Part shown: piece by piece, positions 1 through 64,000 of the stretch
Layout of the letters: every line of letters begins with the position of its first letter
Numbering within the stretch: the first letter of the stretch is position 1
Source of the DNA: Moniliella sp. 'wahieum'
Taxonomy: Eukaryota
Direction: 5' to 3'
NCBI GenBank assembly: GCA_003971905.1
Contig: RSEE01000064.1
Span: 1 to 64,000 of the forward strand
Length of the DNA: 64,000 bases
Program-made: the position numbers and the translations under genes
Notes under the pieces: generated by a model
What the model saw: the letters and a program-made list of their open reading frames with translations, nothing else
Databases searched by the model: none
Told to the model about the DNA's origin: nothing

Positions 1-64
1 AATGCCTCGTCATTAATTCGTGACGCGCATGAATGGATTAACGAGACTCCCACTGTCTCTATCT
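1..64 (+). pseudogene. Isolated fragment of eukaryotic LSU (25S/28S) rRNA, helix 71 region; may extend upstream of the window
   Basis: AATGCCTCGTCATTAATTCGTGACGCGCATGAATGGATTAACGAGACTCCCACTGTCTCTATCT closely matches the conserved eukaryotic LSU segment AATGCCTCGTCATCTAATTAGTGACGCGCATGAATGGATTAACGAGATTCCCACTGTCCCTATCT. Similarity stops at about 64. Confidence 0.85.
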
Positions 65-128
65 GGTGAGGTCCATCGAGGTTCTGATTGAGAAGTATAG
101 CATGGTCAGGACCCCGGATTGATATGAT

Positions 129-156
129 TCCCCCTCTCTCTTCGGAGAGAGGGGGG
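129..156 (+). other. Stem-loop with cUUCGg tetraloop
   Basis: CCCCCTCTCTC-TTCG-GAGAGAGGGGG, an 11-bp perfect stem (130-140 pairs with 145-155). Confidence 0.7.
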
Positions 157-1140
157 CTTTATGCCGATGAGAGCTAACCCTACTGACCCATCCGACAATT
201 TCGCAATGAAAAAAGAATGGCACAGAAAAGTGAATTTCACACGTGATCCCCTCCTCCTTCCAGCTCTGCTGTGTCTCCTTACGGAACCCCTTGTAAGGTT
301 CCTACTTGTGGATATACTGACTTTCTTCCGGTTTGTGCGCACTCGTGGACCCAGCGCACCACCCAAGCAAGCACACACATTGGCTGGCGAGCCCAGCCGC
401 GCCCCTATTGCACCCCCACCCCACCCCGCACGCCCCGCCACTGGCAATCCCGCTGTCGTTGTCTTGCGTCTGGTGCATCCGCACTCCGGACTCGACCACT
501 GTTTGTCTTTCCTTCCTTCCGAAAGGCTCTCTACCAGGCGCCGTCCATGTGCAGTCAAACCGTTCGGGCACGCTTCTGTTACCCAACCCCCACAGACCTA
601 ATACCCACCAAACGAAGAGCCCACGATCACCTGAGGGAACAAATATATTCTAGACGCTCTAGCTCAGGTGCAATGCAGCACACCATCAACGGCATGCCCT
701 CTGGTCTTCTGTAGAACCTTTTACCGCTGTATAGTAGTGCTAGTAGGAACAGTACTCTTCATTGTTGGTATTCGGAGAGAGGAGGTGGTGGAGTTTGAAT
801 GGCAAGAAACTTAATAGGCTGGCCCTATCGGGACGACAGTCGGGCGAGGGACAGGGAGAGAGGGGGGCAAGGAATATGTGAGTGGACAAGTGACAAGGTT
901 GACGGATATCAGGGAGTGGTACCTCAATTCATTGGTAAACCCACGAGGCTATTGTAGTCTCCGTTGGCCTGGTGCCCCGCTAGTCATCAAGCGTTGTCAC
1001 CGGCTCTTGAGTAGTCGGCGCAACGAGTCCTACAGCAATCCGGAAGGCTTCGCTCAGAATGTTATTGTACTCCGTATGCTGCACGATCCTCTCTGGGTCG
1101 TGAACCTGAACCTTGCGCCAGGTTTTAGTGAGAGTCTAGA

Positions 1141-1727
1141 TCACGTTCGCCAGTGGTGGGGGGGAACAGCAAACAGGGGAATGGGCCCCCGCATGCCCGT
1201 GAGCGTGCCTTCTGTCAACCTGCTGCGGAACTTGTCCACGATTTTTTCGTAGAACCCACGCATCCCCTGCTCCATGCCAACCTGGGACACGCACTGAGTG
1301 GTGATACCAATCGAATACCTCCAATCCGCATTGTTCTTCTCCACACAGTGTTGAAGCATTGGACCGCATAGACGTGCCAGATGGATTTATCTCCGTTGTC
1401 CTGGGCGGTAGGGGAGACGTCGTTCTTGTGACGATTATTCGCGTCCGCTAACCAGGCCTGGACGTGACTGGAAACGGGGGAAGAGTCAATGGTCCACAAT
1501 GCATCAATGCGATTGAGGGCTATGCGAGGTACCAGCCTCTGGCCAATAAACTTCTTTGGGCGATGAAGCCAGGCGGCGGAGGTAGCCAATAATCGCCGCC
1601 AGCGTGTCCTCGTCCCCCCCACTGGAGGGTGCAGGTGCTGGGAGGGCAGTGGGTCAGGGGGCAGTCTGGAGAGAGCCACAGAGCGCTCTGCTCTGGGCAG
1701 TGATGCTCTCTTGGCTAGGGTCGCTCA
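1141..1727 (-). CDS. Hypothetical protein (frameshifted, boundaries uncertain)
   Basis: TATA-like ATATATA at about 1810 on the minus strand and an ATG (MSDPSQES...) at about 1727. Protein-like segments occur in ORFs 1215..1679 and 1141..1359. No family recognised. Confidence 0.3.
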
Positions 1728-3038
1728 TTGCGTTGAATGTGGCAGCGGCTGCGAGGGCACGGGCGGTGGGGGTGGGAAAACGTGCTGTGGAGAAGAGAGA
1801 GGGCGGTATATATATGCACCGACAGGACAAGGGCCATTGGATCCTCTGAGCCATGTGGCAGCCAATAGGGCACTCTATCATCGCTTGGCGCACGTTGGTC
1901 CTCTCAAAGCGGCTTAATCGCCTGTGTGGAGGGGGGACATACAAGCGAGAGTACTCCGGCCAGCGGCGTCAAGCAACAGAGGAGCCTCGTCCGCGGGCGC
2001 ATTAGCGAGCGGGGTGTTGTGTAGCGATCGATCCAGAAGCGAGAGTGGTGCAGAGCGAGCCAAGGGCCCCACGCGAAGCCCATGAGGGGTGTGCTACTGA
2101 AGATGCCCGGCGAAAAGCCGATGGAAGCCGAAGGAGAAGGCCCGGATAACTTTAGGGTCACATGGAAGTACCGAGAGTGACCATCGGTCTGGCTCGAGGG
2201 GAAGTGGTGCCGATTGCAGAGACAAGGCGGGAGGGAATGCGACCCCCCCGCCCACTGGTACAAACAAAGGAAGACGCAGGGCTACGGATCGAGCAGGTCA
2301 GCATCGCATAGCGCCTGTCTATATTGGGAGTTGAAGCTATTCTCGTCATGTCACAACAGGTGATGCGCGGAGGTTAGGTCGCTCAAGGTAACAGTCTGGC
2401 CCATCTCGTTCCAATCATCATCGTGGCCGTCAGGCCCAACAACTACTGTCGCCCGCTCCCGTGGAGGGGAAGACGATGAAAACAGAGATGCCCACGATTC
2501 GACATGTGAGCTCACCACAAACACGGTCCCCTTCAATCTGTTCAAACAAAACGAACCCCAGTTCCGATCCGTCTGGATCGACCCCACACCGCAAGAAAAG
2601 CTTCCCGTGTGGAAATGATAAGACACAAGGGACATGGAAACGTAGTACAATAATGATCCTGCTCTAGCGGCGGTAGGGCAAGCCGCGTAAGTGTGCAGGT
2701 GGCCGATCACCGAGCTGAGCAGGCCCGACAGGACGCCACCAGAAGGCAGATTGGCTAGCGGTGCAGGAGTTGATGCGGCTGGCAAATGCAGATGAGCCAG
2801 CAGAGCGGGAAGCCCGGATACCGGCCTCGGCCACGCCGAGGGAGAGGGCCAAGCGGACGATATAAAACCGGGTTGTGACACGCGGCAGCCATCACGTGAC
2901 TGATCTGTGCGTGCCGGGGCCATCCCAGCAGCACCCCGGACCCCGCGGGTTGCCTAGACTGCGGCTGTGGCGCTTCGCTCGTTCCCCTTCCCCCACCAAC
3001 AGCAACAGTAGCCAACCCACCCTAGGGTGCTTCCTTGC

Positions 3039-4118
3039 ATGCCCCGCCGCGCCACCTCCGTCTCCTCAAGCAGCGGCTACCCCTAACCGCCACCAGCGAC
3101 GCCACTGAGCATGGCGTTGTGGCAGCAAGCACTGCTGCTGATGCTGCAAGCGCTCCGTTCCTCCTCGCTAAGATGCTGGCGTCGCCCATCCGCTCTTCGT
3201 CTCCTGGGGCATGCTCGCGTACTGGGCAGCGTGTCTTCTCACCTGGGCCATGGCACGGGGGCGCCTACCTCTCCCCGCCTCCGCCGCTTCGCGTGCGGTG
3301 GGAACTCGTCCCGGACGGTGTGCGGTCCTGGCCGGACCCCGGCGTGTTCCGCTTCCTCCCGAGGTACGCCGCGACGCGCGCGCAGACGTGGGGCGGGTGT
3401 GCCGTGTGGGGTACGAGAGTGTGGAAGAGTCAAAGGCTGAGGTGTTTGAGTGCCACCTGCGGTGGATGCAGAAGGCCAATGCGGCATTTGCTCGGGGCGC
3501 GCCCGTAGAGGAACGCGTGCCACTCTATGTCAAGGCCGACTTGTTCTACACTGACCACCCCAGCCCCGAGGTTCAGAGGAAAATGCAGCAAACTATCCAG
3601 TTTCTCCTTGATTCCACGTGCCGTGTACCCCCCCGCCCCCGGCCCCCAGCCCGGGTCAGGCGGCGGTGAAACTGACTCGGCATGCGACCTATCCGAGCGG
3701 CATCTTCAGCCTATTGCCGCAAGACCAATCCGAGGGCTACATCCAGATCCAGATCGACGCCAACGCTCTCCTGCCCGAGACGCACAAGAGCTTGAGCCTT
3801 GTCTACGATTACCAAACCGTCCGTGTCTTTTCGCACGAGGAGTGGGAGCGCCTGCAATCCCTCGCGGCCATTGCCAACGACCCGGCCCATACCACGCCCG
3901 CCCAGCGCGCCGCGGCCTATACCGCCTTGGGGGGGGCGGCGGGACACGCACTGCTTGCTTCGGCATTGTGGGATCCAGCCTGCGACGCCCGCCGTGCGCG
4001 GCTTGTATGGGCCGCTATTGCCACAGTCGTTGCGGCAGCAGTGGCGGCCGGGCTGCGCACAGCTCTCGCTCCTGCTCCCACTCTAACTCCCACTCCCACT
4101 CCCACTCCGGCGCGCTAG
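3039..4118 (+). CDS. Hypothetical protein with C-terminal hydrophobic segment and PT repeat (frameshifted)
   Basis: TATAAAA at about 2861. ORFs 3211..3669 and 3618..4118 read as globular protein ending LVWAAIATVVAAAVAAGL...TPTPTPTP. Confidence 0.4.
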
Positions 4119-5123
4119 TTAGTTTGGCATGAGATCTGTGGCGGACCCTACTGGGGCCTCATTGCGCCTCCCCTCACGCATGCAGTGGACATTTCTGTTC
4201 CGGCGCCTGGCAACCTTGCCCTCCTCAGATAGACTACATCATTTTGCTGGTTGCTTTGCTTCGCTTTGCTTTGCGTTGATCTGACATGTTGGATTTGCTT
4301 GGTTGTGGCGTGGGGTGAAGCCACAATGGAGGAGAGAGGCAGAGCGGGCAACGAGACCGGCGCGTCTGTGCGCCTCACCCGAAAGACGGGATGTGATCGC
4401 CAAGGTGAGAGCTGGGATGACGACAAGGGGGGTTAGCGGGGGCGGCAGGAGTACTAGGAGCCCCAGGGGGGGGGAGCAGGAGAGGGGGGGATCGGCGGCA
4501 GTGGAACGAGCGGAAGTAGAGTCGTGGGCGTAAGGGCAGCCGCAGCACACGAGGTTGTCTGACGATACGAAACGGCAGTACCCCGGCCAGCGGGACAAAA
4601 AGCAGGTGGGAATGGTCAGAGAGTACGCGTACTCATGCGTACAGACGGGTGGGTCGAGGCAAGGTAGCGGGCGTGTGGGGCACGATCAAATACACCCACG
4701 CTGCGGCCGATCGGTGCATTGTCATGGCAAGTGCTATTCGCCTGCTGCGGTGTTCCGCCACTGCCGGCGCCTGGGCCCCGCACTCGGCCTTAAGCGCAAC
4801 CGCCGCCGATTGGCTGCTCCCCGCTCCCCATCGACCCCAGCCGAGCATCCCAGCGGCACGATGGCCAGCGTCCAGGCCACGCTCCTCCACCCACTCCACC
4901 CAGGCCCCCCGCACTTGTCTCTCGCTCGCCCGTAACTCTACAGCGGGATGAGCGGCCTCTTGGGGACGCCAACAGCACCCACTCGAACCGCGCCCCCATT
5001 GGTGTCCCACCTCCACGCCGATCTGGGTCCACATCGATTCGCAACACACCATCATTTGCGTCACGGCCCAAGTTGCGATCCAGAACAAGGCGGGGATTGA
5101 TCCCCTAGCAAGCCGTTTGTTCT

Positions 5124-6124
5124 TCACTGTGCGTTCGACCAGCAGGAACAGACGGTGTTGGATTCCCTGCTTGACAAGGAGACGCGCCATGCTACTTCCT
5201 TCCCCTGGGGTGGGATGCACATCATTTCAATATGTGGACAGGCAAAGCCCCTTTGTTTCAACGTGGATTTGGGAGAGAAACAGCTGACAAGGTCATGGCG
5301 GCCCAGATCCAAGACCAGATGGGGTGGGCTCCGCTGACGACGAGGCGGGCTGCTGATTTCCAGAGGTGGCAAGTCGTCGGCTGGGCCTGGACCATACAGG
5401 GGCGAGGCGTTGCGGGAGCCAGGGTGGTGACTGCTCGTCGCGCTGCCTGGTCGCTTCTGCTGGCTCCATGCGCGGGGGAAGAAGAGTGGGTGGCAGCTGG
5501 GCACGCGGTGGGGCGCAGCAAGGGCCTCGTCGCTGGCGTGCTGTACACTTGCGGGCTCCCTCCACATCCTGGCACCGCAGCGGCACGTCATAAAGGCAAG
5601 TGTGCACTGCTTCAAAGAGGCAGTCCTGTGTTGGAGCCAGTGGGCCACGTCGCCCATGTACGCTTTGGCATCGGACACATGCCGAGTGAGAGCATCGCGC
5701 ACATCTTGCTGCGAGGCAAGGATGATCATGTCGCCCTGCTTGTTGGGCCCACGAGCAGCGCGGCCGGCTGCCTGGATCAAGTCCAGTCCGGTAAATGGCA
5801 CGCCGAGCCAGATGACCATACAGTCGCCCAAGCCCTTTTGCGCCAACTGACTGACTGTAACGAGCAGGACACGCGTGCCGGCCGGAGCGGGTTGGCTTCG
5901 GGAGCGCCGCCGTGCCATGTCCGGATGGGCAGGTCGTACCGCCGCAAGCGGTTCTCAAAGTAACCCGGTGTTACGCTCCTGTTTTCGCTCTTCCTCGACT
6001 TGCTTCTCGCTTGCAGCCGTCGGTTGAACCATTGCACACGGGATACATCCTCCGCTCGCGAGTCACTAGTCACTGTCGCTCCCTGGCCCGCATTCTCCGA
6101 ACCCGATTGCAGCCTGCGCGGCAC
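5124..6124 (-). pseudogene. Degenerate RecQ-like / telomere-linked helicase C-terminal fragment
   Basis: TWHGG...RVLLVTVSQLAQKGLGDCMVIWLGVPFTGLDLIQAAGRAARGPNKQGDMIIL resembles SF2 motifs V-VI of RecQ type (VIHxGxPxSxxDYxQExGRAGR), followed by Cys-rich sequence. No motif I/II seen. Confidence 0.55.
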
Positions 6125-6568
6125 AGTTCCATCCCACAGTCCTTAACAACCTTCCTGAGGCGCGATGTGCGTCGAATTGTTGCCACATCACCCACCAGTG
6201 CCTTGCCCGATTCGTAGATGTGAAAGCTAGACCCTAGAGTTGCGCCGGCGTGTTCACCCCTGTCCCACTGCTTGTTCTGTCCTCGGGGTTATACAGTCGA
6301 TAAAGCTAACATTTAGGTGAAGAGGCGCGGATAACAGTAGGTGAGGAGGGAGCGACCGTACCAATATGCTTTGGTGGGGTTTTGCGCTTCTGTGGCTAGG
6401 TGTTGCATTCCTGTGGCGCAGCTGAGAAGTTAATCGCCTCCAGGCTCGAGCACACACAAGAGCATGATATGAGAGGGGAGAGTGAGGAAGGGAGCACTTG
6501 ACGACCTGAGAGTCGGAACGGAGTTGGGACGACGACCTCTGATAGGGTAACTGCAAGCTCAACTCACA

Positions 6569-9389
6569 ATGACTGTGATTCGCCACCACCACCGCCACCA
6601 ACAACAACAACAACAACAACGCCACAAGCAAAACAAAGGCCTAGACATCATGTCGACTCCTCGCTCGAGCGAGCCCAAGGAAACAGATGAAGAACGGACC
6701 AACAAACTTTCCAAAGGCTCGGACCTTCCGTCCACGCCGGATGCCATCGACTCTCTTCGGCCTCTCACAATTGATAGCATAACACCAACAAACCACGCGA
6801 CGTACAAGAATACTACCCCGTTTTCGTTTACAAAGGCAGTCGAGGACGACAACGAGAATGGGATTGAAACAGAGTCACTCTTGGAAAACGCGCTCTATCA
6901 CAACGACCCACTGCTGAGTCCACATGATGAACCATCTGTGACACGACTTGCGACGAACGAAAACCGGGGATCGGATCAGTGGGGTGAAGGCGCCAACAAT
7001 GGAGATCAAAACGACATAGACGAAGAGAAGGTTCCAGACTTGGCTGATGCGCGTGTGCGTGCAATCGTGCCTAACGAAGACGAACCAGATATGCCATTCA
7101 ACACGATCCGCACTTGGCTGCTTTCCATGCTGCTGGCCCTCGGCCTCACCACCGCCCTCTTTGCTATGGACACCCGAGGAACCTCGGTCGACCCACAGCT
7201 CTTTGTGTCTACAAGTGCGGTGTTGATACAACCATTTACCTACTGTTTGGGTTTTGCGCTATCGAAAATACCGTACCCATCCCAGTGGCCCCTGGCTTGG
7301 TTCATCAACCCGGGCCCTTTCAACCTCAAGGAACATACGTGCGTCCCAACTTCCGGGAACTTGAAGTGGCAGTGAAACAGACCTCTGGCTAACACAAGTG
7401 ATTGTTTCGCCCAGGATATGCACCATCGTCGCTGCGGTTGCCATGGGCCCCAACCTCACCTTACAATACTTAGTCGGACTGGCTGACTCGGCTAGTGGTG
7501 GCGTAAACCCTAGTGCATTCCCACCGGCTTCCTCTTTCTCATCTATATCTCTCGACCCCATTATTTGGGTTTGCCTTGGCCGGTCTTGTCACACGTCTTC
7601 TAGTTTGGCCTGGTGAGCTGATTTATCCTCAGCAGCTTCAGACGAGTGCAATGCTGACGGCCTTACACGGGGTTCGGCGTGGCAACTGGAACCGTCGCCT
7701 CGTTTTCTGGGTTGTGGCAACGGTCATATTCGTCTGGCACTGGATCCCGCTATTTTTCTATCCCCTATCGCAAGGTTCGAGTGGCCGACGTGGATTGCTC
7801 CGTCCAACTTTGTGGTCAATCTATTGTTTCATGGAAAGGGTGGCCTGGGCTGGTCTTTTTGGTGCCTAGACTGGACTGGAGTAATCTCAGCGTTGAGTTC
7901 ACCCTTGATCGTCCCATGGGGCGCGCTGGTCAACGTATTTGTGGGTTCGTCGTTGCCATGTGGATCATTGCCCTGCCGATTTTTTTCACCAACCGGAACC
8001 TAGCGGCCTGCCTTCCCTATGGCCTTATCGACGTGTATTGGGACCCCCGCTGAACACCACACACATGTATTACAACCCCGTGCCCCAAGACATGTATCTA
8101 GATCCTCCTCAATTTGATTCACCCGACCCACCCCAGGGATACTTTTCCGCCACAATCGTCATGACCTGGGCGTTTTCCTATGCCGCATGGACGGATTGCT
8201 CGTGCACACTCCGCTTTTCCATGGCGGCGACCTACGCCGCTGGTGGAAAGTGTCCAAAGTGGCTGATTCGCCTGACCCCACTCCAGCCAACTCGCCCGCT
8301 ACCCGGCTGTTCCCACCTGGTGGTACCTGTGCTTGCTATTGGTTGCCTTTGTCTTTGCCATCCCCATGGTGCACGTGTACGACACTTCGGTACCGGTTTG
8401 GGCGATTGTGCTTGCCCTGGCGCTGGCTGCAATCTTCATTGTTCCAGTGGGCATGGTGGTGGGCCGGACATCGGTGGAACTCAAGTGTGTGGAGCACTTG
8501 GCGACATTAATTGCTGGTGCTTCTCTACCTGGGCACACGACCATCCTTCGCTCTTTCAAATATGCTGCACGGGCACCATCCAGCAGGCGATGCTCTACTG
8601 TGGATGCTCCAAGTTGGCCGTCTACTTTAAGATCCCACCACGGAGCACCTTATTTGTACTCGTGGGAACCCAATGGTCTGCTCAGTGTTGCAAAGTGGAC
8701 TCTGGGTAGGGTGGAGTTCCGATACGCTCAAGGTCAGCTCCACAGCCAAACTGCGGATTACAGGGTTGTACGACCCCATGTATTGGACTGGCGTCGGGCT
8801 TCACAAGAACGGCTTTCTGCACCAATACCAGTGGACTCTGTACTTTTTTCTTATTGGTGCAGTCGCGCCACTTCTCTTATACCTTGCCGGACGGGTTTCG
8901 CCCCAGTTGAATCGCTTTGCTCACCTCCGCTCGATTCATTCGCCGCTCTTCTTTGGGGGTGTATCGCAAATCGCACTTTTTGCAGCGGTTGGCTGGACCT
9001 CCTGGTTTTCTGGGGGACTGTCACTCACCTACTGTTCTCCGTCGTCGGCAGTTGAATTATTGGATTGCGTACGTCCACTACTCTATGTTCCCTTTGTATT
9101 GTTCACGGGATGCATGAGGCTAACTCTCTTCTCTAACAAAATCGCTTGGTTGGTTGTCGATAGGATGAATTACATTCTCTCCGCCGCTGCTGTGGGAAGT
9201 TCGCTTTGTCTAGGCATCATCGCGGCCATGGAGTATGGTACAGAGGGTACTCACTCCAGCTTTACCCGCTTCCTCCATCACCTGAACAAACTTGGGCCCC
9301 AGAACGACTACGGCGATACCGTGGAGAAAGTTCTGGTCTGGAACGACACGTTTTTTCCCAACAGGACAGTGCCTTCTACCGCGTCCTAG
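6569..9389 (+). CDS. OPT-family oligopeptide transporter (introns and frameshifts)
   Basis: DEPDMPFNTIRTW, WFINPGPFNLKEH, KLAVYFKIPPRS and many TM segments. Intron at about 7339-7414 (GTGCGT..GCTAAC..CCAG) and a second intron starting at about 9070. Confidence 0.9.
6583..6620 (+). repeat. (CCA)/(CAA) microsatellite encoding poly-H/Q
   Basis: caccaccaccgccaccaacaacaacaacaacaacaac. Confidence 0.8.
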
Positions 9390-11339
9390 TTGTCCCCTCA
9401 CCAATCCAGCCAGAGACCGTCGGCAGCGCATCGCAGCGTCAACTACGGAATCCCTTTCCCCCTGTCTTTTTTTCTATCTGCCCACATCCAATCGCGATGG
9501 CATATCAGGTTTGTTCTCTCATCTGTCTCTCTGTGCGTTCATCTCTCTTCTTTGTTGGGCATCCAGGCTCAGTTAGTGCATGTACCCAACCCCCCTGCCT
9601 CTGCCTCTGCGTTGCCCCGTTTTCGTTTTTGTTAGGTGGGTGTCGGGATCAGACCCACCTGTGGTCACCGATGGTTACCCGGTTACCAGATTGACTGGAC
9701 AGTGTTTGTTCTAGACCCTGTTTCCCCCTTTGGTCTATACTCCCCTTTGTTTTCTCCGTGTGAATCAGCTCACTTGTCCTCCTCTTCTCCGAGGGATATA
9801 TACCTCGCTCCCAACATGCCACTCGATGAATATGATCTCTATCCTTTCCCCATCTCCATCTCCTGTGTTAAGTAGTGTGGGGGGGCATATTTCTAACCCT
9901 AGTGCCATACGCACGTGACCGTGCATCTTAAGGGTTGGCACATCACATTTGGTCTGGCCTGCAACAGCCGCCTGCTCCCTTTGCCCATCACCACCGCCAC
10001 CCCGTATGCCAACTCATTCTTCCGGCCAGCACTTTCAGCATGTGGTTGGGCCGGCTGACTGTGGATGGACGCGACCAATGTGGGACCATTCCAGGTATCG
10101 TGGGTGTACAACTCGCGCTCCATTCGCTGTATCCGGGGCTCAATCCCCTCTCCTCGAAACAAGCGAGTGGAAGATGACATGCCGAGTGCCAGCTTACTCA
10201 TCGGGTGAACGCATGTACTGTATGGAGTAAGTCCCCACTACTGCACCGCTTGCTCGTCACTAGTCACTGACTTTCCCATTTGAAGAAAGGATGCGCCTTA
10301 TGGGATACACCTGTCCCATCTACTCCGTTACGAAACAGCCCTGGGTACGGGCTTGGCGACTACGCCTGGGCAAGAACGGTTGATTGACGATGATGCGCCC
10401 TCGACAATGCGCGCGTGCGGGCATACGGCAATGGTCTTCCAACAAGCACCGACTGGAGGCAAGAAGTGTGGCCTGTGCCGCATCCCGGGCCACCGACGTG
10501 ACCAGCGCCAAGACTTGGTTGATGCGTCGATCCGGTCGATTGCTCGGAAGAAATGAGTACACCCTGCGCAGGTTGAATGCAGCCCCGAGGACGTCGTGGC
10601 GAACGGGTCGGAGTGAATTGGAACGGTAGCGGCAGCGGCAGCTTTTGATACGCCCCGGGCAAGCGCGCGTGGTTCATCCGGAAGGAAGTCTTATCATGTT
10701 TACTCCTCCTCCGAATCGGTGGGGAGCCTTTTGGCGGTGGTCAAGACGTCAGCGACAGGCGCGGTCGTGGTCGCGGGACATCAATGGAGCCTGTGCGTCG
10801 GTCAACGCGAAAGGCAGCGCACAACGCTGTCTTTGCGCACAGGGTTGCTGTGCGGGGGGGAGGCCTTGCTCCCCTTGCCCAGTGGATCTGACGAAGGGTT
10901 GACGTCGGGTGAGGATGATGAAGACGGAGGGGGACAGGATGGGGGCGGATCGGAGGGCGAGCAGGCCAGCTCGGGGAGGGGCCTGCTGCAGGCGGCTTCC
11001 GGTCCATCGTCCCCTGCCTGACCCGCGGCGGAGATTCTTGACAAGGCAAAGAACACAGGCCATGTTCGCCAACGTGGCCTCGGACTCCATGCTAGCGGGG
11101 ATGCCCTTGTGGAACATCTCTTACTAGTCCATATCAACACCCGCTGACCAACTCAACCCTCGGTGTTATTGTCTCGCCATTGTCGCTCGCCCGCCTATCC
11201 ACCAGCCCCCGCGGAGAAACAGCCTCCTTCAAGAATCGATACACATGGCTCAGTGTCGACCAACCCCTCAGTGCTTCATCCCTTGCCGCCTCATGTATCT
11301 GCATTGTTCGCTTACGTGTCTTGAGTTCTCCGAGGCCTA

Positions 11340-11470
11340 GCATCGTTCAATATCTGCGCTCGAAAGACGGGAGACAGAGTTGGTGATGGTGCTGTTGGCC
11401 TTACGACCCGAGATCTTGGGCAGCGACTTAAGGAGACCGTTGGCATCCACCTCAAAGGTGGTAAGCAGCC
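11340..11470 (-). pseudogene. Short fragment of an SSB-type Hsp70 (substrate-binding domain)
   Basis: LLTTFEVDANGLLK...SGRKANSTITNSVSRLSSADIER. The TITNSVxRLSS signature is SSB-like, whereas the SSA gene in this window reads [12 protein letters not shown]. Confidence 0.75.
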
Positions 11471-12189
11471 GCGCGACAATAGTCGCCCCCCGCCCGTGAC
11501 ACTGAGCTAAGTCCCCCGGGAAATGGTGTTCAAAAGTTTTCCACCCAAGTTGGGCGCGTGGGTGCGACCGACATGACTGCCACTCCAGGCCAACCCCCAC
11601 CCCCCACCCCTCGTGTACCCGGAGAGCGTCGGATGGGACGGGAGCGGTACTACTGCAAAGCGACGGCCCAGGACTACCCTCTGAGCTAGTGCCCGGCAGC
11701 TGGTCCGGGTGAGCTGTTGGGGTCTGGACCGAAACTGCGCACCGCTTGCTCGCCCATCTACTTCCTCTCTCTCTCCTGTCTCCTTCCCTTCAGACGTTGC
11801 TCCAAGACTTGTGGCGCACTCTTTTGCCTTCTTCTTGCAGCTGATGCATTGGATCGCGAGTGCCCCCAAGTCCCAGTTGCTATATAGCTAGCAGGGTTGC
11901 CGGCTATGCACCAGTTGACGAGTTGCCGATGAGACACCTTTTTACTGGTTACCGGTTGCCCCGCAACGCCACATGTCTGACATGCATGACAGTGTGAGAT
12001 GTGACATGTGACACGTTATGTCCAGGGTTTTGCGGCTGCGGTGAGGGTGCGCAGCGGGGGGGGCTCACCGTCCATGTGTTGAGCTCAACGCTCAACACGC
12101 CCAACTCGTTCAACTCAATCGCAGCCCCCCCCCCCGACCCGCTCGCTAGGGGATCTAGCCACACTACCACCTCATCACTCGCAACACCG

Positions 12190-14708
12190 ATGCACCGACG
12201 CTCTCTGCTTGAGCAGGCAATCGCAGATGACGCGCATGCACTGCTCGTGCCTGATCCCTTCTCTACCCCTCGCTCGCATCGTCCAGGGGCAGGGCCAATC
12301 TTCTCCCTTTGCGCAAGATGCTGCGACAGGAAAGGGCCATCCTCCCGCGCGCGCCCTGCCACTCGCGGCGAAGGCAGCGGTGCTGGCGATCCAAGTGTCT
12401 CCATCCCTCTGCCTTCCACCCGACACTTGCTCCCGCAACGGTCCTGGCCCCCAGCACCACGCGCGAACCGAAATCGTAATGAGCCTCGTCCCACCAACCG
12501 CGCCGGCGGGTGATCAACTGTGCCGGTGTGGCGATCGCATGAGTGGGAAATTTGTCCGGCACTAGGCACAGGTACCTTATGATTGCTTTTGCTGCCATGA
12601 CTGTGGGGTTCTGTGGCGTCCAAGTAACTTTGTTCCGGCCCGACGACGAAAGGGGGAACCATATCCTCTGTGTGAGCACGACTATTGCGTCGCAGGAGCT
12701 CTCTCTGTGCCGCCTGCGACTGCCCTCTCGGCTCCTACATCAGAGCGCTCAACAAATCGTTCCACATCGAGCACTTTACGTGCTGGCTGTGCGTGTTGTA
12801 TTTGGTCCGATGATGCCTATTATGAACATGATGGCAAGGTCTATTGTCATTTTCACTTCTCAACACGGTTTGCCTCCCGTTGCAGAGGATGCAAAAGTGC
12901 GATCCTTCGCCAGTTTGTTGAAATTGATCGCAATGGCCGCACTGAGATGGCACCCGCGTGCTTATGATCAAGAAAGTAGTCCTTTGTTCCTTCTGCCTTC
13001 GTTCCTTCGTTCCTTCGTTCCTTCGCCTTCCCCATTCATGATCAGAAGGATTTGCTAACACAAAAGACATATTGTATCGTAGTACTGGAACATTACGCTC
13101 TTGCGCCAGCCGCAAGGATTCGCGCGACACAGCCTGATGGAAGGGGAGGGGGGCAGGAGACGAATCAAAGCTGCATTTGCATCCAGAAACGACGGGCCGA
13201 ATAAAGGAACGGCAGATACTTGTATGAAATCGGCGCGCTGAGGCGTGTACTCGCACTAGAGGCGATCGAGACACCAGCCTCTCTCAAGGCCAAGCAACAA
13301 GCGATGGAGGAAAAGGCAGTGCGAGTCTGGACTGTGCTCTCGGCATTCGAAGACTCGGCGGCATCCTGCATCTCCAACGTGCTGGATGTGCTTGCCGCAC
13401 GCGACTTTCTCGGCGCCACCAGAACGACTGAGCAGCTGATATTCCATGCCGAGCTGCTTTTTGCTGCGACAGACAAACTGGACGACTCCTCGTATGGCGG
13501 TTCACTTCCTGTCGGCCTGCAGTTTGGATGCGTCAGGTGCTACACCAACGCTTCAGGTACTGTGTTGCTACGAGAGACGCGTAGGCTCCACCAAGAAATT
13601 GACAACTTTATTCAATCACTATCTCGCTTTTCCCAACCCCCTTGCCCAGAGAAGATGTCGCAAACTCTTCGTCTAACCCTCCTTCGCCCCACCCTATTCG
13701 ACACTCTCTGTGCGTAGGGTACCATCGTTTTGGAGTCTGGGGAAACCCCCTGTTTAGCCCATCATCGCCTCCGTCGTATTCAAGGATCTCCTTGCGTAGC
13801 GCGTCATTGTTTTCGCCAGATGATGATGCAGCTTCAGGCACCTTCAGGGCCGCCGCCCCCCACCTTCCACAGTCGTCGCGAGCCAGTACAAAGGCCACGC
13901 GTTGGTGGTATTGCCGAAGCGCTTAAGAAACTAACCCAACTGGCGCTTGTGAACGCAGTGCACCTGAATGATGCATTTTGGACAAGTTCCTTGACCAGCT
14001 CGCCCACGTTGAGGTTATCGCAACTGGCGGGACTTCTCCGTATGACGCCGATGATACGCAGCTAGGCTGTGGCTACCCAACCGTTCCGCGCAACTCTCCT
14101 TGGCGTACAACAACAAGTGCGAATCCTTCTTCCTCCGACTCTGACGCTACGTGGACAGACCGATGCGCTGGTTGCCAGCAAAAGGTTGAGGAGGAGTGCT
14201 TTGCGTTCAACAGCTGGACCCGTTGGCACTTGTCATGCTTTCGCTGCGCCATGTGTACCCGTCCTACAACTGCGTCGCTTGCGAAGGACGCAAGCCGTGG
14301 CTCCGCCCCACCTTCCCTGGAGCCTCCTCCCAGTTGACGCCGCTCAGACACCAACTCGGGGACCTCTGTCGTGCCGGAGCCCTGGCTGTGGATCGGTTTG
14401 CGATCGAGATGCACCCATGGACATCAACCCGACTGCGTCATGGCATCCCAACCCCCCTCGATTGGGGACCACCGCCTCCCCCCCGCAGCTGCAGAACAGC
14501 AGGCGTCGGTCTCGGGTTGGGGTTCGACTATGGCTTCTTCGTCGGCACCCCCATCTCATGGAGTAACCTACGCACCAATGTGTGCTGGATGTTTTCAGGT
14601 CACCAAGACACCGCCTTCAGGTTTGAGCACGTTACACTACGGGAGCAGTACGCCTTTTTGCATCGGGTGGCTTTGGTCCACCTGTTTTTCCAAATGGCGG
14701 GGGAGTAA
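12190..14708 (+). CDS. Lrg1/Rga-like LIM-domain protein, N-terminal part only (no RhoGAP)
   Basis: LIM motifs CGDRMSGKFVR, FHIEHFTC..C, DDAYYEHDGKVYCHFHFSTRFASRCRGCKSAILRQFVE and CAGCQQKVEEEC..WHLSCFRC. Lrg1-family segments MEEKAVRVWTVLSAFEDSAASCIS and FEHVTLREQYAFLHRVAL. Intron at about 12976-13082. Confidence 0.8.
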
Positions 14709-15715
14709 AGCCAACAGTTGCGCAGGAGGCACCCCCACCCTGTGGAGCCAGGTGCTGAGACTGTGGTTGGACGGAGCAGAGGCCTGTCCGTGCAGCTCTT
14801 CTCGCCTTCCTCCGTATCCGATCCGAGCAGTCATCAGGGGCATTTCCTGCTCTAGTTAGCATCACATTACGCACAGCATCTTCCATCTGGGTCTGCCGCT
14901 CGTCGAGCCGGAGATCTGGCAGAGCACGAGCACACAATTTGGCGGAGAGCCAAGCTGCCACAGGGGGAGAGGTCTCCCAGAGGTTAGCGCCTTGGTGGGG
15001 GAAACGCAAGGACAAAGGGTGGGTGTTGTGGAACGGCAAGGGGCTGGTGCCTGCGACGCCTGCCTGTCTCACGACGAGAGGGAGGATCAAGGGGTGGCGC
15101 CCGACAGGGCATCTAGTAGATTCATGCTTGATGAGTGATTGGTTGCCGTGGGTCCAGTCAGGGCGGACGGCGTGTTGAGAGCAAGATGGGTGTTGGTTGG
15201 CTTGACCAGAGTCACTTCAAGCGTTGGCCGTCGCTAACCAAGGCGGCCGGGAGTTAGGGTTGGACGACAGAGCGGCGCTGTGGTGCTCGAGGGCGAGCAT
15301 GCTGAGGTAAGACGGAGAGGCGGGGCACTGGCGCTGTGGGGGGGGCGGGGGCGGGGGGGCTCATGTCGGGATGGCATCGCCATGGACATCGACGCCGGCC
15401 GGCATCGGCAGGGCACTGCCGTGGCCGCGAGCAAGGCCAGGTCGCCTCCTCTCCGCTCTCTGCTCGCACGCGGCAAACACAACCCCACACGCAAACACAA
15501 ACCCCACACCAAACAGCCCGCACGCGACAAACGACGCAGGCGAAGGGCACACAAACCAGGGCGGACAGCTGGCAGCCAGCGGCACAGAAACAACACACGC
15601 CCAACCAGCAATCAGCACACAGCACAGACAGCACAACAGCACCCGCCCGCCCGCATCCGTCTACTCGCAGCTCTCAGACGCCGACGCCGCCGCCCAGCCC
15701 CCCCCCCCCTCCTCC

Positions 15716-18700
15716 ATGGACGCCGCCCCTCCCGCGTCCCCCCCGGCACCCCCGCCCGTCAGGGCGCCCACAGCCGACCATACCCCATCCCCATTCCAGC
15801 GCCACCTCTTCTCCATCCGCCTCGACTGGGAGTCCGCTTCTGCCTCGTCCTCCATCCGAGCCGTTACCCCTCCCCGTATCGATCCCAGCGGCGCCGCCGC
15901 CACCCCTCCGCCCGCATCTGTCTCCGCCCCTGCCCCTGTCTCCGTCCTCGCCCCCCCCCAGCGCCCTTCCCGCCGGGTGCCCCCCGGCCGATGGCGGTGC
16001 TGCTGCGGGTGCTTTCGCTGATGCTGGCGTCTCTGTGGAGTTTCACTTGGGCGAGCCAATGTTGCACCTCAGGGTGGGGAACGTGGTGTGCGTCCGGCGG
16101 GGGAGCGACGGGTACATGAGCGCATCCCAGATTTCAGGATCGCCAACCTGTCCGGGTCGAGGGCCCAAAGGTTGCGGAGCATGTCCTCACCGGCGAGCAC
16201 AAAAGGATAACGAATGGGCACGTCCGCTACCGAGGCACATGGATCCCCATTGAGAGTGCCATCCAACTGGCGGTGCAATGCAATGTTGCACACCTACTCA
16301 AACCACTCCTGGAAGCTGATCTATCATCGTTACCCCTTGCTCCACCTTCCCCTCGTCCCCCTTACCTGATATTGGTGGTGCCGCTGCTGGGACACCCGAA
16401 CGTGCTGCTACTGGGACACCTGATCGTGCTGCTGCTGGGACACCCAATCGTGCTGCTGGCACATCCTACCATGCCATTTTTGCACATCCTATGCTAGCGC
16501 CAACACGCCTCCTCCTACTGGCATCCACCTGGTGACCCACTGGAACCAGCCCGTATTCCAGCTAGTGGTACGCAACATTGCGTGCTTGCGGCGGGAAGCA
16601 GATGGGTACGTGAGCGCGACCCGGATCCTCAAAATTTGGAATTGATCATTCGAGAGAAGGTGCTCTCACGATTCCCAGCTGAGAACGCACTCACGGGCCA
16701 CCGGCGCGACGGCACGTGGATCCCACTTCAGGATGCCATCCAGTTGGCACCGAGCTCACGTTTTCCATCTGCTCGAACCGCTTCTCGAGCATGATCTGCA
16801 GTCATCATCACTCGTCTGCAAGTCTGCCTCTGAGCCACCACCCCCTCCGCCCCCAGCCTCCTTGCGTCTGTTCCATCCCACATGCCCGCCCGGTTCTCAT
16901 CCACTCACTGCTGCCTTGGGTGCGTCCAAAGCTGTTGAGCCAGCGATTGCACGTCTCCGCCGCGACGCACGCTTTGCCTCGGTCTGTCATTTTCTCGCCA
17001 CCTTCCAGCCTGCACTTGGGCTTGCCCCTCTCTCGCCCGCGCAGCTGGAACAGGATTTGGTCCATGGGTTGGCTACGCAGACAGCCGAGGTAATTCGCGT
17101 GCTATTGCGCCTTCTCACCCCTGGCACTGTCTCCCCTTCGACCTGGCTCAGTACCCTGCGCGCCGAGTATGATCTCCGCATGCCCTCCCATGCGCCTGGC
17201 TCGGATCCGACGAGCACCCACGCACGTTTGCATCTCTCCCCCGTTCCATCCAGCTCGGCGTTCTCCATGACGTCACGTCATGGTTATCCTTAGCGCCCGA
17301 TTGTATTCTTCGCGTAATGGGCGACGAAACCCATTCCACAAGAACAGTCCGACCCAATAGGGTGGGACCGGGACGGCAACTCGTACTACCTTATTGATAC
17401 GCGGTTGTGGGTACTGTATTCCCATTCGGATCAGTCTGAAGAGCCCCAGGTTCCCGCGGAGACGGAGGAGGCGGGTGCTTTCGATGAACCTGTAGGACCG
17501 GATGGAGGTGGAGACGGGGCCACAGAATCCACCTCTTCATCCGATGATGCATGAGCTCCATTTCCACCGAGGACATTCTCCTATTGTCGGGTCCGGATCA
17601 AAGAACAATCGAGCTCGTTGGCCCAAAACCCCTCCCCGTGAGCCACCACCTCAGCAGGAACACTGTTGCAGGAGGCTTTCCCTCAGGCGGGGACGACGAT
17701 ACGAGCACGGATTCGTCCTCGGGGGATGAGGCAGAGACACCCCCTCGACCCACGACGCCGGAACGCCCACCAGAGCACATGGGGGAGCAGCCCGAGGGCG
17801 AAGTGGATGAGACGGAACAAGTGGTTTACGATGTGCTTCAGTGCAAGCCGATGGGGACAAGCAAGCGCAGTTTGCGCGGTGGGACGAGCAGCTTGAATCG
17901 GACGCGATCGCACTCGAAGCGCCGCTGGAGGGCAAGGTAGAAATGGAGCTGGTTTGTTCCACCCGGGCTGAGTGGGAAGCTTTCTTCTCTGCCCTCCACC
18001 CGCCGCCGCCCAATACCGAAGAGGGGGGAATGACACAAGACGCGGACGAGGCAAACCTGTTTGCCTTTTTGTCGAGCGGGCCGCTGGACAAGATCTTCAC
18101 TGCTGTCGATGCCCAGGCCAAGGCTGAAAAAATCCAGGCAACCCAGGAAAAAGCGAAACTGATGGAGGTTGCGCTAGGCTCGAGGAAGCGCTCGTCTCGC
18201 ATCGTAGCGCAAGAAGAAGAGCGGGTTCGGCGCGACGCGACGGTCGAGGAAGAAACGGCACAGGGACCCGAGGAGAAAGCACAGCGTACGATGGCGAATG
18301 TCAAGCGGAGGCGGCCAGCAGAGAGCCAGACTAAAAGGCGGCTGTTTTGCGCAGATCAAGAGCGAGATGGAGCGGATCGAGGCTCGGCGCATCTACATGA
18401 GAGCATGGCGTGCAAGCAGGGCCAGAAGGCAGGTGAGGGGCTTCTCAAAGTCAGGCGCGGCGGGTGCCAACCCAAAAGATTGCGGTGCCTGCCTCCACCA
18501 GCACCCGATCGATCGCAGCGGAAATGGGGTTCTTCGACTGTGAGGTGTGCGGACGGATGGGGCGCCTGCCGCCGCCTAGTTGGCGGATGAAGGCGTGCGC
18601 TGTGTGTGGCGTTCTGCACCATGTGCGCTGCTGGACCAACTATCTGATTCGGCAGGACATTGCGCCATCGATGGGACTCGGACGCCTTCTATTGCATCAA

Positions 18701-18896
18701 ACACCGCCCCGAGCCCCTTCGCCAGCGCAATGGCGGCATCCCTGAGCCGCCCGACCAGGAGCGGAAGAGGAAGAAGAGGGCGCAGCGCGCCAGTACAATG
18801 CAACAACGCGTGCTGCCTGTCGAAGGGGATATGTCCGTCCCAAGGCTGCCTCTCCTCCGCTGCCCCCGTCGCCACTACCATCCAACCAATCCGTAG
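15716..18896 (+). CDS. Tandem KilA-N/APSES x2 - DDT - WHIM - PHD chromatin protein (frameshifted)
   Basis: APSES1 at about 16030-16320 (CVRRGSDGYMSASQI..RYRGTWIPIESAIQLA..HLLKPLL). APSES2 at about 16525-16800 (CLRREADGYVSATRILK..DGTWIPLQDAIQLA..HLLEPLL). DDT-like LRRDARFASVCHFLATF; WHIM-like PIGWDRDGNSYY and ELVCSTRAEWEAF; PHD CEVC..CAVCGVLHHVRC..FYCIKH. Confidence 0.75.
16378..16466 (+). repeat. 24-bp tandem repeat, about 3.5 copies, between the two APSES domains
   Basis: Unit approximately GTGCTGCTRCTGGGACACCYRAWC, repeated. One frame reads AAAGTPER-AATGTPDR-AAAGTPNR. Confidence 0.85.
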
Positions 18897-19345
18897 TCCT
18901 GGCCCCGCGGCACTCCTCCCGCCTTGCGTCCAGGCGCACGGTGACCTCGTACGCCGAATCTCCCTCGCCGTCCCCGCCCTCGCCTCAACCCCACCCCAGC
19001 ACAGTCCTGTGCGGAATCCATGGATGGGCCGATACCTCCGCCGGTGGAGGGGCAGGATACGCCTCGTTCTCCTCCGCCCTGGAGCCGAAGGAGGAAGAGA
19101 CGATGTATCACTAGCTCGCAGCGACTGTTTCCATTGTATGAGTCGCGTTTCGTCTCTGCGGCGAGGTGGCGAATGGTCGCTTGAACTCCTTTCTTGCAGG
19201 CCCTGTGGGGCTCTGTGTGTATAACAATGCATCCACTTGCCGAAGTCCCTCTGCTGCTCCGGCCATGACCAGCTCAATAACCCCCACTCGGCCAGTATCG
19301 CTAGCAAAAATATAGATTCCACAGCAGTTGTAGCACAACCCCCAC

Positions 19346-20788
19346 CTACGCTTCGACAAACGCACGGAACACCTCTACTTCCTCCCCTGGCTGGACTCGC
19401 CCATGTGTGCGAGCCATGATGGTCAGCGGTACGCCGGTGCCGCGAACACAGCTGCGCCCTCGTCGATCTCCAGCCCGCCCTCTGCGTCACCGAGAGGAAA
19501 GTGATCTGCACATGTCCTCGCGTCGCCAGCAACACGGACGGTCCCTGGATCGCGCGGTGGGTCTCCTCTGTGCCCTCGACGCTGGGCAAAACCGTACGCA
19601 GCACGCGGAAATCGTCAATCGGAGGCCGGTACAGCATCGTTTTGCCCCCGCCTCCCTCCCACGGCTCGCGATGCATCCGCATCTCCTCGCCTGGCGCATC
19701 CTCGTACGTTAGCATTTCCACCAACGTCGCCGTGTCTCGCAACTTGGGTGTCAGCCCCGCCCGCACCACATTGTCGCTCGCCGCCATGCACTCCACCACC
19801 TCTCCCGACAGGTAGGCGTGCGGTGTGTTGGCACCCAAATAGAGCGCCTCGCCCGGTACCAAATGGAGCAAATTGAGCAGATAGGTGCACAGAATGCCCA
19901 CATCATCGGAAATTGGGATTGGAGGGCAAGAACTTGCTTCGAAATGCTTGGTGTCTCGGTAGGATGGAGGGTGCCTGCCTCGTATCGTGCTATCAGAAGC
20001 TCGATTGTATCCTTCACCATTTCAGGGGGAGCCGTCATGATCGCTTCAAAAACGCGACGGAGGACGGCTTTGTGTTCTGCGTCGGGAGTGTCGCCGTCCA
20101 CTGCATGGCCCACATATTGCAACAAGGCATTCTCTCCATGCCAAGCCCACGGGCCACCAGCCCGCGAAGCTCTGCAATGTCATGCAAAAACTGATGAATC
20201 TCCCGCAGAGGGCGGAAGCCACAGAAACCGTGAAAGGTAGTCAACGCTACCACCATCTCTGGCTTGTGGTTGTCGTCGCGATAAATGTCGGGGTGCGAAG
20301 CGTGGAGACGCTGGGCCAGTTGCTTGTCCGGGTGCGCCTGGACGGACAAGGCCTTTCCGACGCTAAGCACCTTGAAGAGGAACGGGAGGGGCGACTTGCC
20401 CTGCAATCCGTACTTGTCCACCACGCCTTGCGACAGCAACGCGGGGTGGGCGCGGAGGTAGGCGCCGAGCTCGATGCGGGCACTGTCAGGCGGCGCGACG
20501 CGGGAGGCTTGATATAGCACGGGCCCGAGGGGTGCGAGCCAATCCAGAGCTGGGCATGCGCGTGGGGGTCAGCGGCGGCGGATGCGGGCTGGGCGCGGGG
20601 AGGGAGCGCACCTCGGCATAGGGCGTGGCAGGGTCGTAGCCGTGGGGGCCCAGCCAGGCGGCGCCGGTGCCGTCAAAGGCATAGTGGGCGACGAGGGCCG
20701 TGGCGCCGGGCATGCCCCACGCGTACGTCTGCATGCCGGGGGCGATGTGGAAGACGGGGCCGTAGGCGCCCAGGTCGAGCGCGGACAT
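19346..20788 (-). CDS. PMI40: Mannose-6-phosphate isomerase, class I
   Basis: QTYAWG, PYAE|LWIGSHP, LPFLFKVLSVGKALSVQAHPDK, DDNHKPEM, PHAYLSGEVVECMAASDNVVRAGLTPK, and C-terminal EVFRAFVEA*. Intron at about 20550-20611. Confidence 0.95.
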
Positions 20789-21400
20789 GCTGGTGGTGCG
20801 GCGGGGGAGGCGAGGGCGCATGCGTGCGCATCTGTCGTATATACACGGCCACGCCAGCGCCCCTGATGGCGCGGTGTGTGATGGCCATCAGGGGCTGCGC
20901 GCCTGGGCGGAGTGGCCCAGCGCCCAGCGCCCAAGCATGCCGCTCCACACACCGCCGCCGTGCCTGCGGCCCGAGCCACTCTTTGCTCCGCAAGGCGGCC
21001 GACCAGAGTGACTAGTCAGCCTAGGCGCCTGGCCATCCCCTCGATGCCGTCCATACGCCCTCGGAATACAATCAACGCGACCATCACCACCACGGGGCCC
21101 ACCACCACCACCTTCGCTTTCCTCTTCTCTCGGCTCTCTTCGTGCTGTCCGTCCTTTCCGCACGCTCGAGCCATCCACATGCTTACCCCCCTCGCCCTCT
21201 CGTCTTTCGCTCGGCGCTTGCCGGTGTTGGGCAGCCATGTGCATGCCCGCCTCGCCAGGCCCGCGCCATTGTTGCTCTTGGGCAGTCTAGATGCTCAAGC
21301 TCTCAAGGCCGAGACCACCTACCTGCACCCGGAAGATGGTTAAATGCATCATCATCAACCATCTCGATCATCGCGTTGGCGGAGCTTGGCCCCCAACGCA

Positions 21401-23097
21401 TTATATACCAACCCAGCCGGCGGAGCACCACACTCCCGCCCTCGCACCTTCCTCTTCACTTCTTGCGCCCGAGACGCTCCGACAGCTCGCGCTGCGCCAG
21501 ACGCTGCCCGCGTTCTTGCGCCGGCCCTGCGCCACGAGCTCATCGAGACGCGTCTTCAGCAGCTCCGTGTTGTCCGCCAGCGGGCACTCCGACAGCGGAT
21601 GGTACGGTGTCGCGTGGCACACCCCGCACTCTTGCACCTTGAAAGCCGCCCCTCCCCGCCGGTGCTCTTCCGCGCCTTCTTTGCCGGCGCCTCCGCCTCC
21701 TCGCTCTCCACCCGGCTTTGTTCGGGCGTCTCACCCGTCCCCATTTCCACAGCGACGTTCGTCGGCACCTCGTCACCGCCAGTAACGGCCGGATCCGCCT
21801 CCAGCGCACGTTTCTGCGGCGTCTGGGAGGCACCCATACCGGGCGGACGGCATCCAAATCGAGGGGGAGGGAAGACGGGTTGGTACGAGTACGATTTCGG
21901 CGGCTTGATATGGATCGCCACCTCCTCTGGTGCCCAGGGGGGCAAGGCTTTGATCTTGTGCTCAAAAGCAGTGAAGTCATTCTGGTCATGCAGCTCGATC
22001 ATCATGCCGCGGTACACATATGCCAACACCAGTGGGTCCGACTTCTTCAGCTTCAAGCGGTTCCGCACAAGCCTCCGTTGCAGACAACGTGGGGATGTCT
22101 GTTCTAGCGTTAGTACAAGCTTAAAATCGAAATCAGCGAGCCACATACCCGTAAGCAAGCGTGAAAACGTCGGGCCACCTAGCACGACAAAGTTAACCGT
22201 TCCTGAGGCAGGGCGAGCAGGTACCGGCTGAGGAAGGGGGAGCGACGGCAGCGACGGTGGAGGAACGTCGGCGCTCGGGGCGTCGGCTTGGCGTGCGGAT
22301 TTGCGCGTCTTGCGTACCGGGCGCTGCCCCGATGCCAGGGGAGCCTCATCGCTCGATGAACCTGCAGCCGCCGCGGCCGCCGCGAGCTCAGCTAGCTCCT
22401 TCTTACTCGGCCGCCCACGCTTCCTTGGGGTGGTAGTAGGCAGCGCAGCTGGAGCTTTGGTGCTGGCGCGTCCACGTTTTTTTACCGTCGGCGCGGGTGT
22501 GGTGGTACCAGCATTCCCGTTTGTCTCCTTGGACGCGTCTTCGGTGACAGGAGCAACCTCTTCATGTGCAGGCGCGGCCTCCGGCTCCTCCCTCCTTGCA
22601 TTCTGACTCTGGGGAAGCGCCTCCGGGCCAGACTCCCCTGTAACCAAGGATACCTGCGAAGGGAGCTCATCTACCTCGGGCTCAGGTTCCTCGGCTGCAG
22701 GCTGAGCATCCTTCTGAGTCGATTCCTCAGGCTCGACGTGCGGCTGATCCTGAACCTTGGACGCGTTGGTTTCCAAGCTGGCCTCCACCTCTTGCTGCGA
22801 TGGCTCGACAAAGCTCTCCTCGGCAAGTTGGGCGGGCTCCTCATCATTGGCGGTAAAGACAGTGTCGGTGGTCTTGTCACGAGGGTCGATGCTGACCTCA
22901 GCCTCGGTTGCATCGGCGTAGGTGCTGGTATCGGCGGCGTCCTTTTTCTTGCTGTCCTTGTGGTCCCTGCGCTTCTTCTTGTCACGACGCTCCTTTTTGC
23001 GGCCGTTCTCCTTCTCCTTGTCCTTGTGGTCCTTGTCTTTGTGGTCCCTGTGCCTGCGTTTGCGGGTACTGTCAGGCTGGGAGAGGCTGGGACTGGG
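21401..23097 (-). CDS. Hypothetical nuclear protein: K/E-rich region, AT-hook motifs, PB1-like segment, C-terminal Zn knuckle (5' exon not resolved)
   Basis: KKRGRA and PRKRGRPSKK AT-hook-like motifs; LVLAYVYRGMMIELHDQNDF; CGVCHATPYHPLSECP. Splice acceptor (CTGAC..CCCAG) at about 23075. Confidence 0.55.
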
Positions 23098-25173
23098 ACG
23101 GAGTGAGAGTGGAGTCAGGCATCTCGTCAGAAGGTACGTCGCCGCGGAGATAGCGATAAAGACTCGCTGGGTCCATGCGATCCCTCTAGAGGGTGATTTT
23201 TGGTCAGACGTTGGTTTAGGCAGGCACTCAAAAGCCGAAATGGGAAATGCGTACCAAAGCGAGAGACGGGTGGTGGGAGGCCAAAAAGGAATTTGGGTCG
23301 TAAAACCGAACATATCGAGCTGAGTGAATTGTTGGAAATTGAATTGGGGAGTTGGCTGCAATTGGGGTCTAGCACTAGCCCAGTCTCGATGTATTCCGCG
23401 AACGAAGCAGACTGAGGAAAAAAAGAGATCGCACAGATTTATTCCGCCAAAAATAGCTTTTTCCCACGGCACTGCGGCAGTTCTCTCACTCACTCGGCTA
23501 GGCTGCACGCTCGAGCCATGCCCTCTCTCCCCCCGTCTTTCTCTCCGCCTCGGTAGGAGGGGGTTGCTGGAACTGCGAATGAGGGATCTGTAGGAGGACA
23601 GAGAGCAGGTAGTTGATCGTGCATTGCATGGCACATGAACTACAGAGAGGCCAGAGAATATTCCTGCCGGAAGGAATATTGAATGCACCGAAGGGAGAAG
23701 CGAGCTTGAGCTACCGGTGCCACTACGCCAGTGTGGCACAACAAATATACCCAGCAACCGGAAAATAATTGGTGGCGGGTTGATGTGTCTGTGGGCATGT
23801 GTCGAAAAGCGTACCCAAACAATTGCAGCCCTACCCATAACATCTGCTGAATGCACGGCTTCGCCACCCATATTCTTGGAAGCAGAGCCCACAGAATCGC
23901 TTCCAGAGCTCCCCATGTAGGCTGTCGTCGTTCATTGGCCAACATTGGGACGGCCGGTCAGTGACCACCCGTCACTGTCAATGCGATTCGATACACAGAA
24001 GAGCTGGCTCCTAACGTACCAAACTAGAATGCTTTTTGTGGCCGCCGGGTAGCGCCAACTGAGAAGCACCTCAGTTGGACGTGCGAGAAACAACAGTTGC
24101 CTTGTGCGGGGGGGCATCATCCGTTCCCGAGAGAAAAAAGACAACTATTAACATGTGAATTCTGTCGTGCATGTATATGCACAAAGTACTGCTCTGAGTA
24201 CTCTGACTGAGTACTGACGATGCAAATCAGTACCAGTCGCCTTGGGCTTCAAGATTGCACAAAAAGCATGGGATCTTTTCAATACTGAGTCACCGGCTTC
24301 ACCGGCTGATCTTTTTAGCCACGCCGCTCTGGCGCAAAACTTGGATAGTACTTGAACATCTTCCCTCCTGCGGAAGGGGGATTAAGCTATGAAGTCTTAG
24401 GCTGGACTGGCTGTACGTACGCTGCTCTCGTTGCGCGTTGCTCGCCCCTCGGCACAGCGCTTCCCCAGCCCCCCCACACCTTGAGAGTCGCTAGTCATTT
24501 GTGGCTGTGTGGTAGGACAGAAGAACTCCACAGCTCTGTCACATGTAAGCCGCCAGCAGCACACTCATGATCAGCGACACGCCAAATTATTATCGAGCGG
24601 GGCCTCTCCGCTTCCCCGCCTGCACTCAGCACCGTGTGTGCCGCAATGTAAAAGCGCTAAGCACTCTGCCAAACCAGCTCCCACATCCGGACTCGAAGCG
24701 ACAGCCGACGTCTGGGTGCTACTTGCCTCATCCAGAGAGAGCTGGCGTGAGGCCTGACATCGGTAAGCTCAAGGCTCTTTTGGGCGCGATCCAGGACGCC
24801 TGCGGCGGATATCGGGCTGGGCAGATCAGATTGGACAGTAGAGTGAGACGGGGCCAGGGGCCAGTCACTAGCTCTCCGTACTCAGTACTCACGCATGGAG
24901 GGGGTGGACATGGCGAACGTACGTGTGCGCGTACGTGTGAACATGTGAACGTAGCCGTGGCCAAGCGCGCCAAACAGTCTGCGCCACCGCCGGCAGCCCA
25001 AACATTCAATATTCACGATAGGGGCTGGACCCTGGCCTTCTCCACCAACGCCACCCCGCCAGCGGCAAAACATTCTGCGCCCAGTGGACATTCGTCGCAC
25101 ATCTGCGCATCCACCCCCGCGTCCTTTTAACCCGCCCGCCATCCCCCTCGCTCCGCTCCCCCCCGCCCCCACC

Positions 25174-27762
25174 ATGCTGCTCTTCAGTGAAGAGCTTGCC
25201 CTTGGCGCCCCCGTCCTCCGCGAGAGCGTCCGCTACTGGCAATGGCGCGACAGCTTCCTGGCCTACTGGACGGTCCACTCTGACGTTGTCTCCCTCGAGC
25301 TGCAAGGCCGCATCATCGAGTCCGTTACCCCCGACACGGGCAATCGTCTGCGCCGATATGCCCACGACGCCGTCCTTCTTGCTCTGGGCGAATCCATCAT
25401 GAACGCGTGCAGCACATCCGCCTCCTCTCCACCGGGCATGCCATGCTCCAGGAGCTTGATGGCTGCATCGGCCGCCCGCTGGATCAGCAGGCGTGCCAGG
25501 AGCTGAATGCGCTACAAAAGTGCAACCTCGCGCCGTATGTGATGTCCTTTCCTCCTTATGTTACACAAGGCCCAGCCGCACTGACACTGCATGCTTCTAT
25601 TCGCAGTCACGAATCCTTTGCCGAGTTCCGCGCTCGGTTGCGCACCACCCTCGAATGGGTCGAGACGTACGGGTACTCGACCGGGGAAGACCACAAGTTC
25701 CTCCATCTTCACCGCCAGTTCTTGCCCTATTACCCCTCGCTCTGTGATGCCTACCTGGCCCGCTTTGTCGATATTGTCAAGCACCGCAAACGTCTCGAGT
25801 ATTGGGACATTGATTCGGCTGCGGCCGAGCTGGGAGAAGTGGAAGCGTACCGAGGCTGCGCTCACCACCCTCCTCCTCGACTTTATCGTGGCGGGTCGAT
25901 GCGGAGGACAAGGGTGTGCGCACCCTCCCCACCAGTGTCGGTGAAGGAAGTACCTCCTCCGCCTCCTGTTGTCGTCCCGGTGTCCCGCACGATTACCCCG
26001 CCCCCGCCTAGCGTCCCGCTTCTCGACCCGATTGACGAGCATCGCACTCTGCGTGTCGCTCTGCTGGCCACTGCGGAGAAGGACTCAACCACTGACCCCA
26101 ACCGGCCGACAATCCGGCAGGCGATCACTGGGCCCCAATGCCAACACCTGGCTTTCTCTCATCAAGGCCGAGATGCATCACCTGGAGGCGATTCATACGT
26201 GGGATTGGTCGACTGGGCCAAGCCCGAGATGGCCCTGGTGCGGGAAAGAAACAACTGCTCACGCCCCACTTTGTTTGCAAGGCCAGCCCAGGCGAAGGCG
26301 GTGGGGTGGTACGGCAAGTCCACCTTTCCGCTCGTCACTCGCCCCGACTCGCCAGCCCAGCGTCATGTCACTGCGCACTGTGTTGGCCGTGTACGCAAAG
26401 CACAGCTTGGATCTGGTCCTGCACCACTTTGATTACCTCAATCCCTTCCTCCATGAGGAGGTGGAGGAGGACATCTACATGTCCCAGCCCCGGGTCTGGC
26501 GGTGCACCCCATGGACATGGTCGAGCCCGTGTTCAAGTTGCGCAGGGCATTGTACGGGGTGGACGAGGTGCGCAACAGCTGGTCTCGCAAGCTTCAAGGC
26601 GCGTTGGAAGGTCTGGGCTTCCACCCGATCGAGAACAACGAGGGGATGTACTTCCACCCCAGCCTGCATGTTGTGATGGGCGCGTATGTGGACGAGCTGC
26701 TGTGCATTGGTTCGACGGCCGAAGTGCATCTGGTCGAGGACTTACTTAAGGACCTGCTTCACCTCCGCAACGGTCGGCCCCTGCGTCGCCTCGGCACCCT
26801 CGAGGTCCACGTCGACGAACATCGCATCCGCCTCAACCAGCAGGGCGAGATCTTACGCCTGCTCACGCGCCTCGGGGTCGAAGGGGTGGATGTTCCGGGC
26901 CTCCCGCTGCCGCTGACGCCAGTGAGCACCCACGACACGGACGTGGACACCTTCATTGCCGAGCCGCCGCTGTCGCTGACAAAGCAGCAGTGGTACACCT
27001 ACACCTATACCAAGCTCAAGGCGCTGGCGCATGCGACCCGGCCCGACATTGCTTACACGCTGCTGCGCCTGTCTCCGCGCGTGCACCCGATCCTGGGGCG
27101 GGAGGACTATGCGGCGCTCTGGCGCCTGCTCTTCTACGTCAAACGTACTGCCCATGCCTCGCTCACCTTTGGTGCGTACGGGGGGGGGTGGAGGGTCTGC
27201 TGCCGGACAGCATGCCGCCGACGACAGTGCCGGGACAGCTGACGGTGCATGCGTCAGTGGCGCCTGCGCCCGTCGTGCCGCCCGACGGCAGCCACCACTT
27301 TGTTGGGGGTGCGGTGATCTACCTCGGCTCGGCTCCGATCCACTGGTACTGGTCCTTCCTCAAGGACGAGCCGCAGGACACGACGGAAGCGTGCTATATC
27401 AATGCGGCGCAGGCGGTGTACATGGCCTCGCACCTGCGCTCGCTGTTGGCCGCACTCACGCCGTCGGTGCACCACGGTCCGCGCCTTGGCGGACGCATGC
27501 CGCAGCTCTACCTCTCCAGCCGCGAGGGCGTCGCCGAGCTCCTCTCCCCCGAGGGCCGGATTGGGTTCAGTTCGGACGCCAAGGTGGGCAAGTGCTACCG
27601 CTACGTCCGCTCCCGCATCTTCCCCATCTCCCACGACCGCTTCCTCGACCTCAATGATACCTCTTCCTGGCCCCGTCGCTGGCGCGCGGCCTGGTCACCC
27701 GCCTTGAGCGGGAAGAATTCTTTGCATGGCGCTACTCGATTCGCGTCGAACTGCAAGACTAG
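25174..27762 (+). CDS. Ty1/Copia-derived Gag-RT-RNase H fusion with substituted catalytic residues; no protease, integrase or LTR seen
   Basis: Gag-like N-terminus, then a Pro-rich linker. RT segments PTIRQAI, SLRTVLA, HHFDYLNPFL..EEDIYMSQP, KLRRALYG, YVDE, ATRPDIAY. RNase H-like GAVIYLGSAPIHW..TTEACY. Confidence 0.8.
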
Positions 27763-29557
27763 CCTCAGATCGCTTTTTTGATTCGGATCGATGGGATATC
27801 CTACCTCCTTGTCTGGGGTAGGCAATCCCTCTCCGCCCCCCTCTGTTCCTCCCCTCCTGCCCTCCCCCTCTCCTGATGTTGATGATGAATGTGTGGATGC
27901 ACGAACCCGGATATAGAAAGATCCCCCCCCACCCCATGCGATTGGAATCCATCTCCTTCAATTCAGGAACGCTGTGGTGCGGCACGTATAGGCCGAGGCG
28001 TCTGATTGGCATGTATATGCCAGTACATGTACAGTTGTACAAAGAGACGGCAACACAACGAGCTAGCCACTCTCCTTGAGGTAGTGGTACACGAACGATT
28101 CGCCTCGGCGCTCTCGCATGCCGGGAGCATCGTGGCGGGCAGGCTGGCGGCCGAGGACCCGTCGGCAGGCAAGGCGAGATGGCAGCCGAGCTGCGATGGT
28201 CGACGGACGCCGCCATCAGTTGTACTAATTAGCAGTTGGCAGCCAGCTTGGCCGCGACACTGTCCTGCACGCGCCCCCACCCCACTGCTCCAGTGCTGCC
28301 CCGCCCTTCCGCTCAGCCACTCGCCGTGAGTGCTGCCGCTTCCATGGACCATTCTTGGAAAATCTCTTCTAACCACCCTCCCGCTCTCTCCAGTGGAAAT
28401 GGGTCTGCCAAGACGGGGGAGCACGGACGCCGCATCACGTGCCACTCCGCAGGCCAGGGGCCGCGGGTGTGGAGAGTGGCTGCACAACCGCGACGGCTGG
28501 AGGAGCGCTGGCGAGCGTGATGGTCGGCATGGGCATCTCGATCAACGTGGCGTCACGACGTCACATCGATCGCCGGCATCAAGCTCAAGAACTGCTGGTA
28601 GAACAACACTACGGCAGCCACGGCTGCTGCTGTGAGCACTGCATGGCTGCCAGATACATGTTCCAAAGTCTCGTAGAATAAAGGGGAGCCCCCCCCGGCA
28701 CCAAAGGATCGGCGGTCACCGGACCGGTCAGGCCTCAGGCAAGCCTCAGGGGAGATGGTCCATGGAGGAATGGAACGAGGCGCTTGCTCCAGACGCTGGT
28801 GGTGGGAAGCAATTGGTCCATCCGGGTAACGTCATTTCAACGCATCCAGCGTAGCCAGCTGGCCGTCAGTCGGGCGGGAGCACACCATGCGTCAAAACAG
28901 CAAGCGCAGCAACCCTAGCTAGAGTAAAGCACTGCGACGTACTTGTGAAAATATATACTGCACCAAAGTCGATCGGAGCACGCCATTGGGTGCTTAATCC
29001 CCCTTGGGCCTTAGGTCTTAGGCTTAGGCCTTATGTGAGACGCCCCCGCACGGCGTGGAGCAGCTCCTCGGCTCAGCTCAGCGCCCAATGCTAAACGCTC
29101 AACGTCAACGTGCTCAGTCCATGCTGCTCGCGAGCACAAGCACACTCTCCACACAACCCCACGAGTGTATCCAGCGAGAGACCCGTGGCTCGCAATCTGC
29201 CCTCTGCCGATGGGTGTCTGCATCTGTTGCAGTGTTTGCGATTGATAGCCGGCAGAGATGCCTTGTGGTTCGCTTGGCTGGGGCGGGAACAGAGTGTGGA
29301 TGAAAGACACCGATCTTATTGTACTCTGTGCTGTATCGACGTAAGAATATCTTTGGACGAGTAACGTCTCGCGTCATCTATACTCTGGTAGAGAGACTCG
29401 TCAAGCTTCCAGGTGCATGCGCCGATAGGTCTTTATTGTTAGCCTTTTGAACCAGCCGAGGCGCAGCAGTGCCAACAGTCGACGTATGTTGGCCACGCAT
29501 GGTTTTAACCCCATCATCAACTCATCCTCGTCCTTTCCGCAACCACCACCACTCTCC

Positions 29558-30549
29558 ATGTCAACCTACGCGCCGCCTACCCCCTCCATCATCCTCGACG
29601 CAGGAGCGCCGATAGCACCGCCGTCTCAGCCGGCTGATCGCCTCCCTGCTCCCGTTGCTGCCACTGCCACTACTACTGCCACTGCACCATTTTTTCAGCC
29701 AACACCTCCCGCTCACCCGCCACCGCCCACCACCAGTTGAAATGGCCACGGCCGAATGGGCACCGTGGGTTTCCCTCCTACTGCAGAAATCGCCTGTGGC
29801 CATGGGCCAAGGAGCTCAGATCCTGGCCAACCGAGCACCGCATCCACCCGTTCCTCCCCGCCGCCAATAAGAGGAAGAAGAGTAAGACACCGTTGGTTCC
29901 TATCAACCCGCTCACGTCTGGCAAGATGTCGCGGACGCAAAAAGAGTGCGATCATTGTCAACTTGCGTCCGGGTGCACCGCTCCTGCACCGCTCCCCACG
30001 GAGCATCACTGCCTGGAACCTCCCCCGGCGCGCCGGGCCCAGGAGTACCCTCCGACGCCACGGCTGGAAGAGCGGATTGACAGCAGAATAATATGCGGCT
30101 AACGAGGAAGAGAAACGACGGAGGAAACTTTAGCAAGTGTACGTTGTTTACATGGGGCACTTTTGCAGATTCTGAGAGGAATTCTGACGGGTATGCATTG
30201 CAGCGCCGGTTCCGGATTAAGAAGAAGCGCGCGCGAGACGGCGCTCGAGGAGGATGCACGGTGGTTACGCCAGCGTCTGCGAGAGTTGACGGCGGACAAT
30301 GCGCTAAATCGAGCGGGAGAATGCGTGGTTTCGCATGGGCCTAGTGAACAAGGATCCGGTCCTTTTTACTGCCGTCGGCACGGTCCTGCCGAATGCGGCA
30401 GCCGCCAGGCCGTGGAGAAGTTTGCGGAGAAGTGGGTGCCCTTGTCGCCGCTCGGCATGGAGCACCCTTGCCCCCACCCATCAACGTACCCGAGGCCGAA
30501 TAGTGCCAATGCTGCGGCCATTAGGGGTACATTGTACCACACTACTAAC
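29558..30549 (+). CDS. Hypothetical protein (Pro-rich N-terminus, Cys motifs, probable intron)
   Basis: MSTYAPPTP... followed by KECDHCQLASGC. Possible intron at about 30137-30168. No family recognised. Confidence 0.35.
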
Positions 30550-31057
30550 TAGAGTAGTCATTTGGATTGTTCTTGACCGTGTATGTGCACCGCTGGACTT
30601 TAATACGTTCGTCTGAACCCAAACGAGAGCACGAAGTGGCATCGAGTGTAGACGTCGACAGCGCTGTGGCGGCAGCTGAAGTAGCCCACCGTCCAATTAC
30701 AACCAGAGCGCAGCTGTCACAGTGGTCTGCATGACTCGATAGAGGTCGATGAGCGGTCACTACTAAAAGATGCCTACCATAGTCCGTGGTCACCAGCCCC
30801 CTCCACAGCCCGTTGGGAACAAGGCGGTCTCTGAGATCCGGTGGCGAATCAAATGGCGTAGGCGTGCACGTGATTGACTGCGGAATTAGGAATAACCCTA
30901 GTGCGGGACTGCATTGCCGCAGCAGTTGGCACGACCCGTGTGTGTCGCCCGCTCTAATTTTATTCACCGGTAGGGTTGCGCCTGCCCGCCGCATCCTCGT
31001 GGCTGTTCCCCCTGCGGCTAGCTCGGCTGTCTTCCCACCACCGCCAAGTTCATCAAG

Positions 31058-31718
31058 ATGGGTCGTCGTCCCGCGCGCTGCTACCGCTACTGCAAGAACA
31101 AGCCCTACCCCAAGTCGCGCTACAACCGTGGTGTGCCCGAGCCCAAGATCCGCATCTTTGACCTGGGCCGCAAGCGTGCGTCGGTTGATGACTTCCCCTT
31201 CTGCGCCCACATGGTGTGCGACGAGCACCAGCAGATCACCTCGGAGGCGCTTGAGGCGGCCCGTATTTGCGCCAACAAGTACATGGTCAAGACGGCCGGC
31301 AAGGACGCTTTCCACATGCGCATCCGCGTGCACCCCTTCCACGTGATCCGCATCAACAAGATGCTCTCGTGCGCTGGCGCTGACCGTCTGCAGACGGGTA
31401 TGCGTGGTGCCTGGGGCAAGCCCTACGACACGGTGGCCCGTGTCGACATTGGTCAGGTGCTCATCTCGATCCGCTGCAAGGACAGCAACAAGGCTGCTGT
31501 GCTCGAGGCTCTGCGTCGCTCCCGGTACAAGTTTGCTGGTCGCCAGAAGATCATTGTGTCGAAGAAGTGGGGCTTCACCCAGCTCGACCGCACCCAGTTC
31601 ACCCAGGCTATGGCCGAGAACCGTATCATCAAGGACGGCTGCTACCTCCAGTTTGTCAAAACACGGCCCCCTCGTCCAGAACCTCAAGCTCCACCAGCGC
31701 GCTGCTGCCCAGCAGTAA
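31058..31718 (+). CDS. RPL10: 60S ribosomal protein L10 (uL16)
   Basis: [27 protein letters not shown]...[21 protein letters not shown]. One frameshift at about 31660 gives the C-terminus [12 protein letters not shown]. Confidence 0.98.
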
Positions 31719-32489
31719 GTGGGTTGGATGCTTGCCTTTTTGCGTTAAGGAGTCTTGTTTCTTTAATCGGTCGAAGAGGCTTGACTGGTCTTGCCTCACT
31801 GATTTGTTAAGGAGTCTCGTCTCTTGAATCTAAAAATGTTGAGTTGGGTTTACCCCTATCTTTCCCCCCCATCCCCCCATATCCGCTTATGATACTAGGC
31901 ACCTACGTAGCTGATGCAGTCACCGCGGAAAAAGGCATTGCCTTGGGACGGTTGGTCCTGGCTGTTTCCTGGTTGTGGTTGATGGAGAGCAAGCGGTAAT
32001 GTCAGGTTATGAGGGCGGACCTGCCATATGCCTCTTCGACACCGCGAGCTGCACGTGCTGTTGCAGGGTATCAGCTAGGGCGCGCTTCGTGAGGGTCGAT
32101 CGGCAAGGTGTACGGGCATGCCTGGCTAAGGCCTAACGGGAATCCCACAGATACGACCTACAGCGCGATGAAAAATAACCCCCCCCGGGCCGATGGTTGA
32201 AGAAGCCGAACCGACAGGTGTGAACACAGGACCACACTCTGATGGTCGATGGCGCCTAACATGTGACCAAACGGGACCAAAGTCCTAGAGTCCAAGCCCC
32301 CCCTCCAACAGGGAAAAGAAACGATATGCGGCGGAAGAAAACAAGGGGGAATGGAAGATGGGAGGTGGGTGAAATTATCGACAGATAGCGTACTTCTTTG
32401 TTGGCGAACGAGGTCGGAAGTTAGATTCTTTTGGAATGCACACATCGGCACGCACTATCTACTACTTGTATTTCATGAGATTATCGTAA

Positions 32490-32584
32490 GCTTCAATGGG
32501 TTAGTGGTATACTACATCGTTGCCAGACTGGTCTCGTGCCTGTAAGACGTCGATGTGACAGGGGTTCGATTCCCCTTTGAAGCA
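32490..32584 (+). tRNA. tRNA-Gly(GCC) with 24-nt intron (32526-32549)
   Basis: Acceptor stem GCTTCAA/TTGAAGC, anticodon stem CATCG/CGATG around TT-GCC-A, T-arm AGGGG-TTCGATT-CCCCT, then a T-run Pol III terminator. Confidence 0.93.
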
Positions 32585-33250
32585 CTTTTTTGGTTGCGGC
32601 TAGATTAAATGCGCAGTCGCCCTTTCCCCTCGGCATCGACTGCCAATTGCATGGGAAACCGAAAAACCTATACCCTCTCCGCGTCGCTTTTGTTCCCTCT
32701 TCGGTATTTGTCCCTGCACACCACGATTTCATCCCGCCCGTCCACAACACCCACGTAGCAGGGTTTGATACCCCCGATGAATGCTGGGGGGGCACAGGAA
32801 TATCTTCTCTCGCCCCCCGCGCGGAACCGGCCGGGAACCGGCTTCCTGCGACTGTATCTAGACGGCACAACAACTGGATCGGGATTACCAGCTGCCCGCC
32901 ATGCACCTGATCCAAACGAGAATACAATAGACGCCCAACGCGGACAAACCCAGGGCGGGAAACAAAAAAAGAAGAAAGCACACACACTATGCCCGCGAGC
33001 GTATCAGCATAGTAGGACGGGAACGAGAGAGAGCAAAGTAGTATCAACGCATTGTATCCGACAACGGAGGGGGGGAGGGATCGGAGAGGGAGAGAGGGGC
33101 ATGGATTCACCAGGTTTGAGGTGCGAGCGCGTTCCTTCCCCACGGGCAAGCAGGCAGTGAATGAAGGCTGTGCTCTTGCTTCGAGAGCATGAGCAGAGGG
33201 AAGACAGGCGACACGCAGTTTCTCCTGCACGGCGACAGAAGCGATTCCAG

Positions 33251-34295
33251 TTAAAACGTAGCTCCCGCCCCCGTTGTAGCATGAGCCGCTGCGGCCGCCG
33301 CGGCCGTAGCGTCGAGGCTGCTGGTCGTGGCGTGGGGGCTGGACGTGAAGGCAGTGGAAGGAACGGCGGTCGATGTGGTCGGGGCAGCGGCAGCGGCAGG
33401 TACGGTGGTGGAAGTGGCCGAAGCCGAAGCCGGAGCCGGGGCAGGGGCAGAGGACGAAGTCTTGGCCGGGGTAGCCGGCACTGCCGCATCGAACGACAGG
33501 ACCGAATTGGCGTACCGAGCAATGAGGTCGCGGGTAGTGAGGTAGCCCTTGCGGACTGGGTCCGGGCAGCGCGGGTTGCGACTGAGCGTGTCGAGCTGGG
33601 TTTGGACCTGGCCAAAAGCGTGACGCGTGAAGGAGCTCATGACGAAACGGAGGCGCATAAAGTGGGCAAACAGGAGCGGAGCCAAAAGCGAGTTGCGCAA
33701 CGCGATTGCGCCCAAAAGGAGACGGGCAAAGATGACCACTTCGGCGTAGGCGACAAAGCGCATTGCTGGGTTGTAGGTGGTCTTGACCCAGTTCTGGATC
33801 AGGGTCTGCACCCTTTTGGGATAGGCCGAGGCGGCGGCGCTCTGGGACGATGGGGGGAAGGCAAGGGGGATAAGGGTGGGCGGGGAAGAGGTGAGGACAT
33901 GGAAGAGGGAGAAGACGACAAAGGGAACCAGCGTGATGGGGATGGGGGTAGAGTAGGTCCACAGCCAGTAGAACGACAGGACCAAGTACTGCACATTCTC
34001 ATCCAGAAGGATGCGGTGCAGACTGGCCTTGGACAGCTGCGGCCGGCCAAATGACTTGTAGACCACGATCCCGTAGCTGACCAATGCGCCGAGGTACGCG
34101 ATGACGTAGGATGCGGTCGCCAGCCTGGCGGCCCGCATCAAGACGAGCGTCCTGATCAGCGCCCAGGCGCCGAAGAAGAGCGTCAGGATGTGGCCGCCGG
34201 CCCAGACAAGATGAGGCGCGCTGGCAGAGGGGCGGGACTAGGGCGGGGTTAGGACTGCGCGCAGCGGCGAGAAGGGAGTCGTGTGGACGTACCAT
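33251..34295 (-). CDS. TMEM33/Pom33/Per33-family ER and nuclear-envelope membrane protein
   Basis: HLVWAGGH, YLGALVSYGIVVYKS, LLDENVQYL, LVPFVVFSLFHV, HFMRLRF. ATG followed by a GTACGT intron with a CCTAAC branch point. Confidence 0.88.
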
Positions 34296-35471
34296 GGCAG
34301 ATGGAGGCACAGAGCGTCGGTTCGCAGTTCTAGCCTGGGTTGGTAACAAATGCCCGTGCAGGGCATCACGTATCTGGCATGCTGTCACGTGTGACTAGTG
34401 ACTGTCACAGCGGACCCAGATCGCAGAGACGACGGTCCTTTTATTGCCAGAGACGCCTACGATCTCTCGCCTCCTGTAGCCGCCGTTTTTCTTCTTCTCC
34501 CCGGCGTTTTGCGCGCGCCCGACCTTGGGCCATGGGCTCAGATCTGAGCGAGCCTCAGATCTCAAACCTATACGCAACAGCCGGCTTCGTACTGACTAGC
34601 ACCCGTACCTCAATTATTAATTACCGGGAGCCGTACCGCGTACCATCGCATCGATATCACCATTGCGTTTCACGAAAGGTTATTGCTGTGGATGAAGACG
34701 TGTCGAAGGGCCGCGTTGGGGGGCTGTGGTGGCCTACGCCAAGGGAGAGCACGGACACGTCGATGCGGGGGCGACGGGAGCTGCTGGGTGCAGCGGGGCG
34801 GCGCGCAGGCGAGTGGGTTGGCGTTGGGCAGCCAGTTGGGGCATGTGATGTGTGACGCACACTATGTCGCCGGTGGCGATGGTCACAGGCTGGCACGTGA
34901 CCGACGGGGGCAGGGGCAGGGGGCGAGTGTGCATGCGGTCTGCGGACGTGGAGGCGGTGGAGGCGGATGAGCAAAGGGCGAAGGGGGGGGGCAGGGCGGC
35001 GCAGGTTAGGTTAGCGCTTAGAAGAGGTTGGACGCGGTGGTGTTGGCTAGGGGCAGACGAATGGGAAAGAAAGGGCAAGGAGCGGAGAGGGCCACTGGGA
35101 GGCGCAACAGGCGTTGCGAGATGCTAGTGCACACGCGTGGTGGGATGGGTGCGACTGGGGTACTTGGCGGCAGGCACGGAATGGATAGGATGTTGGTGAG
35201 TTGGTGAGAGGTGGGCAGTGGGTGCGCTCGCTGTGCTGGGGAAGCTTGAAGCTTGAAGCTTGGAGCGTGGAGTTGGAGCTTCAGCCCAGAGCTGCGGCCG
35301 TGCAAGGCGCCACTGGCCGCCCAGGGGAGCCGCGAGGCACGCGGCCCAGTCCGAGTGCGCTTTCCCATCCGGCGAGCCCCACGGGTGTGCGTTGCTCCAC
35401 CTGCTACTTGTCCCCGACGCGCCTCGCCTCGCCTCCTCTGCACGTCCGCTGGCGCCACACGGGGGCCCACC

Positions 35472-37911
35472 ATGTCTGTCCCGTCCAGCCCGCGCCCGGC
35501 CCCGCCTCCAGCACCGCCCCCCCCAGTGCCGCATACAGCCCCTCCTCCCCCACCCTTCCCGCCCGCCGCCTGCGCGACATGCACTCCGACTCCCCCGCCT
35601 CCCGCAGCGTGCGCCACCGCCGCCACGCCAGGCCAGCCGTGCGCATCCCTCTTGCCTTCCGTGCCCACAGCCCCGATTCCCTCGTTGCCCCGCAGCTCGC
35701 CGCCGCGTCGACGCGGTTGCCGTCCACGTCGCCATCACCCTCCCTCGTCGTCCCCTCCGCGATCGATGCGCTCCGACCCCTCTGCCGAAGAGGTGTCCAC
35801 GCTTGGCATGGGCAGTGGGGGGAGCAGGTTGGATTTGGCCGCCGAGGAAGATCGGTCGTACCTCGACCCTATGCCGCCGATGTTTCTCGCGCTGCGGTCT
35901 CGGGGGATGATTTGTCGCTTCCGCTGGGGTGCGGAACGGTTCGGGTAACGCCACCTCCTCCTCCCCTCGTCTTCGTCTTCCCCCTCGCCCTCATCCTCGC
36001 CCTCATCCACGTCCACGAAGCAGGACATCGTCGTCGCACTTTTTCCCGGTGCAGAGCACGCCTTCGTCTCCTGCCTTTTCGTCCCAACGCCCCAACAAGA
36101 GCTCGCGCCAGTCCCGGCACTTGGACAATGTGACGTTCGAATCCTCCGAATCCGAGTCGGACCAAGGAGGTGGCATGAGTGCGTTGTCCGCTTCCCCGAC
36201 CAAAGTGGACAGGAGGAATGAGGCGCCTCTCCTCCTTAGCTCCGAGTCGACGCGTACTGTCCAAACAAGGGTACCAAGCCAGCTCACCCGATCGCCCATT
36301 GACTTCCACTCGCTCTTCCTACCCGGCCTCGCATCTTCCCAATGGCTTGCCTGGCCGTACTTTGCACCATACCACGGACTCTCCCCTGCACGCTGCTCGT
36401 TCGTCTACCGCCCCGCTCTACCATTCCGCTTCTGCCTACTCCCAGCCAAGGGATGCGCCCCGTGCCTCCGTCTCCCCGGCCCTCCCCCAGCAGCGGGGCG
36501 ACGGGGGGGGACAAGTGCGTGAGACGAGGAGAGAAGACCTCCCTTCCAAACGGAGTGCGGTGGAAAGGGTAACACGTCTGCCTTCGATGCGCGGCCACGA
36601 CCGAGCCGCATCGCTAAACACGCTGCCGCTTCGTCCGATACGAGCAAGCACCTCGATGACGATGCGCCATACCCCCCATGCCTCTCATACCTCCCTGGCC
36701 TCCCTGACCTCCCTGGCCTCCCTGGCTTCCACCTCCCTTACGCATTCGAAGCCAGCACACCAACCCAGACACGCAGGTATGACCCCCTCGTTGACCATAC
36801 CGATCACATTTCGGCTAAGGAGCCTGCCCGTGAACGCGAGATGGACAGGGAAAGAGAGCGCGAAACTCACGCTGTCTCCCGGACAGGCTCGATTCTTCAT
36901 CGCCTGACCGACGCAGTCTTCCAAGCGGCTGGCACCCTCGCCCAGCCGGACGGGACCGAATGGCCTCGCGTCCGTCCGCTAACCACGCCCACGCAGAGGC
37001 ACACGCCCACCCCTCGCCCCTGCCTCTCCGAGCGGGAAAGGGGACGCACCTGCTCAACCTGGAGCACGTGGCAGCTCGAATGCCTGAAACGTATCCCGAG
37101 GAGGTGGCGCAGCCCTTGGCCGATGTGGCGCGCAGTGTGGTGGAGATGAACGGTCGCTGCAACGGGCGTTGCAGGGTGCGATTGAGGCGCAGGTGGACAG
37201 TTGCTCGCTGCCTGGCGAGGCTGGATGGGGACGATGGGTGGGCCAGCTGGCGTCGGTGGTACGGAGTAGTGACGACCAAGCGCGCACCTTGACGATGGCG
37301 CTGCATGCCCTCTTGGCGGACAAGGAGAAGGATCGTGATCAGGACCCTGCGCCGGCGGACACGACGCCCCAAGGCTTGGGCTTGGGCTTGGGTCTGGGTC
37401 TGGGGTTGGGCTTGATGTCGCGCACGCCAGTTCCATGTCGAGTCTGCCTCGACCGTGGGCCCAGCGATGGGACCCAGCGCGAGCGTCTCCGTCGCACGCC
37501 GACGTGCGCCGCGTCTCAGCCCGCTTACCACCGTGCCCCCGCCCCAGGCGCGTGAGGACTACGTCTCGTCCCAGCGCCTTGGTGGCGCACGAGCGGACTG
37601 GGAGCCATACCGCGGTGCCAGAGCGCAGCCTCTACCCTGCCACGACGAGAACGGCATGTTCGATCGGTATCGGAGATGCCCGTTGCGCAGGCAGAGGCGC
37701 ACGCGGCGTCGTTTCGTTCGCTTCGCGCCTGCGCATGCAGCCGCCGGGCGCGCCTGAGCTGGTCTCGCCGCAGTCCGAGTGGCGGATGCGGGCGCAAGCA
37801 CGGCGGGCGGGCGTGGCGGGGGCAGGCGAAGCGGAGGCTGCGGCCGACGCTGCGGGCGACGCGCAAGAAGCCGACGCAGACGAGCGGAGGATGCGGCGGC
37901 GGAGGGGTTAG
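35472..37911 (+). CDS. Hypothetical low-complexity S/P-rich protein (frameshifted)
   Basis: Overlapping long ORFs from MSVPSSP..., with S/R-rich and helical segments. No family recognised. Confidence 0.4.
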
Positions 37912-38502
37912 GGGCGTCGAGGAGCGGTGCGGGCGGCGTGCCGATGCATGGGGGCGACGGGCGGGCAGAGGGGCGGGTGCCGCGCACAGTGCTGCGGCGC
38001 GCACGCGAGGCGGCCCTGCCGCGGCGCTGCGGCGGAGTGGGCGCGAGGCGCACTGAGTCCTGAGTGTGGACGATACAAGCGATCGTCGCCGTCGATATTC
38101 CGTCGATAGTCCGTCGATAGTCCGTCGTCCGAGTCGCCGCTGAGACGATCGGTGCGGTCGATCGGCGTGGTCAGTTGGCCAGCGAGTAGCGCCGTCGGAG
38201 CACAGTGGCCATCCAGCAGGCCGCACACGCACGCTGACATAACCGCGCCCTGCCTCTATCGGTGCCATGTCGCAGCCCAGTATAGTACAGTACAGTCTCC
38301 CAGCCGCACAGGCCATGGCGACGCTGCCCGATAGCCGATAGCAGGCAGCCCCACCGCCACCCCCATCCCATCTCAGATCTCAGATGCCCACGCTGCGCAC
38401 CCGAGCAAGCGGCGAGCGCAGCACCGACGCCGCCCTCGCCGCCGCCGCGCCGCCGGCACCGCCGCGCTCGCCAGCCTGCCCGCCGCCGCCCCCGCCCCCG
38501 CC

Positions 38503-41500
38503 ATGCCCGCCGCCGCATCGCCCCGCCAGCGCCAGCGCACCCACCTCGCCGCCCTCGCGCTCCACCAGCACATCAGCCGCGCCCTCCGCCCCGGCGCCGG
38601 CCTCTGCTGCGACGTGTCCGTCGTCGCATTCGGGCGCGTGTACCGCCTGCACAAGCTCCTCCTCGTCCAGGCCGCCTTCTTCCATGCGCTCTTTGCCGCC
38701 CCCCAGCCCGCCGCCCGCCCCGCCCTGCTGCCCCTGCCCGACCCCAGCCTGTCGCGCCCCGCGTTCGAGTACTGCGTCGCCACCCTCTACGGCGCGCGCC
38801 GCCGCTCCACCTGCCCGTCTGGGCCAACCCACGCACCGACGCACCCCTCACCGCCGCCTTCCCCACCCGCCCCCACACCCACACCCGCCCCCCCGCGCCA
38901 AACCCCACACCCAGCCCGCCACCCCCCGCTTCCTCCTCTCCCTCGTCGCCACCAGCGCCTACCTCGGCCTGCCCAGCGTCACGCTCGCTCTCACGCTCAT
39001 CTGTGCCAGCATCACGCCCTACACCGCCGCCGCCTACCTCCGCTTCGCTGCCGGGCTCGGCATCGTGCCTCCCTCGGCTGCGCCGCCACAGCCCCCTCCC
39101 GCCGGACGAGCTGTTGCAGCCCCTGGCTGGATGGAGCCCCTCTCCACCGCATTCAATGTGTCTGCGACAAGCCCAACAGCAACAACTGCAACTGCCTGCC
39201 CTGCAACTGCAACTGCAACTGTCCCTGCCCCTGCCCCCGCAGCGACCATCCCCCCCCGTCCCCTCCTCTTCCACCGCCATCCCTTCCCCTATCCCCTCCC
39301 TCCCCCCGCGCCGAAAGCGGACGAGGATGACGAATCCCGTGGGCCACCCCTATTGTATGGGCCGTCGTGCCACAAGATTGGCCAGGCGGTGTGTGCTGGC
39401 TGTGTCGGTGGGGCAGCGATGTGCTAGAGTGGGAGATGCACTTGGCGTCCGGCCGCACTGAGACGGCAACGTCCGTACCGGGCACCATTCCGGGCACCAT
39501 ACCGGGTACCATACCCAGTACCATACCGAGTACCATACCGGGTACCGCGCCGTTCCTACCTTCGCCCCCGCATTCGCCGCTGGGCGGTGAGGTGGAGTTA
39601 CCGCGGTTGAGATCGCAGATACCCCGCTGCTCTCCCCTCGCGGGTCCTCGCCGCCCGCCTGCCACGCCCGGATGACGATGATGACGACGACCAAGCTTCC
39701 TCGTACGAGGTGGGCGACAGTAACTCCTCGGGCATCCGTGGCTCCCGCCCCGATTCGGCGTCTGGCTCGCTCTCCGGATCGGCCGAGGGCATCTTCCGCG
39801 CTCTGGGGGGACGGGAGACGCCCCCTTTTTCTTCCCTAGGAGAGCAAGATCAAGAGCTGGAGCGTGGACGTGAGCGGGAGCATGAACCAGAGCGAGAACT
39901 TGAACCCGAACTTGACCTTGAACCCGAGGAAGAAGTCGAGGCAGAGGCAGAACAGATCCAGGGCAAGAACATGAAGGAACGCTGGAGCCTGCGGCGCCGA
40001 TGCCGGTGGTATGGGCCTTCGACCCCGAGCTAGGTTTGCCGTCGTCGACCGTGCGCGACGTGATCTCGTCCGACTCGTTCTTTACCCTGACCGAGTGGAC
40101 GCGGTACAAATTTGCCCGGCAGGTGGTCGAGTTTCGTCGGGCCAACAAGGCGGAGTGGAAAGCGCAGGCACTTCCTCGATGGGGAGCCGAGTCGCCTGCC
40201 TGCCCGCGCGGGACGAGGAGACGGGCAAGACCAAAGTCGGGAGGCACAAAGTGCAACAGTCGATCCGACGACGGAAGAAGACGAGGATGAGAAAGAGTAC
40301 GCAGCCTTGTTTGCCACGGGCATCTACTACACCCATATGAGCTTTGAGGAGCTGAGCTCGATGGCCAACGACTTGTCACCCACCTCGTCCGAACTCTACA
40401 CGCCGGGAGAGTGTTACAGCGCGGGTTATGGGCGGGGATGGAACTGCGAACGCGGATCGAGGCATCTACCACGACCCAATCAACACATGAGGATCCGAGC
40501 GATTTGAACTTGGCTGCCACCCTTGCCTCCTTCCGCCCGACTGGGGAGCAATACAGGTCCTATTCCCCTTTGATGTCGCACTCGGCGGGGGCGTCCTAGC
40601 GCCCTGTCGCTCCGTACCCGAGCCAACAAGCGCTTTTTCCCCGTGCCTGAGGACGAAACAGTCAAGTTGGGCGACAACCTGAGCAGTTTGCTCGGCTTTT
40701 CCCAGGCGATCCGGGACCAACTGTCGCACTCCAAGGTGGACGTGGACGCGGTGTTGGCCGAGGCCGAGCCGATGCAGGCGACGGGCCTGGCGGCGTTGCG
40801 GGACTTGCATTCGCTACCGCTTCCGTTGGACCGTGAAGAGCTGGAAAGGGCGCCAACGTCGTTTGGCATTAGTGCGTGGTCGCTGACAGGGGCGGAGCTG
40901 GAGCGAAGGTGGGTGGAGACGTGGGTGCCGCGATCGTTGGGGGAGATGTGGGTGCCATTTGAGCCGATGCGAGTGGGTGTCGACTTTTGGGGGGTGGACA
41001 AGTTGCAAGAGCGCAGTCGGCTCTACTCTCCCACGTGGTTTTACGCTGGCAGTCTATGGAACTTGTATGTGGTCACGGCGCACAAACCCAAGGGTCCCCA
41101 GTTGGGCATCTACCTCCAGCGTCAAAATCCCAGCGACAACACCGCCTGCCTCGGCGCCGCCAGAGCAAGGGACAAACCGCGGGTCTGGGCGCCTTCGCTG
41201 GACCGCTTGTTAAGCGAAGGGTTGAATGTAGACCTCTCGGGCGACGGACCAAGTTGGACGCCCTCGGCCCGGCCAGCTATGCCCTACACCGATTCGCGCA
41301 AATCCATCCGTGCCTTTTTTTCCATCCACTGCCCCTCGCCCTTGGGCAACGCTTTGACCCGCTTCAGTTCGGGCCCGGACCAGTTCACCCTGTCCCAGTC
41401 GTGGGGGTGGAAATCCTCGTCGTTGCTCACCACGCTCAACTTGCCTGACGGTCGCTTGGAAGAAGCCAAACCCGATTGGGCCACCCGCTTCCGTTGTGTG

Positions 41501-41521
41501 TGCACCGTGGGCGTGGTCTAG
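38503..41521 (+). CDS. BTB/POZ protein, Btb2/germ-cell-less-like Cul3 adaptor
   Basis: DVSVVAFGRVYRLHKLLLVQAAFFHALF..SRPAFEYCVATLYG; ATPRFLLSLVATSAYL; C-terminal FYAGSLWNLYV..LGIYLQRQ..SQSWGWKSSSL..GVV*. Confidence 0.85.
39476..39546 (+). repeat. 12-bp tandem repeat (P-G/S-T-I, about 5 copies) inside the BTB gene
   Basis: ccgggcaccatt ccgggcaccata ccgggtaccata cccagtaccata ccgagtaccata. Confidence 0.8.
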
Positions 41522-42080
41522 CCTTTCGTGGTGGTCCGCAGGGGGTAGGCCGGTTAGGGGGAGCGATCACTAGGACTAGAGTGACTAGTGACCGCTGGGT
41601 CCAGAGGGAGGCTTTGAGGCCCCACAAGCGAGATGAATGAATATGTACCAAGTGAAACCGAGGTGATCGATCCGATGACCGGCGAGAGGGGTGAGGCGAT
41701 TCTGGCGAGTAGGCGAAGTAGTAGCACTTGTGCAAGTGAGGCCTTTGAAAAGAGGTGGTTCGGGCACAATCCCTGATCTCTGGTTGGCCGCAACAGCTGC
41801 CCGGTCGCTGCCATCGCTGGGGACTATAGTTGGAACGGCACTGGGCTCTCTCTACGTGAAGGTAAGAAGCTACGGAGACCAAACAGCCAACCTCGACGGA
41901 GTATAGAAAGCAACATCGAGCCAAACATTGGAATTCTTGCAGTACAACGGCCTCGAGAGCCTATCTAAATTCGAGTGAGAACCGTGAGGAGGGGGGAATG
42001 CGCCGATGAAAGGGATGAACAACAGGAAAGGGGGAGACCAGAACAAGTGCGAATAAACTGCTCACAATTAACAAGGCAGT

Positions 42081-44076
42081 TTAGTCCACCTCCTCGACCG
42101 ACGGGCCATCGTCCCCGCCGGCACCGGGAGCCGCACCGCCCGGGAAGCCGCCGGGGCTGCGCCGCCCGGCGCCCCGCGCCCGCATACAGCTTTTGCATAA
42201 TGGGGTTGGCAATTCCCTCGAGCTCCTTCTGCTTGTCGTCGTACTCGTCCTTGGAAGCTTCCTGCGAAGCGTCCAGCCACTCAATCGTCTCCGAGATGGC
42301 CTTGTCCAGCTTCTCCTTGTCGGCCGCATCAATCTTTTCCGACACACCTTGCTCGTTGAGCGAGTTGCGCAAGTTGTACGCGTACGACTCGAGCCCGTTC
42401 TTGGCGCTGATACGAGCCGAAGCAGCCTCGTCCTCTGCCTTGTACTTCCGCGTCGACACCATGCGTTCAATGTCTTCCTTCGACAGACGACCCTTGTCGT
42501 TGGTGATGGTGATCTTCTGCGACTTGCCCGACGACTTGTCGGCGGCCGAGACGTTGAGGATCGAGTGGCGTCCACGTCAAACGTAACCTCAATCTGGGGC
42601 ACGCACGCGGGGCAGCGGGATGCCAGACAGCTCAAACTTGCCAAGCAAGTTGTTGTCCTTGGTGCGGGCCCGCTCCCCCTCGTACACCGAATCAGCACAC
42701 CGGGCTGGTTGTCGGCGTAGGTCGAGAAGATCTCCGACTTCTTGGTAGGCACAGTGGTGTTGCGCTTGATGAGCGGCGTGAACACACCGCCGGCCCGTCT
42801 CGATACCCATCGACAGAGGGGCAACGTCGAGCAGCAGCAGGTCTTGGGTCTTCTCCGACGTGTCACCCGACAGGATGGCAGCCTGAACGGCAGCACCATA
42901 GGCGACAGCCTCGTCGGGGTTGATCGATTTGTTCAGCTCACGGCCGTGAAGAAGTCCGAGAGCAACTTCTGCACACGAGGGATACGGGTCGAACCACCAA
43001 CCAGAACAAATCGTTCACTGACCCTTGTCAATCTTGGCGTCACGGAGGACCTTCTCGACAGGATCGATAGTATGGCTGAAACAGGTCACCGCACAGCTCC
43101 TCGAAACGGGCACGGTGATCGAGGTGTAGAAGTCAATGCCTTCGTAGAGCGAGTCAATCTCGACCGTGGTCTGGGCGGCCGAGGAGAGGGTGCGCTTCGC
43201 ACGCTCGCATGCAGTGCGGAGACGGCGAAGGGCACGGGCATTGGAAGTGAGATCCTTCTTGTTCTTGCGCTTGAATTCCTGGACAAAGTGGTTGACAAGA
43301 CGGTTGTCAAAGTCCTCACCGCCCAAGTGGGTGTCACCCGCAGTGGCCTTGACTTCAAAAATGCCCTCCTCAATGGTCAGCAGCGACACATCAAAGGTAC
43401 CACCACCCAGGTCAAAGATGAGCACGTCGCGCTCCCCGTCAGTCTTCTTGTCGAGACCGTAGGCAATGGCAGCGGCCGTGGGCTCGTTGATGATGCGCAT
43501 CACATTGAGACCAGCAATAACGCCAGCGTCCTTGGTAGCTTGGCGCTGCGAGTCGTTAAAGTAAGCGGGCACAGTAACTACACCGTCCTTAACGTCGCCG
43601 CCGAGGTAGGCCTCGGCCGTCTCGCGCATCTTGAGTAGCACCATCGACGAGATTTCTTCCGGGGTAAACTTCTTCGTCTCACCCTTGTATTCCACCTCGA
43701 TCACAGGCTTGCCGCCCACGTCAACAACCTTAAAGGGCCAGTGCTTCATGTCGGACTGCACTTCTGGGTCGGCGAATTTGCGGCCAATGAGACGCTTGGC
43801 GTCAAACACCGTGTTGTGCGGGTTCATGGCCGTCTGGTTCTTGGCGGCATCGCCAATGAGGCGCTCCGAATCGTTAAAGGCAACATAGGAGGGGGTGGTG
43901 CGGTTGCCCTGGTCGTTGGCAATCACCTCAACGCGGTCGTTCTGCCAGACGGCGACGCAGGAGTAGGTGGTGCCGAGATCAATACCAACCCTGGCGGAAG
44001 GCAAAGAGAAGGAGGTCAGCACCGGGGGTCTTGTGTCGGGGGGGAGGGCGGGGGAGGAGGCACATACCTTGGTCAT
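42081..44076 (-). CDS. HSP70: Cytosolic Hsp70, SSA type
   Basis: [37 protein letters not shown] and C-terminal GPSVEEVD*. Intron at about 43991-44067 after MTK. Confidence 0.98.
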
Positions 44077-44420
44077 GGTGGGCAAAGGAGAATAGCGTGG
44101 GGAGGGGTGAGGATGGGACAGATGGAGGCGAGGCTGGGGCTGAGGTCGACATTTAAACCCATGGCCAATGCGCACGCTGCACAAGCAGGCGGCCGTGCGG
44201 GCACACTGGCTCCGTGCGCTCCCGCAGCGGGCGGCGCAGGGGCAGTGTGCTGTGGCTCTCCCCTCCGCAGTCCAGCGAGACACACAGAAATAGAGCGAAG
44301 CGCAGCGAACCAGCAGCCGCAGGCACGGGCGCAGTGCTCGCACGCGTACACTGCCTCCACGCCCGAGGCGTGGCTGGCTGCGTCCGTCTCCCCCGCATCC
44401 CGTCTGGCAGCGTCCCTTGC

Positions 44421-44437
44421 AGATGCTTCGCGAAGCA
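44421..44437. promoter_or_regulatory. Possible heat-shock element upstream of HSP70
   Basis: aGATgcTTCgcGAAgca, alternating nGAAn-like units that include the 14-bp palindrome TGCTTCGCGAAGCA, about 350 bp upstream of the ATG. Confidence 0.35.
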
Positions 44438-44634
44438 CCGACGTCATTCGGCAGACATCACATTCGCATCACCTCACATCACCCATCCATCCCTCCTGCG
44501 CCTCAGCACACCAACGCTCCGCCGCACGCCCAGCTGGTAACCCTACCGCTGGGGAACCTCTGAACTCACAGATCTAAACGCTTATGTACGCGGCGCCCAT
44601 TAATATTTACCCCGCCCTTCTCTCTCTACTGCAA

Positions 44635-44666
44635 ATCCATCCATCCATCCATCCATCCATCCATCC
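44635..44666 (+). repeat. (ATCC)n microsatellite
   Basis: atccatccatcc..., about 8 units. Confidence 0.9.
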
Positions 44667-44740
44667 CTCATCATTAAAGCATAGCATTGCGCCTCCACCT
44701 CCTCCTCCTCTTCTCACCAGCCACACCGCATCACACCCCA

Positions 44741-46987
44741 TCACGCCGATGGCGCATGCCGCTTGGCCGGCCTCTCGTCCGTCGTCGCCACAGGCTCCTC
44801 GGGCGGCCCCACCGGCACCCCCGACGCAGCCGCATCCGCAAACGGATCGTACTCCTCCTCGGCCTCCTGCGTAGCCTCCGGGTCGTATTCTGCCTCGGGG
44901 TCGTACGGCGTCTCGTCCTCCTCCTGCTCTGCTGGCGCCGCCTCGTCGGCTACCCCTGGTGCTTCCACGCGCGCAGCCGGCGCCTGTGCCCCCCGTCCTG
45001 GCCGTCTCGGCGTCGCGCCCCGCCTCGCTGCTGGCGGTGGGGAGCAGGGGCGTGTCGGGCGTGCCTGGGGTAGAAGCGGAACTGAAAGCGAGTTGGCTCG
45101 CCTGATCGTCGGCCTCCAAGTCGGACCGGCTGCGCTTGCGCCCCAAGCCCAGCGACTCGGATTTCAGTCGCTCCACCGGGTCCGACGGGGTGGCGCCGCC
45201 GAGCCTGAGACGCTCGAGGTCCGGTGTGGCCTCGCGCAGCTCGGGCGTCGCGTCGCGCTGCACGGTCGAATTGAGCGTGCGCTGGGAAAAGTCGCAGGTG
45301 GCATGGAGGTAGACGCCGTGCCGTTCGACGGCATTGTACCACACCCATTCCTCCTCGTCTTCATTGTACTCGGACTTGAATCGTTCCTTGCAGATCACGC
45401 AAGGCGTTGCCGCCACCGCTGGGTCCGAGGGGGCCGGGACAAACTTGCGGCGCAACTCGGCCTCCTTCTCGGCTGTCAATCCCTCTTCCTCCCGCCGCTT
45501 TGGCCCATCCCTTCGTCCTCTGCGCCCCCCGTCACATACTCCTCCAAACGAGGGAACCACATGCGCGACTGGCCCCGTGCAATGGATTCCTTGACTGCTT
45601 TGTTCTGGCGGAAGTGCCAGTCCAGGTGTTGGCGCATGCTCTCCTTGCCCTCTGCTCGGTCGGGGAAGCGACGCCCGCATTGCTTGCACGGAAACGGCAA
45701 CTCCTCCTGACAAATCTGCACGATGGTGGGCAAGGCGGACGCAAGATCCTGGCTACTCCACCCCAGCTTCATCCCCATCACTTCGCGTGCATACTGCTCA
45801 TCCTGCTCCTCGGGCACAGGGGAAAGGTAACTGCACTGGCACCTGCACCCACGGGGGTAGCTTGCACTGCTGGTGCCATAGGAGGTGTAGGGGAATTGGA
45901 TACCTTGGCCAACAGACCTGACTGTAGCAGCTTGGCAAACAGGTCAGTAGCTGGCACAGCCGTGGCTGGCGGGGCGCTGATTGTCGGGGTGCCTCCTGTG
46001 GGGGCTGGGGCGCTACGGGCGCTGGGGGTGCTGGAGCAAGGAGAGGGGTGCCGCCTTGCACAGGCAGAGGGGAATGGACAGCAACAGGGTGCTGAGATGG
46101 CGGGGGTGTACCAAGCCCCATCATAGGCGGGGTGGTGCTAGCGGGAGGACAACTCTTTTCCAATGCAGCAATTTGTACCTCAATCTTGCTCAAATCACTA
46201 GGCGATACAGCGCCAGTTTGGACGACCTGCTTAAGTCCCATCAGCGCATCAACACGAAGAGGCAAGTCTTTGTTGTTTGGGTCCGAAGCCAGCTGCGTTT
46301 GAGCCCAGTGGATCTGGTCGTCAATGCGCTGGGGAAGAGGACGTTGCAAGGCATGGGCCGCACTTGCTGCGTACCCTTCAGCCGGGCGGGGAGACGCAAG
46401 CGCCTCCACTTCAGCCTGGACTCTGGGCCAAACAGTGGACCACCATTCGCTCCAGCATTGCGCCAGGTCAAGGCCATGTCGGCCATCTGGCGCTTTACCT
46501 GGGCATCAACAAGCGCATACGTCTCGGTAAAGAGGCGGAGCATATGCGGCGCCCACATACTCGGATACGGTTCGCCGGCATTTTTGCAGATCGAGTCGAG
46601 GAGATAGAAAGCGGGGAGACGGAAGGGCGGGGGAGCCTACGAAAGCAAGGAGGGTCAGAGAAAGGAGGAGGGAGGCGCAACAAGACACGGCCCAGCGGAA
46701 GGCAAGCGTACATTGGAGATATGGGCATCGAGGGCCTGGCCCACGACGGGCGCCATGGCGAGTTTGTTGCGGACAGCAAGGTCGGTGAGGTAGCTGATGA
46801 TGTCCTTGCTGTTGAAGGTGAGCGTTTGGAGCTGGTCGTGGAAGAAGGCATCGAAGGCGTTTGGGTCGCGGGCAATCAGAGCCATGTCGATGGGCGGGGG
46901 CGGGGGCAGGGGCAGGGCTGGCGGCAGGGGATAGGCGTAGGGCGGAGCACCATAAGGGGCCGGCGGGGGGGCAAAGGAGCCGTACAT
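44741..46987 (-). CDS. PCF11: mRNA 3'-end processing factor Pcf11
   Basis: CID domain LQTLTFNSKDII..LPAFYLLDSICKN. Zn fingers CKQCGRRF..HLDWHFRQN and CVICKERF..EEWVWYNAV..HATC. Confidence 0.93.
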
Positions 46988-47643
46988 GGCGTCGGACGAG
47001 GGGGACGGCTAGGCGGGGGGGGGGCAGGGGCAGGGCAGGGCAGGGCAGGGGCAGGCAGGAGGCAGTCTGACACGGGCGCTGTGCGGGCTATGGGCGCCGG
47101 GGAGCTCAAGCAAGGATGGGCGCTGCGGACAGCAAGCAGGCGCGCGGCAGACGGTCGCTCGGATGGGAGACGCACTCCACGTTCAGCAGTTCAGCCGGCA
47201 GGCGGGGCGAAGCACACGGCGTTCAGCACGGCTCAGACACACGTTTCCTTCTGCTCTCGGCTGCCAAATCCAGCTGCCAACAAAAGCGCAGCGCTGAGCA
47301 ACAACAGAACAAGACGAGACGACAATGGACGATGATGGTGGCCGTCCCCCAACGCCGCAGGCGCCCGCAGGCCGGAAACGACGCCCCCAACCCTAGCGCA
47401 CGCATCCAACCCTAGTGCATCCGCTGGCGGAACGGCACTGGCCCCGTGCCCGCCGGCGCGTGTCGAACTTCGGCTTTGCTTCCGCTGCGCCTGCTGACCT
47501 CAGCACCTTCGGTGCAACGCGTGGGCCTTCTTGCGGGCCCTGTGGGCCGCCGCTTCGCTCGCTTCTCGGCCGCGGGAAGCGGCGGCTGGCTCTCTCTTCT
47601 TCTCTCTCTCTGTGGCTCAACCGACGCGACGAGAAGCAGAAGC

Positions 47644-48785
47644 ATGCTCGCCGTCGCCCTCCGTCTCGGCGCCCGCCGTGCCGCCTCTGGCGCCGCCGCC
47701 CAGCCCCTCGCCCTCGCCCGCCTTGCTGACGTGCGCGCCAAGCACTCCGACGCCAAGGACCCCCCGCTCCCCGCCCAGCCCGGCGAAAAATTCCCGGTCA
47801 AGCTGCCGGAGAATGCGACGCCGGAGCAGGTGCAGAAATGCGCGACATGGAATCCCAGTTCTCCGAGCGCTTCATCAAGTCTGGCCGCTATGCGCTGGGC
47901 AACTTCCTCCCCCAAAACGTCAAGATCGCACCCACCTCGCCCTTGCCGCGTCAGGTGCCGCTGCCGATCCGGAAGAACATCAAGGTGCGCCGCACGGGCA
48001 AGAGCCGGTGGAACAACTTTATGACCCCGCGCCCCAATGGCGACGGCACCTCCACCGTGCCCATTGAGAACTCGACGCGGGGTCGTGTGCCGCGGCCGCA
48101 GCTCGGCACCAAGCCCCTGATTATGCCCATGAAGCCGGCGGCGCATGCCTTGGCCGAGACCGAGACGCCGCACAATGTGGTGGAGCTGGTGAAACGGTAC
48201 CCCCGTCACCCGCTGCTCAAGTTTTTCGACTTGATCCCGGTGAGTGAAGCAGAACACTCGATCAAGTACCGCGGCCCTGTGAACAAGGAGAACGACGAGG
48301 CACACAAGGAAGAGTACGGCAACATTGTCGTCCCGGTTACGCTGCACGAGGGTATGCTGGGCCGCGACCCGTCCTACCGCGCGTGGGAGACGTCCGAGTT
48401 GCGTCTCAAGTCGTCGTTTGAACTGCACCAGCTGTGGTACATGTGCGTGTTTGAACGCAACAAGCTGTCCTCTGCATGGGCCGAAGTGCGGCGGTTAGAG
48501 ATGCGGGAGATGATGGAGCTGGGTCAGCAGAACATCACCTACCGCCTCTACAAGCTGCGCTGGACTCAACGACGGATCAAGAGGGTTCTTCTCGAACGGT
48601 CCGAAGCGCTTCAGGACGCACAAGCTATGGAGAAGGCCAAGCGCCGCCAGTTGGAGCGCGAGACGATGGAGGAGGCGGAGGCGGAGGCACCCAGGCGTGG
48701 TCGCCAGTACCGTCGCCGTGCCGACGAGCCCCCGCAAGGATCGTTTGAGAGCACAACAGAGGCGCCCGCTCAACCTCAGGCTTAG
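47644..48785 (+). CDS. MRPL4: Mitochondrial ribosomal protein uL29m (MRPL4/MRPL47)
   Basis: Ala/Arg-rich transit peptide; RAWETSELRLKSSFELHQLWYMCVFERNKL..IKRVLLER. Confidence 0.88.
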
Positions 48786-49832
48786 CCGTGCTTCTCCACT
48801 TTGGGGTACAGCATGCCGTAATGGATTGGCTCCCATGCCGCTGGTAGGTCCGTTGCTGTGCTTGGCCAGCCTGAATAGATGTTGTTCGAGATGGACGCCG
48901 ACATTGAACTACATTGAACTAGTGCACCAACGAATGGGAGGGAGACTACAGGAGCGGACAAAGGCAGATCATTGAGGAAAGTAAAGGAGAAGGGAGCGCA
49001 GTTATGGATTCCATGATGCATGAACTTAAGCCAGATTCTTAGGGGTGATAGAGGAATCGTGGCGGGGAACGCAGAGCATCTGATGATGATGAAAGGAATA
49101 CAGTTTATGTCCTGGAGGTTGCCTTCGATAAAGTCAAAGAAACAGCGAGAGATGATGGCGTACACGCGGATAAGCGAGTAGTAGTACGGACCTCTACCCG
49201 CATCAATTTCAGAGGAGTCGCCCACTCCTCGAATATTCTGCCTCCTGGGGGGGGGGAGTCCCAGATCAGAAACGGATACCATGAGCAAAAGCCACAAGCA
49301 CGCTACTGTAATTTCAGCAACTTCGGGGATGTGCATGTGTCCTTGGTCCTAAAGAAGTAGACAGAGAACAAGGCCCCCACAACTGAGATGCTGTGGCATT
49401 TCCTACTAGATAAAAAAATCTATATGTAGTTTTGCGAGTTGGACGTTTTGAGACGTACTACTAGTCTTCTATCAAAAGTGAGCAGTCCAGTGATACTGGG
49501 GCGTTATTCATCCATTCTTCACTGCGTAATGCAGAGGGTGCCCGGGACAGACGTCACAGAGCCCATGGAGGAGAATTTAGACGTAAAACAAAAGGATTGG
49601 GGGATTGTATATAAGCAAAAAGAAGTGTGTGTGGTGGTGTGTGCGTGAAACACACAGGGCCGGCCCTCGACATGTAGCACATCAAGCGCCCAAGTCGCGG
49701 CCGCACACTGAAAGAAATAGTCCAGCAAAAGAGTTGAGCGAGAGGAGAGTAAGGAAAGTACGTGTGGGCTCGGCTCCATTGCCACCACAGGGAGGGGCAA
49801 CCGGAAATCAGCCAGGATCCTGCTCTAGGACT

Positions 49833-51300
49833 TTATTCGAAACCAACGCGCTCCTTGGCCACGTCGAAGGAGACCACCTGTGGTACGGAATGGACGGAGC
49901 AGTTAGCAACATGTTTGTTGTGTGGGTACGTATTGAGGTGGACAATCAAGCAAGGAGTATAGGGCACATACCGTGTTACGGAAAAGCGAATCGCCCGTGA
50001 TCCATCCGTCAATTCCAATGTCTTGGCCGACGACGGCAAAGACACACTGGCCATTGTTGTCCTTACCGTACGCTGTGGCTTCGTTCAGGTAAATGGTCTT
50101 GGAGCCAAAGGTCATGCCCACCTTGGGCGGGGAAGCACAGTCAAAGGTAGCCATGACCTGGCCCTGCTCTTCCTGGGTCTCGAGTCCGAGCGACTGGTAC
50201 AGCTGCTTGGCCTGGCTCGTGGGGGCTATAAAACACAAAAGCCGTCAAGGACGAGGTGGTTATATCCTTACTTAGCATCGAGGAGTCCCTCAGGCAAAAA
50301 GCATGAGACGATAATAAGAGAATATACGCACCAACAATCAGCGTCGTGCCCGAGTCAATGATGGCCGAAATGGACTGATCGTTAATCTTGCCATCGACGG
50401 TCCAGTAGGCAGCCTCGGTCACCGGCACATACTCGGCTGTGGAGCTAATGGATCCGAGCGTCATGGACGATGCCGAGTGCTTGCGCAGCTTGATGGTGAA
50501 CCCTTCCTGGTCCAACCCGCCCGACTTGATGAGCGACTGGAAAAAGGGCTCCTTCTGTTTAAAGGAGCAGAGGGACGGGAAGCCCATGCCGCTGATGCCC
50601 TGGCTGTTGCCCTCGTTGTTAAGGAACGTCTGCTTGGACCGACCAATGTACGCCTTGTTGGCCGACACTCCGCCAATGGAGAGCTTGTCCGAGTAAACCT
50701 CCCCAGAGGCAGTGGTTCCGTCGCCGTAGGAGTTGCTGAACGTGGTGCCTGTGTCCTTGGAGGAGGAGGACTTGGAGGGAGAGTAGGCACTGGGGTTGAC
50801 GAGCGTGTCGGAGCTGCCCGTGTCAAAGTCTGAATCACAGAGAAAACCACACACAGGGTCAGGATCCCACGGAAATTCAAATACATGAGCATCGACACTG
50901 GTAGGACGACTATTTTGCAGAGCAAGAAAGAGAAACGTACCAAGCTGGATCGTCTGTCCACCCACTGAGCCGGACCTGTCCACAGCGCGCCATTCTCCTG
51001 CACACTGAGGGGAACGTTTCCCGTGCCGCGACGGACGAGGTGGGTAGCATCACGAGCATGCTTGTGGCCAACATTGCGCTCGTAGTTGCTCAGTCCAGCG
51101 GCATATTTGGTGCGCAGACGCATAAGCTCTTGGGAGAGTTTGCTCTTGTCCACAACGCCATCGGTCAAGATGCTGCGCTCTTCGTTGCGCGTCAGAGGCA
51201 TGGTCACCGAGCGACGGTGGGCCGAGGGCGAGGGAGCAGCCAGGGTGCCTGTGGTGCCCAGCGCCATGGCCAGAAAAACGAGACCGTTCGAAAGTTGCAT
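49833..51300 (-). CDS. Secreted pepsin-like aspartic protease (A1)
   Basis: Signal peptide, propeptide, DFDTGSSD and IIDSGTT catalytic motifs, WITGDSLFRN..VSFDVAKERVGF. Three introns. Confidence 0.93.
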
Positions 51301-53847
51301 GCTGGAGAAAGGGGAGAAGCTTGGGTTGGGTAAGGAGGTGGGGAGGTGGGTGGCGAGAAAGAGAGGGCGGGGTGGGGTGTGGAGGACGTACCAACGATGA
51401 TGAATGCGGCGGGCTTTTATGTTGGGCAGGGGTAAATGGGACGCGAATGCGCCGCTGTGAGGGTCATATTACGCCAAGCACAAAAGGGGCACTTGAGGCA
51501 TGGGAATCAGTGATAAGTGTGGGTTCACGTCTCTAAACCATCCTGGTGTGATAGCCGAGACATGGATGGCATGCGGGCGCCAACGTCTTGGCCCACCAGA
51601 CCATAGAGGGTCCATCAAAGAGTTAGGCTGACGCATGCTGTCATAGAGCCTACTTACTATGGAGAATCGGTCCGAGAGAAGCAGATGACATGTGGAGACT
51701 CCATACTGTTATGCTTTTCGTTGTCCCGCTCGCCAACATACTAATGCGTATTCTTCAAGTCGGAGACGCCCATCTCCGTCCTGATGGTGTATTAGGAGCA
51801 TATAGTATAGAAGTAACACAGGAACGGGGTGTATGGCATATGGTTCCAGGCTTGGCATTCAAGTGGATGATGATGCTATGCCCTATGATATATGATAGAG
51901 ACTAAGGTTCAGCAGCCTCACATGTATCTGTGTGCATCCAACACACACGTGGACATATTCGAATGTTTTGCTACACGAGCTACACGACGGCGGCCACACA
52001 TTCCAGTTGTGCGTCAAGGTGGCGAGAATGCACCATCGTATCTGTGTTGGCTTTGTTGGCTTCGAACCTTGAAATGACTTTTGCAATAACAGGTGCACCA
52101 TCAATGGCTGTTCACGTACATGTGGGTCTGAGAAGAGTACTACGAGAGAGGCGCGAGAGGACAAGGGAGTCTGCGAGGGAGAGATACAGATCGAGATCAT
52201 TATGCCAAGATCACAGATAATCAGATGCATGGCCAGTGCTGTGTGTACTCAGTGTGTGTTGACCGGTTGACCAAAGCCGTTCAGATCGCTCAGACAAAGT
52301 TCGACCGAGGGAGATGGGGGTCGAAGGTGCAGCGACATATACATCTCTGTACTTTTGTCTGCTATACAAACGTTAAACGTTAAACGTCAATGCATTTTAA
52401 CAGGTTTTAACGCTCACAGCGTTCAAGACACCACACCTTGCCAAGACCTTTGACGTGAGCAGCTCCTTGTGGCCTCTTCTGAGTGAGCACACACATGCAT
52501 ATGGTTGATGGCCACTACCCATGTGCTGAAAACGAGTGTCGCGTGTACAGCGGGTAGCATGTCGCATGTCGTATGTCACCGGGGTCACCGGGGTCACCGC
52601 TCACCGGTCACCACACACGCTCTCATTGCTTCCCTCCGTCGTGGCGGTTATTGAGAGGAACACAGGTGCCTCTGGCCCCTACCAGCCGAGCAGCCCCAGC
52701 AGGTGCAGACTGGCCTCGTGCGGTTAAGCGTTGAGCGCCACGCGAGATTCTCCACATGGTATAGCTGTGTCGGTGGCTTCACGGGTTATTAATAAACGCT
52801 AAACGTTAAACGTTAAACGTTAAATAGCCAAGGCTAGGCACCAGTTTCTCTTCCGTAGCGAGCTTGGCACTCGCCAACCTTATTGGTTGCCTCTCGTCGA
52901 AGTCTTTGGCCTCAGTTCATCAATGTCAACGTGTCATGCATGCCAACGTTCAACACGCTTCAGCTTTAGGCCTCTCAGCTTTGTCTGATGGATCAGGATG
53001 ATCGACTCTGATCTCATAGATCCCATATCTCATCATCGATTTCATTCATCACCGGCATCGCCAGAGACTACATGACGAAGACCCCAGTATCCATCGGTCC
53101 ATCAACGCCTGAGCTGCAACAACTGCAACCCATCACCTACAGAGCCACTTTCTTTCTCGAGCTTGGATTGGTGGCATTTTGATCACATTGATCCCTACTA
53201 CTAGCATGCGCGACAATCCTTCCTTCACCAGCCTCCTCGTTTTCCTCGTTTCCATATAGGCAACCATGTTTTTCCTTTCGTAGGTTTCCAATGGATGTCC
53301 TCGGCTCCAGCTTGATTTCAGAGGGGCAGATGTTGCATCCATATCATTGACAGAGCTTAAGGCTGGGACAGGGAAACGCTACGCGTAAACTGAGCCGTTC
53401 ATCTTGCGTGGGTTACTTGGTAGCGCCACCAACGTTAAGGAACCAGGGGGATCGCCAGGATATCTCAGGACCCTCCGGTTCTCGCCATCCGGTCCCGTAC
53501 CCTAGGAAGCGCGTGTGGACACGGATGATCGATGAACGTGATAGACATCCGAGCGAGGAACCATTTCCATTAAGACTCACAGTAGCCAAATCCTTCCAAT
53601 GCGCAAACACCTTGCCCGCTGTCTTGGTGCCGCAGTATCCTCGCATCGTCAACACCAGGGGGGGAAACGGCTCTTGAGTGCGTCCCTGGTACTTGGTGTT
53701 TGTCGCATTCTGCTCGTTCCAGCAGCCGAAGCAGCTCCTTTTCCCGGCGTCCCAAAGGCGTCGCAGTGCTGCTCTTCTCAGATCTCATGCACCACTTGCG
53801 GTACGGCAGATGTTTTTGAAATTTGGGTTTTCAGAAATCCAAAAAAG

Positions 53848-53943
53848 TGGTCAATATGAGGCTTGAACTCATGACCTTGGCATTACCAACACTCCTGGAA
53901 GGACATATTAGTACCACGCTCTGACCAACTGAGCTAATCGACC
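53848..53943 (-). tRNA. tRNA-Ile(AAT) with intron
   Basis: GGTCGAT-TA-GCTC AGTTGGTCA GAGC-G-TGGTA CT AAT A [intron] A TGCCA AGGTC ATGAG TTCAAGC CTCAT ATTGACC A, then a T-run. Confidence 0.93.
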
Positions 53944-54190
53944 ATCATTACTTCGCGAGTACACCAATTGTCCTCTTCCTACCCCACATGACCAAACGTC
54001 CAACTGATGTGTCCATCCATCCGATTCACGTGGGTAACAGGTCAGGTGCCGGATGTATACAGAGGGTTGCGAGGTACATATATCGGATGTGGGAGCAAGG
54101 GCCGGCAAGAGATTGGAATAGAGCCAAAGGAGAGACAGAAAGGGTGTAGGGGACGATGCGCCTTGCCAATGTCCAAGGGAGAAAGGGAAT

Positions 54191-55164
54191 CTAGAATTCG
54201 TGATCGAGTCCGTCGTTGGGGACAACCCGAGCGTTATAGGGTTGGTTCCGAGCCGAAGAGGGGGCCTTGGGGGGCACCGGGGGCCCACCGCCCTGCAGTT
54301 CACGGTCCAATGCGTCGCCCGAGCCGGCCCAGGCACGCGAGGCATGCGTACTTCCGCTCGAAGTGGATAGAGAAGAGCGAGAAAACCGGTAACGTTCAGC
54401 ATACTGCTGTTGCAACGGCACCCGTTTCTTATTGGTCCTGCGAGGCTTGTCCAGCCCGTACTCTGGCCCGCCGCCGGAGCCACTACCATGGGACCGATAT
54501 CGTTGAACGTCCTCCTCGCCGTCGATCCAGGCCCCGGTCACAGGGTCCTTCTTGCCGCTGGGAGCCAGGTCGCGAGCAATCTTACTGCGGGCAAACCGGT
54601 CCGCGTTTTTTCAGAGATCAAGTCGTCGTCCCAGTCGCGACCACTGGGAGCCATCGGGTCTGCGTTCCACGGCGCCAGAGGCAGACCCGAGACGCGGGGA
54701 TGCTCCCGCATTGTCTTGCCCGAAACGGGATCGACAATCACCTCCTCATTCTCCCAGCGCTGACGGTCATGGTGCGAGTAGCCCCCGACGGTTCCCTCGT
54801 CTTCGTACTTACTGGCCCATTGGCGCTTCTGGGCCTTGGCGCGACGGTAATCGGCGACGAGGCCAGCGCGTACGGCCCATCCGGGGGAGTGGGCCTTGTT
54901 GCTATTGTTGCGGATGTTTTGGATCCAAAAGTTGTGGCCGTGGCCAGGAATGTAGCCGCAGCAGGTGAGGATCACATTGGTGAAAAAGTCCAGGCCGATC
55001 CCAAAGCGCACGGCGACCGCGAGCGGAGGCAAGATCCAGCCACATACGATGATTAGACCCGTGTACCAATGGTGGCGCTTCAGCGGCGTGGCCGCTCGCT
55101 TGCCGCGGCGGTAGTTGACCGTCTGGCGCGTGGGGTAGGCTGGCGCAGGACGCCCGTCGGGCAT
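54191..55164 (-). CDS. Pmp3/YqaE (UPF0057) proteolipid-domain protein with long C-terminal tail
   Basis: GWILPPLAVAVRFGIGLDFFTNVILTCCGYIPGHGHNF; ends DGLDHEF*. Confidence 0.85.
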
Positions 55165-57297
55165 GGTGGTCGGATGGAGAAACGGTGGAGGAGATGGAGG
55201 AGAGGGGGAGAGGAGGGCTGGAGGACGCGGGGGGGCGATAATAACAAAGGAGGGTGCTGGCTGACCGGTGAGCGAACGCTGAACGGAGGTGGGTCGGCTT
55301 GGCGGTGAGCGGCGGGGAGGAGGGCGTGGGGCAGTGTCCACGGCGTGGAGGGGAGGGGCGGCAGCACAGGGGCGGTGGCGTAGAACAGCAGTGGATGCGG
55401 GTGGCAGGCTATCTCCACGCGTCTGCACTGCCCCTGCATCGGGCCAATGCGACCTGCTGCAGCTGCGGCGCGCGGGATAGGAGGGGCGAGAGTGCCTTGG
55501 ACGCGCGGGCACCTAGGCGGTCATTGCATGCGCCGCACCGCACCAGCCTGCACCTGCGATCTGCATCCCTTTTGTGTCCAGCGCCACACGTGACGCCGCC
55601 CTCACACGTCACGCGTCACACGTCGACGTTACTGGCCAGGCACGGTGCGACTGTGTTCCACGATCATGGATCACGTCGATCACGGTCACCGATCGGGGGC
55701 GCGACGGCTGCGACGGCTGCGACGGCGCTGCGTTGTCGAATGCGCTGGTGTGGAGCAAAACCCAAGGTTCTGGTCGACTGCCTTGGCTATGTCCGCAACT
55801 CACAGCACTACGCAATACTCACTCAGTGGGATGCACAGCGGCCGTCGCCTGTAGGTACCGCAGCCGCGCATCGCAGTTGTGTACCGCAGCCGCCCCTCTC
55901 CTTCCCGGACACACCACCAGCGACCGCCGTCGTCGCGGCCCCGCTGGTCCTGGTAGCGAGCCCAGCCCTATAGTGCTCCCCACGGCAGTGCTGCGGCCGT
56001 CGATAATGATCGACGCGCCAGAAACGCGCAAGCACGTGAGCTGTTGTGACGTGGAGAGGATAGCTTCCCCAGACGGATTATCCGGTGCGACGCTGGGCAC
56101 TACTAGAGGCCACTATCTGCCACTGCTCTGATCCGTTTTTTTATTGTGCTCTTGTGTTCGCTTCCGCTTTGTTTGGTCTCCACCAACACCGTTTCCAATC
56201 TAGCATCGCTTCCACTCGGTATTTGGTCCACCCTCGGTGCTCGTGCCAATCAGCTGTTTATAGCTCTGTCAATTAGTCGTGATCATCTGTGTGCGGCCTG
56301 TTGGTCACGGGCGTAAGTAAAAAAGCTGTCGGTGCATCACAGCCCCGCGCCTCTCAGTCTTCTCATCTCTTCAGATCTCAAGCTTTCTCAAGAGGCACGC
56401 CTGGCAGGCCCTTCTTTTCTGATTTGTGCCCCATGGCCAACTGTGGCCGCAAAAACTGAAAGAGCAAAAGGGGCTCAGGCAGGCTCAGGCGGAGGATGAG
56501 CGGTATAGGGTGGTGCTGATGAAGCCTGCTCGCGCATTGGCGCAACATGCCGTCCGGCCGGGCAGTGCATACCTCTGCTGCCACGACCAAAGAGCAACGG
56601 GTGAGCTGGAGGGATGAACACTTGTACAGTGCTGCCATGCCAGCTGGCGTGCGAGGTAACTGCACCATGGATGAGGGAAGTGCCGATGCGTGAGGCGCGT
56701 GGGAAGCAGGCGTGGGAGCAGCCTGGACCAGCATGCCGAACCACCCGCCGAGGTGCGAGCATGTGGTTGCTACACACGTTAGGTGGGAGCGACCGCGACA
56801 GCGCACATCCACACCCACACTGGCCTCCTGCCCCCGACTGCCCCACTGCCAGCGGAGCCCCCGGCCACCCGAGCGCCCCTCTCGGAAGGCAGGCACTCGG
56901 CCACTCAGTAACGCACCACTCAGCCTGGCCACTGAGACTCACGGGTACTCCCAACTCCCAACTCCCAAACTCACGCCGTTGTTGCACTCCCCTCAGGACC
57001 TCAGTACTCGGTTGAACGTTGAGTGCCCCCCGCACCCTCCGAGCATGCGGAGCTGCGACGTGCTGCCCCCGTCCTCCCCACACTCGCCCTCTTCCCCCCC
57101 GTGCCGATCCTCGCGCCCCCCAGCGCCATCTGCATCATGCATCGTCCCTCATTAATCATTCCTCAGGCAGCATGAATCATGGGCCATGCGCATCCACAGC
57201 ACATGCTATTGTCTCCCTTTCCTCTCTCCTCCCTGTTCTCTGCCCGCCACCTCGCCAGCTTCCCATTGCCCCTCCCCCCACGCGCTCTCTACCCATC

Positions 57298-59416
57298 ATG
57301 TCCCGCCCCCGTCGCCCTGCCCGGCTGTGCGCCGCCGCCCGCCTCGCCGTGCTGGCCATTAGCTCCCTGCTCCTGCCCGCCCTCGCCGCCGCCCAACATC
57401 TGACCCGGGTCAGTCTTGCGCCGCAAGCGAAGGCGAGCCACGCCGGGGCGAACCTGTCGGCTGTGCTGCTACCTTCGTACGCTGGGGTGGGAATTGAGCC
57501 GAGCAACCTGCCTGCGATTGTAGGCACCGACTCGGTGAATGCGCTGACGTACGGGTGCCTTGCTGCCCTGCAAAACCTGACGGGCACCCCGCCGCATCTA
57601 CGGCTGGGGGGCAACACGGGCGACATGGCGTTGTGGAACGCAACGGCAGACGGGTACGGGTACACGAACAACGCGTCCTCTTCCGCGCCCAGTTCTAGTC
57701 TGTACTTTGGACCGGGTCTGTTCCAGGCGATTGACCGGCTGCCGGCGCACACGCCCATCACGCTCGGCCTCAACTTGGCGTACAATGGGTCGGATGCGAC
57801 GGAGCGAATTGTCGACGCGGCCAGTGCCGCGCTGCAGCATCTGACGAACGTCAAGCTCGTCGGGTTTGAAATTGGCAACGAGCCGGATCTGTACGTGACC
57901 AACAGTTACCGCGCACCGGGCTACACAGAGGAAATGTACGGCTCGGAATGGATTGCGCGCGTCAAGGCCATCCATCAGCATGCGCTCTTGCCCCATGGCA
58001 AACCGGCGGCCATGTTTGAGGCTGCTGTGACAGCCACCACGGCCAACAAGAATGGCCACCCGTACCGCGTGGCCAACTTGACCCGCGACACGAGTGGAGT
58101 GGGGTACAACAACAGTATGTTTGTTGCGGCCTGGTCGCAGCACGATTATGTACGTTTTGCTTTTTTGTTCCCCGTGGCACAGAGAGCCGGGTTGGAGAAG
58201 AGGGGAGACATTGAACTGACCTTTTGTGTGGTTTTGTCGTACGGGATATTTGCACGGATACATATATGCGATCCATCCGATCTCCTATACTCTAGTTGTA
58301 CTACGAGCACGTGTCCGACTTCCCCATCACGTCCAACTGGATGCTCTCGCTGCCCCACGGTAACGCAGCTGTACGAGTGGCAGCAGCAATCGTACCAGGC
58401 CGTGGCGACGGGCAAGCCATACTACCTCCGTGAGATGGGTTCGATCGGACCCGAGGGGATCAAAGGCATCTCCGATACGTTTGCGAATACGTTGTGGCTG
58501 TTCAACCTGTTCTTGTATGCGGCGACGGTGCAGGTGGGATCGGTGCAGATCCACATGACCCAGACCTCGTACAGCGCGCCATGGCAGCCGGTCGTGATGG
58601 ACAATACTGATCCGCACGTGCGTTCCTCGTTTTATGCATTTGCAGCGTTGGCCCAGCTGATCGGGGACCGGTGCACGACGCGCGTCGCGCCCATTACGCT
58701 GCCGTCGGACGTGCCGCAGCGCTACGCGCCGCGCTTGGCCGCCTATGCCATCTATACTGCTGACGCCATTTCGGGCATCGCCTTGATCAACACCCATCCC
58801 CACAACACCACCTCTTCCTCCAACCACACCGTTTCGTTCGGGATCAGCCTGCCTAATCTGGCGAACCGGACGTGGTACCTGTCCACCCTCGAGGCCCCCG
58901 GCACCGATGCCAAACACAACACCACCTGGAACGGGCTGTCGTACGAGACGTTGCCGAATGCGCAAGCGCACCAGGTCAAGGCGACTGGCAAACAGTTGGT
59001 TTCCGACGACCAGGGCTTGGTCCACGTACACGTTCCCGATGGTTCGGCCGCCGTGCTCAACTTGGACTTTGTGCTGGGCAGCCAACGGGGAGACAACTCT
59101 ACTGGCTCCAGCTCCAGCTCGGACTGTGCCGCAGTAACGCGCAACGGGCACTACTCGACGCAACAGCGCCGCGAAAACCGTGCGCTGGCGCACGCGCACG
59201 CTGCGTCGTATCCCCGCCGTGCACGGAGCATTGGAGGCCATCGTGCGTAGCGCCTTGCCCAACCACGTGTCGCGTTGGCAGGGTAGCCTGAAGCGCGTTG
59301 GACCTCGGTGTGGTGCTTGGGGCGTTGCTTGGTGGCCGGCCCATCAGCTCATCTGTCTCAGTTTATATGGATATCCTGCATTCCCCTCTACACGCGCCCA
59401 ACTAAGTTCAATGTAG
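57298..59416 (+). CDS. Glycoside hydrolase family 79 (beta-glucuronidase-like), secreted; C-terminus uncertain
   Basis: Signal peptide; PPHLRLGGNTGD; acid/base motif FEIGNEPD; nucleophile motif YYLREMGS; GISDTFANTLW. Intron at about 58150-58295. Confidence 0.9.
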
Positions 59417-59874
59417 AGGAGAGTGGCGTGCATCGCGCATAGAAGGAAGGGCTACCCTCTTGGCTCTTGACATGCCATTATACATACTCTCTGTGCGCTC
59501 TGGAGGAGGCCGAGGGTTGATGGAAGATGGCTGGGGAGATAAGAACGCCTTGGAAGCACGCCGCGTTGACTAGCACGTGGGCTGCATGCCGATGGGCAGG
59601 ATTCGGCACAACACTGTCGGATGATCGATGAATATGATCCTCGGCACCACTCCCTCTGTCTATGATAGCCCGCACCCGTACGGGACTCATGACCCACCTA
59701 ACCCACTCGACTCACCTGACCCCCTCGAACCAAGCACGGTAAAAACCGAGGAACTCTCGATGCTAGCCTGTCCAATTCCCACTCTCGCTCCTGATGCTGA
59801 TGCTGATCCTGATCGAGGTAGTCAGCGAGCTACCACCTGGCCTAACCGTAGCTTGCCTCGTTTTGCGAGCCGCG

Positions 59875-61828
59875 CTAGCTGAACCTAGGACACAGAGAGC
59901 CCAAGGGTGGCAAGGGGGCACGTGGAGGACGCATGAGACGCATGAGAGACGTGAGACTTGGGGGGTACTTTGGAGCTACTGCGACAGGTGGGTGAGGGGG
60001 GAAGCGAGTCTCCTTGTTCCGCTGGGGGAAGCCAGGGAGGGGGACAGGGGTGAGTCCGGGGAGGAGCAAGAGGCTTGGGCCTGGACCGAGGTGGAGAGAC
60101 TGACGGGGGCCAAAGGCTGTGGGAAGGGGTACGACGATGCAAGAGGAACGAGGGGCGGAGTGTCTCGCTCGGCGCTGGCGCTGGCGCCAGCGCGAACCCC
60201 AACTCTTTCTCCGAAGGAAGAGAGAGGGAGAAGAGATGGGGATGAGGGGAGGATGGGGCGAGGAAGAGGCCGAGATGAGGGGAGGATGTGGTGAGGAAGA
60301 GGTCATTGCCGATACCAAGGCGGATGCCGAGGCGGATGTGGAGACTGTGGCGGATGCGGATGCGGATGCGGATGCCAGCCCCGAGGGAGGGGGGAAATCG
60401 GTCTCGGACCAGATGGTGAAGGCACCTGCTGGAGCGGATGGTACTCCTCCGTATCCAGTTCGTCCACCGCTTGTCGTGCGACGGAGAGGAGGTAAACGAA
60501 GAATGCAAGTGCTGCGCCGCCAATGCCCATTGCCTGTTTGGCCCAAAGTGTGGTCTGGACAGCTGGGGATGGGTTGTCGGTGGACACCGCAAACGATTTG
60601 GTCATTGCGCCAATTCCGACGTGGACCAAGAGTTTGGGCAGGGCAAGCGCCGTACATAGAGTGTACGTGCGCAAGGTCAACGTCGGCGAGGCAGCTAGGA
60701 CCGTGTTGAGCAAGTTGAAAGGGTACGGAGCCAGGCGGATGAGAAAGAGCAAGCGTGGTCGTTTGTCAATCGCCCTGACGATCTTTTGCAGGCCTTGCGA
60801 TTTGGATAAGAGACGCTGCATTGGGCCCCGGAGTAAGGTGCGAGAGGCAAGAAACACAGCGACGCTGCCCCCGAGCGCACCGACGTAGGCGGTAGCAAAG
60901 CCAGGCCAGAGACCAAACGTGTAGCCACTCAGCACGACCAGGGTCGAGTAGAGCGGAATCGGGGGATGGTGGTCAGCGCAATCAGTCCGGCCATGGCGGC
61001 ATACCCGACCCAGCTCAGCCGCGCCAACAGCTGTGCAAGCCGATCCAGAATAGAAAATACAAGAGTGTGGTGCGTGAGCACGACGGCGGTGGAGGCAAGC
61101 GAGATGAGGAGCCAGATGAGAAAGGGGATGTAGGCGTCGAGCCAGGGCGGGCGCCAAATGCGTTCGCCCGTGCGGGGCTCGCGAAAGGCGCGGTCGACGA
61201 CGACAAAGGTGCGATGGACGCCACGGCCGGTCTGGCCGGCGGCAGCGCGAGGGTGGAAGAGGGCCCAGGCGAGGGTGCGCACGGCCAGGACAAGGGCGGC
61301 GAGGAGGCGACGGAGCTGGACGGTGCGGGGGATGCGGTGGTCAGCGTACCTCCTGGCGGGGGCGGGGAGCCGAGCAGGACGGCCTCGGAGGAACGGCGCG
61401 GGAGGCTGAAGCTGCCGCGGCGTGCGTGTGGGCGGATGGGGGTGGCAAGGGCGGGGGAGGCGGCGGGGCGGTGGAGACGGGGGCGACGAGGGGGAAGTAC
61501 TCCTGGGCGGAGGCGGAGGCGGCGGAGACGGACGGGGTGCCGTAGGGGAAGGGATGGGGGCGCGTGGCGAGGGTCTGGGCGGGGGCGGGTCGGCGGGGCG
61601 GGGAGGGCGGTGGAGGCGGGGCGGGGGCGCGGGCGGGGCGCGGGCGAGTGGACGCTCTGGGTGCGGCGGTGGAGGGCGGGGGGGACGGAGCCCTGGCGGA
61701 TGGGGGGCGCGCGCGACGCTGGGCGGTAGCACGCCGGCGTGGAGCGCCCGTCGGGGGGTCACGTGCCGGCAGCGCCTCGGCCTGGTCGGGGGGAGGGGCG
61801 ACGCCGACGCGAGCAGCGGTTCGGGCAT
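59875..61828 (-). CDS. TVP38: TVP38/TMEM64 (VTT/DedA, SNARE-associated) membrane protein; ends uncertain
   Basis: LTTIPPIPLYSTLVVLSGYTFG, LLFLIRLAPYPFNLLN, LPKLLVHVGIG. Confidence 0.85.
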
Positions 61829-62604
61829 GGGGGGGGAGGGGGGCGAAGGTGGCGAGGAGGGATGGTGGCGAGGGGGAGATGGTGGCCAGGGGCAGAAGGT
61901 GGCGAGGGCAGTGCGGCGTGCGCAGGACGGGGGGTTGCTGTGCGTGGCAGGTGGGTTGGTTGGTGGGTTTGCGGCCTGGCCTGGCCCATCGCAGCCCACG
62001 CCGGCCAACGCACCGCACAGAGCCCCACACTGCCCGCCCGCCGCACCAGACACCACGCGGCGATCGGTCACCAGTCACTGTCACCCGCCACATCACCTCA
62101 TCACCCTTTGTGTCCCCTTTGTTCGTTGCCCCCTGCCCCACCGGCCACCTCCCTAGTTCACGCACGAGCGCGCCGCCAGGTGGCAGCATGGCGCGTGTGG
62201 CTGCATAACGAGCAATAGATAGCGATGATAGGAGACGAAAAACAAGGAAAGAGCGGGACAAAGCCAAAGAAAAATTGAAGAGAGAAAAGAGATGCGATGT
62301 AGATGTAAATGAGGATGGGGTGCGAGGGGCGGGGGAGGACAAGGGTGGAGGACGGATTGAAGGACATGGAAAAGGGAAGTGCGTGGGTGGGAGATAAAAA
62401 GGAAAGAGTAAGAAACCATGGCAACTGGGGGGGGGAGATGCAAGAATAGTGGAAGAAACAGAGATAAGGATCGGGAGATGTGTGGCCATGCCAAAAAGAG
62501 GAGACTCAAAAGAAACAAGACGGGAATGTGTTACATCAGTATAGGCACATTTGGCCATCCTACCATCTAACCTTCATCCAAAGCACGGCCCGATGAGGGA
62601 GACA

Positions 62605-64000
62605 TCAATGCACGCCAAACAACTCCATCAAGCCCGTCAAGTTGGTCGGCGTGCCCAAGCCACTAACCGGGTCCCAGCCTACCGACGCAGCAAACCCCAC
62701 CCCGCCACAACCGTAATTTTGTCCGGCCTGCACGTCGTGCAGTACACCCGGGTTGGCATACAGGGTGGGGTGGACAAAGCCCACGCGCCCCAAGCCAGCC
62801 GCCCGACGGGCATCGTTCACGAGCGACAGCAGCGCGGCCCAGATGGGCGCGCTGGCCGACGTACCAAATGCGGTCACGGGGGAGCCGGCTTGCAGGACGA
62901 GAATGGGCGTGCCGATTGCACTCACGTCCGGGTACCCACGACCTGTCGTATTCGTCTTTTGGGTAGCTGAAGGAAGAGAGAGCGGTAGTCCTGTGCGGCA
63001 CTAGTTTGGTAAGAGGGCGAAGAGAACAGGTTACTGAACCCGCCTCCTGACCAGCTCGCTGCCCACTCCTCGTCCGGGTTGACCGTCGCACCGACAGAGA
63101 GAACGTAGGGGCAGCCGGATGGATACGTGGGCAAAAATTGATCTGCGGGGCAAGTTGTGTTGCCAGTAACTGAGTCCACGCCGCCATCGCCAGCAGCAAA
63201 GCTAAGATGACGAGAAGACGATCCAAACAAAAGCATCGTCAGTAACTGTGTGCAAAGGAAATAAAGAAAAGAAAAAAGGAGAGAGAAGGGTTAGCAACAT
63301 ACACGACCGTTGAGCCTTGTGAGGTAGCTTCTGGATCGTGTTACAAAGATAGGTGGCCTCAGAAAGTGTAAATGCAGATTCGGGGGCCGAAAAAGAGATG
63401 CTGATCACGCCTGGGTCAAGACTGGGGGAGTCCAAGATGTAGTTGAGAGATTGGGAAAAAGTGGAGCTAGACTCGGAGTAGTAAAGGTAGGTGTTGTTCA
63501 AAGGGTAGCCTTGGGCAGCCACGACCATCTGGGTATCCAGCGATCCTTCCAACGTAGGCTGCGCTGCATCGTTCGTGCCCCTGATCCCGTCGAGGAGGTG
63601 CATAGGGACGGTACCCGAGGGAACAAAGGGCGAGTATTGCGTCAGGTACGCGGTCGCATCGTCCAAGTTCACATTGGCATCCGTGTAGCCCATGATGAGT
63701 ACATCCAGACCCGAACCGCCTTTGGGAGTGTAGGACGCGGACCCATACAAGGTCTGGATGCACAAGGCATCAATAGCGGTCCCATTGGGACCACATCCCG
63801 TGAGGTCTTGTGCAAACAAATTGGTTGGGTGCAGTGGTGGCTCCTCCTCAACTCCAGAGCGCGGGAGGGTGGCACCACCCTACTCAAGTGCTCTGGGGAC
63901 CAGGCAGGAAAGTCGGTAAGACCATCAACGTGCTGGATATAGTGCATGTCGCTGGGGATGGCGAGATCGGTGGTGCGAATGTACTGTGTGGGAGCCGTGC
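62605..64000 (-). CDS. Sedolisin / tripeptidyl-peptidase (S53), 5' part outside the window
   Basis: EGSLD (catalytic E..D), AAGDGGV (oxyanion D), SGGGFSN, GTSASAP (catalytic S), GWDPVSGLGTP. Confidence 0.92.

Follow-up and report, generated by a model that had tools for sequence, protein, structure and literature searches.

The window analyzed here (the whole stretch of 64,000 nucleotides) carries two APSES/KilA-N-type repeats followed by a body with DDT-like, WHIM1-like, and WHIM2-like segments and a PHD-type zinc finger. We lean toward reading this locus as one intron-poor gene on the + strand in a basidiomycete, running from about 15716 to 18896 (possibly 19114) and encoding a protein of ∼1060 residues. 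Its path through the assembled sequence changes frame repeatedly, and the frames are named by position modulo 3 (frames 0, 1, and 2).

Layout of the locus and quality of the assembly

The putative start codon is an ATG at 15716, preceded by a CA-rich stretch. It opens a Pro/Ala/Ser-rich N-terminal region (15716..16022, + strand) that is presumed to be coding. This region is read in frame 2 at its start; as frame 2 meets a stop at 16021 while frame 0 is open, the reading has to move to frame 0 ahead of 16022. An 18-nt unit is repeated 2.1 times at 15918–15954, and Pfam gives no matches to the region. The 5′ end HLFSIRLDWESAS (15800–15850) was considered as a duplicated DDT start because of weak, uncorrected tblastn matches. 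We judged these matches to be due to chance. The DNA-level local score is 28, compared with a shuffle mean of 24 and a maximum of 36, which indicates no similarity.

APSES/KilA-N repeat 1 occupies 16023..16330 (+ strand), with its N half in frame 0 (RRGSDGYMSASQI, 16023–16133) and its C half, which includes GTWIPIESAIQLA and HLLKPLL, in frame 1 (16132–16330). These halves abut, and therefore leave no room for an intron between them. A linker follows at 16331..16519 (+ strand), in which a 24-nt unit is present in 3.4 tandem copies at 16378–16458 (TRF period 24, 87% matches, 0% indels) and encodes AAGTPxRA units in frame 0. The frame path of the linker appears to be 1 to 0 to 2; a candidate alternative is an intron of ∼140 nt that ends at the AG of 16496–16497. 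Repeat 2 (16520..16798, + strand) consists of RREADGYVSATRI in frame 2 (16520–16642, with the motif ending near 16642), GTWIPLQDAIQLA in frame 1 (16636–16749), and HVFHLLEPLLEHDL in frame 2 (16751–16798). Thus, each repeat is divided among two or three frames.

The remaining features also lie on the + strand. A Ser/Pro-rich junction with many C runs (16799..16876) is open in frame 2 and leads into the DDT-like segment (16877..17212, frame 2), which extends from LRRDARFASVCHFL to WLSTLRAEYDLR. The WHIM1-like segment (17149..17431) is read as AWLGSDEHP...LGVLHDVTSWL in frame 1 (17149–17331) and then as PIGWDRDGNSYYLIDTRLWV, with its GxD motif, in frame 2 (17351–17431). An acidic, low-complexity middle region (17432..17867) has no significant match to the family profile described below. 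Its frames were read by eye against a homolog alignment, a possible R-x-S-x-R...W...P motif lies near 17560–17640, and further frame changes are probably present, making this the least certain path of the gene model. The WHIM2-like segment (17868..18335, frame 0) runs from VEMELVCSTRAEWEAF to LGSRKRSSRIVAQEEE and continues into a charged helix or coiled coil; the matching region is a long helix in a homolog model.

The PHD-type zinc finger (18485..18720) begins with CEVCG...CAVCGVLHHVRCW in frame 2 and ends with WDSDAFYCIKH in frame 0, with the shift near 18665. A basic C-terminal tail (18721..18896) lies in a frame-0 ORF (18648..18896) whose stop codon, as assembled, is at 18894–18896. However, similarity to the tail of the homolog P0001 carries on in frame 2 as far as 19108, which suggests that the 3′ end of the gene may be 19114. 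Pfam finds no families in the ORFs upstream (11340–15216) or downstream (20518–22228) of the gene.

Over 3.2 kb, a complete reading has to change frame about 13 times, and seven of these changes have homology on either side that fixes them. The disruptions are frame changes only, and no in-frame stop occurs inside any homology-supported segment. Two control genes in the same window show that the assembly carries heavy indel noise, since HSP70 and mannose-6-phosphate isomerase are frameshifted as well. For HSP70, Pfam positions 2–324, 398–475, and 476–598 fall in three ORFs, the last two abutting at 475/476, and seven frame switches within ∼600 nt are bridged by continuing HSP70 motifs when read by eye. 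For mannose-6-phosphate isomerase, the matches to 1pmi residues 79–175 and 253–395 are found in different frames. In the reading favored here, the frameshifts that split the APSES-containing gene into ∼13 pieces are assembly indel errors rather than signs of decay. This assembly is unfit for fine gene-structure claims before polishing.

Two APSES-type repeats

The initial annotation had described two APSES-like repeats, and every motif that it quoted is present at the positions given. Repeat 1 can be assigned through solved structures. When its C half is compared with PDB sequences, the matches are solved DNA-binding domains of Mbp1/PCG2, namely 1mb1 (E 1.8e-6), 1l3g (2e-6), 4ux5 (2.3e-6), and 1bm8 (4.1e-6), of which 1mb1, 1l3g, and 1bm8 are S. 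cerevisiae Mbp1. The next match is at E 0.76, and the alignment covers Mbp1 residues 56–106. As in these Mbp1/Swi4-type domains, the repeat-1 sequence EHVLTGEHKRITNGHVRYRGTWIPIESAIQLAVQCNVAHLLKPLLE carries the GTW(I/V)P and QLA motifs, and the N halves of the window repeats carry RRxxDxxxxAT/SxI. The nearest Atlas clusters of repeat 1 are KilA-N, with a best score of 0.85 that serves as a lead only. Judged by its sequence, repeat 1 is an APSES/KilA-N domain.

Repeat 2 is recognized through its likeness to repeat 1. In tblastn searches within the 64-kb window, the N halves match each other at E 2e-8 and 3e-7 (42%–48% identity), the C halves at E 4e-5 and 3e-4 (51% identity, with a 9-residue gap), and the tails at E 2e-3 (61% identity). 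Each repeat half finds only the other repeat, everything else in the window having E ≥ 0.01, so that the likeness of the repeats is greater than chance would give, and both units have their N half, C half, and tail in colinear order. Repeat 2 is a diverged copy, 41%–51% identical to repeat 1 and missing nine wing-loop residues relative to it. These results sustain the earlier view that two APSES-type units are present.

Other searches with single pieces of the repeats gave weak or no matches. Pfam scanning was limited to fragments of 37–72 residues because every repeat is split over frames, and the best result is a match of KilA-N (PF04383) positions 10–27 to the repeat-2 N half at E 0.17, which scores 12.2 bits where the cutoff is 23.8. 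Against the PDB, this same half has a sole, weak match to 4ux5 residues 10–54 (E 0.97), the repeat-2 C half alone gives no APSES match, the repeat-1 N half matches only an unrelated designed protein (E 0.044), and a two-sequence profile of both N halves gives no match. The repeat-1 C half, used as query in a word-indexed search of proteins, yielded 133 candidates, none with E ≤ 0.001 and none with E ≤ 10. Because E is scaled to 5.8 billion sequences in this search, a 30-bit domain match cannot pass, and the null result is uninformative on the existence of relatives.

We know of no earlier case of tandem APSES domains in one protein. A literature search for two-APSES proteins gave no tandem case among the passages it covered, in which the matches appear to mean two proteins rather than two domains. 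The locus also differs from Mbp1/Swi4-type factors in what follows its APSES domains: The tandem domains precede a remodeler-accessory-type body, and there is no ankyrin or Swi6-binding region after them, as far as the frames are readable.

A downstream body of the WHIM-like/PHD family

The downstream part of the predicted protein comprises the complete body of a conserved basidiomycete/chytrid family, which is characterized by the motifs LRRxWKFAAVCQF, GxD/YWLF, and RKRSSR together with a PHD finger. A family profile is colinear with the locus across the frames of 16826–19064, with six matches that span HMM positions 16–789 at E 2.8e-27 to 6e-4. The strongest of these is the DDT-like segment (HMM positions 16–140, E 2.8e-27), for which tblastn agrees and phmmer gives E 4e-18 and 47% identity to homolog P0001. 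The WHIM1-like segment matches HMM positions 124–178 (E 1.2e-8) and 186–213 (E 4.5e-7), and the WHIM2-like segment matches positions 420–532 (E 8.8e-19) and aligns with P0001 by tblastn at E 8.6e-35.

Relatives include Jaminaea rosea BDZ90DRAFT_276179 (named “WHIM1 domain-containing protein” in UniRef), Parajaminaea phylloscopi CAO1623486.1, and Dacryopinax primogenitus XP_040631592.1, as well as proteins of Tilletia, Sporisorium, Kalmanozyma, Jaapia, Ceraceosorus, and the chytrid Thoreauomyces. The window gene has the same motif order and the same PHD finger as P0001 and the family, and it keeps most of the invariant family residues (LEQDL, W..LR..Y..R, PIGxD, RLW, VEME, TRAEWE, and RKRSSR). 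In contrast to the family, it carries two APSES domains before the DDT-like motif, and it alters otherwise invariant residues, with W replaced by A and Q by H within that motif, and W replaced by F or Y at other sites.

The position of the DDT-like motif is also distinctive. In 19 of 22 family proteins the motif lies at residue 29–98, and the remaining three carry variant forms that are just as close to the start. Family proteins typically begin 29–65 residues ahead of the motif. In the window it lies ∼413 codons after the 15716 ATG, behind the two APSES domains, and does not match the family start position. The absence of a family-type start could also reflect a hidden indel. The usual family start is MPRR; P0020 starts MPARRS, whereas the closest relative, P0001, and its cluster have their own start, MSRRR, and the P0001 ORF has no upstream extension into an APSES domain. 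KilA-N is found in none of the 17 family proteins scanned. The profile search behind this survey scored only the 8000 candidates that share most words and returned eight proteins, making the survey a sample rather than a census. The architecture was previously suggested to be unfamiliar, and within this sample it is absent from the homologs (KilA-N in 0 of 17 scanned; motif near the start in 22 of 22 examined), which argues that the architecture is not common.

The PHD finger proposed at the outset is borne out by a ligand pattern of the Cys4-His-Cys3 type, by the profile, and by Foldseek. Frame 2 supplies the ligands CxxC...CxxC....H..C, and the closing C..H comes from frame 0, past the frame change. 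Pfam PHD matches the window piece below threshold (E 0.016); among the homologs, 11 of 17 have a match, which in several cases exceeds the cutoff. The region is also covered by tblastn to a homolog, the family profile finds PHD chains in the PDB (Bye1, 2.6e-6; 1wee, 3.8e-5), and in a homolog model Foldseek recognizes PHD fingers at probability 0.98–1.0.

The DDT/WHIM identity of the family is suggested by a set of weak signals that point the same way. None of the pieces of the window gene reaches the Pfam gathering threshold for KilA-N, DDT, WHIM1 (PF15612), or WSD. WSD (PF15613) matches one of them at E 0.039, with 14.6 bits against a threshold of 25.4, and the DDT-like ORF piece gives no Pfam families, DDT (PF02791) included. 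Sub-threshold matches occur in the homologs to WSD (5 of 17, at best 22.5 bits), to DDT (1 of 17, with 19 bits against 22), and to WHIM1 (1 of 17, E 0.042). The nearest Atlas clusters of the family are WHIM1, DDT, WSD, and RSF1-like, at 0.75–0.82.

A structure model of the N-terminal 202 residues of a homolog (pLDDT 79.7, pTM 0.73) aligns with the ISWI subunit Ioc3 (2y9z_B) at Z 6.4 and rmsd 5.3 over 172 residues, which ranks tenth of 48,161 chains. This alignment is the longest in the list, yet calponin-homology-like helical domains score on a par with it, at Z 6.4–7.4. Foldseek finds nothing at E ≤ 0.001 with the 202-residue model. With the full-length homolog model (625 residues, pLDDT 59), it returns PHD fingers only, and the VIA-align results are filled by long-helix coiled coils. 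The initial annotation had called the body DDT-WHIM; sources and weak profile matches do label the family WHIM/DDT, but DDT is never reached at the Pfam threshold.

The family resembles DDT/WHIM ISWI subunits (Ioc3, Itc1/ACF1, BAZ1A/B, BAZ2A/B, BPTF, and RSF1) in having a helical N-terminal module, a GxD...YW motif, and a second helical motif. Like BAZ, BPTF, and RSF1, as given in the domain list among the excerpts of PMC8536118, it has a PHD finger after the helical motifs. Unlike these subunits, the family is without WAC, MBD, and bromodomain, and has no Pfam DDT or WHIM match at the curated threshold.

The junction and competing readings

The APSES repeats and the body meet within a single stop-to-stop ORF (16646..17293) that holds both HVFHLLEPLLEHDL and LRRDARFASVCHFL and spans 16733..17293 from its first ATG. 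The last APSES-homologous codon is at 16798, and the first family-homologous codon is at 16826 by HMM or 16877 by tblastn, a gap of 28–80 nt. The APSES end and the family start share a frame with no stop between them, and frame 2 has no ATG over the stretch that separates the APSES end from the DDT motif. Codon usage and GC3 give a signal too weak to establish the junction frame, and this signal contradicts the homology-defined frames nearby. The junction had been said to need no frameshift correction. This is true for the assembly as given, but a single ORF and a single transcript are probable rather than certain, given the indel noise and the C runs. With an assembly so noisy, one undetected indel in the C-run-rich 16799–16885 is plausible and would unfuse the halves.

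From the reading of these sequences, we moderately favor the view that the APSES pair and the WHIM-PHD body are a real, lineage-specific gene fusion. A rival that we consider unlikely, while giving it some weight, is that two ORFs abut or slightly overlap: an APSES-only gene, and a DDT/WHIM-PHD gene that starts at ATG 16882 or 16791. The shared frame would then be faked by a hidden indel at the C-rich junction, and the transcript could be bicistronic or an internal promoter could be present. The local indel rate is high enough for this (up to 7 per 600 nt), and both ATGs are out of frame with the ORF, 16791 in frame 0 and 16882 in frame 1, just past the junction. The latter reads MPARFSS and resembles the family starts MPRR and MPARRS, the frame-1 stops at 16829 and 16936 could close an APSES-only ORF, and all 22 homologs start near the DDT-like motif. 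However, tandem eukaryotic genes require a terminator and a promoter, and the 28–80 nt between the homology spans offer no space for these and a 5′ UTR. Frame 2 also fits P0001 better across the 16882 ATG (PPGSHPL versus APGSDPL), the frame-2 match to the family profile begins at 16826, before this ATG is reached, and the error is required at one particular spot.

It is improbable that the linkage is an assembly artifact, in which a chimeric join or collapse has brought together APSES and DDT/WHIM-PHD sequences that are unlinked in the real genome. Base quality is low and the junction is of low complexity and C-rich, but the junction shows neither a repeat nor a duplicated sequence and no break in composition, the halves share strand and frame, and indel noise is not the same as structural error. 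Least probable of all is a decaying pseudogene, whose frameshifts would be real mutations in a dead copy of a family gene and an APSES gene: The frame changes, the replaced invariant residues (which could mean relaxed constraint), and the partly absent wing loop of repeat 2 are compatible with decay, but HSP70 and mannose-6-phosphate isomerase are frameshifted at similar or higher density, nonsense codons are absent from the homology-supported segments, and most invariant family residues are retained.

Possible targeting of an ISWI-type remodeler

If the gene is a fusion, a conserved family body that otherwise is without a DNA-binding domain has gained an APSES module on its N-terminal side. 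The APSES domain or domains would recognize a particular DNA element, in the manner of Mbp1/Swi4-type factors. Judging from the family, the WHIM-type module could dock an ISWI-type remodeler together with linker DNA; the DDT/WHIM module is described in excerpts of PMC8536118 as forming a pocket that binds ISWI SLIDE. The PHD finger may read the histone H3 tail. A single polypeptide might thereby direct the spacing or sliding of nucleosomes to particular sites in cis. We tentatively suggest, as a possibility held at low confidence, that this is a “Rosetta-stone” protein in which tandem APSES domains joined to a WHIM/PHD ISWI-type accessory subunit constitute a self-targeting nucleosome-positioning factor.

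A functional link between APSES factors and remodelers already exists in yeast. Excerpts of Donovan et al. (2021; PMC7968928) describe the recruitment of Saccharomyces cerevisiae Isw2–Itc1 in trans to Mbp1/Swi4 sites via Swi6. There an APSES factor brings an ISWI complex to specific promoters, which the window fusion would do in cis. The yeast link, in the same excerpts, is a small helical Swi6 epitope bound by the Itc1 WAC domain and not a covalent fusion, and the yeast accessory subunit Itc1 belongs to a different family than the body of the window gene.

A DNA-binding module and a DDT/WHIM module are also found on one polypeptide in the plant proteins RLT1/RLT2 (homeodomain–DDT), BAZ2A (TAM/MBD–DDT), and ACF1/Itc1 (WAC–DDT). 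PMC11950633 names RLT1/RLT2 as ISWI subunits, the title of PMC8536133 includes HD-DDT, and the abstract of PMC8600091 mentions the BAZ2A TAM domain. Unlike in these proteins, the DNA-binding module in the window is APSES/KilA-N, duplicated, and fungal-specific. The literature search found no paper combining KilA-N with WHIM, and in the portions of papers covered it did not find APSES combined with DDT or WHIM. The gene probably joins a known type that unites a DNA-binding domain with a DDT/WHIM module, with the APSES version being new. Two papers contain both APSES and ISWI, and in each of them either term occurs only once.

How ISWI-type remodelers find specific sites is an active question, and a covalent APSES–WHIM–PHD protein would provide a simple, testable case of nucleosome positioning targeted in cis. 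A real fusion would also provide a functional lead for a conserved and unstudied fungal WHIM-like/PHD family. If the “Rosetta-stone” proposal is true, it would show that APSES domains are able to act in tandem, and it would imply that other fungi likewise use this uncharacterized basidiomycete WHIM-like PHD family at promoter elements bound by APSES factors (MBF/SBF-like).

Two APSES-like repeats

All of the motifs quoted in the initial annotation are located on the + strand within 15716-18896, and the ATG-to-stop ORF at 16733..17293 includes, as had been stated, the terminal part of repeat 2 (HVFHLLEPLLEHDL) as well as the DDT-like segment (LRRDARFASVCHFL). Whereas this observation is confirmed, the accompanying interpretation of architecture and function is only partly borne out. 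The surrounding window is basidiomycete nuclear DNA of high GC content (∼60% G+C).

The claim that the gene contains two APSES-like units stands: Repeat 1 (∼16023-16330) is backed by matches to solved structures and repeat 2 (∼16520-16798) by its likeness to repeat 1. The C half of repeat 1, which comprises 72-75 residues in one frame, matches solved APSES domains (Mbp1 and the 4ux5 chain) with E values of 1.8e-6 to 4.1e-6. This alignment covers Mbp1 residues 56-106, and the following match among PDB sequences reaches only E 0.76. The nearest Atlas clusters are KilA-N, with a top score of 0.85 that serves as a lead only.

Identity between the two repeats is 42-48% in the N half, 51% in the C half and 61% in the tail, with within-window E values of 2e-8 to 2e-3. 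Judged by sequence, repeat 2 is a diverged copy of repeat 1. It lacks nine loop residues, a loop that corresponds to the Mbp1 stretch KVQGGFGKYQ in the alignment of repeat 1 with Mbp1. The N half of repeat 2 matches Pfam KilA-N positions 10-27 weakly (E 0.17), and its sole PDB match, to 4ux5 residues 10-54, is likewise weak (E 0.97). The C piece alone gives no APSES match in PDB, and a PDB search with a two-sequence profile of both N halves is empty. No further APSES copies were found in the 64-kb window. Within the linker between the repeats, positions 16378-16458 carry 3.4 copies of a 24-nt tandem repeat with 87% matches and no indels. In frame 0 (frames are named by position modulo 3) it reads as AAGTPxRA units, and its period is a multiple of three, as would suit a coding region.

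The downstream family body

The 215-residue junction ORF was used as a phmmer query in an exhaustive search of 1.84 billion representatives with a cut-off of E ≤ 0.001. Twelve proteins were recovered, and the top match is the 1195-residue family protein P0001 (E 4e-18, 47% identity). Named relatives come from Parajaminaea, Jaminaea, Tilletia, Ceraceosorus, Sporisorium, Kalmanozyma, Calocera, Dacryopinax, and Jaapia. When a profile of nine family homologs (A1) was searched against the three forward frames of the window, six colinear matches were obtained: 16826-17212 (frame 2, HMM positions 16-140, E 2.8e-27), 17149-17331 (frame 1, 124-178, E 1.2e-8), 17351-17431 (frame 2, 186-213, E 4.5e-7), 17868-18335 (frame 0, 420-532, E 8.8e-19), 18206-18970 (frame 2, 514-771, E 9e-7), and 18660-19064 (frame 0, 675-789, E 6e-4). 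These matches, all on the + strand, indicate that the window holds a full-length family member.

Of the DDT, WHIM, and PHD domains originally proposed for this body, the PHD finger is secure. Pfam detects PHD in 11 of 17 family members, several above threshold; the family profile matches Bye1 and other PHD chains in PDB, and Foldseek recognizes PHD fingers in a homolog model with probability up to 1.0. The WHIM/DDT assignment is weaker, although its signals agree with one another, with all Pfam scores in the homologs below threshold (WSD in 5/17, DDT in 1/17, WHIM1 in 1/17). A Jaminaea member is labelled as a WHIM1 domain-containing protein in UniRef, and Atlas neighbors of the family are WHIM1, DDT, WSD, and RSF1-like clusters (0.75-0.82). 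A model of the first 202 residues of a homolog (pLDDT 79.7, pTM 0.73) aligns with Ioc3 of ISW1a (2y9z_B) over 172 residues (Z 6.4, rmsd 5.3). This match ranks 10th of 48,161 chains and is the longest alignment among the matches listed, its Z being tied with those of calponin-homology-like helical domains; Foldseek found nothing with the same model. We consider it quite likely that the N-terminal part of the family is a WHIM-type module. The studied protein may bind ISWI, a prediction drawn solely from the literature on such modules (PMC8536118).

The stretch at 15800-15850 (HLFSIRLDWESAS) was considered as a second DDT start. Its weak likeness to the family motif LRRDWKFAAV, seen by uncorrected tblastn, is probably due to chance, since at the DNA level it does not resemble the genuine DDT start (score 28 versus a shuffle mean of 24).

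Junction and frame changes

Only 28-80 nt separate the last APSES-homologous codon (16798) from the first family-homologous codon, which is at 16826 by the profile or 16877 by tblastn. They share one reading frame, which runs from the first to the second without a stop codon or an in-frame ATG, and the interval is far too small for two independent eukaryotic genes. On balance we lean toward a true single ORF that joins the APSES repeats to the family body.

It is rather unlikely, although deserving of weight, that the APSES and DDT/WHIM-PHD parts are abutting or overlapping separate ORFs, or that an additional short isoform is made. The junction (16799-16876) is rich in C runs, in an assembly with up to 7 indels in 600 nt, and a single hidden indel would split the frames. 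Out-of-frame ATGs occur at 16791-16793 and 16882-16884. The latter, in frame 1, reads MPARFSS, which recalls the family start (MPRR; MPARRS in the family protein P0020), and this ATG may have served as the start codon ancestrally. The nearest relative is also clearly unfused in its first exon. Against separate ORFs stand the short same-frame interval and the fact that, across ATG 16882, frame 2 fits P0001 better (PPGSHPL versus APGSDPL). Codon usage did not decide which frame is read at the junction. All of the evidence comes from a single locus in an assembly of poor quality. That the juxtaposition is an artefact of this assembly seems improbable; other readings make up the remainder.

The coding path from 15716 to 18896 contains ∼13 frame changes, 7 of them pinned by homology on both sides, and intron space is absent at most of them. 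In repeat 1, for example, the N half runs to 16133 in frame 0 and the C half begins at 16132 in frame 1. Conserved neighboring genes in the window served as controls for whether such frameshifts are real. The HSP70 gene (41968-44457, − strand) matches Pfam positions 2-324, 398-475, and 476-598 in three ORFs, with 475 and 476 abutting. In a three-frame reading of 42480-43110, what we take to be HSP70 motifs run on across 7 frame switches in ∼600 nt. The mannose-6-phosphate isomerase gene (19300-20887, − strand), convergent with the studied gene, matches 1pmi residues 79-175 and 253-395 in different frames, and its junction between ...QFP and DDVG... is apparently one base off a continuous frame when the bases are read against the frames.

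Pieces of an OPT oligopeptide transporter (6551-9694, + strand; Pfam positions 2-76 and 343-435) are distributed among several overlapping ORFs that differ in frame, making this a further frameshifted gene. Not every part of the window is equally affected by indels: Two ORFs are intact, one of 744 residues with a GH79 C-terminal domain (57016-59250, + strand) and one of 791 residues without a Pfam match (21556-23931, − strand). Domain matches were also obtained for ORFs with a Pcf11 C-terminal domain (44610-45752, − strand) and a Pmp3 proteolipid domain (54541-55512, − strand).

The simplest reading of the frameshifts is a very indel-noisy assembly, and a pseudogene is improbable, because HSP70 and the isomerase are likewise frameshifted and none of the homology-supported segments of the studied gene has an in-frame stop. 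Given the locally heavy noise in HSP70, gene-structure claims anywhere in the window need polished sequence.

Relatives and proposed function

Protein starts were surveyed in 22 family members, leaving out P0011, a low-complexity match. The DDT-like motif pattern lies at residue 29-98 in 19 of the 22, and the remaining three have motif variants equally near the start. Position 98 is seen in the long form of P0001; the other proteins of its cluster begin 46 residues later. Most family proteins start with MPRR, and all 11 real phmmer matches carry the DDT-like stretch within their first 70 residues. In the studied gene, the motif is ∼413 codons downstream of ATG 15716.

P0001 and P0013-P0017 are predicted in two lengths, 1195 and 1149 residues, with 46 N-terminal residues as the sole difference. 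Since the shorter form begins MSRRR, resembling MPRR, the ORF of the longer one has probably been called too far upstream.

The suggestion that this architecture is not known from described proteins agrees with our sample of relatives, in which KilA-N was found in none of the 17 family proteins scanned (scanned subsets of 8 and 6 overlap the 17). The profile search behind this sample scored the 8,000 best word-sharing candidates. In the literature searched, which was of limited coverage, we found no account of KilA-N/APSES joined to DDT/WHIM and no description of tandem APSES domains. We know of no other tandem-APSES protein. The fusion, if real, is young and lineage-specific, given the unfused state of the nearest relative.

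In the fused protein, the APSES repeats would provide sequence-specific DNA recognition coupled to the WHIM-type module, alongside which the PHD finger would act as an H3-tail reader. Plant homeodomain-DDT, BAZ2 MBD/TAM-DDT, and WAC-DDT proteins follow the same logic of DNA binding plus DDT, whereas here the DNA-binding module is fungal-specific and duplicated. In budding yeast, Swi6 brings Isw2-Itc1 to Mbp1 and Swi4 sites (PMC7968928). That link is made in trans, whereas the studied protein, if fused, would make the same connection on one polypeptide. Set beside these DDT proteins and the yeast link, the joining of APSES to WHIM would be a variation on an existing principle: Other DNA-binding modules joined to DDT are already known, and what would be new is a duplicated APSES domain in a DDT/WHIM setting. 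The studied protein is a possible Rosetta-stone link between APSES domains and the WHIM/PHD module.

Follow-up and report, generated by a model that had tools for sequence, protein, structure and literature searches.

A probable host gene domesticated from a Copia retrotransposon, with a Gag-like region joined to an apparently non-catalytic RT-RNase H, in smut-related fungi

We describe a Copia-derived gene at positions 25174-27762 on the forward strand of the 64-kb window, i.e. the whole stretch of DNA that was analysed, consisting of a Gag-like N-terminus, a Pro-rich disordered linker and RT-like and RNase H-like domains. It is probably a low-copy host gene with two exons and a non-catalytic protein product, which was domesticated from a Ty1/copia retrotransposon in the smut-related Ustilaginomycotina. 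The ancestry, the architecture, the loss of catalytic motifs, the conservation and the absence of mobility structures in the window are established by the comparisons below. The first-pass annotation had interpreted the locus as a host-co-opted Copia gene in which a non-catalytic RT-RNase H follows directly on Gag. This interpretation gained independent support from the same architecture and the same losses in five further lineages, from the grouping of the family as one clade with a long stem, and from a predicted intron, the lack of LTRs and an HSP70 gene in the window that is equally frameshifted. Since related fungi keep the same gene, it has the appearance of a former genetic parasite that was turned into a host gene.

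The colinear order of Gag-like region, Pro-rich linker, RT and RNase H, as proposed earlier, was recovered in all its testable items, each at its proposed position. The ATG at 25174 is preceded by a 5' leader (25125-25173, forward strand like all features described here), in which we read TTTTAA (25125-25130), a C-rich tract and CCACCATG, with CCACC ahead of the ATG, in agreement with the host-like start context assigned to it before. In a frameshift-aware alignment, the homologue P0006 begins at the same methionine. Exon 1 (25174-25534) encodes the N-terminal Gag-like region with this conserved Met start and, by alignment with P0006, contains a 1-bp frameshift near 25399. Exon 2 begins with the C-terminal Gag-like region (25607-25894; HKFLHLHRQFxPYYPxLC...KHRKRL...WKRTE; frameshift at 25833), followed by the length-variable linker (25895-26033; frameshifts near 25894-25922), which occupies the site where Copia elements have their protease (PR) and integrase (IN). 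The Pro content of this linker is 17-30% in the homologues and its pLDDT is below 45 in the structural model. The remainder of exon 2 encodes the RT-like domain (26034-26969), a connection block (26970-27179; TKQQWY...TRPDIAY...EDYAALWRLLFY.KRT), which is the best-conserved part of the protein, and the RNase H-like domain (27180-27762), with the TAG stop codon at 27760-27762.

The two exons are separated by a predicted spliceosomal intron of 72 nt in phase 2 (25535-25606), whose presence in the coding region is supported by splice signals and by comparison with homologues. The signals are canonical, with GTATGT at 25535-25540, a branch site CTGAC at 25581-25585 and CAG at 25604-25606. The 72-nt stretch is absent in P0006, which continues with ...CNLQPNETF and whose contig may be genomic or a transcript. 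The open reading frame of P0002 diverges exactly at the position of the intron, and the NETF motif is preceded by a Ser (AG+Y) in this protein, as would result from read-through of the 3' splice site in the same phase. A second candidate intron of 86 nt at 27172-27257 (GTGCGT...CTGAC...CAG) could have reconciled the two frames on either side of a G run but was rejected, as the homologues encode residues across it.

The sequence of the window as given does not contain the gene as a single open reading frame. No stop codon is found in the target frame once the shifts are bridged, but 10-11 one-base insertions or deletions break this frame. These include, in addition to those mentioned above, sites at 26130, 26206, 26247, 26336 and 26488 in the RT-like domain and at 27180 (the G run) and 27668 in the RNase H-like domain. 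When aligned to the homologue P0001, the region 25722-27747 shows 10 frameshifts, no stops and 505 identical residues out of 664 (76%). As a control, we examined the gene for cytosolic HSP70, located 16 kb away at 43989-42086, and found 10 frameshifts, no stops and 556 identical residues out of 628 over its 1.9 kb. The resulting indel densities are 5.3 per kb for HSP70 versus 4.9 per kb for the target. A homopolymer of at least three bases is found no more than 6 nt away from the frameshift site in nine of ten cases for the target and in six of ten cases for HSP70, at a background of 43%. As the indel rate is about equal in an essential gene, the frameshifts in the target look like assembly noise rather than decay, and we consider assembly errors their most likely source. 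If this is correct, the actual gene would consist of two exons with approximately 840 codons.

It is very improbable, in our assessment, that this copy is instead a true pseudogene whose frameshifts are real in the source genome, even should other members of the family be functional. Such a reading would account for 10-11 frameshifts within only 2.6 kb, and the errors are not uniform: the nearby genes for RPL10 and TMEM33 show no obvious frame shift, from which it follows that the assembly noise is patchy. The pseudogene reading is, however, opposed by the 10 frameshifts in the 1.9 kb of the essential HSP70 gene and by at least one in the OPT transporter gene, which changes frame near 7770 without an intron at this site, as well as by the enrichment of the frameshift sites near homopolymers. 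Also, approximately 840 codons are free of in-frame stops after bridging of the shifts, at 76% identity to P0001, where several stops would be expected in a pseudogene of such age by a rough estimate that was not computed. A live gene may resemble a relic in an error-rich assembly.

The same architecture is encoded by long open frames in five further lineages, all from Logan assemblies, with 42-80% identity. Among the 4094 candidates from a search of 5.8 billion proteins, three were of this kind (P0001, 692 aa; P0002, 898 aa; P0003, 821 aa; identity to the query piece 49-80%), and a second protein search, with 8000 candidates, recovered these three again together with one Copia protein from a plant at an E-value of 1e-6. 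Two further members, P0005 (E 1e-149) and P0006 (E 6e-83), emerged when 1.84 billion representatives were searched with a profile, a search in which only nine proteins reached E<=1e-30 and in which P0006 is followed by a gap to the intact Copia pol protein P0007 (E 2.5e-50). P0005 and P0006 appear to be the two halves of one gene, located on a single contig of 3735 nt. The homologue clusters comprise 1-5 members on 1-2 contigs each. All of these homologues are Logan proteins and no family member is an annotated gene, for which reason we suspect that such genes are likely masked as repeats before annotation.

In the phylogenetic tree, the family forms one clade (SH-aLRT 100), which is sister to P0007 with a support of 98. 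The stem of this clade measures 3.34 changes per site versus 0.11-0.61 for the crown branches. Based on their sequences, the open frames of the several lineages would be orthologues or possibly paralogues. Identity between lineages amounts to 66-97% in the connection block, 44-78% in the folded domains, 54-78% in the Gag-like part of exon 2 and 32-39% in the linker. This contrast between domains and linker, the long stem with its short crown and the open frames of 692-898 codons would be indirect signs of purifying selection.

The RT-like domain is assigned by Pfam, alignment, structural modelling and Foldseek. A HMMER search, as suggested with the original annotation, matched RVT_2 in two of the seven frame pieces of the window (E 8.3e-10 and 0.0033). 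The homologues match this profile at E-values of 1e-10 to 1e-15 over positions of about 61-238 of 244; the corresponding values for P0004, a true Copia protein, are 6.5e-76 over positions 1-243. Motif A (FDY) is kept in the family, the fingers motif is shortened, and motif B ([KR]Q, here KQ) is lost in all five family rows versus none of the 13 Copia rows. Motif C reads YVDE in three family rows, NVDE in one and YVDD in one (4/5 xVDE). In the window, the replacement of YVDD by YVDE was confirmed as TAT GTG GAC GAG at 26685-26696. The Asp of motif A and the first Asp of motif C are retained and the Glu could still bind metal; the inactivity of the RT is inferred from the loss of the motifs.

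With regard to the RNase H-like domain, all four acidic positions (DEDD) had been described as replaced, and we found them absent at the aligned position in all four family proteins compared and in the window, where TEACY at 27383-27397 stands in place of TEAEY and ARGLV is found near the C-terminus. Among 13 Copia pol proteins, these positions are conserved in 12, 11, 12 and 12 rows, with P0012, poorly aligned and cut at an incorrect YVDD, and P0004, which lacks part of RNase H, both scored as misses. One further alignment, which scattered short pieces of the window, was left out of the results and another was partly misaligned. None of the homologues has the RNase H DEDD residues or RT motif B. 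Taken at the level of sequence, the RT-RNase H part is apparently non-catalytic. Its fold, on the other hand, is predicted to be kept, in line with the earlier expectation: an AF2 model of P0003 has a mean pLDDT of 73.5, with most of the RT-RNase H part above 85, and its top Foldseek matches are the RTs of Ty3, MMLV, CaMV, XMRV and HIV (E about 2e-6, probability 1.0).

A sequence-profile search of the PDB gave 18 matches at E<=1, all of them to GABARAP/Atg8 (best E 0.52). We judged these as chance matches and rejected this identity, because the region aligns convincingly to the C-terminus of Copia RNase H (KHIDVRYHFVRE vs AKVGKCYRYVRS).

As regards the N-terminal part, Pfam gag families matched none of the seven frame pieces of the window and none was found in P0006 at E<=10. 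A profile-profile comparison (hhalign) of the N-terminus of the family with 31 Copia Gag N-termini, however, yielded a match spanning residues 78-169 of P0006 with a probability of 86%, an E-value of 4.7e-6 and a score of 42.2, compared to 11.7 for a reversed control and at most 16.2 for 30 column shuffles. An AF2 model of the Gag part, built from a 5-row alignment, was all-helical and of poor, uninformative quality (pLDDT 46.5), and Foldseek found nothing at E<0.5 with it (best E 0.5). We refer to this part as Gag-like, probably Gag-derived, on the one profile-profile match. In the ESM Atlas, residues 1-230 of P0006 gave a weak lead, with a rank-13 cluster scoring 0.91 in which 10% of the members carry Retrotran_gag_2.

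Structures required for mobility were searched for at several levels. CCHC, protease and integrase motifs were found in none of seven family proteins, while CCHC and protease motifs were detected in all three Copia controls; Pfam likewise gave no protease, integrase or zinc-finger domain but only RVT_2, in P0001-3, P0005 and P0152. These searches bear out the reported lack of a Zn knuckle, protease and integrase between Gag and RT. No direct repeats of at least 40 bp exist in 15000-40000, and blastn of the flanks (20000-25300 versus 27600-33000, 5 kb each) gave at best 26 bp at 81% identity (E 3.6), so that the absence of an LTR pair, too, was confirmed. As to copy number, which had been proposed as a check, the gene is present once in the 64-kb window, with no second copy. 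With P0002 as the query, all tblastn matches at other sites of the window come from the Pro-rich linker of this protein, at residues of about 119-268, and were dismissed as low complexity.

Could the locus be a non-autonomous derivative of Copia, mobilised to this day by a helper in trans and merely present at low copy number? Its clear transposable-element origin and one homologue cluster with five near-identical members would fit, but we consider this highly unlikely given that neither LTRs within 5 kb on either side nor a second copy in the window were found and that an intron is predicted inside the coding region. In addition, a helper-dependent element would not need approximately 840 open codons over the divergence seen here (42-80% identity) with its catalytic residues gone, and the tree shows a long stem followed by short crown branches.

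For the domesticated gene, we propose the following origin. An internal deletion may have removed the nucleocapsid knuckle, the protease and the integrase, whereby Gag would have been joined to RT-RNase H via a disordered Pro-rich linker. The LTRs would have been lost, and a spliceosomal intron would now be present. A burst of change may then have cost the RNase H its active site and the RT its dNTP-handling motifs, and the protein has since been retained across at least five more lineages.

The protein would act without catalysis, possibly as a capsid-like, nucleic-acid-binding scaffold. Tentatively and by analogy, we favour a mechanism in which the protein interferes trans-dominantly with related Copia elements: its Gag part might co-assemble with the Gag of such elements, comparable to the lattice poisoning by Ty1 p22 and Drt2, and the dead RT-RNase H might be carried into the particle and compete there for primer-template. 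More speculative still is the idea of an ancient, host-owned 'Trojan horse' that would enter the virus-like particles of its active relatives via Gag-Gag contacts and poison both the capsid lattice and reverse transcription. It is similarly conceivable, without being probable, that the protein was domesticated for a cellular nucleic-acid role, for instance in R-loop or telomere biology, where the dead RNase H and the RT cleft would bind RNA:DNA hybrids or structured RNA, or in the packaging of RNA in the manner of Arc/PEG10. The connection block and the RT-RNase H core, rather than Gag, are best conserved, the RT-RNase H fold is predicted with high confidence and was kept although the catalytic residues were lost, and domesticated retroelement genes with cellular functions are described in the sources consulted (PMC11011659, PMC8321522). 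The candidate substrates are hypothetical, however, the persistent fusion of Gag to RT-RNase H is simplest to understand if targeting to particles is important, and the databases still contain P0007, the closest of the intact Copia lineages.

The domesticated retroelement genes known so far are mostly Ty3/gypsy capsids in animals. The nearest analogue of the present family is RTL1 (PEG11) of mammals, which stems from a domesticated Ty3/gypsy (Metaviridae) element and contains RT and RNase H remnants that are likewise unexplained. RTL1 retains a protease domain, whereas the fungal family derives from Pseudoviridae, has no protease and joins Gag directly to RT; there is no sequence relationship between the two beyond the RT superfamily. 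The autonomous Ty1/copia element represented by P0007 shares RVT_2, the connection motif TRPDI, the RNase H fold and lineage-specific motifs such as GPNS..W and WD.VDW with the family, but keeps LYGLRQ, YVDD, DAD, EAEY, ADGLTK and the SH3-like C-terminus of integrase, which the family, without PR or IN, has lost, apart from YVDD in one of five rows.

In the parts of the literature accessible to us, the fungal cases are gag-only Copia co-options plus yeast p22 and Drt2. In S. cerevisiae, p22/p18 and Drt2 are described as Gag-derived factors of the Copia superfamily that restrict Ty1-family elements without catalysis (PMC12530519, PMC4599808, PMC8458377), Drt2 being an endogenized, host-resident factor that acts by poisoning of the capsid lattice (PMC12530519). 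According to these accounts, they consist solely of capsid C-terminal domains and lack RT-RNase H, and p22 is encoded by the element itself; they have no detectable sequence similarity to the family, for which restriction is hypothetical. Crtg12 and Crtg13 are reported as single-copy fungal host genes from Ty1/Copia, conserved above the family level (Wang and Han 2021; PMC8321522). By their description, these are gag genes only, from Pleosporales, Mytilinidiales and related ascomycetes, with no RT-RNase H part mentioned in the text available.

A conserved Copia Gag-RT-RNase H fusion with disabled enzymes and preserved folds would be the first Pseudoviridae case in the literature consulted and a fungal equivalent of RTL1 in mammals, offering a tractable system for asking what use a dead RT-RNase H may have. 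If the 'Trojan horse' idea were true, the protein would be a restriction factor with two points of attack, a type that has not been described for retroelements and that could replace other genome defences in a fungal lineage with compact genomes.

The gene at 25174-27762 (+) likely arose through domestication of a Ty1/copia element by the host. Its 5' context was as described in the first-pass annotation, with TTTTAA at 25125-25130, a C-rich leader, CCACCATG and an ATG at 25174, and a TAG stop is located at 27760-27762; YVDE and TEACY were also found where they had been placed, at 26685-26696 and 27383-27397. Pfam recognised the proposed Copia RT, detecting RVT_2 in two of the seven frame pieces (E 8.3e-10 and 0.0033), and returned no gag family for these pieces nor, at E<=10, for the homologue P0006, which has an intact N-terminus. 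Since Pfam yielded no gag family, N-termini were compared profile against profile, using 31 Copia Gag N-termini taken from database matches. The family N-terminus matched with a probability of 86.4%, an E-value of 4.7e-6 and a score of 42.2 over P0006 residues 78-169, compared to scores of 11.7 for the reversed query and 16.2 for the best of 30 column shuffles, such that the claimed assignment of this region to Gag appears supported, albeit not strongly. CCHC, protease and integrase motifs were found in 0 of 7 family proteins, matching the absence first noted for the target, and CCHC and protease motifs in 3 of 3 Copia controls. The claimed absence of LTRs was borne out as well: no direct repeats of at least 40 bp were found within 15-40 kb, and the longest stretch shared by the two 5-kb flanks was 26 bp (E 3.6). 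No second copy was found elsewhere in the 64-kb window. The Pro-rich linker of the homologue P0002 gave many weak tblastn matches to Pro-rich coding stretches across the window (15440-15995, 38159-39376, 61251-61885 and others), which we rejected as further copies because the similarity is low-complexity only.

The 261-aa RT piece retrieved three proteins from 4094 candidates, P0001 (692 aa, 80% identity), P0002 (898 aa, 50%) and P0003 (821 aa, 49%), and full-length P0002 retrieved the same three only, plus one plant Copia at E 1e-6 (8000 candidates). A three-member profile searched against 1.84 billion representatives gave 16450 matches at E<=1e-3 and just nine at E<=1e-30, including the three members, P0005 (C-terminal half, E 1e-149) and P0006 (N-terminal half, E 6e-83). 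After the family ranked P0007 at 2.5e-50, and below it ordinary Copia polyproteins. P0007 is a normal fragment of Copia pol that carries LYGLRQ, YVDD, DAD, EAEY and ADGLTK and has an integrase SH3-like end. All family proteins come from Logan assemblies, each cluster holding 1-5 members and spanning 1-2 contigs. P0005 and P0006 share a 3735-nt contig and probably represent the two halves of a single gene, the gap of ~30 residues between them falling in RT motif A. The contig lacks the first intron; it could be a transcript retaining a second intron, or an error. None of the database matches in the family was an annotated protein: the clade may be short of annotated genomes, or repeat masking may hide the gene.

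The target is not contained in any single ORF of the window. Using a purpose-written frameshift-aware aligner, P0001 aligned to 25100-27800 with 505 of 664 aligned residues identical, no stops and ten one-base frame changes, at 25833, 25894, 25922, 26130, 26206, 26247, 26336, 26488, 27180 and 27668 (+); P0006 gave an extra shift at 25399 and merged two others, for a total of 10-11. The lack of stops agrees with the long stop-free frames claimed earlier. On its face, a sequence with 10-11 frame changes looks like a relic, with real frameshifts in a true pseudogene. We regard this as very improbable, however, since the cytosolic HSP70 gene (41968-44457 (-)) carries 10 frameshifts without stops. 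Its five frame pieces are contiguous in both Pfam and DNA coordinates, and in the same aligner its Pseudozyma flocculosa orthologue, P0159, matched 43989-42086 with 556 of 628 residues identical, the one-base frameshifts all lying within the 3' 1.0 kb. Because the rates are similar (5.3 per kb for HSP70, 4.9 per kb for the target), the target frameshifts are most likely assembly indels, as judged from this control. Nine of the ten target sites and six of the ten HSP70 sites had a homopolymer of 3 or more at most 6 nt away, compared to 43% of background positions. The OPT transporter gene (about 6.5-9.7 kb (+)) changes frame without an intron near 7770. As RPL10 (31022-31807 (+)) and TMEM33/Pom33 (33254-34237 (-)) show no obvious frame break, the indel noise is patchy, and pseudogene calls in the window therefore need a control.

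The window has a GC content of ~60% and densely packed genes, and the neighbours were called by Pfam on 147 stop-to-stop ORFs of at least 154 aa each; they also include phosphomannose isomerase (18579-20568 (-)), Pcf11, MRP-L47, an aspartyl protease, Pmp3, GH79 and a VTT protein. Among named sequences, the top HSP70 orthologues are 92-93% identical and belong to Pseudozyma flocculosa, Testicularia, Thecaphora, Tilletia, Ustilago, Violaceomyces and Acaromyces, which places the source in Ustilaginomycotina, at some distance from any annotated relative. Exactly antisense to HSP70, three consecutive ORFs (42085-44574 (+)) match PF10712 'NAD-specific glutamate dehydrogenase' (E down to 1e-51), a family known as an antisense-of-HSP70 artefact; there is no real gene here. 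The RPL10 C-terminal tail (31700-31807 (+)) is Pro/Arg-rich after ...DGCYLQFVK, presumably differing from the usual RPL10 end, and may reflect another frameshift at the 3' end. The divergent upstream neighbour, 1.2 kb from the target ATG, is a 791-codon stop-free frame (21559-23931 (-)) with low-complexity Lys/Glu/Pro/Ala-rich stretches and no Pfam match. ARAGORN called a single odd 'tRNA-???' of 97 nt whose anticodon has four bases (53847-53943 (-)); this might be a tRNA with an intron, or else a false positive.

In all family members, a Gag-like region is followed by a Pro-rich linker that varies in length (17-30% Pro) and then by RT, connection and RNase H. Four family proteins were aligned with 13 Copia pols, and the window was added to the family counts. 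As first claimed for the target, all four RNase H acidic residues were absent at the aligned positions in every family row and the window: the first Asp (DAD; Copia 12/13), the Glu (EAEY; Copia 11/13), replaced by Ser, Thr or Cys, the third Asp (DN; Copia 12/13), aligned with Ser and with an Asp one residue on in 3/5, and the fourth Asp (ADxLTK; Copia 12/13), replaced by Arg or Gln. The Copia misses arise because P0012 was mis-trimmed and P0004 is partial. In the RT, motif B [KR]Q was present in 13/13 Copia and 0/5 family rows, the fingers motif KARLVAxGxxQ...FAPV is ~10 residues shorter, and the motif A Asp is retained as FDY; motif C, YxDD in Copia rows picked on this motif and hence preset, reads YVDE in three, NVDE in one and YVDD in one. 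By these residues, the RNase H is clearly dead and the RT very probably so. An AF2 model of P0003 (43-row alignment) had a mean pLDDT of 73.5, with residues 209-821 mostly >85 and the linker (70-208) <45. Foldseek matched it to PDB entries of Ty3 RT (4ol8, E 2e-6) and MMLV, CaMV, XMRV, foamy-virus and HIV RTs at probabilities of ~1.0, albeit with low TM-scores (0.16-0.30 of query), as expected for a multi-domain chain. In agreement with the preserved fold proposed earlier, the model indicates that the RT-RNase H folds are kept.

In an RT-RNase H tree of 50 rows (the window with X at each break, four family proteins and 45 Copia), the family was monophyletic (SH-aLRT 100), with a stem of 3.34 changes per site, crown branches of 0.11-0.61 and P0007 as sister (support 98); long branches occur in several Copia rows, and support was computed in a quick search. 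Between lineages, the connection was 66-97% identical, the folded domains 44-78% and the linker 32-39%. Read this way, the family arose once, changed in a burst and was later constrained in its folded parts, the pattern expected under domestication. At 42-50% divergence, open frames of 692-898 codons are, to judge from these comparisons, unlikely to be neutral. A putative 72-nt intron (25535-25606) begins with GTATGT and has CTGAC 21 nt upstream of CAG. The P0006 alignment starts at the ATG (25174) and skips precisely these 72 nt, P0006 reading ...CNLQPNETF where the spliced window would give ...CNLAP/HESF. The similarity of the P0002 ORF to the window ends upstream of the 3' junction, and Ser directly precedes NETF in P0002, as it does HESF in the unspliced window (cAG/T), consistent with a 3' splice site of identical position and phase. 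The target might instead be a still-mobile non-autonomous Copia element, but we consider this very improbable, as the predicted conserved intron within the coding sequence would be difficult to square with a retroelement that replicates. The clade on its long stem, the constrained folded parts and the predicted intron all agree with the co-option by the host proposed at first, and the actual gene would comprise about 840 codons in two exons.

Domesticated retroelement genes are already known. In fungi and bdelloids, the rvt genes encode domesticated RTs from another, non-LTR-like lineage. The nearest analogue in kind is mammalian RTL1, which originated from Ty3/gypsy, unlike the Ty1/copia-derived target. 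In a full-text literature search, mostly at the level of listings and abstracts, we found no description of a Copia Gag-RT-RNase H host gene. Wang and Han describe three fungal gag co-options in ascomycetes and Tremellomycetes, two of them from Copia (PMC8321522); these are gag genes, whereas the target also carries RT-RNase H. In yeast, p22 and endogenized Drt2 are described as poisoning the capsid lattice (PMC12530519); the likeness lies in the proposed interference, to which the family would add a dead RT-RNase H. The protein would act without catalysis. Because Gag is still fused to RT-RNase H, which suggests particle targeting, we tentatively favour trans-dominant interference with related Copia elements. 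A cellular nucleic-acid function, for instance binding of RNA:DNA hybrids or of RNA, is roughly as likely. With trans-dominant interference, the dead RT-RNase H would be brought into the particle of the element, going beyond lattice poisoning of the p22 type.
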